Shown: positions 1 through 64,000 of the stretch, piece after piece
Layout of the letters: the number at the start of each line of letters is the position of its first letter
Position numbering within the stretch: the stretch's first letter is position 1
Virus record (IMG/VR): IMGVR_UViG_3300020577_007013
Direction: 5' to 3' (one strand)
Length of the DNA: 64,000 bases
Source: a virus
Taxonomy: Duplodnaviria > Caudoviricetes
Translations under genes and position numbers: made by a program
Notes under the pieces: model-generated
Told to the model about the DNA's origin: nothing
The model's input: the letters and a program-made list of their open reading frames with translations, nothing else
Database searches by the model: none

Positions 1-975
1 GAAATATTTGTCTCCGAGATATCCCAGAACATCGATTGCCTTATCAGCTTTTGTTCTCATTGAGAGAATGTTCGCTGCAGCATAGAGACCTTTGATGAGG
101 TACTCTTTCTTATTTGTGGATGAGCCTTTTGAAAGGTCACCTACAGAATCGACTTCCTTTGATCCGGCTGGTTTTTTCTCAGTGAGATAGAACAGAACAT
201 TCTTGTTCTTTTTTGATGGGTTGAAGGTAACTGAGCTACCGTCTACATCATAAGCAATGATGTTCTTTCCTGAGATTGAGAATGGATAGAGAGCTGTCTT
301 GTCAATCTCTACCTGAATTCTTCCATTTGAGTCTCTCGATGTCTCAACGAATTGAGTGAGAGTCTCATAAGAATTGTTCACATCTCCTAAATGGAGAAAT
401 GAACCACCAATAGCAGACGACATTTGAGTGAGCAGCTCTCTGTTGTAATAGTTTCCTGATCCAACAAAGGCTGAATAGTAAAGCTTACCTTTCAGCTCGC
501 CTAAAGCTGTAAAGATAGCCTTTATCTCTTTGTTGTAGTCCATCACACATGGCTGACCGTCAGTAAAGAAGTACAATACGAAATTGTCTTCTTTATAAGA
601 AGGATCTTTCACCAATGTGTTGATCTTCTGGAGAATTTCTGAGAAGCAGGTTGTTCCCAAAATTCTTTTGTTCTGATCGAGAATGGTTGTGAGAGTCGCT
701 TTGTTTTTGTCATTGACTTCAAATGCTTTCAACATGAAGTCGCAGTAGCCTTCTCCTGAAAACCATCCGATGGAATTCTTTTCATTTTCTCTTAATGAAA
801 GAGAAAACTTTTTTACGTCTTCCACTACTGAGTTGATGTAGCCAGACATTGAGCCTGATCTGTCAATCACAGTAATGATGTGAAGTTGTTTGTCGAGTTG
901 TTTCTCCTGTTCCTTATTTAATTCGACGTCTTTAGAGACGAGATACAGGTCGTCCCTGATCTTTATGTGTTCCAT
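1..975 (-). CDS. von Willebrand factor A (vWA) domain protein, 3' end runs off the window
   Basis: Not in the ORF track; my translation from ATG 975 gives MEHIKIRDDL...HIITVIDRSGSMSG (MIDAS DxSxS)...FFTDG, open to position 1; AGGAAGG RBS upstream. Confidence 0.85.
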   Translation of the reverse strand, partial: MEHIKIRDDLYLVSKDVELNKEQEKQLDKQLHIITVIDRSGSMSGYINSVVEDVKKFSLSLRENEKNSIGWFSGEGYCDFMLKAFEVNDKNKATLTTILDQNKRILGTTCFSEILQKINTLVKDPSYKEDNFVLYFFTDGQPCVMDYNKEIKAIFTALGELKGKLYYSAFVGSGNYYNRELLTQMSSAIGGSFLHLGDVNNSYETLTQFVETSRDSNGRIQVEIDKTALYPFSISGKNIIAYDVDGSSVTFNPSKKNKNVLFYLTEKKPAGSKEVDSVGDLSKGSSTNKKEYLIKGLYAAANILSMRTKADKAIDVLGYLGDKYF

Positions 976-1066
976 AGTACCTTCCTTTCTTCAAAAAATC
1001 TTTTAGTCTTTTTAGAATCGGTTTTTACACCAATCCTATTCAATTAGTTTATATTAGTAATGTGGC

Positions 1067-2329
1067 TTATGCCGAGACGAAATCTTCCACAAAGCGATGT
1101 CCTTCCCAAACATTGATTGAAGGCTTTATGAGAGTGACTTTAGTGTATGGAACGTTAGGACCTTGCTCGACAAGCATAGGGTTAAAAATATGTTGAGATT
1201 CCATTATGAGCCATTTGCCCATATACTCTGTTGCGAATTGCTTGTCGACACTGAATTTTCCCTCGACCACAGTTGTGACGAGTCTTCCCGTCACCAATTC
1301 AGGATTGAATGGAACTGTTAAAGTCATCCGATAAGAAGAAGGAGTGTCAATGAATTGTGAGTTCATCCAACCGTTATAGGAAGGAACGTCTTGATTTCCT
1401 TTTATCCCAAACATTCTCATTCGTTGGGGTTTCTTTAAGTCGTTTCTTCTGATAGGAACTCTCAACTTAGACTTTTGAATTCCTCTATCGCTAGAGCTTA
1501 TTGCTTGTGAGTTTAGGGTTTTTGTTGTCTGAGAATTCGAAGCGTCTTGCTCTATTGAATAGAAACTTACATTATAGTTTGGACGATTAAAGTCAGATCC
1601 ACCGAATTGTATTGAGTACTCTTGAACAAATTTCTCTTCACCATAAGAAGCATTGAGAGAATATTCTGCTATAGATTCTCTCTCAAAGAATTTAGCGAAT
1701 GGCCAGAAGTAGAATTCTCCTTTAAGATTGAAGAAGGAAAGAAATGGACTGCTTTTATATTTTGGAGCATAAGCATAGGTTGCCAGCCTTTTGATAAACT
1801 CATGATCACCTATTGAGTCTTGATACCAAAAGTCTTCATTAGCTGTTTTCTCTATGTACTGACTTGTTGTGACTCCATTTGATTTTTTATTGTCATCAGA
1901 AAAATTATACTTAGAGACAAGAGAGGAGACCACTGAATCAATTGTTCCCTTAAAGGATTGACTCTTCATAAAGTCTTGCTTCTTAAAATCAGATTCGAAA
2001 TACCAAAACCAGTTACCTTGAATGGTAGCGGCTCTTTGAATGTCATTTAACTGAGACAGATTCCAAAAGAAGTCATGAGCAATTATTCCTCTATCAGGAT
2101 GACCGAGCTTTCCGGTAATGGTGAGATTTTCGACAAAGTAAGTGATCTCAGTGGCGTCACCTATGATGTCATTAACAACGACCTCCATTGAAGGATAGAA
2201 GTTAGCGATAGAGTCTGAAAGAAAGATTCTCCGAAAGAGAGAGTTCTTGTCCTGACCGTAGACAAAGGATTCGAATTTGTCAGTCTTAGAAGATTCTAAG
2301 GTGAGGAAAAAATCTGAGATTGCTGCCAC
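1067..2329 (-). CDS. putative baseplate hub / tail structural protein (gp27- or GpD-like)
   Basis: 420 aa with C-terminal 'GKWLIMESQH' pattern typical of hub proteins; GTG start 6 nt after an ACTAA motif. Confidence 0.5.
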   Translation of the reverse strand: MAAISDFFLTLESSKTDKFESFVYGQDKNSLFRRIFLSDSIANFYPSMEVVVNDIIGDATEITYFVENLTITGKLGHPDRGIIAHDFFWNLSQLNDIQRAATIQGNWFWYFESDFKKQDFMKSQSFKGTIDSVVSSLVSKYNFSDDNKKSNGVTTSQYIEKTANEDFWYQDSIGDHEFIKRLATYAYAPKYKSSPFLSFFNLKGEFYFWPFAKFFERESIAEYSLNASYGEEKFVQEYSIQFGGSDFNRPNYNVSFYSIEQDASNSQTTKTLNSQAISSSDRGIQKSKLRVPIRRNDLKKPQRMRMFGIKGNQDVPSYNGWMNSQFIDTPSSYRMTLTVPFNPELVTGRLVTTVVEGKFSVDKQFATEYMGKWLIMESQHIFNPMLVEQGPNVPYTKVTLIKPSINVWEGHRFVEDFVSA

Positions 2330-2346
2330 ATAGAGTTAGTTGATTC

Positions 2347-2538
2347 TCAAATACTGAGAATTTTTCCAGAGTAAATTTGAAATGACTTGATCTTTGTGTA
2401 CTCGTAAAGAACAAAAGAAGTTACTAAAATGGAAACCAAGGTAATCGAAACAAGAAGCCAAATCAGACTTTTGAGTTCTCGATTTTCTCTGATAAGAGCT
2501 TTCTCTCTTTCAGGAAAGACTATCTTGATTTCTTTCAA
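2347..2538 (-). CDS. small membrane protein
   Basis: one hydrophobic segment (LIWLLVSITLVSILVTSFVLY); overlaps upstream stop. Confidence 0.6.
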   Translation of the reverse strand: MKEIKIVFPEREKALIRENRELKSLIWLLVSITLVSILVTSFVLYEYTKIKSFQIYSGKILSI

Positions 2539-3350
2539 ACAGTGTATCCCATACCAATAAGTTTCAATTTGAGAAGTTCTCTCATTTTTGTCTTTAAGGT
2601 AGATGGGGATTTCACAACGGCAAGCTTTTTCTGACCGTCATAGATTGTATATTCTCGTTTGATAATTTTCACGAAATCGATTTTGCTGACTTTGGTTTCT
2701 AAAGGACGTCTTCCAGTAGAGTATGTATAAATTGATGAGCGATGTTCCCAATCTCCGCCGATCTTTTCTCCGAGTCTCTTTATCTCGTCAATCTTCTTAG
2801 ACTCAATCGAGTATTCTATAAAGCACTTTGATTTCAGAGTCGCAATCTGTTTATGCTCCCCATCTTCGGCTTTGAGAATTGACTCATTGTTGATAAGTCT
2901 TTCAGGCTCTATCAAATAATCAGGAATCCAAGATCCAGGAACATATTCTTCAAATCTTCCGTATCGGTTATGGTAGTCTTCCTTAATCTGAATAGAGTCT
3001 TTCTTTTTTCTGGATTCGAACTCGATATTATTGCAGTCTTGAAGTTTGGCGAAGAACCTTATCTTTTTCTCTTTTCCTTCCGACTTGATAATGAAGGTCA
3101 CAGATGAGTAGTCAGAAGCTCCTTTACGAATATAGATTCGATCTATAGAGAGAACGGTTCCCTTAGGAATTATAATCTCACCGATTCCTTTTCCGTAGTC
3201 ATCTCCATGCCAAATTGTTTTCTCTCCCTTTATTTTTTCTGGAAGAAACTTTTTTATGAGATGTTCATTTCGATATTCTTTAGTGACAATAAATTTCCAA
3301 TCTTTTGAGAGAACAATCTCGTCACCAATTTCAGGTATATAGAATTTCAT
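2535..3350 (-). CDS. hypothetical phage protein
   Basis: 271-aa ORF, AAGGAG RBS, coupled to neighbours; N-terminus MKFYIPEIGD resembles a large-phage family. Confidence 0.7.
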   Translation of the reverse strand: MKFYIPEIGDEIVLSKDWKFIVTKEYRNEHLIKKFLPEKIKGEKTIWHGDDYGKGIGEIIIPKGTVLSIDRIYIRKGASDYSSVTFIIKSEGKEKKIRFFAKLQDCNNIEFESRKKKDSIQIKEDYHNRYGRFEEYVPGSWIPDYLIEPERLINNESILKAEDGEHKQIATLKSKCFIEYSIESKKIDEIKRLGEKIGGDWEHRSSIYTYSTGRRPLETKVSKIDFVKIIKREYTIYDGQKKLAVVKSPSTLKTKMRELLKLKLIGMGYTV

Positions 3351-3568
3351 GCTACGTACAACTCCTTAATGATAGTTGGATGAACCTCACTAATCATTCT
3401 CTTCAAATATTCTTCAGCTGTAGAGAGATTATCGGCTCTCCATTTCCAATTCCAAGTCTTAAAGAAGACTCCTTCTCTTCGTTCACAGTAGTAGAACCAC
3501 TTAAGATTTTCGTAGTCGAATCTACGGACAATCCTAAAGTTGGCTTTATGTTTCTCGAGATCGACCAT
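3347..3568 (-). CDS. hypothetical protein
   Basis: 73 aa, start/stop overlaps on both sides. Confidence 0.65.
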   Translation of the reverse strand: MVDLEKHKANFRIVRRFDYENLKWFYYCERREGVFFKTWNWKWRADNLSTAEEYLKRMISEVHPTIIKELYVA

Positions 3569-3789
3569 TACTTCTTGGGCTTTGAACCGATGAGAGTAAT
3601 TGAGCCAGAGACTTGATAGGTTTTTCCTGACTCAGGATTTGTGATCTTACCTGAAACGTAGAAGCCCTTTGAGCCTGTTGAGAACTCTTTAGCAGGAGCT
3701 GGGAGTTCCATCCAAGACGTTCCGTTCGTATCTTCGAATTTCACTCTCAACATTGTTGGTGATTTGTCATCTTTTGTTGGTTCTGACAT
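3568..3789 (-). CDS. small conserved beta-rich hypothetical protein (KEFSTGSxG...GSK type)
   Basis: 73 aa, RBS present, motif KEFSTGSKGFYVSGK...QVSGSITLIGSK. Confidence 0.7.
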   Translation of the reverse strand: MSEPTKDDKSPTMLRVKFEDTNGTSWMELPAPAKEFSTGSKGFYVSGKITNPESGKTYQVSGSITLIGSKPKK

Positions 3790-3790
3790 T

Positions 3791-4534
3791 TTATTTTCCT
3801 TCTATAAGTTTTGTTGAAGAGAGATTTTTAATGGCAATCTTCTTGGCTTCTTCAAGCATTTGTTTTGTGGTCTCATTTTGCTCAAGAGTCTTACGCTTGA
3901 ATGAAGTGGAGATTCTCGATTTTGAAGAATTGGTCTTCTGAATCTCAATTTGTAAGAGTCTGTATTTCTCATATAGACCGTTCATTTGAGCTCTCAGTTC
4001 CACACATTTTGTGAAAGACTTTAGTGACGTCATTTCAGAGTACGGAACAATAAAACTCAATTTCATTTGAGACTGAGATGTTCTAGCTTTTTCTCTCTTA
4101 GGAACTAAGTAAGAGTCCATATTAAGAACTTCAAGTCTATAACTTGGAGGAGTTATTTCATCATGAAGCATAGTTCCAGGAATATGACCTTTCAGCTTGA
4201 CACAAGCTTTGACTCCGTCAGAGTTGAAGATGTCTTCATGATGAGGATTTGTCTCAAGATCTATTGCAGCTTCACCGGAGATTCCTAAAGGCTTGAGAAT
4301 CTTTTCATTGAAAGACTCTTTGAGATCTTTATACTTCTCATTAAGGAAAGATGGAATTTCCTCAATTGCTTCTTGAGTGATTGACTTGATTTCCGATTCC
4401 TTCTCATTGATCTCTTCATTGATAGCTCTTGCTTGATCTTCAAGATCATGGATAATTTCAGAGACGACTACTTCAGCCACATCCTCATGATTCTTTAGCA
4501 CCTTCTTTGGAATTGCTCTTTCAATTTGATTCAT
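3791..4534 (-). CDS. coiled-coil hypothetical protein
   Basis: 247 aa, AAGGAAGG RBS, TAATATA motif about 30 nt upstream. Confidence 0.7.
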   Translation of the reverse strand: MNQIERAIPKKVLKNHEDVAEVVVSEIIHDLEDQARAINEEINEKESEIKSITQEAIEEIPSFLNEKYKDLKESFNEKILKPLGISGEAAIDLETNPHHEDIFNSDGVKACVKLKGHIPGTMLHDEITPPSYRLEVLNMDSYLVPKREKARTSQSQMKLSFIVPYSEMTSLKSFTKCVELRAQMNGLYEKYRLLQIEIQKTNSSKSRISTSFKRKTLEQNETTKQMLEEAKKIAIKNLSSTKLIEGK

Positions 4535-4600
4535 AATGTTCCTTCCTTAAATTTACTTGAATAACTATATTATGCTCTTCGAAAGAAGACCCACTTTATT

Positions 4601-4954
4601 TCAAGGGGCTTCACCGAAGATTGATCTTAGAGCTCCGTTGAATTCTAGACGGTCGAATTTATAGAGTAGAACTGAGACTGAAATTCCACCTCTGAATCTC
4701 CTCACTCTATCGTATTCTTCAGGATCGTGTCTAAGATGAAAAATCTTCAAATCTTTAAGTGGAATTTCTCTTCCAAATAATCTGATTGATTCCAATCTCT
4801 CATTTGGTTTGACTTTAGAAAGTTCTGCTTTTGAAAGCTCTATAGCTTCATCAAGATAACTTACCTCTTTAGGTGGCTCTAAAGGATTTAGCTTTCTTTC
4901 TAGAATCTCATTGGCGACAAGTTTAAGTTTCTCTTCATAAGTTTGTGGTTGCAT
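4601..4954 (-). CDS. hypothetical protein
   Basis: ORF track 4601-4972; ATG at 4954 (MQPQTYEE) is the more likely start. Confidence 0.6.
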   Translation of the reverse strand: MQPQTYEEKLKLVANEILERKLNPLEPPKEVSYLDEAIELSKAELSKVKPNERLESIRLFGREIPLKDLKIFHLRHDPEEYDRVRRFRGGISVSVLLYKFDRLEFNGALRSIFGEAP

Positions 4955-4973
4955 GAAGTAGGTATAATACAAA

Positions 4974-5138
4974 ACTGAGAAAGGGAATAAAACAATGGAT
5001 AATCACCAAAGTTCAAATTATAAAGAGAAGCTATATGAACAAGGTACAAAGTTAACACTATGTTAAGCTCCTCTTATGTTGTTGTATGACAGGATTTTGT
5101 GAGCCCATCACGCAGATTAGTATTTTCCCTTTCTCAGT
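4974..5138 (-). ncRNA. candidate structured RNA closed by a perfect 14-bp long-range inverted repeat
   Basis: ACTGAGAAAGGGAA (4974-4987) and TTCCCTTTCTCAGT (5125-5138); U-tract follows on the minus strand; no ORF inside. Confidence 0.5.
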
Positions 5139-5201
5139 CCCTTTGAAGGAAGCAAGCTTCCAACTTTGATCTCACTAAGAGATCTAGCTCAAGGTTAGGA
5201 G

Positions 5202-5834
5202 CTAAAGTCCCAGATAGTCTAGTACTCCGTCTTCCATCTCGACTTCGATTTCAGTCACATTGTTAAGTCGAGTTTTCTCATCGATCAGTTTGTCTTTCTC
5301 TCTCTTAAAGTCTTTGAGAATTTGTTCGATATCCTTCTTACTTAAAGGCTGAACATCTCCTTTAGTGTAATGATGTCCTGAATTCTCAGGACTGAATGAA
5401 GAGACTGTGCTGACAATTTGCTTTGTGTAAGACTCAAAATTGTCAGGACTAATGATAGTCGAATATGATGAGCTCATTACTGATTGGTATTCATTGATTG
5501 CTTTCATTAATAGTTCAACCTCTGAAATTTTGATCATAATGTCGCTTAGACCACAAGTCTGATTTGCTGAGAATATAGAGCTCTTAATTGAAAAGAATGC
5601 TCTATGAAAGTCTCTGATCTCTTTCATCTGAAAATCGAATTGAGCTTTTGTCGATTGAATGAGTTTATCAAGCTCATCTTTGATCTCTTCTCTCGGTCTC
5701 ATGCTATCGTCTTTACCGAAAAAGAATTCATGCTTGACTTCCTGAAGCTTTCTGCTAGCTTCTTGAGTGATGAATTTAGAAAGTTCAACTTTGATTTTGT
5801 TTGCTTTGCTGAGAGTCAGCTTAATTTTTCTCAT
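5202..5834 (-). CDS. coiled-coil protein resembling the DIP1984-like family
   Basis: N-terminal LTLSKANKIK and C-terminal RLNNVTEIEVE, helical throughout. Confidence 0.55.
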   Translation of the reverse strand: MRKIKLTLSKANKIKVELSKFITQEASRKLQEVKHEFFFGKDDSMRPREEIKDELDKLIQSTKAQFDFQMKEIRDFHRAFFSIKSSIFSANQTCGLSDIMIKISEVELLMKAINEYQSVMSSSYSTIISPDNFESYTKQIVSTVSSFSPENSGHHYTKGDVQPLSKKDIEQILKDFKREKDKLIDEKTRLNNVTEIEVEMEDGVLDYLGL

Positions 5835-5873
5835 GAATAATTATATTACCTCTTTCGAAGTAGGAGAAAAATC

Positions 5874-6104
5874 TTAGTGAATTGAGACAATACAAGGAAA
5901 AGCTCTTATATCAAGATTCTTCCACGAATTGAATTGATCTTTCGTAACTGCTATCAAAACTTCAGAATTTCTTGTAGTTATGGGATCGAATTTTCCATCT
6001 CTGAAAGAATAAAAAGAAAAAGCTGGACCGTCCGTCAACTGACTTTGTCAGTAGAGTGACTCATCAAGAATGACTTTTACTTTAGGCCTTTTGACAAAGA
6101 ACAT
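5874..6104 (-). pseudogene. 76-codon ORF interrupted by one in-frame TGA (pseudogene or readthrough)
   Basis: ATG overlaps upstream TAA (TAATG); MFFVKRPKVKVILDESLY*QSQLTDGPAF...CIVSIH; TGA at 6048-6050. Confidence 0.45.
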
Positions 6105-6445
6105 TAACGAAATCCAGCTTCTTCCCATCTGTTTTTGACTTGTTCTTCAGTCACATTTTTACAATAATTGCTGTATCCTGCAAATGATGATGTCATTGTT
6201 ATAAGATGACCGTTTCCTCGGTCATACTCTTTAGTTATGAGAACTTCATTTCCAGATTCCCTATCACAGAGTTTGACAAATGTCTCATGACCTGCAGGAA
6301 TTCTGATTTCGTATCTATAGTACTGTTTTCTAGGATCAACTTTTCTAGTCTCTTGCTTATTTAGAATTGAATGAAATAGAAGGGCTCCGATAGTGCAGAC
6401 TATAACTAGAGTAATCTTTCCTGAAATTGATAGTAAGTTTCTCAT
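6104..6445 (-). CDS. membrane-anchored or secreted hypothetical protein
   Basis: N-terminal hydrophobic helix, AAGGAG RBS. Confidence 0.65.
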   Translation of the reverse strand: MRNLLSISGKITLVIVCTIGALLFHSILNKQETRKVDPRKQYYRYEIRIPAGHETFVKLCDRESGNEVLITKEYDRGNGHLITMTSSFAGYSNYCKNVTEEQVKNRWEEAGFR

Positions 6446-8280
6446 AAAATCTCCTTATACGTCATGATTTTGATTCCAAGTTTCTTGGCCTTTTTCATCT
6501 TAGAGCTGTCTGAACTCAAGTCGTCAGTGACTAGGATATCTGTTTCTTTCCCAACTGAATCGATCCATTCATATCCTTTTTTCTCGAGAAGTTCGATAAG
6601 CTCTTTTCTGGAAGCTGGTCCTTTTCCAGTACAGCAGACTGACTTTCCTTTGGACTTTTTCTCTTTTTCTTTCTCGATATTCAGGACTCCTGCCAATTCA
6701 GTCAGAAGAGAAAGATTCTCATTATTGGAAGTCCATTCAAGTATATTCTGTCCTATGACGTACTGTGTGTCATCGAAAGCCAGAAAGTCTTCGAGACTTT
6801 TAATCTCTAACTTCTTGACTGCTTTCTCTCCCACTAAATGAATTCCTAATCTTGAGATGAATTGGGGAACTGTCATTGTCTTCGTCTTCTCAATTTGTTC
6901 AAGAAGATTTGAGACTTTCGATTCTCCGAATCCGTCTATGGACAGAATTTTCTTCTCAGAAAGATGAAGCCTATAGAGATCGGAAAGTTCTTTTACAAGA
7001 TCATTTTCCCAAAGTTTTCTTAAGGTCTTCTCACTTACATCATCCATCTCGCAACATTTGACCCAATAGAAAATCTTTTGGAACATTCGTTCGGGACATT
7101 TTTCATTAGGACATTTAAGATGGACTTCTTCCTCTACAAGTATGCTCTTACAATGAGGGCATTTTGTTGGATACTCTGCTGTGGATTTTTTCTTCTTCAC
7201 CACTTTCAGTATTCGAGGTATAATATCATTGGCGATCTCGATAGTGACCGTATCTCCAGCTTCAGGATTCAGAGCTTTGAAATTTCTGAGATTGTCTAAA
7301 GAAGCTCTTTTAATGAGTCTTCCTTGAACTAAAATCGGCACCATATTTGCAGTAGGAACGAGATTTCCAAATCTTGACATTTCCCAATCAGTGGTCTCAT
7401 AAGGGGTATTTGCTTCGACATTGTCAAATTTCCAAGCTATGTTGTAATCCCAATGATGGTCATTATCATTTTTGAATGTCTTCTGAAATGGAATTGAATC
7501 GAAGCAAAGTACAAGTCCATCGAGATCCAAATCATAATTGTCTCTCTCTCCACTATTGTGACTACTGAACCAGTCTTCAGCTTCTTTAAGAGTCTTAATG
7601 ACTTTGAATGGGGTCACATTAGGAATATAACCTTTTATGAAGTGGAATTTTTCAGTCATGGACGTAAGACTATCTTCACCTAAGACCTCATACGCAACGA
7701 ACTTGATCTCTTTCATCTCTTCAGTGATTTCTTTTCGATGAATAAGTCCAGAAACCACGTTGCGTAGATTCGACTCAGACTTATAAGTCTTAGGAAGGTA
7801 GAGCTCTCCTCTTATTTCCAGTTTTCCAATGTAAGAGATTTTCTTGGGAATATCTTTTGAAAGTGACATCGTCTCAGTAATGTCTTGTCCCTCAGTCCCA
7901 TCTCCTCTTGTTGAGATGACTTGAAGTTTTCCTTTATCATATTGAATAGAGCAAGAATTGCCGTCGAATTTAGGCATTCCGACAAGATTAAGCTTGTTGG
8001 AACTTTCTGAAAGTCCACATCGTCTGAGCCATTTGATAATATCTTCAGTTGAGTTGGCCTTTTGGAGAGACTTCATGGGAATGTCATGAGCTACTTTCTT
8101 TCCGTAATTAAGAACAGGAGCTCCGACAATCTTAAAGTAATCATTATCAGGATCTTGAATACGAAGTAGATCTTCATGAGAATCGAAATCGGCATCACTC
8201 ATTATTGGCTCACCTTTATAGTAAGCCTCTTTCGCTTTAAGTAATTTCTTTTTGAGTTTTACAATTTCTCCTGAAGTCAT
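6442..8280 (-). CDS. ligA: NAD-dependent DNA ligase
   Basis: YY..G.P.MSD..FD domain Ia, PKFDG adenylation motif, STRGDG, Zn finger CPHC...CPNEKC, C-terminal BRCT; start moved to ATG 8280 (AAGGAG RBS). Confidence 0.95.
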   Translation of the reverse strand: MTSGEIVKLKKKLLKAKEAYYKGEPIMSDADFDSHEDLLRIQDPDNDYFKIVGAPVLNYGKKVAHDIPMKSLQKANSTEDIIKWLRRCGLSESSNKLNLVGMPKFDGNSCSIQYDKGKLQVISTRGDGTEGQDITETMSLSKDIPKKISYIGKLEIRGELYLPKTYKSESNLRNVVSGLIHRKEITEEMKEIKFVAYEVLGEDSLTSMTEKFHFIKGYIPNVTPFKVIKTLKEAEDWFSSHNSGERDNYDLDLDGLVLCFDSIPFQKTFKNDNDHHWDYNIAWKFDNVEANTPYETTDWEMSRFGNLVPTANMVPILVQGRLIKRASLDNLRNFKALNPEAGDTVTIEIANDIIPRILKVVKKKKSTAEYPTKCPHCKSILVEEEVHLKCPNEKCPERMFQKIFYWVKCCEMDDVSEKTLRKLWENDLVKELSDLYRLHLSEKKILSIDGFGESKVSNLLEQIEKTKTMTVPQFISRLGIHLVGEKAVKKLEIKSLEDFLAFDDTQYVIGQNILEWTSNNENLSLLTELAGVLNIEKEKEKKSKGKSVCCTGKGPASRKELIELLEKKGYEWIDSVGKETDILVTDDLSSDSSKMKKAKKLGIKIMTYKEIL

Positions 8281-8281
8281 T

Positions 8282-8410
8282 TTATTTCTCCTTGAGTTTC
8301 TCTTCGATTTCTTTTTCAGTAGGTTGATGTTGTGGAAATCTATGACAGTGGTCACAAATTCCAAGAGAGTTTTTCTTGGTCTTTCCACACCATTGACATT
8401 TTTCTTTCAT
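8282..8410 (-). CDS. small Zn-ribbon protein (42 aa)
   Basis: my translation MKEKCQWCGKTKKNSLGICDHCHRFPQ...; fills the gap before ligA. Confidence 0.65.
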   Translation of the reverse strand: MKEKCQWCGKTKKNSLGICDHCHRFPQHQPTEKEIEEKLKEK

Positions 8411-8413
8411 AAT

Positions 8414-8623
8414 TTACCTAGACATTGTGTGATGTACTGCTACTTCTATATCAGAGCCTTCTGAATGGAAATCGCAAGAATCTGTCTCTGCGACTTGTGC
8501 ATATTCGAATCCGGTTTCTTCATCTCCTGAAGCATTTCTGACATCTTCGCAGAATCCACCTTCTGACTCTACCCCTTCATCAGACCAACATTTGAATTTG
8601 TTGCAATTTCCGCAGCAGTTCAT
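8414..8623 (-). CDS. small Cys-rich protein
   Basis: CCGNCNKF...C...CDFH, GGAGG RBS. Confidence 0.7.
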   Translation of the reverse strand: MNCCGNCNKFKCWSDEGVESEGGFCEDVRNASGDEETGFEYAQVAETDSCDFHSEGSDIEVAVHHTMSR

Positions 8624-8769
8624 ACTTCCTCCAAGACTTTGTATTGGGTTTTGTCGAGCTCTATTACGATAGGCTTTTTGCTGAATTCAAATTTTTCCTC
8701 TTCATTGAGCCCATGAAGTACCCTATCTTCTATGTTATTGAAGAAGTATTCTCTCTCTTCGTTTGTCAT
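8620..8769 (-). CDS. small hypothetical protein (49 aa)
   Basis: my translation MTNEEREYFFNNIEDRVLHG...; ATGA overlaps at both ends. Confidence 0.6.
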   Translation of the reverse strand: MTNEEREYFFNNIEDRVLHGLNEEEKFEFSKKPIVIELDKTQYKVLEEV

Positions 8770-8963
8770 TCGTCTTTCGCCTTCAGGTCAAAGCGTTTGA
8801 TTTTGTCGCTGAATAATGAACGGATGACATCTTCGTAGGTGCAACCGGCTTTTCTCTGAGTCTCACGCATCAGCCATTCGTTGGTTCTTGTAAATCTACT
8901 GTCTGCTTTGACCTGTTTGTAGATTCCTCGAATCCTTTCTTTTTCTTTCTCAGTGATTTTCAT
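8766..8963 (-). CDS. small basic hypothetical protein
   Basis: 65 aa, GGAGG RBS, coupled overlaps. Confidence 0.65.
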   Translation of the reverse strand: MKITEKEKERIRGIYKQVKADSRFTRTNEWLMRETQRKAGCTYEDVIRSLFSDKIKRFDLKAKDE

Positions 8964-9403
8964 TTAATGATCTCCTCCATGAATTTTTTGAGCTTCCTTC
9001 CAGTCTCACCATTTCGAACTGTTCCTGTAATGACGTTTTCTGCAACTTCAGAGAATCCCATGACGAGTGCTTTTTTCAGATCTTCTTCTGAAGTCTCTTC
9101 CTGCAGACAGACCGAGATTGAGTATTTTTTCTGAACTGTGCAAAGATCTCCATTCTCATTTCGAATAGGATCGAAGGAGAATTTCATAAGACCATTATTC
9201 AGAGAACTCGGAGTAAATCGAAGAGATGTGGAATCCAGACTCTCAATGATATCTGTCACTAGCCGTTCTTCATTGAGTGTAGCAATCTCTCCTCTGAACC
9301 GTCTCAGAGCTACGATAATATCTGGGTCAAGAAGCGATTCTTTGACTTTTGAAAATTTTTGTTTTACGAGTTTCTTTGAAAGTGTGGGTGTCTCGATTTC
9401 CAT
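8960..9403 (-). CDS. hypothetical protein
   Basis: 147 aa, AAGGAG RBS, first gene behind a sigma70-like promoter. Confidence 0.7.
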   Translation of the reverse strand: MEIETPTLSKKLVKQKFSKVKESLLDPDIIVALRRFRGEIATLNEERLVTDIIESLDSTSLRFTPSSLNNGLMKFSFDPIRNENGDLCTVQKKYSISVCLQEETSEEDLKKALVMGFSEVAENVITGTVRNGETGRKLKKFMEEIIK

Positions 9404-9470
9404 GAGAAGCTCCTTTTTTAATTATTCTCGATTCGAGTTATTTAACCGAATCATGTAGTGTAACAAGCTA

Positions 9471-9503
9471 AATATAATCAATTGGGAGAGCTTCTGACAA
9501 AAA
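9471..9503 (-). promoter_or_regulatory. sigma70-like early promoter
   Basis: minus strand TTGTCA-N18-TATATT; shares AATTGATTATATT with 22248-22260. Confidence 0.55.
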
Positions 9504-9535
9504 TAGTGGGTCTCGAAATACACCGAAAAGAGAGC

Positions 9536-9569
9536 ATAAAAAAACCGGAGAATTAGATTCTCCGGTTTT
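9536..9569 (-). terminator. intrinsic terminator after major capsid gene
   Basis: AAAACCGGAGAAT/ATTCTCCGGTTTT stem followed by a U-run on the minus strand. Confidence 0.85.
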
Positions 9570-9576
9570 CAATGGC

Positions 9577-11067
9577 TTACGGCAGGTTTTGGATCTGCAG
9601 CATGCGGATGAACTTGCTATTGATAGTAAGTGCATCTTCCACTGTTGCGATGTTACCAACGCGTGTGAATTCAGGATAATCCAAAGCTGCTACCAGCTCA
9701 GTCATTACACCGAATGCGATTGATACGTCACCTTCTTCATCTGGGTTTTTGTAGACCATCAGAGCTTCGTTTTGTGCGAGCAAACCGTTAGCTGTATCTG
9801 AAGGAACTGCATATACCTGGATGTCGTCGAGAGTACCAGCGTAGTAAGTACCACCAACACGTGCTTGTGAACTATCTGTTTTCCACAGGTCATGTTTCTT
9901 GAAATAAGTGAGGGCTTTCGTACCAGCAACGATGCGGTTGATCGATCCTCTCTTAATGTCATTGTACAGATCGCCTGAGATATCAGAGATAGTAGACAGA
10001 ATCCGTTGTGCGTTTGACTTATCAGAAACCTCACCAACACCAGCAAAGTCTGCATTGAATGTTGAGATAGGGTTCTTAATTGCTTCACGACGAGCGAATT
10101 GAACTGCCTTATAGTCACGTCTGAGTGCGTGTTCGTCACCGACAGCTCTTACGAGCATGTCTTCAACGTTACCGAGGCCGGTAGTACCGAGCATCATCTC
10201 TGCCATACGTGTGTATGAGTAGCCGAGGATGTTTGGACGTGCGTTAAACCGTTTCTTAGAAACTGCCAAGTCTACGCGAGCGTACTCGTCATAGTTTGAA
10301 GAAATTTCTGAGTTCCAGTTGTATTCGATAAAGAAGTTAGACGGAACGTTACCACCAGAGAAGTTAACAGTTACAGAACCTGAGGTATAGTTAACTGTTG
10401 AAGTAGTAGTATTGACTGTTACACCACCTTGATTATAGGCAGAGTTGAACAATCCAGCACCGTTATCACTACCAACAAGTGCACCACCGATGATCAGTTT
10501 TACTGAAAATGGAACAACTGGGTTGGGAGAGAGTGTGAAAGTGTAAGACGCAGAACCTGAAATTTGCGTAGCAGAAACGTGAGATTCTGTTGCAAAGTTA
10601 GGAGCGATTGTCTCATACAGTCTTGTACCTGGAACACCACCACGAAGTGCACCAAATGCTTGAGATGAAGCTGTTGCTTCAGGAGCTGCATAGGTACGAT
10701 CTACAAAGTAGATTGCATCGTCTGGAGTAACAAGTGGCCATTCTGTAAAGATTTCACCACGATTACTGTTTGCTGTACCGATTCTGATAATTCTCAAAAC
10801 GTTTTCCGGTACAGTTTGGAATTGAGTTTTGATTGTCGCTTCTGCCATATTCTTCAGATAGCGCTCTTGGTTTTCAAGTGCGAGTGCAGTATTACGTGCT
10901 CTTGACTTGCTTTTTGCGTAGGTGTTTTCCAGCTTAATGCCAACAGGATTACGTGACCATTTTTCGACTAATCGATCTGCGAGAGAGTTTCTGGCTTGAG
11001 CCATCTCTGCAGCGTCACGAACTTGTGTGGGTTCGGCTGAGCTTCTACCATGCTTGTTTTTTAACAT
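9577..11067 (-). CDS. major capsid protein (T4 gp23-like)
   Basis: 496 aa; LVEKWS...TALALENQ prodomain typical of gp23; GGAG RBS; strong terminator; downstream of protease-scaffold. Confidence 0.9.
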   Translation of the reverse strand: MLKNKHGRSSAEPTQVRDAAEMAQARNSLADRLVEKWSRNPVGIKLENTYAKSKSRARNTALALENQERYLKNMAEATIKTQFQTVPENVLRIIRIGTANSNRGEIFTEWPLVTPDDAIYFVDRTYAAPEATASSQAFGALRGGVPGTRLYETIAPNFATESHVSATQISGSASYTFTLSPNPVVPFSVKLIIGGALVGSDNGAGLFNSAYNQGGVTVNTTTSTVNYTSGSVTVNFSGGNVPSNFFIEYNWNSEISSNYDEYARVDLAVSKKRFNARPNILGYSYTRMAEMMLGTTGLGNVEDMLVRAVGDEHALRRDYKAVQFARREAIKNPISTFNADFAGVGEVSDKSNAQRILSTISDISGDLYNDIKRGSINRIVAGTKALTYFKKHDLWKTDSSQARVGGTYYAGTLDDIQVYAVPSDTANGLLAQNEALMVYKNPDEEGDVSIAFGVMTELVAALDYPEFTRVGNIATVEDALTINSKFIRMLQIQNLP

Positions 11068-11203
11068 AGTTTATTCTCCAATTTAGATTTTTTGAAATTT
11101 GCCGATATTCTTCATTCGGACCTTATTCGAAATAACGGTTTTAATTCCTGATGTAATTGTAGTTTTCACTTATACGTAATTAGTGCGTTTTAGGCCCACT
11201 CTT

Positions 11204-11824
11204 TCAGGTGGACTCGTTTTTTAGTTTGTCTCTGAAGTCTTCATAAATTTCTGTTTGACTTTCTGTTATGAAATCCCAAACAATTTTACGAAGAAGCTCT
11301 TTTGCAGATTCATCATTTTCTACATTTCCATTTTCATGAAATTCGAAGTAGTCTATAGTATTTTCGAGATACTCCGTGAATTGGTTTTTGAAATATTCTT
11401 CTGACATTCCTGAAGATTTGTTTTCCTTTAGTTTTCGTTTAACTACAATTTTACCTTCAGCAATAACGCTTTGATAAGGGACGAGCTTTCCTGTCTCGTA
11501 GTTATTTCGTAAGTCTTCACCTACGTTCGTTTCCTTGACTCCTTTTTTGTTTTCGAAGCCGTCGGTCTCCACCAGTCTTTGTCTTTTTAAAATTTGATAT
11601 AGTCTGTCTATTGTCTTCGAGGAAGCTTTCTGGATTTGATCTACAAGTTCGTCATAGACTTTATCCAAATCAGCTGTCTCATTATCAATGTCACCGTAAT
11701 TGCCTAAATCCCCTAAAATATAATGAGCTATTTCAAGTAGTCCATCATCGTCAGTTTTCTTGATCAATTTCAGGATTAACTGAGTCTTCTCAGAAGTATC
11801 CATTTCTTTAAGTTGTGTTTTCAT
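11204..11824 (-). CDS. acidic putative internal head protein
   Basis: in head cluster; several L/V/I-x-E protease-type sites; ATG 11824 (MKTQLKE) favoured over 11872. Confidence 0.55.
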   Translation of the reverse strand: MKTQLKEMDTSEKTQLILKLIKKTDDDGLLEIAHYILGDLGNYGDIDNETADLDKVYDELVDQIQKASSKTIDRLYQILKRQRLVETDGFENKKGVKETNVGEDLRNNYETGKLVPYQSVIAEGKIVVKRKLKENKSSGMSEEYFKNQFTEYLENTIDYFEFHENGNVENDESAKELLRKIVWDFITESQTEIYEDFRDKLKNEST

Positions 11825-11825
11825 A

Positions 11826-12137
11826 TTATTTTTTCTTGTAGAGAATAAGAGCTCTCGAGCCTTGCTGATCATCGTCCATTAGAACTTTCCAACCTTGTTT
11901 TTTCAGTTCCTTGATTTTAGCGTCTGATCTTTCTGATTGTTTCTCAGTTTCAGTGTTATGAACTGGGAATTTCCAATTGTACTGTTTAGAAGAATGCATT
12001 TTGAAGAATTTGCTTCTTTCTTGATCACTTAAATCTTCGAAAATAGTCCCTTTCTCGTCTTCCAACTTATCTAGGTACTCATCCTCATCAAGCCCAGTAT
12101 CGACCTTTGCTTCAAAAAGTTTTTTGTATGGTGTCAT
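11826..12137 (-). CDS. putative internal head protein
   Basis: N-terminus MTPYKKLFEA (shared motif). Confidence 0.6.
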   Translation of the reverse strand: MTPYKKLFEAKVDTGLDEDEYLDKLEDEKGTIFEDLSDQERSKFFKMHSSKQYNWKFPVHNTETEKQSERSDAKIKELKKQGWKVLMDDDQQGSRALILYKKK

Positions 12138-12139
12138 AT

Positions 12140-12183
12140 TTTTAAAAGAGAGAATGAGGTGCTCGATTTCTCAAGCACCCTTT
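12140..12183 (-). terminator. hairpin/terminator after protease-scaffold gene
   Basis: GGTGCTCGA/TCAAGCACC stem, pyrimidine-rich tail on the minus strand. Confidence 0.55.
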
Positions 12184-12190
12184 CTGTCTT

Positions 12191-14212
12191 TTAGTAATCT
12201 GAGCTTCTTAACCAGTCAGTGTGACTAGAAGTGAAACTTGTTTTTTCGGTAAGACGTACAGGAGAATCAGAAGTTGATTTACCTTTGATCTTATCTACTT
12301 TACGAACAGCTTCGACAAGAGATTTAGAGGAGAGAATTTCTTCTTCAAAATCTTCAAGTGCAGGAACTTTCTTAGCTTCTTCCAAGTAGAACTTTGTGAT
12401 TTCATTCTTGTAAAAGTTAGAAGTTGATTCCTTCATCTTTTGTTTTTTCTCATCTTCGTCTTTCTTAGCTTTCTTCTTACGTTTTTCCATCATGGTTTCT
12501 TCGAGTTCTTCGTCCTCTTCACCATGCTTGTGACCATGTTCCATGTCTGAGTTCAAACCGTCCATGTCATTTTCGAATTCGTCGTGATTTTCTACAAATC
12601 CGGTTTTACCGATGATTTTTTTCATCTCAGGATTTTCCATATCACCTAATTCGCTTTTTTCATTTTCGTCAGTTGAACGAGCTACGGAAGTTGCTTCTTT
12701 AGGAGAATAGCTGTAAGTCAGATATTCGCTTTCTTTAGCACTTTCGTCAAACTTGGTAAGTTTCTCAACGAGGAATTGAATGTCTTCCTGCATTTTTGAA
12801 CGATCAGCAACGAGAAGAGAGATGTCTTTCTGCATAAGTTCACGTTCTTTGAGGAACTGCTTAATGTCAGCGAGCATATTTTTACGATCTTCTACGAGTT
12901 GATCGATATCTTTTTGCATGTTTGTCTTGTCTTCTGTGAATTGCTTAATGTCTGCTTCCATCAATTTACGGTCTTCCATAAATTGGTTGATGTCAGATTC
13001 CATAAGTTTACGATCTTTCAGGAATTGATTCAGGTCAGATTCCATCAGTTTTACGTTTTCAGTAAGAACTTTGAATTTACCTTGACCTTCTTTTGTGAAT
13101 GAACCGTATTTTTCAAGATCTGCTTCCATCAACTTTCTATCTGAGATAAATTGGTTGATGTCTTTCAGCATGACTTCACGATCTTCTACAAGTTCTGTAT
13201 TGGTCTCAACCAGTGACTTGTGTTTTTCTTGAAGTTTCTTGAACGATTCGATCAGCAAATTGTGTTTTTTGCTAAGATCAGCAAAAGTAATTTCTTTCTC
13301 TTGAAGAGTCTTCTCTGAAAGTTTTACTTGTTCTTCGAGTTTTGCAGTAAGATCAGACAGTTCTGATTCTACTTTTTCTCTGATTTCTTTTTTCTCAAGA
13401 CCGATTGTATTGAGCAGGTCTTGAAGGATGCCCTGTGCTTCTACTAAATTTGTTTTGGATTTAGCAAGACGAATCATTTGCTTTGTGTGGCTTTCCACAA
13501 AAGCATCATTAACTCGTGCTTGTTTCTCCAGTAATTCTTGTGACATTTCCATGTCCTCCTTTTTATTTTCTTCGACTTTCTGCTTAACGGAGTTATCTTC
13601 GGTAGAAGCACTCGATTCAGCTATTAAATTAGTATTGCTCTTTTCGGTTGACTCTCTGACGTCTTCCATTTCGGAAGGTCCTTGTGAAAGATTTTCGAAT
13701 GATGCGAAAACACTCTGTGAAGGGTCTATTACCCAATCTCCTAGACGTACAAGTTCGTATGAGTCAGTTACTACTGTTTGACCATCAGTTCCGAGTTCTC
13801 CGTATCCTACGGAAGAAAGACCGCATTTACCACCAGCTCTAAGTATGTTGTAGAAAAGTTTACCATATTCATGACCACCTTCTACAAGCCAAAGATCTCC
13901 ATAAACGAATTCACCGTCAATTTGGACATTTTTCCAAATTCCAATGATGCTTGTTACAGAACCGTCATCATCAGGATGATCAGCTAAACAGTATGTTCCT
14001 TCAGCTACCCTATCCTTAATGATCTTCATCCAAAGTTCTCTAGGATATCTACGTTGATTTTTGTTCAGAGTAAATCTAGAGACTGGAACTTTACGAATAA
14101 TGGCATAACATGAAAATTCTCTGGAAGCTTCTTTGATAAGAGTCTTCTCTTTTAGATCTTCTACTTGAGAAGCTAAAAGAAAGTTTTCTCTGAATTTTAC
14201 TTTAGTTGACAT
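12191..14212 (-). CDS. prohead protease fused to a long coiled-coil scaffold/core domain
   Basis: gp21-like motifs NKNQRRYP, DHP, GLSSVGYG, DWVIDPS; about 480-aa coiled-coil C-terminus. Confidence 0.88.
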   Translation of the reverse strand: MSTKVKFRENFLLASQVEDLKEKTLIKEASREFSCYAIIRKVPVSRFTLNKNQRRYPRELWMKIIKDRVAEGTYCLADHPDDDGSVTSIIGIWKNVQIDGEFVYGDLWLVEGGHEYGKLFYNILRAGGKCGLSSVGYGELGTDGQTVVTDSYELVRLGDWVIDPSQSVFASFENLSQGPSEMEDVRESTEKSNTNLIAESSASTEDNSVKQKVEENKKEDMEMSQELLEKQARVNDAFVESHTKQMIRLAKSKTNLVEAQGILQDLLNTIGLEKKEIREKVESELSDLTAKLEEQVKLSEKTLQEKEITFADLSKKHNLLIESFKKLQEKHKSLVETNTELVEDREVMLKDINQFISDRKLMEADLEKYGSFTKEGQGKFKVLTENVKLMESDLNQFLKDRKLMESDINQFMEDRKLMEADIKQFTEDKTNMQKDIDQLVEDRKNMLADIKQFLKERELMQKDISLLVADRSKMQEDIQFLVEKLTKFDESAKESEYLTYSYSPKEATSVARSTDENEKSELGDMENPEMKKIIGKTGFVENHDEFENDMDGLNSDMEHGHKHGEEDEELEETMMEKRKKKAKKDEDEKKQKMKESTSNFYKNEITKFYLEEAKKVPALEDFEEEILSSKSLVEAVRKVDKIKGKSTSDSPVRLTEKTSFTSSHTDWLRSSDY
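12765..13193 (-). repeat. 14-aa (42-nt) tandem coding repeat in scaffold
   Basis: about 8-9 copies of DRKLMExDIxQFxE, e.g. DRKLMESDINQFME/DRKLMEADIKQFTE. Confidence 0.85.
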
Positions 14213-15623
14213 ATTTCATAAGTCTCTTCCAATTTTTGGAAGCTTTTTGTAAGCCTACACCAATAGTTAAAGCACGAACAGTGATTGTAGTGTTTGGTCT
14301 AGACTTTGCTTGAAGTTTAAGATGTTCGATAATTTCAGTCTTGAGTTTAGAAGCAACTTCAGGCATAATCTTATCTTTGAGTCTCTCGAGACGTTCAAGC
14401 ATTTCTTCACCAGTTAAGTCGAATTCTATGACCACTGATCTTGATTTTAAAGCACCTTGAGTCTTTTCATTGATAGTAGATGTTGAGAGATTGCTAATAA
14501 AGATAACTCGACCTGTGTATTCAAACTCATTAGGAACATCTTCAGGCATTCTTTCAGAATCCCAAGTGATCCAACGAGATTCTTTAGTGTCAAGAGCTGC
14601 TTTAAAAAGGTTGACTGAAGTCTTGTCATAGAAGATTGAGTCACAATCGTCATAGACGAGAATTCCTTCATTATTCTCAAACATTGCAAGATAAAGTCCT
14701 TTTGCAGTGGAGCTTCCTTTTTTGATTTTATAGTCAACTCCATGTTCTTTAAGAGTTTCTTCAACTGTATGTGATTTACCGGCACCACCAGTTCCCGTAA
14801 CGATAAGAGAGTTAATATGACCGTCGGCGATTGCTTCAGTCAATTCTACAAGATCATCAAATTTTTCATCGATTTCTTTTGCAGATCTTGCAGGTCTTCC
14901 AGAAATAGAAGCATTAACTTTATCTTGAGCTGCTGTAGGAATATCCTGATCTGCTCTCATAATATCTTTGGAATTTTTCCTAGGAATAAGAGAAAGTGCA
15001 CCAGTTGAATTTAGAATATTTTTGAAAGACGACTTGAACCTAGAAGATTTCATAGGTTCGATTTTTCCTTTCTTAGCAAATTTTACATATTCATCATAGA
15101 GATTAGGAATAAAGCTCTTATTGAGAATGAGTTTAAGAATTCTGTCTTCGTCTTCCTTAGGAATTGATTTAAGCCAAATTCCGAGCTCTTTAATTTCAGG
15201 AATTGAAGTCTTAGCCAATGGATCGTAAAGATCTTCAAGAGTAAAAGGATGGTCAGTTGCTTCATTAAGCTCATCAGTAGGGATATGTTTTCCTTTAAGA
15301 ACTTCGACAACAAGAGAAGCTATTTCAGATTCCGATTTATCTGAACAATCTACAGTGAAATGAGGTTGTGGATTAGGATTTACCCAAATATCAATTGATT
15401 GGAGAGACGCATATCCGTCTTGTTTCGAAAAATTGAAACGGATCATCTCCTCACCACTTCCTACAAGATATCGAACTCCGTAGTAGATATTAGAGGAATC
15501 GTGTTTTTTTGAGAATTCCTCAACTACCTGTGTCGATGTTAGGCTTTTGTTGAAGATTTTGTCGATTTCCAGTACCACTGACTGGATTATTTTTTGGTGG
15601 CTTTGAAGACTGAACTTTGACAT
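14202..15623 (-). CDS. AAA+ ATPase with N-terminal extension
   Basis: Walker A GTGGAGKS, Walker B LVYDDCD, IFISN sensor, SR finger. Confidence 0.85.
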   Translation of the reverse strand: MSKFSLQSHQKIIQSVVLEIDKIFNKSLTSTQVVEEFSKKHDSSNIYYGVRYLVGSGEEMIRFNFSKQDGYASLQSIDIWVNPNPQPHFTVDCSDKSESEIASLVVEVLKGKHIPTDELNEATDHPFTLEDLYDPLAKTSIPEIKELGIWLKSIPKEDEDRILKLILNKSFIPNLYDEYVKFAKKGKIEPMKSSRFKSSFKNILNSTGALSLIPRKNSKDIMRADQDIPTAAQDKVNASISGRPARSAKEIDEKFDDLVELTEAIADGHINSLIVTGTGGAGKSHTVEETLKEHGVDYKIKKGSSTAKGLYLAMFENNEGILVYDDCDSIFYDKTSVNLFKAALDTKESRWITWDSERMPEDVPNEFEYTGRVIFISNLSTSTINEKTQGALKSRSVVIEFDLTGEEMLERLERLKDKIMPEVASKLKTEIIEHLKLQAKSRPNTTITVRALTIGVGLQKASKNWKRLMKYVN

Positions 15624-16572
15624 TGGTTTCCTTGTTTGTTAGTTTAGTCGGCTCTGTCTTTTGAGCTGGCTTGAAAGGTTGAGCTTTCTGAACAGGCTTG
15701 ACTGGCTTAACTTCTTGTTGATCGATTTTTTTAGTCTTAGCGACTTGCTTTATTTTATCGAGAATTTGTGGAGCCATTTTTTCGAAGTCAGTAATAAGCC
15801 CTAAAAGGTGTTTGCATAATCCATTCTTATTTTGATGTCTAGGACCCCAAACAGGATCAGGAATATTCGTAGGATAGATAGCTGATTTGAGTCTGGAAAG
15901 TTTGTATCTCATTCCTTGGAATTGGAAGCTCATATCTGAACAATCCATTTTGATATCACAGACTTTGAGAATGTCTAAAAAATCCTTGACAGTCATTTCT
16001 CCCCAAGGTTTATCTTTCCATTTATCAAGATCTACAAATTGAATTTGCATCATGTAAAGTGATTTGAGAATCGGTCTCCCAATTCCATTAGAGATAGAAG
16101 GAGAAGGGGCCTTAAAAGTGGGAGGAGTCAAAAGTACAAGAATATTTTTATTAAAATCGTAGTCGACAGCTTTTGCTAGTCTGACTTCTTGTCCCTTAAC
16201 AAGGTTTCTCACCACTCTATGGGTTCTTGTAGTTGATGAAGAAGCATTTTTAAAGTCTTTGATGGTAAATTCTTGTAATGGATTACTCAAGTTTCTCAAT
16301 CCAGTCAAGAAGTTTTGATACTCTTCTGTGATATCTTTGTACTCAAATTTGTTCAGCTTTACATAGTCAAGTACTTTTTTCGGTTGTCTCTTTCTAAGAA
16401 AATTCCTAATTACGTATTCATCGAAACGATTGACACCTTCGTATCTGTAGACTTTCTCATTTATTTTAAGATCCATTGTCAGATTTGGCTCAGATCTGTA
16501 TCTAACAATTCTCACATTTAATGGAGGTTGCTTACTTGCCATAGTTTTTCTTACTGACGAAATTCTCTCCAA
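15520..16572 (-). CDS. SWIM-type Zn-finger protein in head cluster
   Basis: MDCSDMSFQFQG...GLCKHL; start may be ATG of MASKQ. Confidence 0.6.
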   Translation of the reverse strand: MERISSVRKTMASKQPPLNVRIVRYRSEPNLTMDLKINEKVYRYEGVNRFDEYVIRNFLRKRQPKKVLDYVKLNKFEYKDITEEYQNFLTGLRNLSNPLQEFTIKDFKNASSSTTRTHRVVRNLVKGQEVRLAKAVDYDFNKNILVLLTPPTFKAPSPSISNGIGRPILKSLYMMQIQFVDLDKWKDKPWGEMTVKDFLDILKVCDIKMDCSDMSFQFQGMRYKLSRLKSAIYPTNIPDPVWGPRHQNKNGLCKHLLGLITDFEKMAPQILDKIKQVAKTKKIDQQEVKPVKPVQKAQPFKPAQKTEPTKLTNKETNVKVQSSKPPKNNPVSGTGNRQNLQQKPNIDTGS

Positions 16573-16951
16573 TCAAATCTCTAAAAATGAAAATGGATCC
16601 TCTCATCAAAGTATTGTCAAATTTGACAAGCTCTACAGGAGGAGTGAGCTTAATATCTTCAGAGAATAAAGTATTTTGCATTATAAACGGAGCAAAGGAC
16701 TGAATGATAGGCTTCATTTTCTTCACTCTCTTGAACCCTGAAGTTGTCGGAGTTTTAAGTCTTTTGAAAGGAATCGGTTGAGTCTTGTTTCTCGAGTCTA
16801 CTGTGATAATGTAAATGTTCGCAGTAGAGTTTATGACTTTTTGGATAACAGCATTTTTAATTTTTGTAATCGAGAACTGTTCAGCTATCTGTTCTCCAAT
16901 GGTTTGCGTTTTCCTAGTGAGAATGGATTTCGATTCTTGTTGTTTTTCCAT
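16532..16951 (-). CDS. hypothetical protein
   Basis: 139-aa ORF in late cluster. Confidence 0.6.
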   Translation of the reverse strand: MEKQQESKSILTRKTQTIGEQIAEQFSITKIKNAVIQKVINSTANIYIITVDSRNKTQPIPFKRLKTPTTSGFKRVKKMKPIIQSFAPFIMQNTLFSEDIKLTPPVELVKFDNTLMRGSIFIFRDLIGENFVSKKNYGK

Positions 16952-17286
16952 ATTTGATCAATAAACTTTTTCGAATTCGAAACAGCTATATCTAGCTTAG
17001 TCTCTTCTTCCTTCTTCTCGTTAAGTTTAAAGAGCTCGTCGAATGTATATTTTGAGAGATCTATCTCAGGAGAGATTATGGTAAATTCCCCAGACCCGTC
17101 TATGAGAATAGTCTTAAAACTATCGAGAGCTTCAGTAAATGATTGCCTGTCTCTTATGAAATAATTGGTATAGATGAATTCCAAAAATTTCCGATACGGC
17201 ATAGAAGTGGATTCATCGAGTTCATTTGTCTGAAATTTGACCCTATCGTGAGGGGTCTGAAAAAGCATTATCCATTTATTATTCAC
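16885..17286 (-). CDS. hypothetical protein
   Basis: 133-aa ORF coupled to upstream gene. Confidence 0.6.
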   Translation of the reverse strand: MNNKWIMLFQTPHDRVKFQTNELDESTSMPYRKFLEFIYTNYFIRDRQSFTEALDSFKTILIDGSGEFTIISPEIDLSKYTFDELFKLNEKKEEETKLDIAVSNSKKFIDQIWKNNKNRNPFSLGKRKPLENR

Positions 17287-18089
17287 TTTGTTTTGAGAAT
17301 CTTATGAAGAGAGTCCATAATGGACTTATTCGGATTTGCTTGAATTTCTTTTGCCAATTGAGATTTTTTCTCATTAGAGAGTTCCCCAACTTTAGCCATA
17401 AAATATTTCTTATTAGCATCAGACATTTTTTGATACTGAGGAAGTGACTCCATTCCAGTTCCTTTAGACTGAGCTGTATCAGCAATTTTTGGTTTCTTTT
17501 CAGGAAGTCTAGGTTCTTCAGACTTAGATTTCTTTCCGATAAGCATTTTATATGCTTCGAAAGCTCTCATGTATTCTGAAGTATTTTTCTTAATGTCATA
17601 GTTGAGAAGATCTTTCAGATACTCTGCTGCGTCTTGTTTTCTTCTACGATTTCTCTCCATTGCGACGTTATAAATCTGCTGTGGAGTCTTTCTAGAAAAT
17701 TCACCGGGTTTGTAGTCGACCTCAGTCACAAGATCTTCATCTTCATCGTCCCAGTATCCTCTCTTCTTTTGTCCTAATTTTACTCCATGTAATTTTCGAA
17801 CCGCTGTACTGAGAGCATCTATTGCTGTTTTGACATTTTCTCTTTCCTGAGAACCTTCTTCAGTCTCATTTTGAATAGCAGAAGCTAAATAATTGTAAGC
17901 TTTTCTGAAGTCTCCATCATATTTATCAAGAGCTGAATGGACTATTTCTTTCGGAGTCTTCTTAGCAAATTTCGGATCTGCAAAAAATGATGAAGCTTTT
18001 TTCTGTTTAGCAGCTTTTCCTAAGCCCTTTACATCTTTGGTGAGTGCATCCCAGAGCCCTTCTTCGAAATATGATTTATACTTACCCAC
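17283..18089 (-). CDS. putative internal head protein with internal duplication
   Basis: MGKYKSYFEE N-terminus; two FxxKTPxxI...YL helical repeats; ACTAA motif 5 nt upstream. Confidence 0.65.
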   Translation of the reverse strand: MGKYKSYFEEGLWDALTKDVKGLGKAAKQKKASSFFADPKFAKKTPKEIVHSALDKYDGDFRKAYNYLASAIQNETEEGSQERENVKTAIDALSTAVRKLHGVKLGQKKRGYWDDEDEDLVTEVDYKPGEFSRKTPQQIYNVAMERNRRRKQDAAEYLKDLLNYDIKKNTSEYMRAFEAYKMLIGKKSKSEEPRLPEKKPKIADTAQSKGTGMESLPQYQKMSDANKKYFMAKVGELSNEKKSQLAKEIQANPNKSIMDSLHKILKTK

Positions 18090-18098
18090 ATTGGTTAG

Positions 18099-18521
18099 TC
18101 AGACCTGCGACTCTTCGAATTGTCGTTTTTTCTTCTCAAGATACTCTTCATCAAGTTCCATACAAGCATCGAGATCTAAAAGGTCTGCTAGATGCCTGCT
18201 AATTTCTCTTTTAAGATATTCTTCGACTACAGAGTCTTCCCTTTCATTGAGCTTTGAAAGAACATTATTAAAAGAAGGATTGGTCTCTACTTCATAGAGC
18301 CCATCTTGATACTTTGTTCCTTCATACTTAGGATCTACTTCTACAGAAAAATTGAAAAGATATGGAATGCAAATCTTCTTTTTTCCAGACCACATTTCTA
18401 AAGCTGTAGAGATAAGCAAACCTGAAAAAATACTCTTTACTGTATGTGCGTCATATCCAGAGATTGCTGAAATCTTGTCAATAAAAGACTTCTCTTCCCT
18501 AGTGAGTTTCATTTTTTTCAT
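18099..18521 (-). CDS. HU/IHF-like DNA-binding protein
   Basis: FIDKISAISGY...VKSIF...GKKKICIPYLFNFSV matches the HU helix-helix-strand pattern. Confidence 0.55.
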   Translation of the reverse strand: MKKMKLTREEKSFIDKISAISGYDAHTVKSIFSGLLISTALEMWSGKKKICIPYLFNFSVEVDPKYEGTKYQDGLYEVETNPSFNNVLSKLNEREDSVVEEYLKREISRHLADLLDLDACMELDEEYLEKKKRQFEESQV

Positions 18522-18523
18522 TG

Positions 18524-18700
18524 TTAACCTAACATCCTGTTCAGGACTTTGAAAGTATTTTCTTGAAGTTGAACAAGTTTGATCTTAGGATCAGTGTTCA
18601 TTTCTTGAAATTTTTCAGGAGTAATTTCCTGATCATTTACGATAATTTTCTTTGTTGGTTCTGCTTGTTGTGATTCACCTATTTCTTTTAAAAGCTCCAT
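18524..18700 (-). CDS. small hypothetical protein (58 aa)
   Basis: my translation MELLKEIGESQQAEPTKKIIVNDQEITPEKF...RMLG fills the gap exactly. Confidence 0.6.
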   Translation of the reverse strand: MELLKEIGESQQAEPTKKIIVNDQEITPEKFQEMNTDPKIKLVQLQENTFKVLNRMLG

Positions 18701-18703
18701 TGC

Positions 18704-20653
18704 TTAGTCCTCTTTTGATTCAGATTCTTCTGATAATTTTTGCTTTCCTTCTTTTTTCCATTCCACTAAAAGTGAAACGTCGAAGTCTTGACTTCCTATA
18801 CTTGAAGAATAGAAGTGTCTACCTCTGAATGTCCCTTCTCTAAATGATTTTTTTGTCTCTTTATAAATTTCGCTTTCGACTTGTTCTTTGAGATTCATTT
18901 TCTTTTTCATCGGTCTTTTTCTAGAAGTCGATTCTTTTGCTTCTCCAGTTTCAGGAGCCGGAGTTTCCTCAGTAGGAGGCTGTTCTTCTTCACCAGTCGG
19001 TGCTGGCTCTTCATTTGATAAGAGATCTAATGGGGAAGATTCCCCACCACCTCCACCAACTTCAGGAGCAGGAGCTTCTTCAGTAGAAGCTGCTTGTTGT
19101 CCAGGAAGTTGTCCCGTCAGTTGTCCAGAAGCCATTGTTAAGTCAACCCATTTCTCTATATCAGAAGGAGGATATGGAAGAATTTTTGTATAGACTTGAG
19201 TAACAACGTCTTTGTTAAGATTTTCTCCTTGAGCGACCAACTTAGCTTGAAGTGAGTCTAAGATTGAATTTGCCAAAGTAACAAGATCTGATTGCGATCC
19301 GATGAGCTCTCTATCAGATTGACTTTCAGGATAAGGCATTGTAAGTCTAAAGTCAATATCCTTTAAAGGAAATCTTCCAGACTGAACAAGATGTATCTTG
19401 ACAAGTTGTGTAATTTGTTCAAGAAGACAAGACTGAATGTGAAAGATCTGTCTTTTAAATGGAACATATTGTTGAATAAGTGAGATACCACTATTTCCAA
19501 ATGTTCCGTTATTGGGATCCAATAAGTTTCTCGGAAGACCTGTTGAGACAACCAAAGCATTGAGTAAAAGTTCCAAGTCACCTATATCACTAAGATCAAG
19601 TTGTGGAACAATTTGCTCATAAGTAAAGAGACCATCGATAGTTATAATTCTCTCACCGACCGCTATACCTTCTTTCTTTGTTTCTCTTAATCCTGAGTTG
19701 TCAAACTCTCTAATGAACTCCAAAACTTTTTCAATCTTATCTGTAGGAGACATTACGTTAGGAAGAGAAATTTTATAAAGATCAATCGGAAATTTTGCTC
19801 CTCTACCTACTGACTGAAGAGTCATCGCAGCATCATATTGTCTGAAAGGAGCAACACTGTGAATAAAAACAGGAATTCCGAATGGGTAGAATGGAGTCTT
19901 AGAAGTAAAGTTTCTGAAGTGAAGAAATCTCCAAGGAGGAAGAACGAAGTCTCCTACTTCGAATCCGAAAAGATATGACTTAAAATAAGTAGAGTAGTCT
20001 TCCTTAAGATCATCTATACTGTTGACTAAGTGTCTTAGCTTTTCATTTTTTGAAAGCATTGAATTGAGAGCTGAATTGACTTTATTAATTTCCTTCGATA
20101 CTTGATGAGGAGTAAACTCTAGTCTTGATTTTATATCGAATACATCTACAGGAAGGACTGTATCGATTCCAGCATCATTAAGAGTAGTCACCCATCCAGC
20201 ATTTCCATATTGAATAATGTTAAGAGCTGTTGACCTCAAATATTTTTCTATTCCTGATTTAGAGATGAACTCAAGAATAAAGTCTCTTAAGAAAGGATCT
20301 TGAGCTTCGACACCGATAATTTGTGAATTTGTGTCAGCTTGAACTGTCTCATCTGCCATGAGATTCATCGCTCTCGAAAGAAATGGACTATTGTAATAGA
20401 TCATGTCCATATCCATGAAGAGTTCTTTCCTATTTTGGAAAGATTCTCTGTCATCATGACAATCAGAGATCCAGTATTTTAGAAGAGTGTCTACTTGTTT
20501 TGGAAACTGTTCTCTAACACTATTATAGAGTCCTTCTCTATCCTTAACCAACTTTGTTGGAAATGGGACTTTTTTATCCTTATCGATTCCGATTTTGAAT
20601 AATCGCCTGAAAAGCGACACTTTTTCATTGGAAATTTGATTTTCTTCAGCCAT
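18704..20653 (-). CDS. portal protein (T4 gp20-like)
   Basis: MDM...LSRAMNLMADE, IIQYGNA, LPPWRFLHFR, PFGIP; Pro/Glu-rich tail; heads the head module. Confidence 0.88.
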   Translation of the reverse strand: MAEENQISNEKVSLFRRLFKIGIDKDKKVPFPTKLVKDREGLYNSVREQFPKQVDTLLKYWISDCHDDRESFQNRKELFMDMDMIYYNSPFLSRAMNLMADETVQADTNSQIIGVEAQDPFLRDFILEFISKSGIEKYLRSTALNIIQYGNAGWVTTLNDAGIDTVLPVDVFDIKSRLEFTPHQVSKEINKVNSALNSMLSKNEKLRHLVNSIDDLKEDYSTYFKSYLFGFEVGDFVLPPWRFLHFRNFTSKTPFYPFGIPVFIHSVAPFRQYDAAMTLQSVGRGAKFPIDLYKISLPNVMSPTDKIEKVLEFIREFDNSGLRETKKEGIAVGERIITIDGLFTYEQIVPQLDLSDIGDLELLLNALVVSTGLPRNLLDPNNGTFGNSGISLIQQYVPFKRQIFHIQSCLLEQITQLVKIHLVQSGRFPLKDIDFRLTMPYPESQSDRELIGSQSDLVTLANSILDSLQAKLVAQGENLNKDVVTQVYTKILPYPPSDIEKWVDLTMASGQLTGQLPGQQAASTEEAPAPEVGGGGGESSPLDLLSNEEPAPTGEEEQPPTEETPAPETGEAKESTSRKRPMKKKMNLKEQVESEIYKETKKSFREGTFRGRHFYSSSIGSQDFDVSLLVEWKKEGKQKLSEESESKED

Positions 20654-20770
20654 ATTGTAAGTTAGTCAGAATCTCGGAGAAATGAGAGTTGCAAGATAGA
20701 AAAGGTATAATAGAAAAATTGAGGTCTATGGGTTTTACCTATCGAGTTGTTCGACTCCGAAAAGAGAGCA

Positions 20771-20797
20771 TAAAAAAGCCGAGACAAGCTCGGCTTC
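20771..20797 (-). terminator. intrinsic terminator
   Basis: AAGCCGAG/CTCGGCTT stem followed by a U6 run on the minus strand. Confidence 0.85.
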
Positions 20798-20801
20798 ATT
20801 T

Positions 20802-21476
20802 TTAATGAATCGGTGAACCTTGATGTTGTCTCATCAAATCATTGTATTTCATTCTCATGGATTTTTTTACGAATTTAGGAGCTCCGATAAGTTTGCAAGC
20901 TTTGGAAAGTTTGGGTTTTCTCATTGAGAGAAGAGTATCGAAAATTTGTTTTTCAGTTTCAGTTAAGAGTGAGAACCAAGATTGCATGAAGTCTCTCTGT
21001 AGTAGGTTATTGAGAATGTGATTGGAAGCTTTGAAAGCCATTTGATCAGCTTTCCTTTTCTTATTACTTTCGAAATCTTCGAGATTGTCTTGATCGGTTC
21101 TAAGAAACTCTCTCTTTTTGGCAGAGACATAAGCCCAACCATTATTATGGTTGAACTTTCCTATCTCCTGTTCCCATAACATTCGTATATTGTAGGGCTT
21201 ATTGGGATCGAGTCTCATAATGTCAAATCGATTGAGTGACTCTAATAGACAAGTCTTCACCTCACTTACACATTCATCAAATGTGAGTCTCATTGAGCTT
21301 GGAAATTTTCGTCTCAATTTATGAGCGTAATCGAATATCGCTCTCTGATATCTGTCGATAATTACGATTAAAGATTTTTGAAGTCCTCCTTGATATGTGA
21401 GAGTGAGTTCTAAGTCATCCCAATTTTCTATATTTGAGGTATCGATTGTTTGAATAGTCGGGCTTTGTTGAGTCAT
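20802..21476 (-). CDS. phage sigma-factor-like protein (ECF/SigH-like)
   Basis: region-2-like DLELTLTYQGG...IIDRYQRAIFDYAHK...DECVSE...LLESLNRFD and region-4-like LTETEKQIF...KACKLIG. Confidence 0.6.
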   Translation of the reverse strand: MTQQSPTIQTIDTSNIENWDDLELTLTYQGGLQKSLIVIIDRYQRAIFDYAHKLRRKFPSSMRLTFDECVSEVKTCLLESLNRFDIMRLDPNKPYNIRMLWEQEIGKFNHNNGWAYVSAKKREFLRTDQDNLEDFESNKKRKADQMAFKASNHILNNLLQRDFMQSWFSLLTETEKQIFDTLLSMRKPKLSKACKLIGAPKFVKKSMRMKYNDLMRQHQGSPIH

Positions 21477-21547
21477 TTGAGTTTTCCTTTTTACAATTTA
21501 TTCTTGTATCCAACATGTATTTTGTTCTTACTTTGAAAACTGCTTTT

Positions 21548-21778
21548 TTAATTTTTGTTTCTGTTTTTCTCTGTGACGACTGTAGGAAAGATTTTTAGTT
21601 TGTCTCCGTATTTCTCCTTGATTTTATCTTCATATCTTCCGTATGAGAGAAGTGATTTGAACTTTTTGTCTTCGACCAATTTCGGACTTTGATTTTCGTC
21701 GAGATCAGTTTCGTCAAAAAGATAAGTCTCAATGAACTGCTTGTCTTTTGAGTAAGTCATTTCCTTCATGAGTTCCAT
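21548..21778 (-). CDS. hypothetical protein
   Basis: 76 aa, AAGGAGG RBS. Confidence 0.7.
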   Translation of the reverse strand: MELMKEMTYSKDKQFIETYLFDETDLDENQSPKLVEDKKFKSLLSYGRYEDKIKEKYGDKLKIFPTVVTEKNRNKN

Positions 21779-21795
21779 ATATCCTCCTTAGAAAG

Positions 21796-21825
21796 TAAAA
21801 AACCCAGAGATTTCTCTCTGGGTTC
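21796..21825 (-). terminator. intrinsic terminator
   Basis: AACCCAGAGA/TCTCTGGGTT stem plus U-run. Confidence 0.8.
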
Positions 21826-21844
21826 TGGAATGCAGGTATGTCTC

Positions 21845-22201
21845 TTAAGAAGCTTTTTTCTCGGTTGTCTCTTGATTTTTGATTTCAGCAATCTTCTTGA
21901 GAGTTGCTTCACGAACAGCTTCGGTTTTCTTGATGCGTTCTTGAAGAGCTTTCAGCTTTTCGTCTTTCTTTTCCTTGCTCAGACGCTTTTTCTCTTTCTT
22001 GAAAACCTGAGAGAAAGCTTTCTTAGCCTCTGTAGCTTCCTTACGGGCAGCTTCATAGGCAGCTTTTGCTTGTTCCTTTGTTGCTTTCGTCTTCTCCATT
22101 TTTGTGTGGAGTTGGCGAGCTTCAGGAGAAAGTGTCGAAGGATCGAAGACCTTCTTCTCCTTCTTTTTTTCTTTTTTCTCAGGCGTTTTTTCTTGGCTCA
22201 T
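21845..22201 (-). CDS. Lys/Glu/Ala-rich basic protein (histone-H1-like composition)
   Basis: low-complexity KKEKKK, AKAAYEAARKEA; own promoter, RBS and terminator. Confidence 0.7.
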   Translation of the reverse strand: MSQEKTPEKKEKKKEKKVFDPSTLSPEARQLHTKMEKTKATKEQAKAAYEAARKEATEAKKAFSQVFKKEKKRLSKEKKDEKLKALQERIKKTEAVREATLKKIAEIKNQETTEKKAS

Positions 22202-22247
22202 TTAGATCTCCTTTTTTAATTGTCTGATGTATTAACCATCTACATGT

Positions 22248-22281
22248 AATATAATCAATTCTGGCAAAATTGGACAAAAAA
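22248..22281 (-). promoter_or_regulatory. sigma70-like early promoter
   Basis: TTGTCC...AATTGATTATATT, near-copy of 9471-9503. Confidence 0.55.
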
Positions 22282-22323
22282 CGTCACAGGTTAAGTTAAG
22301 TAAAGGGAACTCGTAGGATCACC

Positions 22324-22388
22324 CGAGACATCCAGCCGAAATGGATCTCCAGGTCATTCTGGTTATTCATTCCCTGCTGGATGTCTCG
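22324..22388 (-). other. GC-rich long hairpin 3' of rIIB
   Basis: perfect 13-bp inverted repeat CGAGACATCCAGC/GCTGGATGTCTCG with an inner CCAG/CTGG stem. Confidence 0.7.
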
Positions 22389-22394
22389 TGAGAG

Positions 22395-23393
22395 TTAGAC
22401 TGTCTTGATGTACTTTTCTACTCGTGAAATTAGAGAGGCTTTATTCTTCAATACTGAGGGAGTGACTTTCATCTTCATGCCGATTGTCGAAGCATACTGA
22501 GCAATTTCCTTTGCTTTCATTCCCGTTAATTCTTCTTTTGTTTTGAATTTCGAAGTTGTAGGGGTGGTTCTCTTGACTACTGAAGAGGAGATCTGCTTTT
22601 CATCTCTATAGACTCCCACAGATTTGTATTGACAGACTCTCATTTTCATGTGATTATCGTATTCAGGAACAGAGACCACATCTTTAGGGTGAACGAGAAC
22701 TTCTATATGGAGAGTTCCTGGATAAGAGAATGAATAAGAGAAAGATGCGACATGAAGACCATTCGAACAATCGACTGTTCTATCTGGATTGACTTTCTTT
22801 CTCTCCATCTTGACAATCTTTCCTTTTGAATTGTCGAAAGTTCCTGTATAGCCATCCACCCATTTGTGGTCGTAAATTTTACCAGTCTTGATCAGATCGT
22901 CAACTTCTGACTGTGACATAAAAGAATGTTTGTCATTCTTGTCTCTCAGAACTTGAACTTTCTTATATGCTAAGAAGCGACCGTCTTCTGTAATTGGATG
23001 ATGATTCTTCTCAAGAAAAGTATACAGCTCTTCAATCGAGATTTTTGAAGGATTCAATTTGAGATTGTTCCAGAAGTTGATAAGTGGTTGGAGCTTTTCA
23101 TCTTCTTTAGAGAACTCCATTATCTTAATTTCTAAAGCTCTAGGAACAGGTTTGTTCTGACCTTTAAGATAAAATTTTCCGTCTTTCTCTCTGATATGCT
23201 CAGCATATTTTTTAGCTACTTCTTTCACAGGAAAGACTAGAGAGTTCAACGGATTGAGATTCTTCTCTTTAATAAGAGAGATAAGCCCTTCATAGAGTTC
23301 ATTGTCTCTATGAATCGTTTTTACCTTAGAACCTAAGGTAAAGGTAATTCCTTCCTTAGTTATTATGTACTTGATTTTTCCTTTGTTTTGCAT
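22395..23393 (-). CDS. rIIB: rIIB-like protein
   Basis: PLINFWNNLKLNPS, ELYTFL, PITEDGRFLAYKKV, CSNGLHV, VHPKDVVSVP, KMRVCQY. Confidence 0.92.
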   Translation of the reverse strand: MQNKGKIKYIITKEGITFTLGSKVKTIHRDNELYEGLISLIKEKNLNPLNSLVFPVKEVAKKYAEHIREKDGKFYLKGQNKPVPRALEIKIMEFSKEDEKLQPLINFWNNLKLNPSKISIEELYTFLEKNHHPITEDGRFLAYKKVQVLRDKNDKHSFMSQSEVDDLIKTGKIYDHKWVDGYTGTFDNSKGKIVKMERKKVNPDRTVDCSNGLHVASFSYSFSYPGTLHIEVLVHPKDVVSVPEYDNHMKMRVCQYKSVGVYRDEKQISSSVVKRTTPTTSKFKTKEELTGMKAKEIAQYASTIGMKMKVTPSVLKNKASLISRVEKYIKTV

Positions 23394-25671
23394 ATTTCCT
23401 CTTAAATTTTTCTAATTCTAAATAATAACGAATTTTCGAAGGAGAGCTTCTATGGACTAACTGAGTAATGAGAGGATTCTGTTTAAGAAATAGAGTCTGA
23501 CCTTCAAGTAATTCATCAATTTCTTTTGTGGTGAATCCTTGAATTCCTAATTCATCTATACATTTTTTGAAGAGTGATGAATATGAAGAGTATCGATTGT
23601 ATTCTGTAAACTTCGAAACCCCTTCTTTTAATTTTGTTGGAAGATAATCAATATAATCGTTTGAACTTCTCAATTTTTCTGAAATTGCTGAATGGTAAAT
23701 CGATTTTAACTCCTCTGTCGGAGTTATGTTCATGAGAAACTCTTTAGGAGTATTCATTATGGAAGAAATTAAAGAATGCTTTTTCGATCCCTCTTCAACA
23801 TAGTAAACAGATTTATTAAAAATGACTGAGCAACAAAGAGAAGCAAACTTGGATTGTATCGGTCCGATTTCCTTATCATAAGTTTCAAAAAGTAGATCAT
23901 CTCTATTTTCTATCTTTGAAAGATCCAGTCTGACCTTATAAGGCTGTTGATTTGAAGCTGATGTGAAATAAAGTCCTTTGACTATAGTGTGATCTTTCTC
24001 TCTTTTTTGTCTAGGCTTTTTCTCAAATTGTACTGTATCGAGATTAATGAGTCCTAAATCATAAATGAGACTTCTCTTAAATCGAGAGCATCTATCCATT
24101 AAACGATGTAGATCTCTTATTGAATAGTATCCATACGAATACGTATTCTTCTGTAAAGACAAAATTCTCTCAGTAAGAGACTCTTTATCATCGGTGGTCA
24201 AGAGCTTCTCTTTTAATCTGAAAATTTTATGAATTTTCTTCAAATGTTCTACTGCATTATTTTTAGGACTTATAATAACGAATCTATGACCTAAGACAGA
24301 CTCATAAAATGAGGATCCGTTGAAAAAATATCGATCATAAAGGTCTGAAGTATACTCCATCTTAGAGCTTATAAAAATCGAGTCTCCCATGATCGATTTA
24401 AAGGATTGAACGTTTGTCCTAGCTGAATTGGAGAGCTTACTATCTTTCATGACTCTGATTACTTCGAAATCTTCAAACATTTTGTCAAATTGGATAAAAG
24501 GCTTTCCGTTAAAAGATAGACTAGTAGCTACCAAATCCAAGTACGGCTTTATACAACAATAAAGAAGCTTTTCTTTTTCTGAATTTCCTACTATAATAGT
24601 GTTCATATCAGGATTCGAATGAAGAACTGAAGTCTCAACAGCAGTGAGGAACTCGAAATAATTATTTTGACTTTTAAGAGAGTCTGTCAGAATTCTGTAA
24701 GCTTCTTCCATAAGAAGACTTTGAGAATCTTGAAGCTTTGACTTAGTTTTTTCAGTAAATTGTAAATTTTCTCGATTGACTGTAATGTCAAGCTCAGAGT
24801 TCTTGAATTTGAGAACTTTTAGATAAGGCGGAGAGTAATGTCCAGTTTCATTTGCCTCAAATGGAGGACTGAACAGATAAGGTATCTCGTCAATAAGACA
24901 AATCCATTGATCGTTGGAGACTCTCTTCGATATAAGATGATTTCTATTTGTTAGAATAGAAAAATTGAATTCAGGATAATCTGTAAGATTACCTAAAGAA
25001 AGATCCCATCGATTTGTGAGTTCGAATTTAGGTTTAACAGACCAAAAGAGTGTGTAGAAGATAAGTTCATCTTCAAATATAGAGACATCTCCAATCTTGA
25101 TTGGAATGATAATTGAAGTTCCGTTCGGTTTCTTTGTTTTTCTTTCATCTAAAAGAAGAATTTTTCCTTTTTGAGTCTCGTCGACTACAGCAACGTAGAG
25201 ATATTTTTTTCCATCTACAATGGTTTCAATTGAGAATTTATCTGTATAAGAAAAAGGAGTTTTAGCTCCTAATCCAAATCCACCAGTAAGTTCGTTAGTA
25301 TTTCGTTTTGTTGATGCTGCGTATCTTAAGAAGACATTTTTCATTCTGTCAGGAGAAATTCCAGGACCTTCGTCTGAAATTGTAAGATTGTAAGAGTGGC
25401 TTTTGACAACGTCTCTCTCATATTCATGAGACTCGTTATTCAGTACCTTCTCCATCTTTACTGAAATAGGAACATTTCCTTTTCCTACCTCTCTGTTAGC
25501 GTCTCTTGCATTTGAGCAAATTTCTCTGCAAATGGATCCTATCGGATTTCCGTAGACTTTAGATCTGAGAATATCAAAGACAAGTCCCATATCAGCTTCA
25601 GATATGGAGAATGAAGTCTCCTCAAATGAAGAAGATTGTTCTACAAAAATATCTGGTTTTGGAATTTCCAT
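23356..25671 (-). CDS. rIIA: rIIA-like protein (N-terminal GHKL ATPase)
   Basis: REICSNARDA, DEGPGIS, STKRNTNELTGGFGLGAKTPFSY; directly upstream of rIIB. Confidence 0.92.
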   Translation of the reverse strand: MEIPKPDIFVEQSSSFEETSFSISEADMGLVFDILRSKVYGNPIGSICREICSNARDANREVGKGNVPISVKMEKVLNNESHEYERDVVKSHSYNLTISDEGPGISPDRMKNVFLRYAASTKRNTNELTGGFGLGAKTPFSYTDKFSIETIVDGKKYLYVAVVDETQKGKILLLDERKTKKPNGTSIIIPIKIGDVSIFEDELIFYTLFWSVKPKFELTNRWDLSLGNLTDYPEFNFSILTNRNHLISKRVSNDQWICLIDEIPYLFSPPFEANETGHYSPPYLKVLKFKNSELDITVNRENLQFTEKTKSKLQDSQSLLMEEAYRILTDSLKSQNNYFEFLTAVETSVLHSNPDMNTIIVGNSEKEKLLYCCIKPYLDLVATSLSFNGKPFIQFDKMFEDFEVIRVMKDSKLSNSARTNVQSFKSIMGDSIFISSKMEYTSDLYDRYFFNGSSFYESVLGHRFVIISPKNNAVEHLKKIHKIFRLKEKLLTTDDKESLTERILSLQKNTYSYGYYSIRDLHRLMDRCSRFKRSLIYDLGLINLDTVQFEKKPRQKREKDHTIVKGLYFTSASNQQPYKVRLDLSKIENRDDLLFETYDKEIGPIQSKFASLCCSVIFNKSVYYVEEGSKKHSLISSIMNTPKEFLMNITPTEELKSIYHSAISEKLRSSNDYIDYLPTKLKEGVSKFTEYNRYSSYSSLFKKCIDELGIQGFTTKEIDELLEGQTLFLKQNPLITQLVHRSSPSKIRYYLELEKFKRKYAKQRKNQVHNN

Positions 25672-25689
25672 TTATGTCCTTTTGTAAAT

Positions 25690-25718
25690 TGGGGGTCGGA
25701 GCATTCACTCCGACCCTC
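25690..25718 (-). terminator. strong hairpin between basic-protein gene and rIIA
   Basis: GGGTCGGAG/CTCCGACCC stem; weak U-tail, so partial terminator or processing site. Confidence 0.6.
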
Positions 25719-25722
25719 TAGG

Positions 25723-25977
25723 TTATTTTTTAGAAGCGAGTCGAGCTGCTTTGTCGTTGTTCTTCTTAGCTTCTTTGTCAGCTTTTTTACGAGCTTTCTC
25801 AGCCGCTTTTTCAGCTTTCTTCTTCTCTTTTTCTGCTTTTTTGTCTTCTTTCTCTTTTTTCAGAGCGTCTTTGCTTGACGATTTCAGAGTTTTGTATGCT
25901 TCTGAAGCATCTTTATAAGCGTCTTTCGCTCTGTCTTTTTTGTCTTTCGCTGCTGCGAGTTGGTCCTTAATTCCCAT
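25723..25977 (-). CDS. Lys/Ala-rich basic protein (histone-H1-like composition)
   Basis: KKAEKEKKKAEKAAEKARKKADKEAKK; GGAG RBS. Confidence 0.75.
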   Translation of the reverse strand: MGIKDQLAAAKDKKDRAKDAYKDASEAYKTLKSSSKDALKKEKEDKKAEKEKKKAEKAAEKARKKADKEAKKNNDKAARLASKK

Positions 25978-26020
25978 TTTTAATTTTCTCCGTTTTGTTT
26001 TTTAAGAGTATTGAGATACC

Positions 26021-26038
26021 CATGAATAATTATATTAC
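26021..26038 (-). promoter_or_regulatory. TAATATA-type early/middle promoter motif
   Basis: 18-nt CATGAATAATTATATTAC identical to 5832-5849; TAATATA also at 1050, 4566, 39414, 53925 and 54257, all intergenic. Confidence 0.6.
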
Positions 26039-26067
26039 GAAGAGAAGAAAAACGAAAAAAAGAAGAG

Positions 26068-27150
26068 TTACGGAACGGTGGTAAAAGTGAAAGCAAAGTC
26101 ATTCTCAATTTCAGAATTGTATTTATCCTTAGCTTGAGTGGAAATTAAGATAGTGTAAAGTTGATTATTAAGTAAATCGAGACTCGGAGTTATCGTCAAA
26201 GTCTTACTATCTGTAGACCATGAATAGTTCGCTGAGATATGAGGAGAATAGGAAATCGAAGCTTCTACAGTCTGTTCAGCCATTCCTTCACTAAAGACGA
26301 TAGTGATCGGAGCATTTACAGCTATTGAAGTAGCTCCTGAAGTAGGAGTTGTAGAGAGAATCTCAGGGGTATTCGGAATTGAAAAGTTCTCTTGAAAAAG
26401 TATTTCTTGATCTTGGTCTAAAGTTGTCAGATTAAGCAACATATTTCCAGGATCAACCAATCCATAAGCGGCTCTTTCAGAAACAAATATTCCAAAAACA
26501 GTTCGTCCTGGAAAAAAGTCAAGTCCAGGACCTTCTCCAGTAAACATGTACTCATAGTATTTGACTGTAGCTGTATGTTGAATATCCCAAATATTGTTGA
26601 CCCTTAACCATTCTTGAAAATTAGAAGCATAGGCACCTTTTGCTAAGGCAGAGTACTCTATATCGACGACGAATGCGGTGTCCTGTCCATTGATCTGAAT
26701 TGGGACTTTTAGTCTTGTGAGGAATGCAGCATCATTAATGAAATTTGAAAAAGCAATATTATAGTCTTCAGCTCTATTGAAAAAAGTTATAAGTGGAATT
26801 TCTATTTTACATGGAATTGCATGACAGTATCCAAGTCCCTCAACAAAATTGAATCCACCAGATGAGTAGAGATTTGATTTTTCTCTTATGACTTCCCTAT
26901 TTCCTACATTATAAGCAGTAAAAGGAAACTTCATATTTGTTTGAGAAAAAAAACGAGTAGCTTGCTGAACTACAGTATCACTTCCAGCTTCAATATCAGC
27001 AAGATAAGTTCTTTCTCTTATGGTTTTGACTATGTCTTGAAATCCTTCAAATGGAAAACAGTTGTAAGCTATATAAGTAAGAATACTCTCTACCATAGCC
27101 TTGACCACTGTAGGGTATTGAGGATTTGCTGGAAAAAATGGTTTCGGCAT
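26068..27150 (-). CDS. virion (tail completion-like) protein with C-terminal bacterial Ig-like domain
   Basis: C-terminal TPEILSTTPTSGATSIAVNAPITIVFSEGM...TLTITPS...FTFTT is a Big_5/SbsA-type Ig signature. Confidence 0.7.
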   Translation of the reverse strand: MPKPFFPANPQYPTVVKAMVESILTYIAYNCFPFEGFQDIVKTIRERTYLADIEAGSDTVVQQATRFFSQTNMKFPFTAYNVGNREVIREKSNLYSSGGFNFVEGLGYCHAIPCKIEIPLITFFNRAEDYNIAFSNFINDAAFLTRLKVPIQINGQDTAFVVDIEYSALAKGAYASNFQEWLRVNNIWDIQHTATVKYYEYMFTGEGPGLDFFPGRTVFGIFVSERAAYGLVDPGNMLLNLTTLDQDQEILFQENFSIPNTPEILSTTPTSGATSIAVNAPITIVFSEGMAEQTVEASISYSPHISANYSWSTDSKTLTITPSLDLLNNQLYTILISTQAKDKYNSEIENDFAFTFTTVP

Positions 27151-27168
27151 TCTCGGTAGCTTTAGTTA

Positions 27169-27612
27169 CTACCGAAGAGATTTCCTTTCAGAAGGAGAGG
27201 TTATTTTCTTCGGTGAAGATTTTTTAGGAACCAATCCAGAAGGAATTTCTTTTGAGTAGTACATTCCTCTAGAAGGAAGATTTACTTTAATTTCTTGATC
27301 ACCTTGTTTGATGACCACATCAGCGAATCTTCCGAAGTCAGAAGAAAGCTCTTCAATTTGGTCGAAGTCTTTTATTTCATCAATGACTTTCCCAGAAATA
27401 TCTTCGATGGTAAGAGTTATTCCACTGTCCTCATCTCCATAAAATCCAAAGCCCATAGCATTGGACATGAAATTGACTTTTGTAGATTTTGGAAAGTTAA
27501 TGGTGACTGTATACTTCGCTAAGTCAATATCTCCATTTTTATATTTGGATATGAAGTTATCTTTCTCTTTTGTAGGAAGAGCTTCTGTAAAAAATGATTT
27601 ATATTTTTCCAT
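27169..27612 (-). CDS. putative internal head protein
   Basis: MEKYKSFFTEA N-terminal motif. Confidence 0.6.
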   Translation of the reverse strand: MEKYKSFFTEALPTKEKDNFISKYKNGDIDLAKYTVTINFPKSTKVNFMSNAMGFGFYGDEDSGITLTIEDISGKVIDEIKDFDQIEELSSDFGRFADVVIKQGDQEIKVNLPSRGMYYSKEIPSGLVPKKSSPKKITSPSERKSLR

Positions 27613-27613
27613 A

Positions 27614-28315
27614 TTAATTTTTGAATGAGAAGTTTGCTAAATCAAGTGGCTTCTCTTCTTCCTCATCTGCAAGCTTTTGCTCTGCCTCTATTCTTTCCTG
27701 TTCAGTTTGCTCTTGATCTTCTTGAGGAGTCTCTTCTGGATTTTCTTCAGGAGATGTTCCTTCTAAGTCTCCTTCAGGAGTTTCTTCAGGATTCTCTTCT
27801 GGATTTTCTCCTGTGGTGTATGAAGATAAAAGATCTTCTATTCCTGTCTGATCTTCTCCTGTGTCTTCAGGAGAAGGTTCTTCTGAGTTTGTTCCTTCAG
27901 TATCGAGTCCAAAAAGATCTCCATCTGAAGACTCTCCGTCGGAGACTTCAGGAGTCTCTGTCGGAGCATTTAGCTCTCTTCCCATTAAAAGAAGTTTATC
28001 AATAATTTCTGAATCAAGTCCATACTTTTGAATTATTGAAACCAAAAGTTCAGAGACGCCTTCCTCAGCAACGTCTTCTGGAGATTCCTCTTGAGAGAAT
28101 GTTGTCGGAGCTTCTGGTTGAGTCTGATCTGCTTGACCTGACTGAGCAGTTTCATCAGGAAGATTATCTAAAGGATTCTCTTCTTGAATTGTCTCATCTT
28201 CCTCTTTGAGAAGATTCTTGAGTACTTTTATATCTTCTAAAAGAGAAAGGGTGGAGATTTTACTCTCCACCTTCTTTGTCTCAGAAAAATACGATTTGTA
28301 TCTTTCTTTTTTCAT
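27614..28315 (-). CDS. highly acidic putative core/scaffold protein
   Basis: MKKERYKSYFSE motif; PEENPEETP repeats; Glu-rich. Confidence 0.65.
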   Translation of the reverse strand: MKKERYKSYFSETKKVESKISTLSLLEDIKVLKNLLKEEDETIQEENPLDNLPDETAQSGQADQTQPEAPTTFSQEESPEDVAEEGVSELLVSIIQKYGLDSEIIDKLLLMGRELNAPTETPEVSDGESSDGDLFGLDTEGTNSEEPSPEDTGEDQTGIEDLLSSYTTGENPEENPEETPEGDLEGTSPEENPEETPQEDQEQTEQERIEAEQKLADEEEEKPLDLANFSFKN

Positions 28316-28316
28316 T

Positions 28317-29390
28317 TTACTTTACGAATTGACCGATGTAAGTAACAACGTCACCAGCAGTAAGATTGGTTGTTGCACCACTCTTAATAGTGAGTCGACC
28401 TAATGATCTATCGAAGCTTGTGACTTCATCTAAGCTTTTATTTACACCAGCACTTGACTTGATGTAAGTTGTAAACGCAAAGTTGTCAAAAGCTGATGTT
28501 CCATTCGTCACTGTACCGAGAGTTACAGTTGAAGAAGTGAAAGCAGCATCAAGAACTGAGATCAACTCCGAAGCAGCTGTCAAGTTAGAAGCATCAAGAA
28601 TTGATTCACCAGCAGTATCAAGTTCAATCTTAATTTTTGCTGATACACCAACGTCTCCTGGTACGAAAGTCGCTGTTACACCAGAAGTAGCATCGAGTGA
28701 AGTGACCACATTAGAAATGAGTGTCTCAGTTCCAGCTAATGTCAATGTGTAAGTTGCATTGATATAGCCTGTTGAGACGATATCGCTGCTGACTGCTGCT
28801 GCTGTAGCACCCATTACAGTTGCTGCTGTATAGGAATTGCTTCCCAAATCAATATAGATTACTCCTTTAGTGTCTTGTTTAGAAGCAGCTGAAGCTGGAG
28901 TAAAAGTCAAAGTATCGAATACACCATTTTCAGCATCAACTTTAGATACAGGAAATCCCAATTTTGCAGAGATATCTGTTAAAAGAGTTGTGAGAGATGA
29001 ACCGAAACTCCAGTTTGAACCAGCTGATGTAGATGCTGCAACAGCTCCGCTTACTAAAATGTAAGAGTTTCTACCACTGTTATTAACAGAAGTATCTCCG
29101 GCTACAAAGACTGCATCCAGTCCAGCAGTACCGTCGATCGCTGTTACTATTTCTGAAATAAGATCGGTACTTGCAGGTATAACAATGCTACCAGCAGCAG
29201 CTCCGTCGTTCAGAAGTTGAAATGCATTGGTATGAGTCGTTGCTGTCAACGCTGATGTCAATGCAGTTGTTGCTAAAATTGATGGTGAACCCAAGTCAAT
29301 CTTAACAGTTGCTTTAGTCGCCAGATCTGCTGCTTGAAGCTTGACAGTCTGGGCGACTGATTTTTTTACGCTTTTACCTTGTAAAATCAT
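28317..29390 (-). CDS. Ala/Thr/Ser-rich structural (decoration/fiber-like) protein with internal duplication
   Basis: two roughly 145-aa repeats (IDLGS...IS.IVT.ID.T.G..A.FV.GD...FD...FT); strong RBS. Confidence 0.7.
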   Translation of the reverse strand: MILQGKSVKKSVAQTVKLQAADLATKATVKIDLGSPSILATTALTSALTATTHTNAFQLLNDGAAAGSIVIPASTDLISEIVTAIDGTAGLDAVFVAGDTSVNNSGRNSYILVSGAVAASTSAGSNWSFGSSLTTLLTDISAKLGFPVSKVDAENGVFDTLTFTPASAASKQDTKGVIYIDLGSNSYTAATVMGATAAAVSSDIVSTGYINATYTLTLAGTETLISNVVTSLDATSGVTATFVPGDVGVSAKIKIELDTAGESILDASNLTAASELISVLDAAFTSSTVTLGTVTNGTSAFDNFAFTTYIKSSAGVNKSLDEVTSFDRSLGRLTIKSGATTNLTAGDVVTYIGQFVK

Positions 29391-29464
29391 TTAATTTCTC
29401 CTAATCTGGAATCCGAAAATAATTCGAATAAATTCCTTCTTTTAGAAGGTTGCCAGATAAGTGA

Positions 29465-29647
29465 TTAGTTTGATTTTAACGATTTTATTTTTTTCTTGAA
29501 TTTTTTGACTTCTGCAGAGTCTGTAGAGTCACCTGAGTCATCCCCTTTATAAGGTATCTCAGGTCTCAAAGATTTAGGAATATTTGTGGAAATTGTAACA
29601 GGATCTTCGAATAAACGTTGATATTTTTCGAAGATCTGTTGTCTCAC
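29465..29647 (-). CDS. small putative head protein
   Basis: KYQRLFED motif near N-terminus; fills gap. Confidence 0.55.
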   Translation of the reverse strand: MRQQIFEKYQRLFEDPVTISTNIPKSLRPEIPYKGDDSGDSTDSAEVKKFKKKIKSLKSN

Positions 29648-29652
29648 ATAAA

Positions 29653-30105
29653 TTAGTCTTCTTTTGGTTCTTCGACTACAGAAGATTCTTCTCTTTTGGA
29701 CTCTTTCTTAGAGAACTTTTTCTTCTGAGCTTCATAGATCTTCTTTACAAGAACATCGTCTCTCTTACCTATTGCATCAATATTATAGTGATGAGCAATT
29801 TCAATAAGAGAGTCTCTTCCCATAAGTTGGAGTTCTTCCAAAGGAACTTCTACAGTGTCTTGATTTAAGATCTTGAGATTACTGAAGATAATTCTCCCAG
29901 TAGCTGGAATGTATTCCTCGTAATCAAGAATTCCTTTTGGGTTTTCTTTTGTACGAATGTACTTATGAAGTAGATGTTGTTTGCTGAAGAAAGACTTAGG
30001 TGCCTTACTAACATGAATTCCTTCTATCGACATATTTGGTGCTTCTGTATTTTCATTCAACACATACTTGTGATGTGGAGAATTAAGTCTAGTGTCTGTT
30101 GCCAT
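29653..30105 (-). CDS. protein with Rho-N/HeH-like helical domain
   Basis: LQLMGRDSLIEIAHHYNI...DVLVKKIYEAQ. Confidence 0.55.
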   Translation of the reverse strand: MATDTRLNSPHHKYVLNENTEAPNMSIEGIHVSKAPKSFFSKQHLLHKYIRTKENPKGILDYEEYIPATGRIIFSNLKILNQDTVEVPLEELQLMGRDSLIEIAHHYNIDAIGKRDDVLVKKIYEAQKKKFSKKESKREESSVVEEPKED

Positions 30106-30967
30106 TTGATTCCTCTTTTTGTTTCATTTTTGTTAAGTTCATTTTATGAGTCTCTAACATGTGAAAGAAGACTCGACTCACTTCGTTTGAAGCTAATTGA
30201 AATCTGAATCTTCCCCATTTTATCCATTCAATCCCAGATCCGTCTTCATAGGATTGAACCTCTTTATCAAAGTTGTCTTCTACATTTATCTTGAAGAAAT
30301 TTACCATTCTCTTATGGTCGTAGTCAACAAGGATTTCCTTCTGATGCTCGATCTTCGAAAGTAGTAGACTGTTTGATAATATGTAGTCTCTCTTTTCAGA
30401 ATCGGATGCTTCTCTAAGTCTTCTGAGTTCCTTGAGAAATACAGAAATCGGAATTTTAGAGTGTCTGATGAAAGACTCATCATTTATCTTCATTTTGAAG
30501 TTGTCAGAAAGTATGAAAGCTCTCTGAATTATTGCTTTCTCTTTATAGGTTATTTTCTTTCTCAGCTTCGAAAGATCAGATTCGATATCAAGCTTTCCTT
30601 CGGAGATTAATTCTGAGATCTCATTATCGGTGTATTTGACTTCCTCTACGACTTCGCAATCGTATTTGGGATAGAATTGTCTGAGCCACCTATCACAAAG
30701 AGTAATGAAGTCAAAGTATGAGATATCTGGATCTACCTTGACAAAATTCTTATTGTCATGTCCGACTGTAAAATAAATACATTCATGTTTGTAATCCCAA
30801 GTACAAATGACCGCAATCGGAAGTTTATCAATAAATTTTGATAAATGTCCCAACAAAGTCTCAAGATATTGTTTGTCTTTTTTGTAGATGATTCTAGAAA
30901 TAAAGACAGGATCAATCATCCATGAGTTTGGTTTCTTATAAGTCTTCTGAGGTTCTTGAAATTCCAT
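30089..30967 (-). CDS. hypothetical protein
   Basis: 292-aa ORF coupled by TAATG overlap. Confidence 0.7.
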   Translation of the reverse strand: MEFQEPQKTYKKPNSWMIDPVFISRIIYKKDKQYLETLLGHLSKFIDKLPIAVICTWDYKHECIYFTVGHDNKNFVKVDPDISYFDFITLCDRWLRQFYPKYDCEVVEEVKYTDNEISELISEGKLDIESDLSKLRKKITYKEKAIIQRAFILSDNFKMKINDESFIRHSKIPISVFLKELRRLREASDSEKRDYILSNSLLLSKIEHQKEILVDYDHKRMVNFFKINVEDNFDKEVQSYEDGSGIEWIKWGRFRFQLASNEVSRVFFHMLETHKMNLTKMKQKEESNGNRH

Positions 30968-32085
30968 TAAGTCCCTTCTTCGAAAAGTATATGAATAATT
31001 TTGATTAAATGATTTTCGTCCTCAAATCTCACTGTAGAGAAATTATTGAGATCATCTGAGACATACATAAAAATGTTCTCTCCGTCTAATACATTCAAAA
31101 TCTTCTGAATAGCATCTGAAGAAACAATAATTCTAGATCTCTTATCATTGTCATCGGTAATAATTGAGTCAGAAGATAGTTCAATATCAATTGAGTCTGA
31201 GCTTCTATTTGATTTAGAGTTCTCGATTTCTAACTCAGTCTTAGTAATCTTGAATTTTACTCTAGAGTCTTTTCTCTCATCCATAATCTTCATTCTCTTT
31301 GCCACAGAAAAGAGTGATGACTTAGAGAATTTTACGAATTCCTTATGATTGTAAGATGAGCTTAAAGTTCCTTTTACGATATTAGGAAGTAGACAAGTCT
31401 CGATAGGAACTACACATAGAGTCTCGTCTAATTGGAATGTCCAAAATCCTCTCTCAGTAAAAGTTCTGACTTGAATACTTGAGAGTCTATATTTACTGAA
31501 CAGTGATAGAATTTTTATAGGGATGAATATTTTGGACTTCTCATCTCCATCATCATCTTTTTCATAGTCAAATTTATTTGATGAAGCAGAAATACAAGCA
31601 ACGCTTTGATAATCTGATGATGCAAAATTGTCAGACTGCAATGCAACGAAAGCGAATCTGTCTTCTCCACAAAAATCAGAACAGAAGTACGCCATTTCTA
31701 AGTCTTTGATTTCAAAGACCTCTTCAGGTTTAGAATTCTTGAGATCAAGAAAATCAACAATGTCGGGATAAGTAATGTCTAGACTTTCGAAATTGTATTT
31801 CGATTTTCCTCCAAAAGAAATTCCGTCTTTGGAAATATTTACCTGATCTGAAGATTTGACCAATTGTATGAAGTTTTGTGTCTCGTAAAGAAACTCAAAA
31901 TCTTCAAGACCTCTCTGATTCGAGACATCGATCTCTTTAATTGCTTTGAGTGATCCACTCAATTGAGTGAATCTTGCAATTCCATTCTTAAGACTAATGT
32001 GGATTTTATCAGACAACTTTCCTGTCTTATCTTTTGCATGTTCGAAGATTGACAGAAAACTGAGTTGCTCTTTTTTAATTATCAT
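30967..32085 (-). CDS. DNA polymerase sliding clamp (beta-clamp-like)
   Basis: 372 aa (three-domain size); YPDI, ASSD, VAKRM patterns; in replication block. Confidence 0.6.
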   Translation of the reverse strand: MIIKKEQLSFLSIFEHAKDKTGKLSDKIHISLKNGIARFTQLSGSLKAIKEIDVSNQRGLEDFEFLYETQNFIQLVKSSDQVNISKDGISFGGKSKYNFESLDITYPDIVDFLDLKNSKPEEVFEIKDLEMAYFCSDFCGEDRFAFVALQSDNFASSDYQSVACISASSNKFDYEKDDDGDEKSKIFIPIKILSLFSKYRLSSIQVRTFTERGFWTFQLDETLCVVPIETCLLPNIVKGTLSSSYNHKEFVKFSKSSLFSVAKRMKIMDERKDSRVKFKITKTELEIENSKSNRSSDSIDIELSSDSIITDDNDKRSRIIVSSDAIQKILNVLDGENIFMYVSDDLNNFSTVRFEDENHLIKIIHILFEEGT

Positions 32086-32132
32086 AATTTGCTTTTCCTA
32101 ATTATATGCAGTGTTAAAGGTATAATATGGAA

Positions 32133-34301
32133 TTATGAGACCATCTCAAAAACCTCTGCCTCTTTCTCATTGACGAGATACTCTTTTGAGACTTCTTTAT
32201 GAGTCACACAAATGATTTGTTCATACTCTTCATTAAGAAGGTTTTCGAAGACATTAAGAGAATTCTCGTCTTCTGCAGAAGAGTCGATTTCATCAAGTAA
32301 GTAGAATCCTAAGTTCTGAATCGAAGTTAATGCCACTCTAAATGACAGAGACAAAGCTTGTTTTTCAAATCCTGCAGCGACCCCTACAGACTTGTAGATT
32401 TTATCATCTGGACTATAAAAGAAATGTACAGACTTATTGTCTTTCTTGAAATCGATAAGATATCTTCCATAGGTTTTCGTAAAGAACTCATTCATCTTAG
32501 TCTTGATGTATGTAGATCCTTCGTCGATCACATAAGAAGAAAAGTCTTTGTCTAGAAGTTTTCTCGTTTCAGTTAAGACTCTTTGTCTAGAGCTACAGTC
32601 ATTGTACTCATTTTCCTTATCTTCTATCGATTTCTTATTTTCCTCTTCTTTTGTTTTTACATCGCTATTGAACTTTAATGCTTCTTCTCTCTGTTTCTTT
32701 TTCTCTTCATAGACAGTTATAAGTTTCTCAGTTTCTTTGTACTCTGATTCTTCTTCAAAAATAGGTCTCTCCAATTTTTTAGGCTCTACTAATTTTAAGA
32801 GACTATCGATTTCAATTTTCTTACTCTCAATGAGAGCTTCTAAAGTGAGTTTTTCTTTGTCTGAATTTTTATTCTTCTTATCGATTTCTTGATTTTTCTC
32901 TTTGTCTCTAGTAAAGTCTTTTTCAATTTGTCTACATTTTTCTAATGAAGCTCTGAAGTCTTCAGAAGGTTTCTCTATTTTAGGAAGATCATTTAACAGT
33001 TTTTCGAACTCTTCCTTATTTTCTTCAAGAGACTTTTTATTTGCAAGATTCAGATCATTTGCAGACTTGTCATCTTTAAATTTTGTAATTTTCTCTTTTG
33101 ATTCAGATAAAGACTTCGACTTCTCAGAAAGAAGTTCTGAGTTTTTCTTAAGTTCATTTTCAATATGAGAAGGATCTTCCTCAAAAGGAGTACCGCATTT
33201 AGAGCATTTTCCTTCTTTACAAAGTTCTAGTGATGACTCTAATTGAAGCCTAGATGAATTTAAGGAATTGACTTCCTCTTGAATTGTATTTATCTCGTCA
33301 TCAGAGACTTCACATTTTCCTATTCTCTTAATTTGAATTTTGGAGATTTTGTCTTCTATCGATTTGATTTTATCTTCATAGTTCTTTGAGTCTTTGAGAT
33401 ATTGTGTATATGATTTATTTGTTAGATCGAATTCATTCTCGAGTTTTTCATATTTTTTGAGTTCGACTTTATTTGTTTTCTCAAGCTCATCGTCGATCTC
33501 TATAGATGGAAGAATTACAAGCTTCTTAATTTTTTCGTTTGTTTCAGTAATTTCCTTTTCTAGAGTTTCTTTTCGGAGAACTTTTTTCTCGTATTCTTCT
33601 ATGTCTTTCTTATTTTGATCATAAGACTCCAAGAGTCTCTCATACTCTCTTTTACTCTCTGAAAGTTTAGAGAACTTTTTGTTGATCTCAGTGATGTCTT
33701 CCAAGTCCTGAACAATTTGATAGTTGAATTTCACTTGTTTCAGAACTGAGATTTCTGAATCTAGAGCAAGACATCTGAGTTTTAAGGTCTCTATATCATC
33801 TTTGAGATTTTGTGAGATTTCTTCTATTCGTTCAAGTCCCAAAATCTGCTTGAGTTTTTTGAGCCTATCAGAAGGATTTTCAAAGAGAAGTGAAGTAGCT
33901 TCGTGTTGAGTAGAAATGCTCGAATAAAGTATGAGTTTAGGATTATAGAGCTCTTTGATTTTCTTGACAGCATCTGAATTTTTGTATTCCTCTGTAGAAT
34001 TAGAGACTTTAAGTAGACGCTCTGTCGATCCCTTAAGTTTGAGAATTACTTTATAGTCGTATTCGACTCCTAAATGGGTGAATTTTATATAGAGCTCTGA
34101 TGTCTCTACCCCGTCAGACCAATTGATGTATTCAGAAATTGACTCATAAAGTTCGTCAGTGAGGAGATAAGTAATAGCGTCGATAACTGACGACTTTCCA
34201 GATCCGTTCTTTCCGATAAGTATAGAGACAGGCTTTGTAAAAAAGAATTCCTTGTCTCTGACAGATTTGAAGTTGACAAGTCTAAGGTAATTAATCTTCA
34301 T
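32133..34301 (-). CDS. SbcC/Rad50/gp46-like ABC ATPase
   Basis: LVNFKS, GKNGSGKSS, long coiled coil with CSKC hook, LLDEIDS, VTH. Confidence 0.92.
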   Translation of the reverse strand: MKINYLRLVNFKSVRDKEFFFTKPVSILIGKNGSGKSSVIDAITYLLTDELYESISEYINWSDGVETSELYIKFTHLGVEYDYKVILKLKGSTERLLKVSNSTEEYKNSDAVKKIKELYNPKLILYSSISTQHEATSLLFENPSDRLKKLKQILGLERIEEISQNLKDDIETLKLRCLALDSEISVLKQVKFNYQIVQDLEDITEINKKFSKLSESKREYERLLESYDQNKKDIEEYEKKVLRKETLEKEITETNEKIKKLVILPSIEIDDELEKTNKVELKKYEKLENEFDLTNKSYTQYLKDSKNYEDKIKSIEDKISKIQIKRIGKCEVSDDEINTIQEEVNSLNSSRLQLESSLELCKEGKCSKCGTPFEEDPSHIENELKKNSELLSEKSKSLSESKEKITKFKDDKSANDLNLANKKSLEENKEEFEKLLNDLPKIEKPSEDFRASLEKCRQIEKDFTRDKEKNQEIDKKNKNSDKEKLTLEALIESKKIEIDSLLKLVEPKKLERPIFEEESEYKETEKLITVYEEKKKQREEALKFNSDVKTKEEENKKSIEDKENEYNDCSSRQRVLTETRKLLDKDFSSYVIDEGSTYIKTKMNEFFTKTYGRYLIDFKKDNKSVHFFYSPDDKIYKSVGVAAGFEKQALSLSFRVALTSIQNLGFYLLDEIDSSAEDENSLNVFENLLNEEYEQIICVTHKEVSKEYLVNEKEAEVFEMVS

Positions 34302-34539
34302 TTTGACTAAAGTCTAGGTTTAGGAGCTCTGTCATGATTTTGTTGATTTCCTCACAACAAAGTAGATATTTTTCTTTTGAGATCTTCTCAGTTGGAATTT
34401 CCAAAATAGAGAGTATGTCATTGAATAATGAGACCTCTACAGGAGACATTCCACTCTCTAAATCGCTTTTATGGATATGATATTGTCTTCCTGGAATTTG
34501 TAAGAGATCTTCAGGTCTGTGATCTGTATCTTCTTCCAT
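34291..34539 (-). CDS. small acidic protein, paralog of 34539-34811
   Basis: ILSILEIPTEKISKEKYLLCCE. Confidence 0.65.
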   Translation of the reverse strand: MEEDTDHRPEDLLQIPGRQYHIHKSDLESGMSPVEVSLFNDILSILEIPTEKISKEKYLLCCEEINKIMTELLNLDFSQNED

Positions 34540-34811
34540 TATTCCTCCACTATAGGCTTTTCAGCTTCTTCTAAATCAGGCTCGTCATCTTCAGTGTCTA
34601 CAAATTGACCAATTTCTACCATATCGATCATAAGACAGTAGACAGTTTCACAGCAGTCTAGAAATTGCTCTTCTGAAATGGACTCGAATGGTATTTTTAA
34701 TGTGTTGAGAATTGAAAGAACAGTGGAGATTTCGAGAGGGATTTCTCCCTCTCCTATCTCTTCAGATTCTTTAGGTTCTATGTAACCTTGAAGTATCTCT
34801 TTTGCTGTCAT
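34539..34811 (-). CDS. small acidic protein, paralog of 34291-34539
   Basis: ILNTLKIPFESISEEQFLDCCE. Confidence 0.65.
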   Translation of the reverse strand: MTAKEILQGYIEPKESEEIGEGEIPLEISTVLSILNTLKIPFESISEEQFLDCCETVYCLMIDMVEIGQFVDTEDDEPDLEEAEKPIVEE

Positions 34812-35767
34812 TCTTCCTCTGAAGACTCGATCTCTTGATCTACTTCCGATTCCTCTACTTGAGAAATAGGTTCAGATCCTTGAGCTTCTCTTCGACGTTG
34901 ACGTCCTTCTTCAGAAGCATTAGCCATCTTCTCTATAGAGATCTCTCTATGATATTGAATGACTTTCTGTTTGATTTCTTCACAAAGATCTCGGTTATCC
35001 ATGAGCAGTTGAGAACTTTTATCAAGTCCTTGCCCTAATCTCGTTTCACCGTATGCATACCAGCTTCCTGATTTTTTTACGATTTTGATCTTTTCTGCTT
35101 CTTCAATTATAGATCCTTCTTTGTTAAAGTAACCGTCAAACATGAGATCGAATTCAGCAATCTTAAATGGAGGTGAGACTTTATTTTTTACGAACTTAGC
35201 TCTCACTCTATTACCGATTTGATTATCACCTTTCTTTAGTGACTCAATTTTAGCGACTTCAATTCTTTGTGAAGCAAAGAACTTAAGAGCTTTACCACCA
35301 CTCGTTGTTACTGGAGATCCGTAAGAGTTATGGGAAAGAATTCCGTTTGTAAAAAGATTATGATTGTCTTCGACCTCAAGATCATAGACTTTAATTTTTT
35401 CTTCAGTCTTCTCAATTTGACCTGTCTTCCAATTTCCATTTTCAAATAAATAGAAGTTTCCATTATACTTTGAATATAAGAGACCTACTTCTAGATAAGA
35501 AGAGAACTCTGAAGATTTATCCAATCTGGCAGAAAGTCTATGTTCTTTTGAGACTTCTAATTTTCCATTTACTAAATATTTTTCACTATCAGGCTTCCTC
35601 ATAAGCCTTTTAATTTTCTTGAATTCTTCTTGTTTTGTCGTGTGGTTAAAAGACTTGACTTTGATCTCTTTATCAGAAATGTCTATAGACTCGTTCTCCT
35701 TCAAAGAAGTCTCATCTATTCCTATTTTTGAGAATAGTTCTCCCATTTTTATTTTTTCAGTTACCAT
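34808..35767 (-). CDS. recA: split-intein C fragment (147 aa) fused to RecA C-terminal half
   Basis: SKEH (block B), VYDLEVEDNHNLFTNGILSHN|S (blocks F/G), then SPVTTSGGKALKFFAS, KNKVSPPFK, SGSWY; own RBS AAGGGGA. Confidence 0.93.
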   Translation of the reverse strand: MVTEKIKMGELFSKIGIDETSLKENESIDISDKEIKVKSFNHTTKQEEFKKIKRLMRKPDSEKYLVNGKLEVSKEHRLSARLDKSSEFSSYLEVGLLYSKYNGNFYLFENGNWKTGQIEKTEEKIKVYDLEVEDNHNLFTNGILSHNSYGSPVTTSGGKALKFFASQRIEVAKIESLKKGDNQIGNRVRAKFVKNKVSPPFKIAEFDLMFDGYFNKEGSIIEEAEKIKIVKKSGSWYAYGETRLGQGLDKSSQLLMDNRDLCEEIKQKVIQYHREISIEKMANASEEGRQRRREAQGSEPISQVEESEVDQEIESSEEE

Positions 35768-36695
35768 TTGATTCCCCTTGTATTTTTTCAGATTTTATAA
35801 ATTCGAATAGCTCGTTTTTACATTTTTCGTAATTGTTCATTAAGTCCATTTCCCAAATTATGTAGTATCTGTAATTATTTTCTAATATCCATTGCTTTTT
35901 CCTTATATCATTCACGAGATTTGATTTTTGAAAGTTGTTTAATTCTACAGAAGATGTATAAATTCTAGGATTTGAATGAACATAATCCCCATTAACTTCA
36001 ATGACAGTCTTATCATTAACTAAAAAATCCACACGATAATTTTTACAAAGATACCTTTCTCTTCTAAAATCAACCTTAGCTTCAAGAAGAATGTCGAAGA
36101 CCATTCTCTCTATTCTAGTCATCTTTTTATTAATGGGATTCGGCTCTCCTAAAATTTTTAATTTGTAGTTTTTCCAAAGTTTTTTGAGAACTTTAGAAGA
36201 GATCTCATAAGATATACAAAGCTGATTCCAAGTCATGAGTCTTGTGTCATTAAGAAAATTTTTCCATTTCTCTACACTCCAATTTTTAATTTGACTGGGA
36301 GACTTAGTGGTCGTCTCCTTAAGTCTCTTTTTAAGTTCTTTGTTTTCTCTAAAAAATCCAGTAAGTCTTTTAGAAGAATAAAAAGAGAGTCCTAATTCTT
36401 CCCAGATAATCCATAGTTTATGGGTATGGGGAGTGGAGTTAATGTAGTCTACGAGAATCATTTTGTCTTTTTCTGTTAGCTCTCTTCTTTTTAAAAGTTT
36501 TGTTTTTTTAACTTTAGAGACTCTTTCAGGAGAGTGCTTTACCCCTAAAAGAGAGTCTCTAATTTTCTTTCCAACTTCAGGTCTTTTGGTTCCTAAAATT
36601 CTCCTTCCAGTTAATTGTCCTAAACACTTTCGACTGCATACTTTTTTCTGTCTGACTTTTAAAATTGACTCACAGACTTCACATTTTCTTTCCAC
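35757..36695 (-). mobile_element. free-standing homing endonuclease (Zn finger, NUMOD-like, Vsr/DUF559-type PD-(D/E)xK) inside fractured recA
   Basis: CEVC...CSRKC; TRIER...VDF...IEVNGDYVH...D..K...IWE; GTG 36695 follows an ACTAA motif. Confidence 0.85.
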
Positions 36696-36716
36696 ATAGA
36701 TTAGTTCATTAATCAA

Positions 36717-37406
36717 TTAGAATTGAATTTCGAGTTCAGTATTACTACTGAAACAACCAATATTACTTCTAGTTTGGTTAATGAATACCAACGTTGTGTT
36801 TGTCTTCTGAACTGCTGCTGTAAGCTTTCTAAGAGCTTGACCCATAAGTCTCGCTAAGATCGCCATGTGTGCATCACCCATGTCTCCTTCAGCTTCTGCT
36901 CTAGGTACAAGTGCAGCGACTGAGTCGACTACTACAATGTCTAGACCACCTGATTTTACGAATGCATCAACGATCTCTAATGCTTGTTCAGCACCGTCAG
37001 GTTGACTGACTAAGAGTTCATCGACATTCACTCCTAATTTTCTTGCCCAAACTGGATCTAATGCATGTTCTACGTCGACAAATGCACAAATACCGTCATT
37101 CTTTTGGGCTTGAGCTATAAGATTGAGTACAAGTGATGTTTTTCCACTAGATTCATTCCCATAAATCTCTATGATCCTTCCTCTAGGAAATCCACCTATT
37201 CCAGAAGCTATGTCAAGAGAAAGAATATCAGTTTCTATATGAGGAAAATCGATTCTATTTGAATCCATCCTCATGATAGTTCCTTGTCCGTAAGCTTTTT
37301 CTAAGAGAAGTATTGCCGGATCTAGACTCTTCAACCTCTCTATTTTTGAAAGCCTAGGTATTGATTCTGCAGTCTTAGAGACTACATCATTAAATGTTTC
37401 TGCCAT
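36717..37406 (-). CDS. recA: RecA N-terminal half fused to a 12-aa split-intein N fragment
   Basis: [49 protein letters not shown]|[12 protein letters not shown]. Confidence 0.95.
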
Positions 37407-37420
37407 TTTATTTATCTCCT

Positions 37421-37933
37421 TTATTTATCATTTCGTATTCCTGAAAAAGCCATCCTAAACCAGTTCTCTCTTTCATCTGTCGTGATTGGTTTGTTAGTGA
37501 CAGGATGGAGAAGTTTGTCAAGACGACCGTGGAAAAAACGAGCACAAAGTACCAAATTTGAAATTTCATATTTCAGTTCACCACTCTGTGCTCTTGATAC
37601 AATGTGACAAGTGTCTAAAGTTTTTGACAGTAGACTGAACTCAATCGGAAAAGTCTTTAACACATAGATCTGTTCATCCTTTGTAAGGATGTTCCAAATT
37701 CTACAAGTCTTATCTCTCAGTTTGACTTCCTTGACCAAATCTATCCAAATTTTATTTTCTTCCTTCTTTTCTTCTTTCCTATCTTTGTCTTTTACAAGCT
37801 TTCTGCCATACCTATCAAAGCAGCTTTTTTGCTTTCCTTCAGTAAGGCATTTATGAGTCTTCATAGTCTTGCGAAGGCAATGTCCTTTATTGCAATGACT
37901 AGAGAACTCTTCGAAAGTCTTGATTTTTTTCAA
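37421..37933 (-). CDS. HNH-family (NinG-like) nuclease
   Basis: RDKTC...DTCHIVSRA...[10 protein letters not shown]. Confidence 0.65.
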
Positions 37934-37939
37934 GTCAGT

Positions 37940-39316
37940 CTACTCGTATTTAACACCGCAGACAGCACATTGTCCGACTTCTTGTGGGAAGCTCGTAACA
38001 GTTACACCGTCAGCAAAGTGACATGTTTCATCTGAGCAAGGCATTGTCGTGATGCCTTTCTTGAATTTAGGTACACCTTTCTCATTAAAGTTCTCGATAA
38101 TAGAGATGATCGTCGATTTGTCTTTATCTCCGAGTTTACCCCAACTCTTGAAGTTTTTAGCACATTGTTCTTCAAGTGTAAGACCTTCTGAGTTGACAAC
38201 TTTAAATTCTTCCTTTGACTCTTGAACTTGTCTCTTGACAAATGATTCTGATTCTTCAGGCTTAGGTGCTGTTGAGACTGCTGGTTTGTTAGCAGCTCTG
38301 TTTTCATCCCATTTTTTCTTTTCTTCAGAAGCGAGATGCTCGAGAATATCGTAATAGTTTGTGTTACAAACTGCATCCACAGCTTTGAAAAGATTCGGAA
38401 CTTTTTTCAGAAGCTTTGTATAGGTGGTCGTTGGGAAGATTTTATCAAGATCATATTTCTCATAAGCTTTTTCACTATCTGTGAGAGCTTCTAAATTTGC
38501 CAACTTTACAGATTCTTCAGAAATATATTTTTTGTCTGAACCGTCATAGACGTCATACTTTTTATTCTTACGATCTTTATTGATCACAAAGTCTTCGTCG
38601 TACCAACCCTTTCTGAATCTAGCTGTTTTCTCAATGATTTGATCGTACAGTTGACCGGGAATTCCTAGATCAGTAAAGTAGATAGGAACATTGTCCTTTT
38701 CACTATTCTTCCAAAAATTATGTTTAGAAGAGAGTAGTTTTGTATGAGAGTTCTCTTTGCAGTAATTGTCATGACGATCAATTACATTCATGACTACTCG
38801 TCTAGAGTATCTGAATCCAGGAGGATATTTGTCTCCAGCTTTTCTGTTAGAGTCTACTCTTTTATAAGCGTCAGTCTCGGTATGGAGATAAACCCATTGT
38901 CCAGTCTTTCCGTCTTTGACTACACCTTCTTCAAATTTCTCCCAACGTCTTGCCATAATTGCATCATACAATTTATGTAAGATCCATTCCTTGTCTACTT
39001 CTCCAGTCTCTCTTAAGAAACCATTCTCAAGAGTTTTGGTTTTTTGAGGCCAGTTAATTTTGACATAAGATTTTCCATCATCAGAAAGAATTTCTGAATG
39101 ATAAACTATCTTTGAGTCTGTTGGTGAAATTCTAAATTCAGCTGACTTACCTACGATACGAAAGACTTTTTCTTTCATGTCTTCTAAGCCTAACCATTCA
39201 GGTGCTTCGTAGTCTCGACTGTAGTTAGAAGTTGTTTTTTCTTTTTTCTTGTCTTTTTCTTTCTGACGCCTTTCGTAAATTGCTTTAAAGTCATCCATTG
39301 ACTCTGTATTTTCCAT
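37940..39316 (-). CDS. putative single-stranded DNA-binding protein (gp32-like) with C-terminal Zn finger
   Basis: FRIVG, VMNVIDR, YDLDKI patterns; upstream of recA; C-terminal CSDETC...CAVC. Confidence 0.55.
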   Translation of the reverse strand: MENTESMDDFKAIYERRQKEKDKKKEKTTSNYSRDYEAPEWLGLEDMKEKVFRIVGKSAEFRISPTDSKIVYHSEILSDDGKSYVKINWPQKTKTLENGFLRETGEVDKEWILHKLYDAIMARRWEKFEEGVVKDGKTGQWVYLHTETDAYKRVDSNRKAGDKYPPGFRYSRRVVMNVIDRHDNYCKENSHTKLLSSKHNFWKNSEKDNVPIYFTDLGIPGQLYDQIIEKTARFRKGWYDEDFVINKDRKNKKYDVYDGSDKKYISEESVKLANLEALTDSEKAYEKYDLDKIFPTTTYTKLLKKVPNLFKAVDAVCNTNYYDILEHLASEEKKKWDENRAANKPAVSTAPKPEESESFVKRQVQESKEEFKVVNSEGLTLEEQCAKNFKSWGKLGDKDKSTIISIIENFNEKGVPKFKKGITTMPCSDETCHFADGVTVTSFPQEVGQCAVCGVKYE

Positions 39317-39320
39317 TTTA

Positions 39321-39410
39321 TTCTCCTGTCACTGTTTTCATTTTTCCTGTCACATTTACTGTGACGACTGAGTTTTACAATTGTGACTTATTGTAAATGC
39401 TCAGTTAGCT
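39321..39410 (-). promoter_or_regulatory. structured 5' leader of SSB-like gene (hairpins, possible pseudoknot)
   Basis: ACTGAG..TTTACAAT/ATTGTAAA..CTCAGT stem with GTCAC in loop; two downstream GTGAC, one abutting the RBS. Confidence 0.55.
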
Positions 39411-39461
39411 ATCTATATTAGACTTTCCTGAGTTAAAGGAAAATTTAATATGAATAATTAG

Positions 39462-41621
39462 TTAGAGTTCTTTCGAAAAATCTATTTCGCAGGCGCCGCC
39501 TGCACAAGCTGCTGTCTGCGCAAGTTCTGTCTTGTCTTCTTTTTCCAATAATAGTGTATAGTCAACTGACTTGAAATCTTTTATTAAGTTATCCCATTTC
39601 TCTTTATCTTCTACTAAGACTCTTTCCATAGGTGGCTGCTGATATCCTTTATCTCCTGACTTAGGAAGAAGGGAGATTGCCGTAAAGAACTTTTGATTTT
39701 CGAAAATGTAATTCTCTACTTGTTCCCATTCATCAGTATCGACTTCAACAGTACAACTTACATTATGAGTAATGGGTTTTTTATTTGCTTCAGAAGTTCC
39801 AGGAATTACCCAATTTTCTTGAGTATTTTTTATGATATGGAGATGTTTCAATGCATCAAGATCATCTTTTACAAAAGATTTTTTAGGAATCTCAATTGGA
39901 AATGTTATGACATCATCCGTCTTAGTAGACGACCAAACAGATTCTTCGCACATGTGAGGATTGATTTTTTTGAATAATTTATAGGGATTCTCTTGTTTAT
40001 TGACTTGAACTCTTCTAAAATATTTGTGAGCATGGTGAGCATGAATTCCGGATGCTGATTTAAGAACTAAAGAACTCGAACCTTCGGGTTTAGTAGTAGT
40101 CACCCTAGCTGCTTGCTTAATGTAAATCTTAGCTGCCCATTCTTTGTTGACTTTCACAGCAAACTTTGATGCTGTATATTGATTCTTCTCATTAAGAAGA
40201 ATATTAGGATTATCCATATACCCTGTAATCGAGACCCCCAACAGAGCTTCATCTTCTGTAAGACGTTTTGCTACATTTGAAAGATAAGGAAAGTCAGTAT
40301 ATCCAGCTTGTAGTGTCCCAATTATTGTTGCAGCTTCAGAGCATTCTAAAAATTCTTCTAATGAAGTGACTTTTGCACCATTAATTGATGTCAAGTTACA
40401 AAATTGAACTCCACACTCACCATTTTCAGTTACAGGAACAAAGGAAATTTCGAAGCACGGATTAAAAAGTGAGTCTTCATGGTCTACGAATACGAAGCCA
40501 GGTTCTCCCCACATTTTTGTGTTTTCAATAACTGAATGGAGCTTGTCTTTAGAGAATTTTCCTCTCAAAAGTCTGACAGAATTATTCGACCTTGCTCTCC
40601 AAGGATAAATTCTATGCCATTGAATGACTTTCTCTTTTCTAAGACGTTTGTACTCATACTGAGAGATCTCCACTTCATATTTTCTTCCGTCTACAGTAAC
40701 ACTTCCCTGATATTTTTTCTTATCTTTATCAAAGATGAAGCCTCCTCTTTTTTCAACGGTAAACTCTGTCTTTGACTTCATCATATCAATATCTGACTCA
40801 TCAAAGATAACTGCAGTAGCGGCTCTTCTAATTCCACCACTAAGAACTGCGTCAGATGAATGCATTAAAATATCATAGACGTCTACTGATCTGACTCTTT
40901 TGAGTTTTTTGTATTCGATCACATAATCGAGATGTTCCTTAATTCTTTCCAAAGACTGTTTAAGTCCTTTGTATCCAGGAGCTTTTCCACCACCAGTTTT
41001 AAGTGGACTTCCTTTTTTTCTTATCTTAGAAAAGTCAAAGTTAATTTTTCTTCCTGTATAAGGAGTATTTTTGAAATAGCACATTAAAAGAGCTTCTAAA
41101 GAGTCAGCCCATCCTTCTATTGTGTCTTCAACAATATATGTGACTGTTGTTCCCTTCTTATCTGACTCGTCTACAAGATCTGGAAGTCTTGAAAGAAACT
41201 TTTCATTGATACCGTATGAGACTCCCGTACCACACAATAAAAGATAGAAGCTTTCTGAAAAAGCTCTTAAAGAATCCATGTGTCTTACTGCACAGTTGTA
41301 CATTCTGGCATTGTGAGCAAAGATCGCTTTACCGCCAAACTGCATTGATCTCATTGAAGGAACGACTCTCTTGTCTCTCACTAAAGTAAAAGCCCATTTT
41401 ATTTTGTCTAAACTTTCTTTGTCTAACCAAGAGTATTTCTCTAAATGCATAGAGAGAACTCTATCTACAGCTTCATCCCAAGTCTCTCTTCTCTGTTTGT
41501 CTTCTAAGTATCTCGCATACTTTGATGTGAAAATAAATTTTGAGATTTCCTCTAATGAGTCGATTGACTCAATCGATTTATTTTGAGTTTCTGTTATCAT
41601 GTTTTCTATATCCGTTAGCAT
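39462..41621 (-). CDS. nrdJ: class II (adenosylcobalamin-dependent) ribonucleotide reductase
   Basis: RRETWDE, PSMR, YNC, NPCFEI, KPEGS, C-terminal ACAGGACE; start ATG 41621 or next ATG. Confidence 0.92.
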   Translation of the reverse strand: MLTDIENMITETQNKSIESIDSLEEISKFIFTSKYARYLEDKQRRETWDEAVDRVLSMHLEKYSWLDKESLDKIKWAFTLVRDKRVVPSMRSMQFGGKAIFAHNARMYNCAVRHMDSLRAFSESFYLLLCGTGVSYGINEKFLSRLPDLVDESDKKGTTVTYIVEDTIEGWADSLEALLMCYFKNTPYTGRKINFDFSKIRKKGSPLKTGGGKAPGYKGLKQSLERIKEHLDYVIEYKKLKRVRSVDVYDILMHSSDAVLSGGIRRAATAVIFDESDIDMMKSKTEFTVEKRGGFIFDKDKKKYQGSVTVDGRKYEVEISQYEYKRLRKEKVIQWHRIYPWRARSNNSVRLLRGKFSKDKLHSVIENTKMWGEPGFVFVDHEDSLFNPCFEISFVPVTENGECGVQFCNLTSINGAKVTSLEEFLECSEAATIIGTLQAGYTDFPYLSNVAKRLTEDEALLGVSITGYMDNPNILLNEKNQYTASKFAVKVNKEWAAKIYIKQAARVTTTKPEGSSSLVLKSASGIHAHHAHKYFRRVQVNKQENPYKLFKKINPHMCEESVWSSTKTDDVITFPIEIPKKSFVKDDLDALKHLHIIKNTQENWVIPGTSEANKKPITHNVSCTVEVDTDEWEQVENYIFENQKFFTAISLLPKSGDKGYQQPPMERVLVEDKEKWDNLIKDFKSVDYTLLLEKEDKTELAQTAACAGGACEIDFSKEL

Positions 41622-41649
41622 AATTTGAAATAAATTAGTTAGAAAAAGT

Positions 41650-42381
41650 CTATTCAAAAAGATTTTTGAATTTATCTTTTTTTACATATTTGACAGAGTC
41701 TTCAAATTTGAGAAGCACAAAATTCCTATCAATGAGTTCGAACATCGATTTACCGTAAATATTATGTACCTCTAATGGGAGAATATTTGAAGTCACTATT
41801 ACTCTCACTTGTCTTGAGAGGATGTCTCTGAAAAATGCATCCCAAGCAGAGATAATTAAGTTTTTGCTTTCCTCTCTTCTCCACATAATTGATTTTGTCA
41901 CGTCAAAACAATCATCGATTACCAATAGATCACAATTTCTGTATTCAGCAATCTTTGCTTTTGACTCGTCTTCAGAGCCGTATCCTGATTGTTTGAGAAG
42001 AACTTCTGCCAATGACCCAGCTAAAGTAAATCTAACATGAAGTCCTTTCCTTATAAATTCCTTCGCTATCGAACAAGCGACTGTTGTCTTTCCTGAAGAG
42101 TTTCCACCATAGAGATATAGAGAGACATCGTGGAATTTTTCTGCTTTGCATTCATTTGCATATTTAATGCAGTTCTCTACTTGAGGTTTCGACTTATCCC
42201 AAGGAAATGAGTTAAAATCAAGATCCCAATAATCATTAGGAATCCCACTCAATCCTAGAAAATAATTGAATTTCTCTCTTTGAATTTTTTCTTTCCATTC
42301 TGGATTAAGCTCAGCTGTGAGCTCTCCGTTAATTTCCCTATATATGTATCTCTCAATCTCTTTATTTTGAGTATTGCTCAA
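41650..42381 (-). CDS. DnaC/IstB-like helicase loader ATPase
   Basis: LYLYGGNSSGKT, DLLVIDD, IVTSN, DR finger. Confidence 0.85.
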   Translation of the reverse strand: MSNTQNKEIERYIYREINGELTAELNPEWKEKIQREKFNYFLGLSGIPNDYWDLDFNSFPWDKSKPQVENCIKYANECKAEKFHDVSLYLYGGNSSGKTTVACSIAKEFIRKGLHVRFTLAGSLAEVLLKQSGYGSEDESKAKIAEYRNCDLLVIDDCFDVTKSIMWRREESKNLIISAWDAFFRDILSRQVRVIVTSNILPLEVHNIYGKSMFELIDRNFVLLKFEDSVKYVKKDKFKNLFE

Positions 42382-42811
42382 AGTCTACTCCTATTGCCAT
42401 ATATCTCTCAAGTAAAGTCGCTAAAGCTTTACTAAGCTCATCGACAGTCAAATCATTTATCGAAGGAACCGAGTCAATTTGAAGATCCCCTATTTTTATT
42501 TTTCTCACTGGAAAAATTGATTTTTTCAGTTCTTCGTGAAGTGCTCTACGATTCTGAGCGTCGAAAATTGTACCATCCCTTTTGGCATAAAAATCTAAGA
42601 TTGCCCCAACACAACAGAACCATTTTCTATGCTGTCTTACAGTTCTCGAGTCTACAGAAGACTTCGTTTTCTTAAGAGATGATTTGATTACGGATTTGTC
42701 TTCATAACATTTCTCTATATATTCGAAAAGATCATCATCAAAGAATGATAAGTCAAGCTCTATCGTTCCCTTGACTTTATCAAATTTAGATATCTTAGAA
42801 AGAAAGTCCAT
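42362..42811 (-). CDS. NinB/DUF1367-like protein
   Basis: RTVRQHRKWF...LHEELK...SINDLTVDE. Confidence 0.5.
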   Translation of the reverse strand: MDFLSKISKFDKVKGTIELDLSFFDDDLFEYIEKCYEDKSVIKSSLKKTKSSVDSRTVRQHRKWFCCVGAILDFYAKRDGTIFDAQNRRALHEELKKSIFPVRKIKIGDLQIDSVPSINDLTVDELSKALATLLERYMAIGVDFEQYSK

Positions 42812-43095
42812 TAAAACTCTATCGTTCCTGTAGATTCGTAGACAATAAGCTTGTCAGTAAGCTCTCTCGAAAGATTATGAATCTCTAAAATTGTAAGAGA
42901 CTCTTTTCGAGAGTATGGGAAACAAAGAGCTCGTATTGATTTTTTCACACAAAGAAGATTTCTTTCATGTTCAGTAAGAACTGTGTCATTCTCTATTTGT
43001 TCATTAAAATTTTTGACAAGCTCCTTAAACGTATCTATGAAAACCATAGGGTCTTTTTCCCAAGTCTCTCTTAATGTGATTGTCTCAAGTGCCAT
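42811..43095 (-). CDS. hypothetical protein
   Basis: 94 aa, coupled overlaps. Confidence 0.65.
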   Translation of the reverse strand: MALETITLRETWEKDPMVFIDTFKELVKNFNEQIENDTVLTEHERNLLCVKKSIRALCFPYSRKESLTILEIHNLSRELTDKLIVYESTGTIEF

Positions 43096-44950
43096 TTAGC
43101 AGCCTACTGATGTCTTCTTCAGAAAGTTCTTTATTGAGATAAGAATCATTAAACTCAGCTCTACTAAGATTTCTATTGACCCTAACTGCGTCAATCGTGT
43201 CATCAAAAACAAAGATTGTCACGATTGTGTCCTTTTCTGAAGTAATTCGATAAGTTCTGTCGAGTGCTTGTCGATAGTCTGTAGTATTCCAAGGAGTGGT
43301 GAAGAAGACCACTTTGTGTGATCCTTTTTGGAGATTGATCCCAGTACTTGAAGTGAGAGATGAAAGGAGAATAAGTTTACACTCAGAATTCCTGTCATTA
43401 AAGATGTCTTGAGCTGACTGTCGTTCTTGCTCTGTGGTGTTTTTGCTTCCATGAATTGTGATTGGTTTGTATTTATAATAACGTTCTTCCAACATGTCTA
43501 AAGTTAGTGGATGAGTGTCAAAGACTACGACCTTTTCATTACAGTCTTCTATGCTCTCTCTTAAATACTCATCTAAGAACTCAAGCCTAGGATCATCTGA
43601 AAAGTCATATCTCGAAAGAAGCTTATTAATGTAGTCATTTCTTGATTTTGCTTCTAGAAGTAAAGTGTTATCAACCGTTTGACACACCTTGGTAAAGTAT
43701 TTGAAGATATTTCCTGTTGTAATTCTTCTACCATTTGCTTTATTTTCTGCAGTCTCTTGATTTGAAAAGTATTCATATATTTGCTTTTGGATAGGGTTCA
43801 GTTCTACATAAAGTTTCTTGACAATTCTCCTAGTCTTCATTTCTGGAAGGTCTTCTTTGATCCTCTTAATGCAATTCATTTTAAGTCGATCTTTGTATTC
43901 AAGAATCTTCTGTTCATTATAGGACTGAATAGCCCAAGGATTAAACGGATCTCCGATTCTCTTAGCAATTGAGATAAGAAATGAGCCTTCAGTTTGATTA
44001 AAAATGAAGGGGTCAAGTAACTTCATCTGGAAGTAAAACTCTTCAAAACGATTGATTGAAGGAGTCCCTGACAAAAATCCTCTGTAATCGAATTCTGATA
44101 TGAAGCATTCGATAGCTTTGCTCATTGTAGCATTTGAGTTCTTAAAGCAATGAGCCTCGTCTATGATAAGCTGAATACTTTTCTTTTTCCATTTATCTTT
44201 AATTGAAAAATACTTCCTACTCCATCTCCTATCAGAATTATTGATTCTTTTAAGTTTTCCTTTTTTCTTGTCGAATTTCTTCTGTTGCTTTCTATAAGAG
44301 ACCATAATATCAGCAACCAGATGATTTGGAGTTATAATGAGTTTTTTATCAATAGCATTCTCAAAAAGATTCTTCTTATTCTCGTTATTGACGAGTAGTA
44401 TGTCTTCTTTCTTGAAGACATTTGAAAACATGAGAGTCTCTTTAAGCCAATGATACGAAAGACCATTTTTTGAAATTAAGAAAATTGCATCGATTTTCCC
44501 TTCTTTGAAAAGTTGAGACATGACGGTTATGGTCTCAATCGATTTTCCGAGTCCACAATCCAACATATTGTAGAATCTAGTGCGTCCAAGAAAAAACTTT
44601 ATGTCTTCCTTTTGATAGTCAAAAAGTTGAGTTCCTTCAGTCAGAACTGATTCATCTAACTGAGCTCCTCTAAAAAATTGGGTTTCTCTTTTATAAAGAG
44701 ATGTTTCTAGTCTCTTTGCTTCGTCAAAGACTCCCCTATTCTTATATTGAATTTCCCATTTGAAATAGTCACACCAATGTATGAACTCTAAAAATGAGTC
44801 TCTTTTGAAGATGTGACAGTCTAGGTCTTTATCATATTTAAAGTAAAGTACAGATGAAAGAACTTTGAAATCTTCAAAATCATAGAATGCGTAGTTTACT
44901 TTATCTTTGTAGACATAAAAAAGGGAGTTTGAATGGTCAACAATGAACAT
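43085..44950 (-). CDS. SNF2-family helicase
   Basis: LFDYQ, CGLGKS, IIDEAH, LSGTP, GINLQ, QALDRTYR. Confidence 0.92.
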   Translation of the reverse strand: MFIVDHSNSLFYVYKDKVNYAFYDFEDFKVLSSVLYFKYDKDLDCHIFKRDSFLEFIHWCDYFKWEIQYKNRGVFDEAKRLETSLYKRETQFFRGAQLDESVLTEGTQLFDYQKEDIKFFLGRTRFYNMLDCGLGKSIETITVMSQLFKEGKIDAIFLISKNGLSYHWLKETLMFSNVFKKEDILLVNNENKKNLFENAIDKKLIITPNHLVADIMVSYRKQQKKFDKKKGKLKRINNSDRRWSRKYFSIKDKWKKKSIQLIIDEAHCFKNSNATMSKAIECFISEFDYRGFLSGTPSINRFEEFYFQMKLLDPFIFNQTEGSFLISIAKRIGDPFNPWAIQSYNEQKILEYKDRLKMNCIKRIKEDLPEMKTRRIVKKLYVELNPIQKQIYEYFSNQETAENKANGRRITTGNIFKYFTKVCQTVDNTLLLEAKSRNDYINKLLSRYDFSDDPRLEFLDEYLRESIEDCNEKVVVFDTHPLTLDMLEERYYKYKPITIHGSKNTTEQERQSAQDIFNDRNSECKLILLSSLTSSTGINLQKGSHKVVFFTTPWNTTDYRQALDRTYRITSEKDTIVTIFVFDDTIDAVRVNRNLSRAEFNDSYLNKELSEEDISRLLNGT

Positions 44951-44953
44951 AGT

Positions 44954-47656
44954 CTATGCTGCATTTGGATATCTTGTCCAAAGTTTTTCATTTCTTAGAT
45001 TGATACGTTCGACCATCTGTTTAAATTCATCAGGATTTTTTTTCCAATATTCATGCTTCTTTCCAAATCCCCAGATCTCACCGTATTTGATCTCAGCTTT
45101 TAACTTGACTTTACTACCTAACCGATTCTCATAATATTTTCTCGACATGCATTCTTTGAGAATTTCTACTACTTCGTCAAGTTCAGGAACGTAAGTCTCG
45201 ACTAGAATTGAGTCATGAACATTAGAAAGAACTCTCGATCTAAAATCTCTCTTTCTAAATTCCTCTCTAATCGAGCACATTGCTAAGAGACATGTTTGAC
45301 CAGAAGATCCTTGAATAGGAGCATTAATGACTCCATTCATCATAGAGTTCATCCGTTTACGTCTGTCTTTATTATTGCCATCTCTACCAATATAAGTCAA
45401 TTCAGGAAATCTTCTTTTCTTTCCTGTAAGAGTCTTGACCCAACCTACTTTTTTAGCTTGAGTCCTAAAGTCATCCATATATTTTTTGAATTCAGGATAC
45501 GTCTCATAGAAGACTTGAAGAAAAAGTTTAGCTGTTTCGATGTCTACACCAAGATTCGACTGTAATCCGAATTCAGTAGATCCATATAGACACGAAAAAA
45601 TAGTTGACTTTCCTTGACCTCGAATCTTTACAAATTCAGGTATCTCATCAATTTTAGCATATTGAAAGATTTCTTCGTATGTGTAAAATTTTCCAGTTTG
45701 TGGATTTATTTTACCTAATGCTTTCATCATCTGAGATGCAAGAAATGAGTGCATGTCCTTACCTAAAAGTAAGTTTTCTTCCAATGGTCCAGTACCACTA
45801 ATTTGAGAAGCTTGTCCTACTTCCATGCCTTCATAGTCAGCTTCTATAAAGACATGATCTTTAATCGGAAGAAATAGTTTACGAAAAGCTTCTTTCTTTG
45901 TAAAATTCTGAAAGTTAACTGAAGATCTCAGACCACCTCTAGAAGCCATCCTTCCAGTGTCTGTACCTCCTAAGTCAAATCCACCATGAAGTCGATTATC
46001 ATAGACAGAAGCTAAGAATCCGTCTTGTTCTTCTATTGGAACATCTATTAAGTCTTCATCTATTTCGAATAAAACTTTTTGCTTAAATTCCTCTTTAATG
46101 GTCTTATTTTTCTCTGCTTCAGCATCTCTAATTTGTGAGAGTTCTTTTTGTATATGATAGTAATGAGAGATCTTTTTAGCTAATGGAAATCCTTTCTCAG
46201 CATACATATCCATGATGTCTCTACCGAGTTGAAGATCTCCAGTTTTCGTTCTTAATTCATTTCCTTCTTCATCTTTAAGAACTTTGAAACCAGGAACTTT
46301 CTCTAAGACTTTCGTAAGTTCTTTCTTACTATTGAGATTAAAAGATCTTCCAGCAAGCTTATAGATTTCGTCTTCAATTTCTCTGGCTTCTTTTTTCATT
46401 GAGTCAGCATATTCATTAAGATAGACACGATCCAACTGAATTCCAGTATATTCGACCTCAATGATCATGTCAGTTGCCTTCATCATGACATTATAGAAAT
46501 TGTTTCTCACGTCTTCGTCTTCTTCTAAGAGTCGTTTTTCAAAATATTTCTTAAGAATATAGGTAATTATCGCATCTGTACAAGCGTATTCTAAAAGAAT
46601 GTTAATCGGTACTTTTGTAAAATTTTTCCTGACTTCCTCATCATTTAGAGATTTCTTCAACTTCGTCTCATAACCACCATACTTTGTGAAAATCCAAGTG
46701 TTCGGTTTTAGACCTTTTGGTTTATTCTCATTGAGAATGTAGGAAGCATACATTGTGTCAAAATCATTTCTAGCATTATGTATACCATTAGCTTTCAAGA
46801 ATTTTACGTCGAATTGTCCATTCTGAAAAATGAAACAAATTCTTTTTAATGCGAAAAGCTGAATGAGAAGATCTTTATCGATGTCTTTGAAAAAAGCAAA
46901 ATGTCCGTCAGTCTCATTAAATGCAAATTGTATACTGTATAATTCATCTCTATAGTAATCTAATCCCGAAGTCTCGATATCGACAGATAAGTCTATGATT
47001 GATTCATCTGCTATGATTTTTCTAATGAACTCATTGGGATCTTCTAATTTAATATAATTGAGTTTCGGAATTCTTGCTTTCGGTTGAATTGCTAATTCAC
47101 ATGCTAGTTGAATTTGTTTTTTTGTATGATCAAATTCAAATACGTCCAATATAGCGTTATTGCTATTCCATGTAAATAAAGCAGGGAGTGGAACCACGTT
47201 ACATTTGAACTCAGGAGAATAAAGATATTTCTCATCCTTATGAAGAGAAAAGAAATGATCAGGCTTGAGATCTTTCATTTCAGTAATTGTATAAAGAGAA
47301 CGTCCAGTAGTCACAATTACTTTCGGATTGTATTCGAGAATTCTTTTCTTAATGTTTGCTGCTTTACAAGTAGAATAAGTATTTACTGTATCTCCTGAAC
47401 TAAATCCTTTCGGAGTACAACCGAGACCAGGAATTATTGCATACTTGAATTTGTCTTTTAGTGTATGTCTGACAAGAGAAGCAAAATTTTTATTTAGATT
47501 GTCTCTTTCTTTGAATTCTAGAAGAAAAAGAATATCGACTTCTCCGGTCTTCTCACCATCAAATGTCTGATTGTAAGTATACTCGAATATTGCTTCCTTA
47601 TTCGCTGCACAATGACAGTTCGCTACAAATTGTCTTTTGAAAAAATCTTGTTTCAT
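44954..47656 (-). CDS. polA: family A DNA polymerase with N-terminal UDG-fold domain and 3'-5' exonuclease
   Basis: YNPKVIVTTG (UDG-like), VDIETSGLD, QNGQFD, DTM, TGRMAS, EADY, INAPIQGS, VHDS. Confidence 0.93.
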   Translation of the reverse strand: MKQDFFKRQFVANCHCAANKEAIFEYTYNQTFDGEKTGEVDILFLLEFKERDNLNKNFASLVRHTLKDKFKYAIIPGLGCTPKGFSSGDTVNTYSTCKAANIKKRILEYNPKVIVTTGRSLYTITEMKDLKPDHFFSLHKDEKYLYSPEFKCNVVPLPALFTWNSNNAILDVFEFDHTKKQIQLACELAIQPKARIPKLNYIKLEDPNEFIRKIIADESIIDLSVDIETSGLDYYRDELYSIQFAFNETDGHFAFFKDIDKDLLIQLFALKRICFIFQNGQFDVKFLKANGIHNARNDFDTMYASYILNENKPKGLKPNTWIFTKYGGYETKLKKSLNDEEVRKNFTKVPINILLEYACTDAIITYILKKYFEKRLLEEDEDVRNNFYNVMMKATDMIIEVEYTGIQLDRVYLNEYADSMKKEAREIEDEIYKLAGRSFNLNSKKELTKVLEKVPGFKVLKDEEGNELRTKTGDLQLGRDIMDMYAEKGFPLAKKISHYYHIQKELSQIRDAEAEKNKTIKEEFKQKVLFEIDEDLIDVPIEEQDGFLASVYDNRLHGGFDLGGTDTGRMASRGGLRSSVNFQNFTKKEAFRKLFLPIKDHVFIEADYEGMEVGQASQISGTGPLEENLLLGKDMHSFLASQMMKALGKINPQTGKFYTYEEIFQYAKIDEIPEFVKIRGQGKSTIFSCLYGSTEFGLQSNLGVDIETAKLFLQVFYETYPEFKKYMDDFRTQAKKVGWVKTLTGKKRRFPELTYIGRDGNNKDRRKRMNSMMNGVINAPIQGSSGQTCLLAMCSIREEFRKRDFRSRVLSNVHDSILVETYVPELDEVVEILKECMSRKYYENRLGSKVKLKAEIKYGEIWGFGKKHEYWKKNPDEFKQMVERINLRNEKLWTRYPNAA

Positions 47657-48966
47657 TAATAGAGCTTCACTTGAGTACAGTTAAGTTTTTGACCGAAATC
47701 ATTTAACTCGAAGAATAATTGATCTTCGTTCACCCAATTAGCTATATTATAGTTTTCTTTATTTATGAAAATAATTGTGTTTGCTTTCTTAACTGAGCTT
47801 TCTAAGTCTTCTACTAAAATGTCTTTGATCTGTCCTAATTGAGGAATCAAAGTCTTTGAGTTCGTTCCGTCTTTTAGAGATTCAGTAACATTGAAGTCAT
47901 GAACCATGACATTAAAAGTCTTCTCCTCTTTTAAGAGTTTATTGACAAGAGTCACATTAGGACTCATCCTCACATCATCCGTTCCTTCTTTAAAGGAGAG
48001 TCCCAAAACAAGAACAGTATGCTTTGTAATATTGCTTAGAAGTCTATGGGTGAGAAGCAATTGCCTAAAGACTGATTCAATTTTCTCTTCATTACTTTGT
48101 TCGATTCTGCTGAATAAATTATGCTTACTAGAATGTAAAGCTGATAGAGCACGTAAATCCTTCGGAAGACATGATCCACCGTATGCAAAACCAGGACTCA
48201 AATACTTGGAAGATATATTGAGCTGAGTATCTCGTTTAAAAAGTTCCATTACTGAGTCGGAGTCTATTTTATTTTCTCTACAAATCTGTGAGACTTCATT
48301 TGCAAACACAATTTTAAGAGCATGCCAAGAATTATTTACCATTTTGATAATCTCAGCTTCTTCAGCTTTACAGAATTTGACTTCTGATTTTGTCTTGTAA
48401 ATATCTCTGCATATTGACTCCACAAATTCATTTTCCTCTCTGAGCCCAAATAATGTGAAAGGAGGATTCATGAAGTCTTGAATAGCTTTTCCTTCTCTAA
48501 GAAACTCAGGATTCATGACGACATCGAAGTCTTTACTGATCTTCTTTCCAGAAGAGTTCTCTAGAATAGAAGCCACATTTCTAAGAGCTCCTGGCATTAC
48601 AGTACTACGAATTGCTATGAGATGAAACGTAGTCTTTTCTGACAAGACCTTTCCAATATTGTCTGCTACTTTATAGATTGCTGTAAGATCAAGTTCTCCG
48701 TTGAATTTATTTGGAGTTCCTATGCAAATAAGTGAAAGATCGGTATTGAGAATTGCATCCTTGACTGAATTTGTTGCTTTTATAAATTGCTTATTGACTC
48801 TAAATAAGTCGTCTAGACCATTTTCTTTGATAGTCGGCTTTCCATTGTTAATGAGATCTATTTTCGACTCATCTATGTCTACACCTAGGACATCATGTCC
48901 CATATCAGAAAGACATCCTATATTAACACATCCGACATATCCTAAACCGAATACTGAGATTTTCAT
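47656..48966 (-). CDS. NDP-sugar 6-dehydrogenase, closest in pattern to GDP-mannose 6-dehydrogenase (AlgD)
   Basis: ISVFGLGYVG, ICIGTP, RSTVMPG, NPEFLREG, NSWHALKIVFANE, KLN-like QLNIS..YLSPGFAYGGSCLPKD, GLSFKEGTDDVR. Confidence 0.9.
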   Translation of the reverse strand: MKISVFGLGYVGCVNIGCLSDMGHDVLGVDIDESKIDLINNGKPTIKENGLDDLFRVNKQFIKATNSVKDAILNTDLSLICIGTPNKFNGELDLTAIYKVADNIGKVLSEKTTFHLIAIRSTVMPGALRNVASILENSSGKKISKDFDVVMNPEFLREGKAIQDFMNPPFTLFGLREENEFVESICRDIYKTKSEVKFCKAEEAEIIKMVNNSWHALKIVFANEVSQICRENKIDSDSVMELFKRDTQLNISSKYLSPGFAYGGSCLPKDLRALSALHSSKHNLFSRIEQSNEEKIESVFRQLLLTHRLLSNITKHTVLVLGLSFKEGTDDVRMSPNVTLVNKLLKEEKTFNVMVHDFNVTESLKDGTNSKTLIPQLGQIKDILVEDLESSVKKANTIIFINKENYNIANWVNEDQLFFELNDFGQKLNCTQVKLY

Positions 48967-49505
48967 TATTTTACCTCTATATGTTCCACTGAGATTCCGT
49001 TTGATTTCATTAATTCAAGACCTTGAGTCTCTCTATCATAAACTTCAGAGTAGACCACTCTCTTGATTCCTGATATAATAATCACTTTTGAACAAGCTAG
49101 ACAACTCGATAATGTAATGTAAAGAGTTGAGTCCTTTAATTGTTCTCTATCAGCAAATAAGATCGCATTCTGTTCTGCATGAAGTTCATTCAAACTAGAG
49201 AAATGTCCATGAGCATCATAGAACTCTTGAGTTCCTTTCCATTTCTTGTAAGCAAGCTCTATATCAAAATGCTCTTCTGTAGGGTATCTAAATAAAGGGT
49301 TTGTCCCGTCTCTCCATACAGACTCTGAGAATACATTCTTGAAATGATCGCAACAATGAAGACTCTTACTAGAAGATCCGTTCCATCCCGTTGATATAAT
49401 CCTTTTATTTTTCGTAATTACTGCTCCGACATTCACTCTCGCACACGTAGAGTTCTCTGCTACAATTTTAGCAATCTTTAGAAACCTTAGATCTTTCTCA
49501 ATCAT
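48966..49505 (-). CDS. dCMP deaminase
   Basis: STCARVNVGAVI, STGWNG, HAEQNAI, SCLAC. Confidence 0.93.
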   Translation of the reverse strand: MIEKDLRFLKIAKIVAENSTCARVNVGAVITKNKRIISTGWNGSSSKSLHCCDHFKNVFSESVWRDGTNPLFRYPTEEHFDIELAYKKWKGTQEFYDAHGHFSSLNELHAEQNAILFADREQLKDSTLYITLSSCLACSKVIIISGIKRVVYSEVYDRETQGLELMKSNGISVEHIEVK

Positions 49506-50199
49506 TCTTTTTCTCTACAAATGAGTCTAGGATTTTGAAGTGTCTTTCATAAATGTGCATGCTAGAAGTATAGAAAAACAGTGACCCGACTTCGAGTTTC
49601 AAATCTTCTGCAAGCTTCCTAAGTAAATAGCCGAACCAATAGATATCGTACGAAAAACCAAAAATAAGATCGGTACTTCTCATAAAAACTCTTGAATTAA
49701 GTTTTCCTTCTTTAACTCTGAATGTCTGATTCAATGTACAAACAAAGTCTTTGTTTCCGTCATATTTATGTTTAGGCTGATTGTAGTTAATGACGGCTTG
49801 TCGAGATTCTATATCATCTCTAAAACATTTTAAACACCAATCGTATTGGCTCATTCCATTAAGAGTCTCTTTGAATACTATGAATCCGTAATTTGAGTTA
49901 AGCTTTCCGAAAGGACTTTCGATTTTACCCCAAAATGATGAATGTTTTTTGATTCCTTCAGAATCCAATGTTCCGTTCAAGTACCATTCCATTTCTCCTT
50001 TAAGATAATCCATTGAAAGGTCTCGTTCAGGGAGAGTTATTGTGCAATTTGTCTCAGTAGGATCTGTAATCTCTATGAAAACGTCCTCTAACTCGATAGT
50101 CTTAAGACCTCTAGGAGAAGAGTTCAGACCATTGTAATTTAGCTCGCAACAGACTTGACTAAAGATTCCGTTAGCGTCTTTGTCTCTAAGTTCAGTCAT
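49498..50199 (-). CDS. thymidylate-synthase-fold enzyme, T4 gp42-like dCMP hydroxymethylase
   Basis: EMEWY, NSNYG, QYD, SRQA, DFVCT, MRSTDLIFGFSYD (Asp at specificity site), HIYERHF. Confidence 0.85.
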   Translation of the reverse strand: MTELRDKDANGIFSQVCCELNYNGLNSSPRGLKTIELEDVFIEITDPTETNCTITLPERDLSMDYLKGEMEWYLNGTLDSEGIKKHSSFWGKIESPFGKLNSNYGFIVFKETLNGMSQYDWCLKCFRDDIESRQAVINYNQPKHKYDGNKDFVCTLNQTFRVKEGKLNSRVFMRSTDLIFGFSYDIYWFGYLLRKLAEDLKLEVGSLFFYTSSMHIYERHFKILDSFVEKKND

Positions 50200-51268
50200 T
50201 TTCTTTTAATCCCCAAATTATTGACTCAAATTTATCTACATGATCTCTGAGTTCATAGTGTTGAATTTTTTCAGCAAAATTATAATAAAGTTTGTGTAGA
50301 TCTAAGTTATTTAGCTTCCAAAGAAGTTCATCACCATCTTTAATAATCTGGTCTTCTACAACGTATTCCTCTATGTGATCTATTTTATCATAGACGAATA
50401 CAGGAATTCTCGCCATTCTAGCTTCGAATAAACGAATTGAGATCAATCCGATCTCTTGTTGTCTTTTATTTGAACAATGAACAGTAGCTTTTGACATCGC
50501 CAACAATGGCAAGGTAGTCCAGTGTTCTGTTGATCCAAACCAAATATTGTTAGGAAAATTGTCAAGTGAAAAATCCCGATCATCGTATTTCTTTCTTAGC
50601 CAATTTCCAGCGACTGCAATGGATTTTCCAGCATCATGAGTAGGTTTGAGAAGTCTACAGAAGTCATCCCTTCTTTCATACACATTTCCACAATATGAAA
50701 GATCAAACTTCTTAGAAGGAAGACTCCACTCATCAAAGATATCACACCAAGTCCACATAAAGAAGTGTTCTGAGTTAAACGTCCTAGGATCGATCTTATT
50801 ATGATAAGCTCTTAGAAGATTAATGTGGCTACAATACTTATCTGGAATCTGTATACACCATCCTTCTCTGTCCTGGACAAAGACCTTCCTACCTTTACTT
50901 ATGAAATAATCTATTAAAGTGACTTGAGTCTCGCATTCCTTTTCAAAATTGTATCCCTCTTTCGAGATAAAAGGTCTGAGCTCTATATAAAGAATACCAT
51001 CTTCTTTCAAATCATCATCTGTAAATGTAGGTCCAATATCTTGGACTCTATGTCTGACTGACAATCTATAATTGTCTTCTGTAAGATTAAAAGCTTTGAC
51101 TAAATTGTTCTCAGTTCGATTTTTATATTCATACCCAAGCCACTTGACATTGCAACGTCTATTGACGAGTTCGTTAAGGAATGGAATACGACTGTAAGAT
51201 CCACCATCGACTCCTGAGTATAAGTTATCAAGGTGTCCTGCACCGAAATAATAGATTGTTTTTTTCAT
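50192..51268 (-). CDS. GT-B glycosyltransferase (T4 beta-glucosyltransferase/CgeB-like)
   Basis: FDLSYCGNVYERR, AVAGNW, ISIRLFEA; 358 aa. Confidence 0.7.
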   Translation of the reverse strand: MKKTIYYFGAGHLDNLYSGVDGGSYSRIPFLNELVNRRCNVKWLGYEYKNRTENNLVKAFNLTEDNYRLSVRHRVQDIGPTFTDDDLKEDGILYIELRPFISKEGYNFEKECETQVTLIDYFISKGRKVFVQDREGWCIQIPDKYCSHINLLRAYHNKIDPRTFNSEHFFMWTWCDIFDEWSLPSKKFDLSYCGNVYERRDDFCRLLKPTHDAGKSIAVAGNWLRKKYDDRDFSLDNFPNNIWFGSTEHWTTLPLLAMSKATVHCSNKRQQEIGLISIRLFEARMARIPVFVYDKIDHIEEYVVEDQIIKDGDELLWKLNNLDLHKLYYNFAEKIQHYELRDHVDKFESIIWGLKEND

Positions 51269-52245
51269 TAATTGTATCCTTTATGAGTCTTTTCGAATAG
51301 ATAACACATCATAGATCCATTATCTTCTAAAAGAAGACTTGTCATATATTGAGCCAATGGAACTGGGAGAAATTTGGAGAGTCTTTTATACTCTTTTGTC
51401 TCCCCTAATTTAGCATGATTTACAATTTTCTTTGTCCACCAAGGAAAAGACTCAAGTTTATTAAAAATAAACCTATAATCATAATGTTCAGAAAAATACA
51501 TGTCAATTTCTTTCTCAGTATACTCAACTTTATGGTCATCTGGCCACACTAAGAATTCCCCTATCTCCTTTCTAGGATTAGGAGTGGTCATAAATAGTTC
51601 CCCTTTAAAATAGAGCAGATCCCAAAGATTCTGAATAAAATCCAATAAAGTAGTGTCTATGTGTTCAAAGACCTCAGCTAAGACAATAATATCGTAAAAC
51701 TCTATGACAGAATATCTCCAAGGTTCTACTGTCTTAGGTCTAACTGAATTAGGAAGAGCATTATAGTTCGGACCCAAAGTTCTACTAAAACTGAATAGAT
51801 CAGACTTAAGTACATTTCTCCCTTTTGACTGAGCTTCATCGACATAAGTTTGATTTCCATCAATTCCGATATAATTGACATTTATTGAATTCTCTTTTCC
51901 GAAAAATTTAAAGTTATGAATAAAATCTGATAAGAGTCCTAAACTACAACCAACATCTAGAAGCCTGATATGAGACTTTTTTGTTTTAAGACTATAGTTC
52001 TCTATCATTCTGCACACATTTAAGTGTCTCATTAAGAGTCCTATTGACCATGTAGAGTTCCAATCAAAATTGTCAATATTTTTTTGGAGATATTTAAAAG
52101 AGTTATCTTGAAGAAGATCAATTTCTTTTTTCTGTTCTGTGACAATTGCCTGATCTTCAGTTAAGGTTTTTTCCGAGACTCTCGACACGAACTGTTCAAA
52201 AGTCTTGTCCTCAAATTGAGGTTCTTTGTCTAGTAGTACAGCCAT
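51268..52245 (-). CDS. class I SAM-dependent methyltransferase
   Basis: RLLDVGCSLG, YIGID, DIIVLAEVFEHI, LFMTTPN. Confidence 0.9.
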   Translation of the reverse strand: MAVLLDKEPQFEDKTFEQFVSRVSEKTLTEDQAIVTEQKKEIDLLQDNSFKYLQKNIDNFDWNSTWSIGLLMRHLNVCRMIENYSLKTKKSHIRLLDVGCSLGLLSDFIHNFKFFGKENSINVNYIGIDGNQTYVDEAQSKGRNVLKSDLFSFSRTLGPNYNALPNSVRPKTVEPWRYSVIEFYDIIVLAEVFEHIDTTLLDFIQNLWDLLYFKGELFMTTPNPRKEIGEFLVWPDDHKVEYTEKEIDMYFSEHYDYRFIFNKLESFPWWTKKIVNHAKLGETKEYKRLSKFLPVPLAQYMTSLLLEDNGSMMCYLFEKTHKGYN

Positions 52246-52246
52246 T

Positions 52247-53287
52247 TTATGCTTCCTTTATTAACTCAGTCTTGTGATATCGAAAATATGAAGGATGATA
52301 ATAAGCTGTGTGTTCGACTCCATTCTTTGATAATAATTCATGTGAAGGCTTTCCGAATGAGACAATTCGCTTAGGTTTGAGTACATTTATTTGAGCTGTC
52401 AAAAGTCTTTCACAATATTGTATTTCATCACTCGTTGGTGGCCTGTCTTTCTCTGTACTAAACTTAACTATGTTCGTGAATGAGAACTGTTTATTGTTCA
52501 AACCGAATTCAGACTGTGCGAATTTAGAAAGAAACTTGTAGAAAGTAGATTTGAAATAACTTTTATGATGCTCGAACTCGAAGTCCTTGTACTTCTGAAA
52601 AACTTTTGTGTGAACTGGAATGTCCTCCACCTGGTTTTCAGTTGGTCTTCCTGGATTTTGTCCTACAAATAAGATTTCGTCTCCGTAAAAAAGACCCGGA
52701 AAAAAGATTCTTCCTTCAGTAGATTTATCTCGATAAATGTTTGTGTTCAGAACTTCAAGAACCTTGTGCCTATCAATGAAAGACATTATCATCTCAAGTT
52801 GAGCTTCAAGATCTTGAGAATCTGTATTAAGCATAAGTACCTTATTGTAGGATCGATTGATGATCTCAAGATACCTCTCTTCAGCTTGTTTCTTCAAATC
52901 GATGGGAGTCTCTTCGTCCTTATAATCTTTGATTTCTGTCTTATAGCAATAGACTATGACAGTATCTCTCTTGAAGTATTCTAGATCAAATTGAAGACAA
53001 GTACTGAGAATGGATTTGGAAAGAAAATCCTCTTGTCTTTTCAGATAGCCATATACAAATTCACTCATATAGTCACGATCAAAAATAATGTCCTTAATGA
53101 ATCGTTGATCATAGTATTGAAAAAATTTCGGTATACAATATCTGAAAGAGTCTTCGAAGTTGAAATTTTTGATCAATGAAAGATTCGATTTGTCATTTGT
53201 CATGAGAGGCATGAACATTTTTTTAGACAAAGCTTTAGCGATAGTTGATTTACCGCAGTTGTCGAATCCTTCAAAGATAATGATCAC
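52247..53287 (-). CDS. dNMP (thymidylate-type) kinase fused to a uracil-DNA-glycosylase-superfamily domain
   Basis: IIFEGFDNCGKST, FDRDYMSEFVYG; then ILFVGQNPG, FTNIVK, QINVLKPKRIVSFG, YHPSY. Confidence 0.85.
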   Translation of the reverse strand: MIIIFEGFDNCGKSTIAKALSKKMFMPLMTNDKSNLSLIKNFNFEDSFRYCIPKFFQYYDQRFIKDIIFDRDYMSEFVYGYLKRQEDFLSKSILSTCLQFDLEYFKRDTVIVYCYKTEIKDYKDEETPIDLKKQAEERYLEIINRSYNKVLMLNTDSQDLEAQLEMIMSFIDRHKVLEVLNTNIYRDKSTEGRIFFPGLFYGDEILFVGQNPGRPTENQVEDIPVHTKVFQKYKDFEFEHHKSYFKSTFYKFLSKFAQSEFGLNNKQFSFTNIVKFSTEKDRPPTSDEIQYCERLLTAQINVLKPKRIVSFGKPSHELLSKNGVEHTAYYHPSYFRYHKTELIKEA

Positions 53288-53290
53288 TTC

Positions 53291-53449
53291 TTAATGCACC
53301 AAGCTTTTGAGTTTTTCTTCACCATATTTGAATGCTTGAGTAGCCATTATGAGTCTCATTCCTTCTTCACACTTTTCTCTAGAAGAGAACTCTTGAGAAC
53401 GTGAATCAAAGCCATGTGTACCTGCAAGTATCCAAAATAAGATCCACAT
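53291..53449 (-). CDS. small hypothetical protein (52 aa)
   Basis: my translation MWILFWILAGTHGFDSRSQEFSSREKCEEG...; fills gap. Confidence 0.65.
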   Translation of the reverse strand: MWILFWILAGTHGFDSRSQEFSSREKCEEGMRLIMATQAFKYGEEKLKSLVH

Positions 53450-53452
53450 AAA

Positions 53453-53899
53453 TTATGATCCTGTACTTCCGAAGCCACCGGTAGATCTTTCAGTATTAAT
53501 TGAGATATTTTCTACCATTTTCGGTGTGCCATCCCAAATCGGTACAACAATACCTTGACAAACTTTTTCTCCACTATGAAAGAAGGCCGTTTCAGTCTTC
53601 GACGTATTGTGTAGATGAGCGTGCACAATTCCTCTATAGTCAGCGTCAATTACACAAGCAAGTATTTCAAGCTTCTTTTTGGTTGCTAATCCACTTTTTT
53701 CTTTCATAATAAGAGCATACCCTTTAGGAAATTCAGTCTTAATTCCTAAAGGTATCAATGCGTCTTCTCCTGGATTAATGTGAAAATCTGTAGGCGTATA
53801 GAAATCGAGTCCAGCAGAATCTCCTGTTCCTCTAGTCGGCATTTTCGCATACTTGTCTACAAGTTCGATATTCAGATAAAAATCTTCAAACATTGTCAT
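53453..53899 (-). CDS. dut: trimeric dUTPase
   Basis: SAGLDF, KSGLA, VIDADYRG, CQGI, RSTGGFGSTG. Confidence 0.95.
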   Translation of the reverse strand: MTMFEDFYLNIELVDKYAKMPTRGTGDSAGLDFYTPTDFHINPGEDALIPLGIKTEFPKGYALIMKEKSGLATKKKLEILACVIDADYRGIVHAHLHNTSKTETAFFHSGEKVCQGIVVPIWDGTPKMVENISINTERSTGGFGSTGS

Positions 53900-53934
53900 G
53901 TCTCCTAATCTTTGATAACCTATCTATATTAGGG

Positions 53935-54265
53935 AGATCTCTATCACGAAGAAAAAGTCGACCACTTAAGTTTCTCTCTCTAATTTAAAAGCCTCAAAGT
54001 CTTAAGAGCCCCTTACTCGGCTGAAGGAGATCGGAAAGGAGATTGATTCAAAGTAATTTAAGTATTCCTATGAAATTTATTCAATCTACTTAAAAAGTTG
54101 ATTCAGCATACTTAAGTTGTTGTAAGTATTTCAACCGGAGATTTTCAGTGATTTGGAATTTGTAGGTTATTTGGTAAATTTCAGTTAACCGGAAAATTTT
54201 AAAGTTGTTTTTAAAGAGCCGGTTGACTTAAATTTAAGTAAACTCCCAATTAGGTTTATATTAGA
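53935..54265. other. ORF-free AT-rich region with short repeats and a hairpin; candidate replication origin or ncRNA
   Basis: recurrent CTTAAG/TTTAAG/ACTTAA, TTGATTCA twice, AACCGG twice plus CCGGTT; AGTTAACCGG...CCGGTTGACT stem. Confidence 0.35.
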
Positions 54266-54320
54266 CTTTTGGAAAACCATGGGAAAAAGCTCTGTTCACA
54301 GTCAAAAAGAAATAGCGGTT

Positions 54321-54935
54321 TTATCCCGCTACCTCTTTCGCTTGTTCAATTGATTGGGCAGTAACTGGATTTGCATCTTGAGGATGTTCAGCTACTGTCT
54401 CTTCAATAGGCTTCGGTCTATCTGTAAAAGTGAAAAATTTATCTGTCATTGGCTTCATCTCTTCAGTTACCCTCACATCATCTGATTCTTGAAATTGAGC
54501 AAGATCTTCATACGACTTAAAATTCTTCCAATAATAGAGAGCTCTAAGTACACAATATAGATGTTCTGAAATTTGAGAGTCTGTCAGAGAAGGATTGACT
54601 GTTTTGAACTCATTGAGAATTTCTGTTTTATTGCAAATGACATCTTTATTTTCTTTTGCTAAATAGGCAATTGCCATTCTACGAAGTAGTCTGACATTAA
54701 TATACTTTTGATAGTGTTGAACGAAATGTGGGAATGCACCCATATAAGCTGTGTCAGTTTCTTTCTCAAGTTTCTCAGAGATCTCCTCATCGGTAGCTTC
54801 GAAGAAATGTTTTATATAGAAGCTTGCATCTGTCAAGCCTCTCCTAATTTGGTCTTCTTCAACTCGTTTTTTCATAACGGCTTTATAATTTTGTTTGTTG
54901 GGAGCCAATCTCTTGGCAAATTTTTGTTTCTTCAT
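54321..54935 (-). CDS. hypothetical protein
   Basis: 204-aa ORF. Confidence 0.7.
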   Translation of the reverse strand: MKKQKFAKRLAPNKQNYKAVMKKRVEEDQIRRGLTDASFYIKHFFEATDEEISEKLEKETDTAYMGAFPHFVQHYQKYINVRLLRRMAIAYLAKENKDVICNKTEILNEFKTVNPSLTDSQISEHLYCVLRALYYWKNFKSYEDLAQFQESDDVRVTEEMKPMTDKFFTFTDRPKPIEETVAEHPQDANPVTAQSIEQAKEVAG

Positions 54936-54964
54936 TATCTATATGATAATAGAAACTTTTGAAA

Positions 54965-55357
54965 TTACGTTTTTAATTTGGAAGACAGTGACTGTTTACA
55001 AAGCTCTAGAAGCATTTGTTTTTCATCTTCATTATAAAGAAACTTTTTGATTGAATCAATTCTATTAGGGCTTTTATCGAGAGCTCCTTCCATGATCTCT
55101 TTGATGACGGAATACAGATCTATTTTTGAGTCCTTTAACTTGTCAGAAAATAACATTTCAAGTTGCTTTTTTATAAGTTCAACCTCTAATTTGAATTTTG
55201 CATTAAGATTATCGAGAGTAGGAGCTGACTGAGCTTTTTGATTTATCTTACTCTGTAGATTCCTATCAATCGCTTTCTCGTTAAAGCTCTTCTTCGATTT
55301 ATAATAGTCTTTACTTTTCTTAGGAAGCTTGCCTTGCAGAAATCGACCATCAAACAT
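54965..55357 (-). CDS. hypothetical late protein
   Basis: 130 aa, ACTAA motif 7 nt upstream. Confidence 0.65.
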   Translation of the reverse strand: MFDGRFLQGKLPKKSKDYYKSKKSFNEKAIDRNLQSKINQKAQSAPTLDNLNAKFKLEVELIKKQLEMLFSDKLKDSKIDLYSVIKEIMEGALDKSPNRIDSIKKFLYNEDEKQMLLELCKQSLSSKLKT

Positions 55358-55393
55358 ATATCTGTTAGTAGTGAATTTTTTAACTAATTGCTA
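55358..55393. promoter_or_regulatory. divergent pair of ACTAA late-promoter motifs at the strand switch
   Basis: TTAGT 55365-55369 and ACTAA 55383-55387, each 6-7 nt from an ATG, no SD. Confidence 0.65.
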
Positions 55394-57139
55394 ATGGCTC
55401 AATTTTCGACAACATTAGAAGGCCAAGTCGCATTTTTCAATGCTCTCAATAAAATGCTTACCGAAGGGACTCAATATCCTTTCGAATCGAAATACCGGTC
55501 ACTTCCAAATATTACAGCTTCATCAATTTGGAAAGACACAGTCCCATACGCAGTCGACTCGACCGCTGCTGATGCATTTGTCACCGGTAACCCTACAATT
55601 GGTCATAAATATACTCTTAAGACTCTAACAGCTATTCCTGGATCGAACAACCAAGCTTGGTATATAAATGATGCTGGAACTTTTATTAAAGGATGGATAA
55701 GCCCTTCTGATATTCCAGATCCTGTCACCAATGATCCTTCATTTGGATATCAAGCCAGTCTCTATACATCTTCAAATACTTTAATAGCTCCGACTCAAGG
55801 AAGATGGAATATCTTCTATGCACAGGGAATTGTTCTCTTTGAATCTGGATTTACTCCTATGGATATGGGATGGGGTACTCCTAAAATTACATGTTACAAT
55901 TACATCGGAGGAGTTGGAGGAGTCACAGGAGCTTCCAATGTCGGTACAGGTACAGGTCAAGTCTTCAAGACAAATAATGCAGGAATTCTCGAATTAAGAA
56001 AAATTCTTCAAGGCACAAACGTCACAGTCACACAAGTCGGTGATGATATTCGTATCGATGCTACAGCTTCAGGATCTACTGAATACTTTTTTTATCCGTC
56101 CGCTGCATTGGAAGTGGGAAATGTCTATAAGAGTTGGCCTAATATGCTTGCTGCAATAGCTGCTCTTCCCGATGGAGCTATTCCTAAAATTATTTTTAGA
56201 GAAAATTTTACCATACCTACTTTAGGAATGCCTGTAGGTGGATGGGATATAAGACTGGGAAGTTGGGAATCCATTATCATAGCTACTGGAGCAATCACCA
56301 TTACAATTCCAGACGGAGTCATCATAAAGAATTTATTAGAAGTCGGAAATGGACTTCTAGTAGATTGTCAACCCACGACAGCTGATGGAATGTTCGTCAA
56401 TACTCTTTTAGGTGGACTGACGATAATTATCGAAGCTCTCGGAGCTAAAATAGCAAACACAGGAACAAAGGCTCTTGTCAATGCTAGTGCTCAAGTTGTA
56501 TGGGTAAGAAATAACTCTACGAATAATGTTCCCCCTAGCTCAACCGGTCCATTAGTCAAAATGAATACTGCTGACATGATATTAGCAATTCAATTTGGAG
56601 AAAGTCCTAATACAATTTGGGAAAATGACTGGGCCATAGGTGGAATTGCAGGATCTGGAATTATTTATGTTCATGGAGTTCATTTTGAACTTCCTATACT
56701 TACTTCTTGGGGTGGTAACCCTCCTTTCGAGCTCAATGAAAGTAAAGCAAAAAATTTAATTTATGATGACACACTTCAGTCTCCTTCATCAGGGTCTTCC
56801 ACGACTCAAGGAGTGATTGACTGGTTGAAGACTCAAATTGGAGGAGCAGGTGGAACATCTAATACCTCTATTAAAACAGCCAACTATACTGCAGTCAGTC
56901 TAAATAGAGTTTTAGTCAACACTACTGGTGGATCTTTCAATGTGACTCTTCCAATAACTCCGACAGCAAATAGCTTAATTGACATTGTCGATGTCGGAGG
57001 AGTCTGTTCCACAAATCCAGTCACAGTCTTACGAAATGGAGAAAATATAAATGGACTTGCTTCTGATCTAATTTTCGATGTCAATGGAGGAAAAATAACA
57101 CTCGTTTACATCACTTCTTATGGGTGGAAAATAGTATGA
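55394..57139 (+). CDS. tail fiber / baseplate-associated structural protein
   Basis: Gly/Thr-rich; ASNVGTGTGQVFK...ELRKILQGTNVTV fiber motif; C-terminal TANYTA...VNTTGGSFNVTLP...LVY...GW domain seen in T4-like fibers. Confidence 0.75.
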   Translation: MAQFSTTLEGQVAFFNALNKMLTEGTQYPFESKYRSLPNITASSIWKDTVPYAVDSTAADAFVTGNPTIGHKYTLKTLTAIPGSNNQAWYINDAGTFIKGWISPSDIPDPVTNDPSFGYQASLYTSSNTLIAPTQGRWNIFYAQGIVLFESGFTPMDMGWGTPKITCYNYIGGVGGVTGASNVGTGTGQVFKTNNAGILELRKILQGTNVTVTQVGDDIRIDATASGSTEYFFYPSAALEVGNVYKSWPNMLAAIAALPDGAIPKIIFRENFTIPTLGMPVGGWDIRLGSWESIIIATGAITITIPDGVIIKNLLEVGNGLLVDCQPTTADGMFVNTLLGGLTIIIEALGAKIANTGTKALVNASAQVVWVRNNSTNNVPPSSTGPLVKMNTADMILAIQFGESPNTIWENDWAIGGIAGSGIIYVHGVHFELPILTSWGGNPPFELNESKAKNLIYDDTLQSPSSGSSTTQGVIDWLKTQIGGAGGTSNTSIKTANYTAVSLNRVLVNTTGGSFNVTLPITPTANSLIDIVDVGGVCSTNPVTVLRNGENINGLASDLIFDVNGGKITLVYITSYGWKIV

Positions 57140-59268
57140 GTCAACTTTTAAGTGATATAAACTCTAGACCCTTAACAAATCTCAAAGTTACAGGACTCAC
57201 TTCTACTGTTACTGGAAGTTTTTCAGTAGCATCCAATGTCATCTCGACACTTCCGATTGGACATGGAATTTTAATCCATGACAGAGTCAGTTATTCTGTA
57301 GTGACTTCAGCAGTTCTCACAGAGAATGGATTAGTAGCAATTTCAGATGCTACTGGACTTGAGTCAGGAACAGGAATTCTTATTGTAGACCAGACTCTAA
57401 GTAATTTTTTGACTATAGGAGCCGTTCAGTCAGCTTTTCCAACTGGGACTTTAATCTCCTTTCAATCAGGAATACTTAATGGAGCAACGGTTCAGATAAA
57501 GACTTCAGCACTTCTAGGAGGACTGACAGCTGTAGATGGAGCGACAGTTGGAAGTCCAGGATATTGGGTAATAGCAATAGATCTCTTGACAGCTACAGGA
57601 TTTCCTGTAATAGCTTCTTATCCTTCATCTACGGTTATATCTCCTAGTATAAGCATCTATGTAGGAGTTAATGGATCAACCCCTTATAATGACCTCACTG
57701 TGACTTCCACAACATCGACATCAGTCACTGTAGCTGAAAATGTTCCTAATTCATCTTTTACAAATCTCACTTTCAAAAAACATTCTAGAATTGTTGATAG
57801 TCTAGTCGTTGATGAAGCTGATTTTACAACCCTTAGAGTTCAAGGTTCACCTATCGTAAAAGGACTTAGAGTACCATATTCACAATCAATAACAGATCTG
57901 ACCACTATCTTCTACGGATATGACACTTCAAATAATATTATTTCAGGTGACTCAGCTCTTAGTGGAGAGGTGGCTGCAAGTGATTCATTCTTTACGTCAA
58001 AAACAATTTACAATGTAGAGTCTCATCCATTATATCCTAATATCGGAGTCATGTGCTATTTTAACTCAGGAGATAGTAAGAATTATATTGTAACATTTAC
58101 CTACGAATACAACGTCGGCTATACCTTCAACACACCTTTTGAAATAGTCGGATCTGACACAACCCTCCCTTCAGATATCTACATGTTATTCTCAACATCA
58201 TGGACAGCAGCAAATGAGCTTCTCTCAGCCCACTTAGTAGTTGTTGGTGGAAAATCAAGTCCAGGTACTTCAGTCTACATGGGTGCCTACTCAATAGATA
58301 ATTTAGGAAATATTACTCAAGACATTGCTTGGGGAAATACCGGATCTGTAATCGGAGCAGGAACTTTTTCAGGATTTGTAAAAGCACAAGACCTCAAAGA
58401 AATAAATTCCTCTGCAAATTCATACAGATTCGTCATTGTCTATGATACTGACAAGTACGCAATGTTCATCATTATAAATAATGTTCTCAACTTTGTTGAT
58501 AGCGGAGTAGACGCAGATATGACTGACATCACAAATGACTTATTAGGAGGTCAGACATCATCATTTCTTGCAATAAAGTATTCTTCCTCTAAGAGAAGAA
58601 ATGATGTCGGTCCGACGACAATTCCTACTAATGCTTATGCGACTATAAAGAAATTCTTTACAGGAACCGACAGAGCAAAAATAAGCCTATATCATTTGGA
58701 TCGTTATACTGGATTCGGAAAATCTGAGTTTGACTATACAAATGTCTCTGGAGATTTTACCCCTGTTCTCAATAAAAATTATTTTGTATGGCCTAATAAT
58801 TTTCAGAATGCAGAAGATAAAGATCAGAATATAGTCTTTGAATTAGACAACTGCATTGTCTTTTATAAAAGTTTTGGATATGTAATCACTCTCGATAAAG
58901 CGACTGGACATTTGGTCTCTCTTAATAGAGAAGGAAGTAATACTTTTACAAAGACTCTCCATTATAGAACATCTTGTTTGATAAATTCAAATGTCCTTCT
59001 CTTAGACGTCGGAGGAACAACAGTCGCCAATAGAGTCTTGAATCACGGTCCTTATTTAGCAGTATCTAAAAACACTCTAGGTGAAGCCATAATTCCTAAA
59101 TCAGGAGACTATATTCAGACCTCTTATAACCTTCAAAAAGGGAAAGAATACAGTCTTTGTCTTGGTTTCAATGGGTCAATCTCAGAAATGAAAATAACTC
59201 CGAAACAAGATTTCTCGTTGAAAAAGCTCGGAATAGCTGTGGACACGAATAAATTTTATGTGTATTAA
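57136..59268 (+). CDS. fiber/receptor-binding-like structural protein
   Basis: Ser/Thr-rich beta protein, ATGA-coupled to the fiber gene; C-terminal LGIAVDTNK. Confidence 0.6.
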   Translation: MSQLLSDINSRPLTNLKVTGLTSTVTGSFSVASNVISTLPIGHGILIHDRVSYSVVTSAVLTENGLVAISDATGLESGTGILIVDQTLSNFLTIGAVQSAFPTGTLISFQSGILNGATVQIKTSALLGGLTAVDGATVGSPGYWVIAIDLLTATGFPVIASYPSSTVISPSISIYVGVNGSTPYNDLTVTSTTSTSVTVAENVPNSSFTNLTFKKHSRIVDSLVVDEADFTTLRVQGSPIVKGLRVPYSQSITDLTTIFYGYDTSNNIISGDSALSGEVAASDSFFTSKTIYNVESHPLYPNIGVMCYFNSGDSKNYIVTFTYEYNVGYTFNTPFEIVGSDTTLPSDIYMLFSTSWTAANELLSAHLVVVGGKSSPGTSVYMGAYSIDNLGNITQDIAWGNTGSVIGAGTFSGFVKAQDLKEINSSANSYRFVIVYDTDKYAMFIIINNVLNFVDSGVDADMTDITNDLLGGQTSSFLAIKYSSSKRRNDVGPTTIPTNAYATIKKFFTGTDRAKISLYHLDRYTGFGKSEFDYTNVSGDFTPVLNKNYFVWPNNFQNAEDKDQNIVFELDNCIVFYKSFGYVITLDKATGHLVSLNREGSNTFTKTLHYRTSCLINSNVLLLDVGGTTVANRVLNHGPYLAVSKNTLGEAIIPKSGDYIQTSYNLQKGKEYSLCLGFNGSISEMKITPKQDFSLKKLGIAVDTNKFYVY

Positions 59269-59304
59269 TCGATCAATTGAGAAACTGAGACACTAACTAC
59301 TACG

Positions 59305-59865
59305 ATGGAAACATTCTCTTCACTTTTAAAGTTTGCGTCAGATAAACCATTCGCTTTCAGCTCGATTCTTCTCATAATTTTGGGATTCATTTTTCTCTTC
59401 TTGAAGACTTTTAGAGTCTCCTTTAAAAAAGGACCTATACCGAATATCGAGTCGAGATCTAGTCTTGAGTCCAATAAACAACTTGTAGAAGCTCATTCAA
59501 AAATAAAAGAACTTGAGGATAAACTCTTACATTCACATGTTCCAGATTTTATTAAAAAGACCGATAACGGTGAGTACATCGGTTTCATGATTGCTCCTAA
59601 ACCATATATTACAGTATGGGTCGACGGAAACTGGAGTAGTGAAGAACATTTTCAAATCTTTGATCGCTTCGAAAGATTATGGGATGATGAACAAGACATT
59701 TATCTTGTAGGAAAAAGTCCAAATCTCCCATCTGATCTTTATCATATTATTGAGAAAAAAGCTAAGTCACTCCCTAAACTTTCTATTCATTGCTCTCACC
59801 AATTAGGAGAATTTTTTACTAGATATTTCTCCGATTTCAAAAATGTCGAAGTCCTCATGAGGTAA
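59305..59865 (+). CDS. membrane-anchored protein with putative STAS (anti-sigma-antagonist-like) domain
   Basis: TM helix aa 17-33, short coiled coil, then ITVWVDGNW-helix-DIYL...LPS-helix pattern; context next to kinase and PP2C. Confidence 0.45.
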   Translation: METFSSLLKFASDKPFAFSSILLIILGFIFLFLKTFRVSFKKGPIPNIESRSSLESNKQLVEAHSKIKELEDKLLHSHVPDFIKKTDNGEYIGFMIAPKPYITVWVDGNWSSEEHFQIFDRFERLWDDEQDIYLVGKSPNLPSDLYHIIEKKAKSLPKLSIHCSHQLGEFFTRYFSDFKNVEVLMR

Positions 59866-59866
59866 A

Positions 59867-60262
59867 ATGTATCACGTCTCACTCAACGATGTCACAGCAA
59901 TTAAAAAAATCCAAGAACATTACAAAAATAATTTTGACATAAAGAACATAGCTCAAGAGATACTTCAAAATTCTTTAAATGAAAATCAGAAAGGGGAGAT
60001 GTTCATAAGTGATAAACTCATTCTCTTCCGTGTGTATCTAGGAACTCAGGAATTGGTCGATCTCACGGAGACTAAGATCAATCAAGGAATAGAGTTCGCA
60101 AAACTATGTCAACAAAACAAAAAAGCCAGATTAGATTCATTAGAAAAAATTCGACCATCGAAAAAACATGGAAGAGGATTTCTCAGTATACTATATCATG
60201 GTTGGGACTTGGTTACCTTACCAAATCACACGGAAGTATTGATAGCGGCGATAAAAGCTTAA
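59867..60262 (+). CDS. RsbW/SpoIIAB-like GHKL kinase (anti-sigma-type), compact
   Basis: N-box IAQEILQNSL and G2-box HGRGFLSI in 131 aa. Confidence 0.6.
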   Translation: MYHVSLNDVTAIKKIQEHYKNNFDIKNIAQEILQNSLNENQKGEMFISDKLILFRVYLGTQELVDLTETKINQGIEFAKLCQQNKKARLDSLEKIRPSKKHGRGFLSILYHGWDLVTLPNHTEVLIAAIKA

Positions 60263-61506
60263 AAGAACAACTCTACGACATAAGTTTTGATACCTCGAAG
60301 AGAATAAAACTCTTTTCTCTTCTAATCAGACTCTTCATTTCTATCTTACTTCTCATAATCTTAGCCATCGACGTTCATATAGGACTCTATCCTATTGAGA
60401 GCTCAGTCTCCCCTCTCTCAATTCTTTTTATTTACACACTTCTAGTGATCTATATGCTTAATTTGTGTAAAAAATCAGAAAGTTTCAAGTCTCTCAATGG
60501 AGTAATGGACATTGTCTATGTGACATGTGAAATTCTCGCTGTATACTTTGCTATTCTAACATTTCCGACTCATCCAGCAAATATGTATTCTAATTCACTT
60601 AAAGGATTCTGGTCGGTCCTTATTGTTCTCTCAGTCTTCACAGGAAAATGGTATTATGGATTTTATTCAGGAGGATTGGTCGCCGTTCTCAATGCTTCCA
60701 CTGCTTACTTCTACTCAAAGATTAAAAGAGATTTTGAAATTGTAGGAATTGACTTTCAGAAAGTTGATCCTCTCTTTCAAATTTTCGTTTGGTCTCTATA
60801 TTATTTTTTACAAGGAGCTCTTATCTCTTTTCCATTTTATCTTTTTAGGAAACAACAGTCTATGGCTCTGAATGCAAAAACAGAGAATATTGTAGCAAGA
60901 CCCTATTATGACTTATGTTTGGAAGACGGTCAACATTTAGTCGGAGATTATCTCATCAATAAGGTCTCTTCATCTAATGACGTAATCGGTGCTGATTTTA
61001 CTTCTATGAAGCCTACAATTGCAGACCATTGTTATGGTGCCTTAATTATAGGAGATGTGATAGGACACGGTCTCAATAGAAGTCCAGGTGCAATTATTGC
61101 TATGGCAGCTTTTAAGTCTTGTTACACTACTGATCCGGTTTACGTTCAAGAAACGATAAATAGAGTTCTTGTTGATGTCGATAAGTCTAGTGGTGGGAAG
61201 GCAATCTGCCTTTCTATTAGGCTCATGGAAAATGGAATTATAGAATACTCTGGAAAAATTGATAGTTTTACTTTAGTGGAAAAAGAGAATGTTAGGTCAA
61301 TTTCACTTTCTTCAAAAGGAGAGATTCTAGGAATTCAGCCTCTTCTATTGGTTACTGAAAAAAGTGTAATCTCTATGAATGTAGGAGACTCACTTTATCT
61401 CAAGACTGACGGGATTCATGATCTTCAAGATGACAAGACCGTTGTAATTATCACTAGATTGTCAGACGAAGAGAGACTCGCTATTTCTGAGAGTTCGAAA
61501 GACTAG
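60106..61506 (+). CDS. multi-TM SpoIIE/RsbU-type PP2C phosphatase
   Basis: about 6-7 TM helices, then IGADF, IIGDVIGHG, LKTDGI, QDDKTVV (all metal-binding Asp motifs). Confidence 0.88.
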   Translation: MSTKQKSQIRFIRKNSTIEKTWKRISQYTISWLGLGYLTKSHGSIDSGDKSLKEQLYDISFDTSKRIKLFSLLIRLFISILLLIILAIDVHIGLYPIESSVSPLSILFIYTLLVIYMLNLCKKSESFKSLNGVMDIVYVTCEILAVYFAILTFPTHPANMYSNSLKGFWSVLIVLSVFTGKWYYGFYSGGLVAVLNASTAYFYSKIKRDFEIVGIDFQKVDPLFQIFVWSLYYFLQGALISFPFYLFRKQQSMALNAKTENIVARPYYDLCLEDGQHLVGDYLINKVSSSNDVIGADFTSMKPTIADHCYGALIIGDVIGHGLNRSPGAIIAMAAFKSCYTTDPVYVQETINRVLVDVDKSSGGKAICLSIRLMENGIIEYSGKIDSFTLVEKENVRSISLSSKGEILGIQPLLLVTEKSVISMNVGDSLYLKTDGIHDLQDDKTVVIITRLSDEERLAISESSKD

Positions 61507-61511
61507 CTAAC

Positions 61512-61661
61512 ATGAAGATTATTCTTTCATTATTCTTTACATCCGTAGTCTGTGCAGCTTCGTTCGCTGTTTTTTGTCTCGATATCATAATTATGCTCAC
61601 TTCATTCGTTCTTTTATTTCCATTGGGGAAAAATGCAAACGCTAATGCCATACAAAAGTAA
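61512..61661 (+). CDS. small hydrophobic membrane peptide (49 aa)
   Basis: my translation MKIILSLFFTSVVCAASFAVFCLDIIIMLTSFVLLFPLGKNANANAIQK. Confidence 0.5.
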   Translation: MKIILSLFFTSVVCAASFAVFCLDIIIMLTSFVLLFPLGKNANANAIQK

Positions 61662-62046
61662 ATTTGAAGAAGCTGGACTTCTTAAGAATTTTATTCTTTC
61701 TACCTTTCTCTTAAGTCCTGAATTCGTAAGTGGACAAGGGGAATTTGAAAGACCTCACACAACCGAGTCCCTTGAAGCTGCTAAGAGAGTGAATAAAGCT
61801 ACATATAAATTCGTTTTCAATAGACTTAAAAAAATGGAGTCCAAAGGAAAACGAATTAAGAAAGTCGAAGGTAATGAGTCGACGAATACAATTGAAGTAG
61901 ACTATGAGACAAAAACAGGTGAACTGAAACATAAGACTATTAAGTTCACACCTAATGGTACCTATATAAATGATCAGCTAATGAGACTCGATAATGAGAG
62001 TCTCTTAAATAAAATGAGATCATTTCAAAATCAATTTGAGAGCTAA
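61645..62046 (+). CDS. putative internal head protein
   Basis: MPYKSKFEEA N-terminal motif followed by a hydrophobic stretch. Confidence 0.6.
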   Translation: MPYKSKFEEAGLLKNFILSTFLLSPEFVSGQGEFERPHTTESLEAAKRVNKATYKFVFNRLKKMESKGKRIKKVEGNESTNTIEVDYETKTGELKHKTIKFTPNGTYINDQLMRLDNESLLNKMRSFQNQFES

Positions 62047-63138
62047 ATGAAAAAGCCAAAAGTTTCGAAGTATATCGACAGATTTGAAGGAGTGACTGAC
62101 TTTACTTGTGAAATTTGTGGTCACTTTATAGAGTTCAAACATCATAAAGTCCCCTTGACAGCTGTCTCGAATCATATAAAGAACCATAAAATTACTTCTA
62201 AAGAATACTATAGAAGATATTTGAAAAAACCAGAAGAAGGGATTTGTCAGAATCCTGATTGTAGAGGACCTACTAAGCAATGCTCTATTAGGTGGGGTTA
62301 CAAGCCATATTGCACCATTCAATGCTTTAATAGCATGGATGCATCCTTAAAAGGACACTACTCTGAAAATTTAAGTCACAGTCTTTCAGTAGCGCATAAA
62401 GAAGGGAGAAAAATTGGTTACTGGACTACAAATGAACCATGGAATAAAGGTCTGACATCTAAGTCAAATAAAAAAATGAGAGATCTCCTTAAAAAAGGGG
62501 TAGAGACCAAGAGAAAAAATGGAACATTAACTCCTTGGAATAAAGGGATGAAAGGACAATACTCAGTTGTTTGTAAAAATCCAGAACAAAGATCAAGAAG
62601 AATATCAGAAGCTCTCACAGGAAAAAAACTTTCAGAGAATCACAAAAAGAAATTAAGAGATCATAGAGTCCAGGACAATTTCGGTAAAGGTGGGAAGTTC
62701 TCCCAACTATTATTTAGAGAACTTAATGATAAGCTCTCACAAATTAGACAAGACTTCGAAATACATTTCGGAGATTTTGATAGAGAGACAAAGACCCTTT
62801 TAAGAAAAGAGCGCTCCGTTAATGTAATCGGAATTTCCAAAACTCATAAAATGAGATATCTTGATTGCTATCTTAAAATAGACAACAGAAAGATAAATAT
62901 AGAGTTCGATGAAAAAGGACATTCTAAGGAATGGAGAATGTCAGAAGACTTAGAAAGAGAATGGGAACTTTTACAAAGAGTACCTGAATTAGAAATCTAC
63001 CGTATACGATTTAAGGACTTTCTAGAAGGACAAACAAAAATCGTAGATGACTTGATAAAAATAATTTTAGATAAAGACTCAAATGTAGATAATAAATATT
63101 TATCTTTAACAAAACTTAAGGAAACTTCAAATGTATAG
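62047..63138 (+). mobile_element. free-standing homing endonuclease (Zn fingers, NUMOD3-like PWNKG repeats, PD-(D/E)xK)
   Basis: CEIC...HIKNH, CQNPDC, PWNKG twice, RISEALTGKKLSENHK, YLDCY...NIEFDEKGH. Confidence 0.8.
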
Positions 63139-63739
63139 CCCTAGCTTGTTCGACAGAATTTCGAGCTCACTTTCACCAGTTCTTAGAAAGGTCAGTGATA
63201 TCTCTACTACGCTCTTTGGAACCAAGGTAAATCTTCTTCGCATATCAAAAGACATTGATAGCTTTACTGGAAAGCCGATGAACATTTTTGGAGACTACGA
63301 TCAAAAATGGGGCTCATCAATTCTGTCAAATGTCGTAGTCAAGTATCCTTTTTCAAGAGTTGAAATCTTTTCCCAACTCAATCAGACAGATTATTCGTCA
63401 AAGACAACAGGTCTTGACATGATGGAATTACTTCCCATCAAAATTCAATTGCAATTCTATGGTGATTTTGATACAGACCCAATCGTAATTAAAGTAGGTG
63501 ACATCCTTGTTGATGTTCTTTTTGATGAGAATTATAATGCAATTCCTATCACTATGGAAGTCAAGAGGACATTCGGTTCTTTTTTCGGTAAAGATATTGT
63601 TTCCAAAGAAGCTGAGATGACTTTGACAAGAGGAGGCCTAGATGTACAGATTCAAAATGAAATTGATAAGTACGTGGCCCAAACTTCACAGGAGAGACAA
63701 GCTCAGGTTGCTAATGGTGGAAATCCAGACCTCTGCTAA
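63131..63739 (+). CDS. putative neck/head-completion protein
   Basis: 202 aa in late cluster; IKVGDILVD pattern; weak. Confidence 0.4.
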   Translation: MYSPSLFDRISSSLSPVLRKVSDISTTLFGTKVNLLRISKDIDSFTGKPMNIFGDYDQKWGSSILSNVVVKYPFSRVEIFSQLNQTDYSSKTTGLDMMELLPIKIQLQFYGDFDTDPIVIKVGDILVDVLFDENYNAIPITMEVKRTFGSFFGKDIVSKEAEMTLTRGGLDVQIQNEIDKYVAQTSQERQAQVANGGNPDLC

Positions 63740-63747
63740 AATGATCA

Positions 63748-64000
63748 ATGGAATTTACTTTACAAGGCAATGCTCCGGAAGAGCCAAAAAAGCCAGAACC
63801 CCAATTTAATCTAGAAAAAGTAGAAGAAGCCAGTCAACAGCTCCTTCCTAAATACTTACAAGAAGAGTATGACAATCTCTCAAAGGATGAGAAAGAACTT
63901 CTCTATGAGATCTGTAGAAATGAAAATATTTTCTCAGATGAATTCAGACATCTTCAAGCTTTTCTATTTAAGTCGCCACCGCCGTCTCCGACCGAATTCA
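63748..64000 (+). CDS. 5' part of probable terminase large subunit (runs off the window)
   Basis: my translation MEFTLQG...LFKSPPPSPTEF; PP.P.EF resembles N-termini of large-phage TerL. Confidence 0.45.
   Translation, partial: MEFTLQGNAPEEPKKPEPQFNLEKVEEASQQLLPKYLQEEYDNLSKDEKELLYEICRNENIFSDEFRHLQAFLFKSPPPSPTEF

What the first reader, a model, noticed from the sequence alone, without database searches (positions are those of the whole stretch)
44954..53899. Candidate new DNA hypermodification pathway: methylated uronic-acid glycoside of hydroxymethylcytosine
Seen: a translationally coupled run (shared or overlapping start/stop at 51268, 50192-99, 49498-505, 48966, 47656). Order is dUTPase, small ORF, dNMP kinase-UDG, SAM methyltransferase, GT-B glycosyltransferase, TS-fold enzyme, dCMP deaminase, NDP-sugar dehydrogenase, PolA. 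Established: the TS-fold enzyme carries T4 gp42 motifs, including Asp (FGFSYD) where dUMP-using enzymes have Asn, which points to dCMP. AlgD-type dehydrogenases convert GDP-mannose to GDP-mannuronate. Inference: the phage makes hm-dC (or hydroxy-dC), attaches a uronic acid that it synthesises itself, and methylates the sugar (ester or O-methyl). I know of no described phage base carrying a methylated mannuronate. It would give a charged or charge-masked shield against restriction and CRISPR nucleases.
Basis: partly seen in the sequence, partly recalled or inferred. Interest (0 to 1): 0.92.

Follow-up and report, generated by a model that had tools for sequence, protein, structure and literature searches.

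The report
Phage sugar-acid modification pathway for hydroxymethylcytosine DNA
A large uncultured phage carries a T4-style gene set for making hydroxymethylcytosine DNA and glycosylating it, plus its own GDP-mannose dehydrogenase and an O-methyltransferase, so its DNA probably carries a sugar acid, possibly methylated, of a kind not yet described in detail.

Summary
Nine tightly packed minus-strand genes (53899-44954) have the stated order and overlaps.

- **TS-fold enzyme:** its best solved relative is T4 gp42. It has the 5hm-dCMP-synthase signature (L143D, D169 kept, N177D) and lacks the D169N mark of 5-hydroxy-dCMP synthases.
- **Glycosyltransferase:** it belongs to a small, metagenome-only family. 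An expanded profile links it to T4 DNA beta-glucosyltransferase (hhalign 97.6%; the only significant PDB hit, E 1e-14).
- **Synteny:** in phages with PolA, PolB or DnaE replicases this GT sits beside a TMP-kinase-like kinase (often fused to a UDG domain). In most of them it also sits beside a gp42-type TS homolog and changing sugar-nucleotide enzymes.
- **Dehydrogenase:** it is AlgD-like (GDP-mannose 6-dehydrogenase).
- **Methyltransferase:** it is a UbiG/Hen1-like O-methyltransferase, found only in this phage clade and always together with the dehydrogenase where the contig reaches that far.

Glycosylated 5hmC is therefore well supported. Mannuronate as the sugar is a reasonable inference, and its methylation is weaker.

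Hexuronic-acid-5hmC from metavirome clusters (Pyle et al. 2023 preprint) and glucuronate in SP-15 DNA are precedents. This is a new variant of a known kind, not a new kind. This scan also noted the same stretch in an overlapping window (e1-5759330).

The parts
53453..53899 (-). dUTPase (148 aa), first gene after a ~420-nt intergenic region
   Evidence: PF00692 E 4e-21, phrog_135 E 4e-45. The upstream gap was read. Whether it also hydrolyses dCTP is unknown.
53291..53449 (-). 52-aa ORF of unknown function
   Evidence: Weak phrog_5579 hit (E 8e-4). A 49-aa ORF sits at the same place in L004 with only 40% identity. Coding status is uncertain.
52247..53287 (-). Fusion of a TMP-kinase-like P-loop NMP kinase (about residues 1-175) and a family-4-like UDG-fold domain (about 195-346; motifs GQNPG, FSFTNIVKFS, YYHPSY). 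The kinase is the predicted hm-dCMP kinase. The role of the UDG domain is open.
   Evidence: PF03167 53.5 bits, weak Thymidylate_kin, phrog_761. The kinase part resembles RB69 gp45 (E 1e-4). The same fusion lies directly upstream of GT homologs in L006 and L018, and a free UDG lies after the GT in L001. The UDG part resembles the N-terminal domain of SPO1-type DNA polymerases.
51268..52245 (-). Class I SAM-dependent O-methyltransferase (325 aa), UbiG/Hen1-like. Predicted to O-methylate the DNA-linked or nucleotide-linked sugar.
   Evidence: Methyltransf_23 E 6e-8, UbiG TIGR01983 E 5e-9. No DNA-methyltransferase family among the reported hits. Motif-level match to Hen1/HENMT1 (E-x-x-E-H, TTPN, DHK-x-EYT), E 0.008-0.03. 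Only 4 homologs in 5.8 billion proteins, all in this phage clade between kinase-UDG and GT. The AF2 model is poor (pLDDT 50).
50192..51268 (-). GT-B glycosyltransferase (358 aa), remote homolog of T4 DNA beta-glucosyltransferase. Predicted to glycosylate 5hmC in DNA.
   Evidence: AF2 pLDDT 92. T4 BGT is tied for top structural match: Z 23.4, rmsd 3.6, 306 aligned. Expanded profile A5 vs T4 BGT: hhalign 97.6%, E 4e-12, 300 columns. T4 BGT is the only significant PDB hit, E 1.2e-14. T4 D100/R102/R269/E272 align with E96/R98/R279/E282, which are invariant in the 24-sequence alignment A1.
49498..50199 (-). Thymidylate-synthase-fold enzyme (233 aa), predicted dCMP hydroxymethylase (5hm-dCMP synthase)
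   Evidence: Best PDB hit is T4 gp42 at E 1.8e-28, against 2e-15 for MilA and about 1e-9 for ThyA. Signature: Cys in KDFVCT, Asp at L143, Asp at D169, Asp at N177. The criteria come from PMC13326640.
48966..49505 (-). dCMP deaminase (179 aa, with an insertion)
   Evidence: PF00383 E 1e-21, phrog_174 E 2e-51. A dCMP deaminase accompanies the GT in most related loci.
47656..48966 (-). NDP-sugar 6-dehydrogenase (436 aa), AlgD-like; predicted GDP-mannose to GDP-mannuronate
   Evidence: Three UDPG_MGDP_dh domains. P. aeruginosa AlgD (1mfz) scores 302 bits, E 5e-89, full length with GGSCLPKD conserved; the best UDP-glucose dehydrogenase-type hit scores 185 bits. Among the top 120 homologs, every substrate-specific name is 'GDP-mannose 6-dehydrogenase'.
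44954..47656 (-). Family A DNA polymerase with 3'-5' exonuclease (900 aa), last gene of the reported run
   Evidence: PF00476 E 7e-60, PF01612 E 6e-20. It must accept hm-dCTP if the pathway works as proposed (inference).

Best explanation
The operon encodes a T4-like, two-stage cytosine hypermodification. Before replication, the TS-fold enzyme converts dCMP to 5-hydroxymethyl-dCMP. The TMP-kinase-like domain of the kinase-UDG fusion phosphorylates it, host enzymes complete hm-dCTP, and PolA incorporates it. dUTPase and dCMP deaminase balance the pyrimidine pool. After replication, a glycosyltransferase related to T4 beta-glucosyltransferase attaches a sugar to the hydroxymethyl group in DNA. 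In this phage clade the donor is probably GDP-mannuronic acid, made from host GDP-mannose by the phage's AlgD-like dehydrogenase. A UbiG/Hen1-like metal-dependent O-methyltransferase then probably methylates a sugar hydroxyl. Shown here: the family assignments, the signatures and the synteny. Inferred: donor identity, methylation target, and action on DNA. My estimates for the steps: 5hmC about 0.8; GT acting on 5hmC-DNA about 0.75; uronic-acid donor about 0.5; methylation of that sugar about 0.35.
For: The gp42-type signature (L143D, D169, N177D) and the best PDB hit T4 gp42 support 5hm-dCMP synthesis (criteria). The GT is homologous to T4 DNA beta-GT by profile, by transitive BLAST and by fold, and the BGT catalytic and UDP-binding positions align with invariant residues. 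The GT family is small (250 representatives among 1.84 billion) and every context examined looks like phage DNA. In PolA, PolB and DnaE backbones it lies next to a TMPK-like kinase or kinase-UDG, and in most next to a TS homolog; all four extra-clade TS homologs whose sequence could be read (L001, L006, L011, plus the clade itself) have the D/D/D signature. Variable sugar-nucleotide genes also accompany it. T4 itself has gene 42 next to beta-gt. Relatives carry GDP-mannose-pathway enzymes around the GT: Fcl-like and Gmd-like in L002, a PMI-type cupin in L001. This fits a GDP-sugar donor and the AlgD-like dehydrogenase here. The methyltransferase and dehydrogenase are present together in the window, L004/L005 and L008/L009, and both are absent from all other GT contexts. 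All nine genes are intact at 53-97% identity in relatives.
Against: There is no chemical data; the phage is known only from metagenomes. The co-occurrence of methyltransferase and dehydrogenase comes from one phage clade, so it counts as a single evolutionary event. The GT proteins are acidic (pI about 5-7.7, against 9.05 for T4 BGT), which is unexpected for a DNA-binding enzyme. No GDP-mannose synthesis gene, dCTPase or further GT turned up among the ORFs scanned in the 64-kb window, and the rest of the roughly 254-kb genome could not be read. The methyltransferase match to Hen1/UbiG is weak statistically (E 0.008-0.03), and a Hen1-like enzyme could act on RNA instead. Fold comparison cannot separate BGT from GT4 enzymes (Z values tied). 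L002/L003 show no TS homolog within 10 kb of the GT.
Confidence: 0.55

Rival explanations
1. The phage makes glycosylated 5hmC, but the GT uses an ordinary host donor (UDP-glucose, GDP-mannose). The dehydrogenase and methyltransferase serve something else, such as draining or rerouting host GDP-mannose, or remodelling an envelope polysaccharide during infection.
For: GT homologs in L006 and L018 work without an adjacent dehydrogenase or methyltransferase. The tight gene packing spans the whole replication module, so adjacency is weak evidence. Bacterial homologs of the dehydrogenase sit in polysaccharide loci (L019).
Against: Relatives place other sugar-nucleotide enzymes directly around the GT. 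That pattern is best read as donor tailoring. The dehydrogenase and methyltransferase are conserved inside the nucleotide/replication operon in three sampled lineages. No flippase, polymerase or membrane GT was found among the window ORFs scanned.
Confidence: 0.2
2. The methyltransferase is a Hen1-like RNA 3'-terminal 2'-O-methyltransferase, or another small-molecule O-methyltransferase, unrelated to the DNA sugar. The final base is then an unmethylated hexuronyl-5hmC.
For: Its only solved-structure similarities are to Hen1/HENMT1 RNA 2'-O-methyltransferases and UbiG. Many phages encode generic Methyltransf_11/23 enzymes.
Against: It lacks the other Hen1 domains, and no Pnkp-type partner was seen among the window ORFs scanned. 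It is found only in this clade, always wedged between kinase-UDG and GT, and with the dehydrogenase wherever the contig extends that far.
Confidence: 0.15
3. The TS-fold enzyme makes a different base (5-hydroxy-dCMP as in RB69/DLP3, or 5-methyl-dCMP), and the GT acts on that, or not on DNA at all.
For: The kinase-GT-TS arrangement mirrors the RB69 gp45-46:47-48 and DLP3 gp78-80 clusters for 5-hydroxycytosine. The kinase domain weakly resembles RB69 gp45.
Against: D169 is retained, whereas all tested 5hodCMP synthases have D169N. Asp at the L143 position argues against a methyl product. T4 gp42 scores far better than RB69 gp48. The GT profile does not match RB69 gp46/47.
Confidence: 0.07
4. The GT, dehydrogenase and methyltransferase glycosylate a non-DNA target (a virion protein, LPS or a small molecule).
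For: The GT family is acidic. By fold alone, GT4 enzymes acting on lipids and small molecules score the same as BGT.
Against: T4 DNA beta-GT is the only significant sequence-profile hit in the PDB. The GT is linked to gp42-type TS homologs and nucleotide kinases in unrelated phage backbones.
Confidence: 0.05

Closest known systems
T-even phage 5hmC pathway: T4 gp42 dCMP hydroxymethylase, gp1 dNMP kinase, beta-glucosyltransferase (GT63), cd dCMP deaminase
   Same: Pre-replicative 5hm-dCMP synthesis by a TS homolog with the same active-site signature. A GT-B glycosyltransferase homologous to beta-GT. The TS-homolog gene lies next to the GT gene, as gene 42 lies next to beta-gt in T4. A dCMP deaminase is present.
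   Different: PolA jumbo-phage backbone, not Straboviridae. The kinase is TMPK-like and fused to a UDG domain, not gp1-like. The GT is only about 13% identical to BGT and acidic. The phage encodes its own sugar-nucleotide dehydrogenase and an O-methyltransferase. The donor is probably a GDP-sugar acid rather than UDP-glucose.
Glycosylated 5-hydroxycytosine clusters of RB69, DLP3 and RL38J1 (Lee et al., NAR 2026, PMC13326640)
   Same: A three-gene core of TMPK-like nucleotide kinase, first GT and TS homolog, with phage-encoded synthesis of an unusual NDP-sugar next to it.
   Different: Those TS homologs carry D169N and make 5-hydroxy-dCMP with a flavin; this one keeps D169. Their first GT is not detectably similar in sequence to this GT. 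Their sugars are arabinose or galactose/glucose.
Metavirome 5hmC glycosylation clusters (Pyle et al., bioRxiv 10.1101/2023.12.21.572611)
   Same: Phage GTs place diverse glycans on 5hmC, including a hexuronic acid (433 amu nucleoside) and Kdo. GT-B enzymes are often linked to thymidylate-synthase homologs and dCMP deaminase.
   Different: The reconstituted HexA pathways were of the MT/5mYOX (post-replicative) type and used E. coli donors, in one case with an epimerase. No dedicated NDP-sugar dehydrogenase or sugar O-methyltransferase is reported in the sections I read.
Bacillus phage SP-15 (phosphoglucuronolactone and glucose on 5-dihydroxypentyluracil)
   Same: A uronic acid in phage DNA, and a phage-encoded NDP-sugar 6-dehydrogenase (gene 146; 31.6% identical to the window protein).
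   Different: The modified base is a uracil derivative. The uronate is attached through a phosphodiester. The dehydrogenase is of the UDP-glucose type. The phage lineage is different.

Membership tests
T4 gp42-type dCMP hydroxymethylase (thymidylate synthase superfamily) | Catalytic cysteine at the E. coli ThyA C146 position | tested here: met
   KDFVCT aligns with T4 SDFMCT.
T4 gp42-type dCMP hydroxymethylase (thymidylate synthase superfamily) | Asp in place of ThyA N177 (dCMP rather than dUMP) | tested here: met
   FGFSYD aligns with T4 FGFRND. The criterion is quoted.
T4 gp42-type dCMP hydroxymethylase (thymidylate synthase superfamily) | Acidic residue in place of ThyA L143 (water access, hydroxymethyl rather than methyl product) | tested here: met
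   Asp three residues before the Cys, as in T4 (criterion).
T4 gp42-type dCMP hydroxymethylase (thymidylate synthase superfamily) | Enzymatic formation of 5hm-dCMP from dCMP and methylene-THF | not testable with these tools
   Needs an expression assay.
5-hydroxy-dCMP synthase (RB69 gp48 / DLP3 gp80 type) | Asn in place of ThyA D169 (D169N diagnostic residue) | tested here: not met
   The window has RSTD and RB69 gp48 has RSQN (criterion).
T4 DNA beta-glucosyltransferase family (CAZy GT63-like) | GT-B two-Rossmann fold | tested here: met
   AF2 pLDDT 92. T4 BGT Z 23.4, rmsd 3.6, 306 aligned, tied with GT4 enzymes.
T4 DNA beta-glucosyltransferase family (CAZy GT63-like) | Sequence-profile homology to T4 BGT | tested here: met
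   Profile A5: hhalign 97.6%, E 4e-12; hmmsearch of the PDB E 1.2e-14 with the next hit at 0.006. The narrow profile A1 alone was not significant (5.7%), so the link depends on intermediate sequences.
T4 DNA beta-glucosyltransferase family (CAZy GT63-like) | Catalytic base (T4 Asp100) and UDP-binding Arg/Glu (R191, R195, R269, E272; residue roles recalled from the BGT literature, D100A mutant entry 1nzd) | tested here: inconclusive
   D100 aligns with E96, R102 with R98, R195 with R200 (next to invariant R199), R269 with R279, and E272 with E282; R191 aligns with Y197. The pattern is compatible but not identical.
T4 DNA beta-glucosyltransferase family (CAZy GT63-like) | Transfers sugar to 5hmC in duplex DNA | not testable with these tools
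   Supported only by synteny with gp42-type TS homologs.
GDP-mannose 6-dehydrogenase (AlgD type) | Three-domain UDPG_MGDP_dh architecture with the catalytic Cys in GGSCLPKD | tested here: met
GDP-mannose 6-dehydrogenase (AlgD type) | Closer to characterised GDP-mannose than to UDP-sugar dehydrogenases | tested here: met
   AlgD scores 302 bits against 185 or fewer for UDP-glucose-type enzymes. All substrate-specific names among the top homologs are GDP-mannose 6-dehydrogenase. NCBIfam gives only the generic subfamily.
GDP-mannose 6-dehydrogenase (AlgD type) | Substrate specificity for GDP-mannose | not testable with these tools
   Needs an enzyme assay.
Hen1/UbiG-like metal-dependent O-methyltransferases | SAM motif I plus E-x-x-E-H, (S/T)TPN and DH(K/R)xE(W/Y)T motifs | tested here: inconclusive
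   The motifs align with Anabaena Hen1 and human HENMT1, but whole-sequence E-values are only 0.008-0.03. UbiG TIGR01983 scores E 5e-9, below its cut-off.
UDG superfamily (family-4-like) | Pfam UDG above threshold, with motif A and motif B (HPS) | tested here: met
   PF03167 scores 53.5 bits against a cut-off of 24.3. GQNPG replaces GE(A/G)PG. HPS is conserved in the fused forms. Glycosylase activity was not tested.

The most novel reading that the evidence does not exclude
This jumbo-phage clade replaces cytosine with 5-(O-methyl-mannuronosyl-oxymethyl)cytosine. The donor comes from a phage AlgD-type dehydrogenase and the sugar is finished by a Hen1/UbiG-like O-methyltransferase that recognises its cis-diol. 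That would be the first methylated sugar acid on DNA. Separately, the kinase-UDG fusion is a previously unrecognised partner of BGT-like DNA glycosyltransferases, for example a glycosylase that polices deaminated or unmodified bases in hmC genomes.
Probability: 0.25. Interest if true: 0.75.

Novelty: new variant of a known kind. Interest (0 to 1): 0.6.

Why it matters
Phage DNA hypermodifications decide whether restriction enzymes, CRISPR nucleases and type IV systems can act on a phage. They also supply enzymes for DNA labelling and epigenetic sequencing. If the prediction holds, the known 5hmC sugars would gain an acidic, methyl-capped sugar made with a phage-encoded donor pathway. The work also defines a small family of beta-GT-like DNA glycosyltransferases that moves between unrelated phage backbones as a kinase-GT (usually also TS-homolog) module, with the sugar-nucleotide genes swapped from phage to phage. 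That module is a practical handle for mining new DNA glycans.

Tried and rejected
- **GenBank phages:** megablast of the region and tblastn of the GT found no match.
- **IMG/VR:** a scan with the single GT found nothing. A scan with the alignment gave one locus, L011.
- **Narrow GT profile:** A1 against the PDB, against RB69 gp46/gp47 and against T4 BGT was not significant. Only the expanded profile A5 linked to BGT.
- **Methyltransferase structure:** the AF2 model was too poor (pLDDT 50) for a fold search. The Atlas search gave only generic class I methyltransferases.
- **Bacterial link for the methyltransferase:** the Methyltransf_23 gene near a bacterial homolog of the dehydrogenase (L019) is unrelated to the phage enzyme.
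- **Whole genome:** A genome-wide search for dCTPase, ThyA/ThyX, ManB/ManC or a gp1-like kinase was therefore impossible.
- **Promoters and terminators:** the scan gave no more promoter-like sites than shuffled sequence.
- **PolA N-terminus:** BLASTP of the UDG domain against it was not significant.
- **Other look-ups:** P0051 was not on record. The two closest phage-database hits of the dehydrogenase are unannotated 'UNVERIFIED' records and were not pursued.

Full report
**Observation.** The minus strand between 53899 and 44954 carries nine ORFs. Pfam and PHROGs confirm the order:
- dUTPase
- a 52-aa ORF
- a P-loop kinase fused to a UDG-superfamily domain
- a class I SAM methyltransferase
- a weak Glyco_trans_1_2 protein
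- a Thymidylat_synt protein
- dCMP deaminase
- a three-domain UDP-glucose/GDP-mannose dehydrogenase
- PolA

The run starts after a roughly 420-nt intergenic region. The same tight packing continues downstream through an SNF2-type helicase, a DnaC-like loader and a ribonucleotide reductase to 39462. The coupling therefore marks one replication and nucleotide-metabolism transcription unit. It is not, by itself, evidence for one pathway.

No GenBank phage is close. The identical dehydrogenase lies on a public contig of 253,865 bp, so this is a jumbo phage known only from metagenomes.

**The TS-fold enzyme.** Its best solved relative is T4 gp42 dCMP hydroxymethylase (E 1.8e-28). CMP hydroxymethylase MilA follows at 2e-15 and true thymidylate synthases at about 1e-9. 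Lee et al. (NAR 2026, PMC13326640) give residue criteria:
- N177D selects dCMP.
- An acidic residue at L143 goes with a hydroxymethyl rather than a methyl product.
- D169N marks the flavin-dependent 5-hydroxy-dCMP synthases of RB69, DLP3 and RL38J1.

The window protein has Asp at all three positions (KDFVCT, RSTD, FGFSYD), like T4 gp42. RB69 gp48 has RSQN. It is therefore predicted to be a 5hm-dCMP synthase. It is not an ordinary TS, a dCMP methylase or a 5hodCMP synthase.

**The glycosyltransferase.** Forty-two homologs exist among 5.8 billion proteins, all from metagenomes. A profile search of 1.84 billion representatives finds only 250 at E<=1e-3, so the family is small. The AlphaFold model is confident (pLDDT 92) and has a GT-B fold. 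T4 beta-glucosyltransferase is tied for the top structural match (Z 23.4, rmsd 3.6, 306 residues). GT4 enzymes such as BshA and PimA score the same, so fold alone does not decide.

Sequence does decide.
- The narrow profile gave only a hint.
- After distant members were added, the 61-sequence profile matches T4 BGT over 300 columns (hhalign 97.6%, E 4e-12).
- T4 BGT is the only significant hit in the whole PDB (E 1.2e-14; next hit 0.006).
- Several distant members hit T4 BGT directly by BLASTP.

In these alignments T4 D100, R102, R269 and E272 fall on E96, R98, R279 and E282, which are invariant in the 24-sequence alignment A1. D100 is the residue mutated in PDB entry 1nzd. The functional roles of these T4 residues are recalled from the BGT literature, not tested here. 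The GT does not resemble the RB69 first arabinosyltransferase gp46/47 in sequence.

**Synteny.** The full nine-gene order recurs in relatives. In L004/L005 the GT is 87-88% identical, and in L008/L009 it is 79% identical. All genes are intact at 53-97% identity. More distant GT homologs sit in phage contigs with quite different replicases:

| Locus | Replicase | Genes around the GT |
|---|---|---|
| L006 | PolB | kinase-UDG, GT, TS homolog, dCMP deaminase |
| L001 | PolB | GT, free UDG, a NodC-like GT2, TS homolog, a PMI-type cupin |
| L011 | DnaE | TS homolog, TMPK-like kinase, GT, GalE-like epimerase, cupin, dCMP deaminase |
| P0020 contig | DnaE | kinase, GT, TS homolog, flanked by two epimerase/dehydratase genes |
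| L002/L003 | DnaE | TMPK-like kinase, Fcl-like reductase, GT, Gmd-like GDP-mannose 4,6-dehydratase |
| L018 | not seen | kinase-UDG, GT, a nearby SIS-domain protein |

Every GT-linked TS homolog whose sequence I could read has the D/D/D signature. The P0020 contig gave no DNA, and L002/L003 and L018 show no TS homolog within the flanks fetched.

T4 itself has gene 42 adjacent to beta-gt. RB69, DLP3 and RL38J1 have the kinase, first-GT and TS-homolog trio for 5-hydroxycytosine, and the window kinase domain weakly resembles RB69 gp45.

The simplest reading is a mobile core module: the TS homolog makes the modified dNMP, the kinase phosphorylates it, and the GT decorates it in DNA. Interchangeable sugar-nucleotide genes then set the donor.

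**The donor.** The dehydrogenase aligns full length with P. aeruginosa AlgD (302 bits, E 5e-89, GGSCLPKD conserved). The best UDP-glucose-type enzyme scores 185 bits. Among its top 120 homologs, every substrate-specific name is GDP-mannose 6-dehydrogenase. NCBIfam assigns only the generic subfamily.

GDP-mannose-pathway enzymes (Gmd-like, Fcl-like, PMI-type cupin) surround the GT in other phages. This independently suggests that the GT family takes GDP-sugars. GDP-mannuronate is thus a reasonable donor here, but it remains an inference. No GDP-mannose synthesis gene turned up among the window ORFs I scanned, so the host, or the unread part of the genome, must supply GDP-mannose.

**The methyltransferase.** It has only four homologs. 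All belong to this phage clade and all sit between the kinase-UDG and the GT. Wherever the contig is long enough, the dehydrogenase is present too. Both genes are missing from all other GT contexts. That is suggestive, but it amounts to one evolutionary event.

It is a class I SAM enzyme with no DNA-methyltransferase family among its reported hits. Its E-x-x-E-H, TTPN and DHK-x-EYT motifs align with Hen1/HENMT1 RNA 2'-O-methyltransferases and resemble UbiG. The E-values are only 0.008-0.03. Those enzymes methylate a hydroxyl that sits next to a second oxygen and is held by a metal. From this I infer O-methylation of a sugar cis-diol rather than formation of a methyl ester. Its structure could not be modelled well.

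**Points against.**
- The GT family is acidic (pI 5-7.7, against 9.05 for T4 BGT).
- There is no chemical evidence.
- The whole genome could not be searched for a dCTPase or a true thymidylate synthase.

**Comparison with what is known.** Glycosylated 5hmC is the T-even paradigm. Pyle et al. (bioRxiv 10.1101/2023.12.21.572611) reconstituted metavirome clusters that put hexose, HexNAc, heptose, Kdo and a hexuronic acid (433 amu) on 5hmC. They also catalogued about 25,000 GT-containing contigs, in which GT-B enzymes are often linked to thymidylate-synthase homologs and dCMP deaminase. SP-15 DNA carries phosphoglucuronolactone, and that phage encodes a UDP-glucose dehydrogenase.

A uronic acid on phage DNA is therefore not new in principle. 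I found no report of the following:
- a phage-encoded GDP-mannose dehydrogenase inside a pre-replicative 5hmC pathway
- a dedicated sugar O-methyltransferase in such a pathway
- the kinase-UDG fusion as a recurrent partner of BGT-like enzymes

**Verdict.** It is a new variant of a known kind.

Noticed in passing
window 34808-37406 (-): A RecA/UvsX-like recombinase is split. An N-terminal piece (36717-37406) and a C-terminal piece (34808-35767) both hit phrog_97, and a 319-aa ORF lies between them (35757-36716). This fits an intein or homing-endonuclease insertion, as earlier notes e1-5759331 and e1-5759325 suggest.
   Followed up: no
L004 13610-17728: In the close relative (GT 87-88% identical) the PolA gene is interrupted by a 325-aa ORF with a faint Tn7 TnsA-like endonuclease hit, giving 801-aa and 249-aa PolA pieces. 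The window's PolA is intact (900 aa).
   Followed up: no
window 52247-52850 (-), UDG domain: The UDG-fold domain of the kinase fusion is most similar, among GenBank phages, to the N-terminal domain of SPO1-type DNA polymerases of 5hmU phages (about 30% identity, E 3e-4). BLASTP against this phage's own PolA N-terminus was not significant.
   Followed up: partly
L001 12271-13413: A PolB phage with the same GT family encodes a NodC-like processive GT2 (chitooligosaccharide-synthase-like, E 1e-52) between the UDG and the gp42-type TS homolog. It might extend a sugar chain on DNA.
   Followed up: no
L002 7242-8516 and 12235-12940: The DnaE-type phage carrying Fcl-like, GT and Gmd-like genes also encodes a full isocitrate lyase (E 1e-187) and release-factor-1-like fragments next to the modification genes.
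   Followed up: no
window 59305-61506 (+) and L004/L008 equivalents: A SpoIIE/PP2C-type phosphatase with two small upstream genes lies just beyond the tail-fibre-like genes and is conserved in the relatives. Earlier notes e1-5759323 and e1-5759336 describe it.
   Followed up: no
window 6442-8388 (-): An NAD-dependent DNA ligase with a BRCT domain is encoded by the phage (PF01653, PF03120, PF00533).
   Followed up: no
L008 8802-9997: In the 246-kb relative the kinase-UDG gene is called without its P-loop N-terminus (316 aa, starting at MRNDKSNL), and 245 nt are left uncalled upstream. This could be a start-site or frameshift problem, or real loss of the P-loop.
   Followed up: no

Follow-up and report, generated by a model that had tools for sequence, protein, structure and literature searches.

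A predicted SiaABC-type partner-switching module encoded by an uncultured phage

Three adjacent phage genes, here called A, B and C, probably encode a partner-switching phospho-module of the type formed by SiaA, SiaB and SiaC, for which we infer phosphotransfer, membrane topology, signal and output. In silico analysis showed the membership of protein C in the PP2C family, the folds of proteins A and B, the conservation of the trio, and a confidently predicted interface in which Ser143 of A meets Glu31 of B. Since the predicted shapes of A, B and C match those of SiaC, SiaB and SiaA, the phage appears to carry its own membrane-linked switch. A partner-switching architecture had been proposed in a preliminary description of this DNA. 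It is supported by the predicted A–B complex, the Ser143–Glu31 contact, the recurring A-B-C gene order and the constant −1 overlap of B and C, and it can be refined to the SiaABC type with a membrane-anchored SiaC-like protein.

Gene layout and distribution of the trio

The window, the whole stretch of 64 kb that was analysed, contains the reading frames of A, B, C and a short membrane peptide, D, as described before (Table 1). Tail-fibre and late genes are found upstream of the trio.

Table 1. Features of the module region (positions in the window)
Feature	Position	Strand	Description
ACTAA motif	59292..59296	+	8 nt 5' of the gene A ATG; read directly
Gene A	59305..59865	+	186 aa; ORF reading
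Gene B	59867..60262	+	131 aa; ORF reading
Gene C	60106..61506	+	466 aa from ATG 60106; 434 aa from alternative start TTG 60202
B/C dual-coding overlap	60106..60262	+	C frame offset −1 from B
Gene D	61512..61661	+	49 aa, hydrophobic; TM segment by hydropathy

The preliminary description had made its proposal depend on conservation of the trio in relatives, and the A-B-C order indeed recurs in 13 divergent metagenomic loci at 40–80% identity. The neighbours of the trio vary among these loci and include tail fibres, RNR, DNA pol III alpha and others. Gene D is different in this respect: a counterpart by position (46 aa) occurs only in the closest relative, L001, and at none of the other loci. The reading frame and the hydrophobicity of the peptide stand, but its place in the module does not. 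Because it is not conserved across the loci, D was not counted as a core part, and on sequence grounds it is an accessory gene outside the conserved module. The ACTAA motif in front of gene A is present as reported and is a possible promoter element. It is not enriched at this spacing (ACTAA-N5-9-ATG occurs 14 times in the window, with 14.1 expected by chance), nor is it conserved upstream of gene A among the relatives' loci.

We regard the window phage as having no cultured relative; no cultured phage has a DNA polymerase that is more than 28% identical to its own. Searches by blastn and tblastn with the region, with C and with the C of L016, a distant phage of 225 kb, gave no match in 50,697 phage records. 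Scans with the C profile returned nothing from IMG/VR and GTDB genomes and one locus from metagenomes. In L016 the module pair directly precedes genes for an SLT transglycosylase and a C39 peptidase. The window phage also encodes an RIIA homologue and is T4-like in that respect.

Predicted folds of A and B and their complex

Protein A has a single strong hydrophobic segment at residues 15–33 according to hydropathy. Its predicted layout comprises an N-terminal TM helix (~15–33), a long linker helix (51–75) and a SiaC-like/STAS-like domain (76–186). In the AF2 models, which for both A and B were built on shallow alignments of 12–13 rows, this domain is built of six strands and three helices, the composition that has been reported for SiaC, and the top structural match of A among 48,161 chains is SiaC. 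A shape search of the ESM Atlas ranked a SpoIIAA-like protein first (TM 0.54 by the match), which is a weak lead. The SiaC family PF09345 (DUF1987) was matched by none of the 12 A-family members at E<=10, a run of its profile on the L016 record gave zero matches, and the STAS profiles PF01740 and PF13466 did not match the A family. The earlier STAS-like assignment thus stands for the fold, which is SiaC-like and STAS-related in the predicted structure, but not for the sequence profile. The model supports a SiaC-like (STAS-related) domain as the cytoplasmic part of A, nearer to SiaC than to STAS proper.

Ser143 in the NLPSDL motif, proposed earlier as a phosphorylated residue, remains a good candidate acceptor. 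It sits within the invariant block P139-N140-x-P142-S143-D144 of the family alignment and, in the model of A, opens helix 143–155 directly after strand 131–135. This position at the N-terminus of helix alpha2 equals that of Thr68 in SiaC and of Ser58 in the 4QTP antagonist.

For protein B, the predicted structure shows a Bergerat fold that spans the whole protein, and the top match among the same 48,161 chains is SiaB, with UsfX as a close structural neighbour. To our knowledge UsfX is an anti-sigma factor and not a kinase. The segments AQE31..QN35SL and H101-G-R-G104-F-L are invariant in 13 of 13 sequences; across the 20 sequences of the wider family E31 never changes, and conservation is 90% or more at N35, G102 and G104. 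Both E31 and N35 lie on helix 23–36, the first long helix of the model, consistent with the N-box that had been recognized before. The accompanying G2 assignment needs a qualification: H101-G102-R103-G104 precedes helix 103–110 and is conserved, yet it is shorter than the canonical GxxGxG box. The G1 box (DxGxG), which SpoIIAB has and which the preliminary description had suspected to be missing, is absent after strand 51–57 in B and in every relative examined, and the position of the adenine-binding Asp is occupied by different residues among family members (Y, H, D, E, N, Q, R). Because of these two features ATP binding by B stays putative. HATPase_c was matched by one of the 13 B members, at E 0.19 only, and HATPase_c_2 by none. 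Modelling suggests that B is a soluble, minimal SiaB/SpoIIAB-like GHKL-fold protein, presumably the Ser kinase and switch partner of A.

Sequence profiles of Pfam, PHROG, NCBIfam and PDB assigned neither A nor B to a family. The best PDB sequence matches of their profiles, a designed helical protein and haemagglutinin stalks, are noise. A B-profile search of 1.84 billion proteins gave 16 hits, all of them small orphan proteins. The structure check that had been suggested for the two proteins therefore yielded the SiaC/STAS-like and GHKL folds as predictions and no match to a sequence family.

Complex prediction for B with residues 76–186 of A, which had also been named as a check, gave an ipSAE of 0.71 (runs 0.67, 0.71 and 0.74) against 0.01 for the best control; resemblance to solved complexes may contribute to this value, and the prediction may borrow from the solved SiaB–SiaC and SpoIIAB–SpoIIAA complexes. 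Of 80 solved complexes 58 reach this ipSAE mark, and of 110 mismatched pairs only 2 do. The runs share at least 75% of their contacts, with a partner pLDDT of at least 79. In the predicted complex Ser143 of A is placed against the N-box residue Glu31 of B and also contacts Leu106 and Ser107. Invariant residues of B are concentrated at the interface (14 observed, 7.2 expected, p=0.0016), which points to a cognate pair; for A the numbers are 10 observed and 6.8 expected (p=0.086).

The matches to SiaB and SiaC could in principle reflect common alpha/beta sandwich arrangements, A and B being small alpha/beta proteins of unrelated function, such as structural proteins or accessories of lysis, whose genes lie beside that of a phosphatase by chance. 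We consider such a coincidence highly improbable, since A and B each find as top match the cognate chains of one and the same complex, the runners-up are sister families of the same signalling system, and the third gene encodes the matching enzyme class. Moreover, the motifs are located where the fold predicts them (E..N in helix 2, GxG before helix 5, Ser at the alpha2 N-cap), and the predicted complex has kinase–substrate geometry with controls at or below 0.01.

The likeness of both folds to bacterial switch proteins would also fit a different scenario, in which A and/or B mimic SiaC/SiaB- or RsbV/RsbW-like proteins and reprogramme the host via its own partner switch. Candidate targets would be a switch acting on a diguanylate cyclase, an ABC exporter or a stress sigma factor. 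A distant module-carrying phage also encodes a GGDEF-EAL protein, as might be expected for such hijacking, but the gene is located ~100 kb from the module and its product has no SiaD-like stalk. Other observations argue against host hijacking and make it unlikely: all three components are supplied by the phage and co-vary as a unit, the invariant residues of B gather at the predicted interface with A, and no sequence likeness to cellular SiaB or SiaC was found, even by profiles against the 1.84 billion proteins.

The predicted membrane phosphatase and the B/C overlap

Protein C matches Pfam SpoIIE (PF07228) with an E-value of 1.2e-7 and 32.4 bits, above the curated cut-off of 25. The domain is carried by 20 of 20 C homologues and was found in the L016 copy at E 2.1e-8. 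By its sequence C belongs to the PP2C/SpoIIE phosphatase family. All four Asp motifs of a PP2C, already noted in the preliminary description, are invariant in 13 homologues, namely GAD297, GD317xxGHG (G320-H321-G322), TD435G and D442-D443-KT. Against PDB sequences the best match of the C profile, a SpoIIE-family phosphatase, reached only E 0.34. The multi-TM character of C was likewise confirmed, with three segments that pass a strict hydropathy threshold and three further hydrophobic stretches recognized by eye. The predicted layout begins with a basic N-terminal tail, which is followed by about six TM segments (~66–246) and then by the PP2C/SpoIIE domain (~270–455). The TM part resembles sensor domains of the MASE/6TM_PilS type in language-model features only (score 0.88–0.90), and this is a lead only.

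A feature absent from the preliminary description is that the frame of C overlaps the 3' end of B by 61–157 nt. The C frame is open through this end of B, always in the −1 frame, in 13 of 13 loci. An ATG start for C at an overlap of 157–160 nt is present in 9 of the 13, an NTG at an overlap of 61 nt in all of them; the clade that lacks the ATG at 157–160 nt consists of L003, L006, L009 and L013. The region of B inside the overlap comprises the G2 box, the last helix and two strands. Codons are frozen here (His101 is CAT in 12 of 12 and Lys99 is AAA in 11 of 11 sequences) and synonymous differences are lower in the overlap, 0.468 versus 0.575. A programmed −1 frameshift that would fuse B to C at the CAAAAAAG run (60118–60125) was considered and not adopted, because no slippery heptamer is conserved, B is a full-length GHKL fold of 131–139 aa at every locus, and the in-frame ATG of C opens the overlap in the nine loci mentioned.

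The missing G1 box and the variable adenine-Asp position of B raise the question whether B is a kinase at all. It could be a pseudokinase with an anti-sigma fold that does not bind ATP and acts by binding only, sequestering A or another partner, for which UsfX-type anti-sigma factors are a precedent. Protein C would then act on a phosphoprotein of a host kinase, either A itself, with the phosphate added by an enzyme of the host, or host proteins that have no relation to A. This explanation seems rather unlikely to us. The invariant E31 and the at least 90% conservation of N35, G102 and G104 in the wider family are what a Mg-ATP site would require. The Ser143 of A, invariant as well, is predicted to lie against Glu31, and the best structural match, SiaB, has kinase activity, though of an 'unusual' kind. 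That B is co-translated with a PP2C of its own also argues for a cognate phospho-substrate.

Possible mechanism, output and significance

SiaA, SiaB and SiaC (with SiaD) form a threonine-phosphorylation partner switch in Pseudomonas aeruginosa (PDB 6KKO, 6K4F, 6KKP, 7E6G; PMC7647112, PMC7278518, PMC8457831), and SiaB was experimentally shown to be the SiaC kinase, with a predicted catalytic Glu (PMC7647112; PMC7278518). The phage proteins share with this system, in their predicted roles, a membrane-anchored PP2C, a small GHKL-like kinase and a phosphoprotein of six strands and three helices whose acceptor lies at the N-terminus of alpha2. However, there is no detectable sequence similarity, and the module is carried by a phage. 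SiaC is soluble and has a Thr acceptor, whereas A is tethered by its own TM helix and has a candidate Ser; SiaB has ~170–180 aa compared to 131 in B; SiaA combines two TM segments with a HAMP domain, whereas C has no HAMP and its TM segments number about six. Furthermore, the phage B and C genes overlap by 61–157 nt and there is no adjacent diguanylate cyclase.

The differences from SpoIIE/SpoIIAA/SpoIIAB of Bacillus (PDB 1TH8, 1TID, 1L0O) are the lack of an identified sigma target, the lack of a Pfam STAS or HATPase_c_2 match in the A/B pair, the absence of the G1 box from B as compared to SpoIIAB, and, relative to SpoIIAA, the membrane anchor of A and its domain being nearer to SiaC. RsbU/RsbV/RsbW and the mycobacterial UsfX with RsfA/RsfB (6M36, 6M37, 8IH8, 8JZT, 3KE6) are soluble systems with a sigma factor as output.

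In the mechanism that we propose, the trio would assemble on the inner membrane of the host, on the cytoplasmic side, with C as a sensor of about six TM segments fused to a PP2C phosphatase and A anchored through its N-terminal TM helix and long linker helix. Unphosphorylated A would be bound by B and then phosphorylated on Ser143 at the N-terminus of alpha2, with Glu31 and Asn35 of the N-box and the G2-like H-G-R-G of B acting in catalysis. The phosphate would be taken off A by C once the membrane domain of C perceives a cue from the envelope or the membrane. The phospho-state of A could thus set the availability of B, or of a free face of A, for a third partner.

As output we prefer, if only tentatively, that the module governs some late event at the envelope, for instance the timing or the inhibition of lysis. 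It is more doubtful that the trio is an envelope sensor which, through reversible phosphorylation of a serine, sets the lysis time or brings about lysis inhibition or a response to superinfection. In that case the six-TM phosphatase would read the membrane or periplasmic state, and the phospho-state of the tethered SiaC-like A would gate a holin, transglycosylase or spanin-type partner. The link to lysis is drawn from gene position only, with late and tail-fibre genes upstream and, in L016, the SLT and C39 genes directly downstream. The lysis inhibition of T4 (holin T, antiholins RI/RIII) offers a functional analogy only: it is also a phage membrane device in which a late lysis decision answers an envelope signal, but the protein families and the chemistry are different and phosphorylation is not involved. 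A GGDEF output was dropped because no GGDEF protein was found within the 64-kb window. The sigma factor proposed at 20802 (ORF 20802–21476) is unsupported, also as a target, with a PHROG sigma match at E 0.0066 only and no match in Pfam, NCBIfam or PDB.

Partner-switching phospho-modules such as SpoIIE/AA/AB, RsbU/V/W and SiaA/B/C are seen as circuits that serve stress responses and development in cells, and a literature search for a phage-encoded module returned no report. Here an uncultured giant-phage lineage is predicted to carry a complete, compact copy of unusual form, in which two of the three proteins are membrane proteins and a conserved dual-coding overlap joins the kinase-like gene to the phosphatase gene. 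The analysis provides a fold-level annotation for two orphan families, one of which, that of B, has 16 relatives in 1.84 billion sequences. As a GHKL protein of 131 aa that has no G1 box, B lends itself to testing what a kinase of this class minimally requires. If the prediction holds, the phage senses the host envelope via its own receptor-phosphatase and converts the cue to a protein–protein switch, which would be a novel type of phage decision device and possibly a new route to lysis timing. Should the lysis reading be true, the module would be a counterpart of T4 lysis inhibition that works through phosphorylation, and the first partner-switching circuit shown to be viral.

The A-B-C cassette and its phosphatase

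Four plus-strand open reading frames follow one another in the window, as the preliminary description stated. They are A, a membrane-anchored SiaC-like or STAS-like protein; B, a GHKL-like presumed kinase; C, a multi-spanning PP2C; and D, a hydrophobic peptide. For C the gene caller picked the TTG start (P0001).

Features of the A-B-C region
Feature	Position	Strand	Description
A	59305-59865	+	186 aa ORF
B	59867-60262	+	131 aa ORF
C	stop at 61506	+	466 aa from ATG 60106, or 434 aa from TTG 60202
D	61512-61661	+	49 aa ORF
Putative dual-coding B-C overlap	60106-60262 and equivalent stretch in L001-L015		61 to 157-160 nt, -1 frame

In the DNA retrieved around metagenomic C homologues, the order A homologue (163-202 aa), B homologue (131-139 aa), C was kept at every locus with enough upstream sequence to judge it (L001, L003, L004, L006, L008, L009, L010, L011, L012, L013 and L014, plus one place without DNA). 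The trio recurs in these other metagenomic loci; a search for it in further phage genomes had been proposed as a check. Tail fibres adjoin the trio in the window. L003, L006 and L009 have RNR and a KTSC protein beside it, L008 and L011 a zeta-toxin-like kinase with DNA pol III alpha, and L004 a 1384-aa protein. The same gene order with changing neighbours argues that A, B and C travel as a cassette. Peptide D, which had been listed with the module, has a counterpart in L001 alone among the relatives' loci. A B-family profile run against 1.84 billion representatives recovered 16 proteins only, among them P0031 of locus L015 (about 31% identity), again preceded by an A homologue and overlapped at the 3' end by a C-type N-terminus. 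Precomputed Pfam labels point to mobile elements near the cassette in two relatives: IS605 OrfB/TnpB (Cas12f-like) in L009 (10796-11125), and in L008 (7249-8019) a gene resembling NUMOD3 homing endonucleases.

The assignment of C as a PP2C with Asp motifs is confirmed. Pfam SpoIIE/PP2C matches C above the curated cut-off, and the same domain occurs in 20/20 metagenomic C homologues (46-70% identity). An alignment of 13 sequences shows no variation in the metal-binding motifs (GAD297, GD317-x-x-GHG, TD435G, D442-D443-KT), nor in many polar residues of the hydrophobic N-terminal half; the latter is what a sensor domain would be expected to show. Hydropathy gives three segments above a strict threshold, and three more hydrophobic stretches were seen by eye (about 166-180, 184-204 and 222-246). 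With six transmembrane segments and a basic N-terminus, the phosphatase would lie on the cytoplasmic side. A resemblance of the membrane half to MASE/6TM_PilS sensor domains in language-model features reaches only 0.88-0.90 and is no more than a lead.

Folds of A and B and their predicted complex

No sequence-family match was found for A or B; both count as orphans at the sequence level and are not filed under PF09345, STAS or HATPase_c. Their structural-match Z scores each exceed the tool's background of 7-8 only modestly, and a chance resemblance of folds should be considered. It is unlikely, since A and B, searched separately, each pick the cognate chains of one crystal complex (SiaC and SiaB), the next-best matches belong to sister families within that signalling system, and the trio's remaining gene encodes the matching phosphatase.

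The residues expected of such a switch can be located. In SiaC the phosphorylated Thr68 lies at the N-terminus of helix alpha2, and the same holds for Ser58 in the 4QTP antagonist (PMC7647112). Ser143 of A (P-N-x-P-S-D) is invariant and opens helix 143-155 right after strand 131-135; when the model of residues 78-186 is aligned to SiaC 2-122, residue 143 falls at about SiaC residue 68. B carries an ExxxN N-box (E31, N35) on helix 23-36 and a G2-box-like H-G-R-G (101-104) preceding helix 103-110. Across the widened B family E31 never varies, and conservation is at least 90% at N35, G102 and G104. The G1 box, already noted as not evident in B, is missing in every B-family member, which makes nucleotide binding the weakest link. 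SiaB itself has been shown by experiment to be a kinase, an 'unusual' one, and Glu61 is its predicted catalytic residue (PMC7278518, PMC7647112).

Complex prediction, proposed earlier as a check, gives support, short of proof, to A-B binding. For B with the presumed cytoplasmic domain A(76-186) ipSAE was 0.71 (runs 0.67, 0.71, 0.74) versus 0.01 for the best control, a value reached by 58/80 solved complexes and 2/110 mismatched pairs. At least 75% of contacts were shared across runs and partner pLDDT was at least 79. The model may draw on the solved SiaB-SiaC or SpoIIAB-SpoIIAA complexes. The predicted interface comprises the 138-144 loop and helices of A, and helices 10-34 and the 101-112 region of B, with Ser143 contacting Glu31, Leu106 and Ser107. 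It contains 14 invariant B residues against 7.2 expected (p=0.0016), and 10 invariant A residues against 6.8, a weak enrichment (p=0.086).

The B-C overlap and the phage setting

The C frame is open across the 3' end of B in 13/13 loci, always in -1. An ATG at 157-160 nt overlap stands right after an in-frame stop in 9/13 loci; in all eight of these whose B codons were read, the codon preceding B's Cys codon ends in A, creating that ATG. An NTG at 61 nt overlap is common to all loci. Within the overlap some codons of B are frozen: His101 is CAT in 12/12 (Trp in the C frame) and Lys99 is AAA in 11/11, and synonymous differences between identical residues drop from 0.575 to 0.468. We read the overlap as a conserved dual-coding segment through which kinase and phosphatase would be translationally coupled. 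Fusion of B to C by a -1 frameshift was considered but not adopted, there being no conserved slippery site to support it. L003, L006, L009 and L013 have a conserved upstream C-frame peptide (..KIIR.TAKAFQKSWQR..) lacking an ATG, GTG or TTG start.

Judged from its genes, the window is phage DNA, with PHROG matches to DNA polymerase, helicase, ribonucleotide reductase, an SbcC-like protein, an RIIA homologue and NAD-ligase; the gene preceding A's neighbour matches tail-fibre PHROGs. No close cultured phage was found. The large RIIA lysis-inhibitor homologue lies at 23356-25671 (PHROG 612, E 6e-58), and the adjoining ORF 22395-23393 may be a RIIB-like partner. Overlapping the end of D is a 137-aa gene (61633-62046) with N-terminus MQTLMPYKSKFEE, the L001 homologue starting MTPYVRKFENLEE; its start fits an N-terminal 'KYKSYFEE'-type motif. 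A 363-aa ORF (62047-63138) has Cys/His-rich N-terminal repeats; its sole match, a weak one, is to the restriction-endonuclease-like MTES_1575 domain (E 0.098), and a homing or HNH-type nuclease is possible.

The ACTAA reported 8 nt 5' of A's ATG is present, yet it is no evidence of late expression: ACTAA-N5-9-ATG occurs 14 times in the window versus 14.1 in shuffles, and ACTAA is absent upstream of A in relatives.

Output and overall reading

The suggested sigma-factor target, ORF 20802-21476, gained no support, with a PHROG sigma match at E 0.0066 only and none in Pfam, NCBIfam or PDB sequences. Other clues come from position. P0042, a distant B relative, lies in locus L016 of a 225,628-bp IMG/VR contig (IMGVR_UViG_3300028804_000001), where B and a Pfam-confirmed PP2C come after tail-fibre genes. 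Directly after C, overlapping its end by 86 nt, is a TM-anchored SLT lytic transglycosylase (E 6e-16), followed by a Peptidase_C39_2 (C39-like) protein (E 5e-8); this arrangement is at L016 7530-8900. An A-like TM protein, P0043 (1662-2165, motif A-N-V-T-S-S-L), lies 3.8 kb upstream, with fibre genes between it and B. About 100 kb off, the same record encodes a 478-aa GGDEF-EAL protein (L017 1426-2862; GGDEF E 4e-45, motif AGDEF); in the window neither an equivalent nor any GGDEF protein was found. In one clade, L003 (7326-7760), L006 (6317-6745) and L009 (6149-6562), the gene after C encodes a small protein (about 140 aa) whose N-terminus combines a signal peptide with a lipobox-like Cys (..FASC, ..SISC, ..VTSC), possibly a lipoprotein and perhaps spanin-like. 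These neighbours are positional hints to a late envelope or lysis function, not evidence of mechanism.

No described phage partner switch was found in the literature searched. The architecture first proposed is supported, and can now be specified as a partner switch of the SiaA/SiaB/SiaC type. Our claim is that it works like SiaABC, with phosphotransfer, signal and output inferred. Together, the data support A-B-C as a SiaABC-like system of an uncultured giant-phage lineage, in which the SiaC-like protein is anchored in the membrane, its GHKL partner is minimal and lacks the G1 box, and the PP2C is polytopic.
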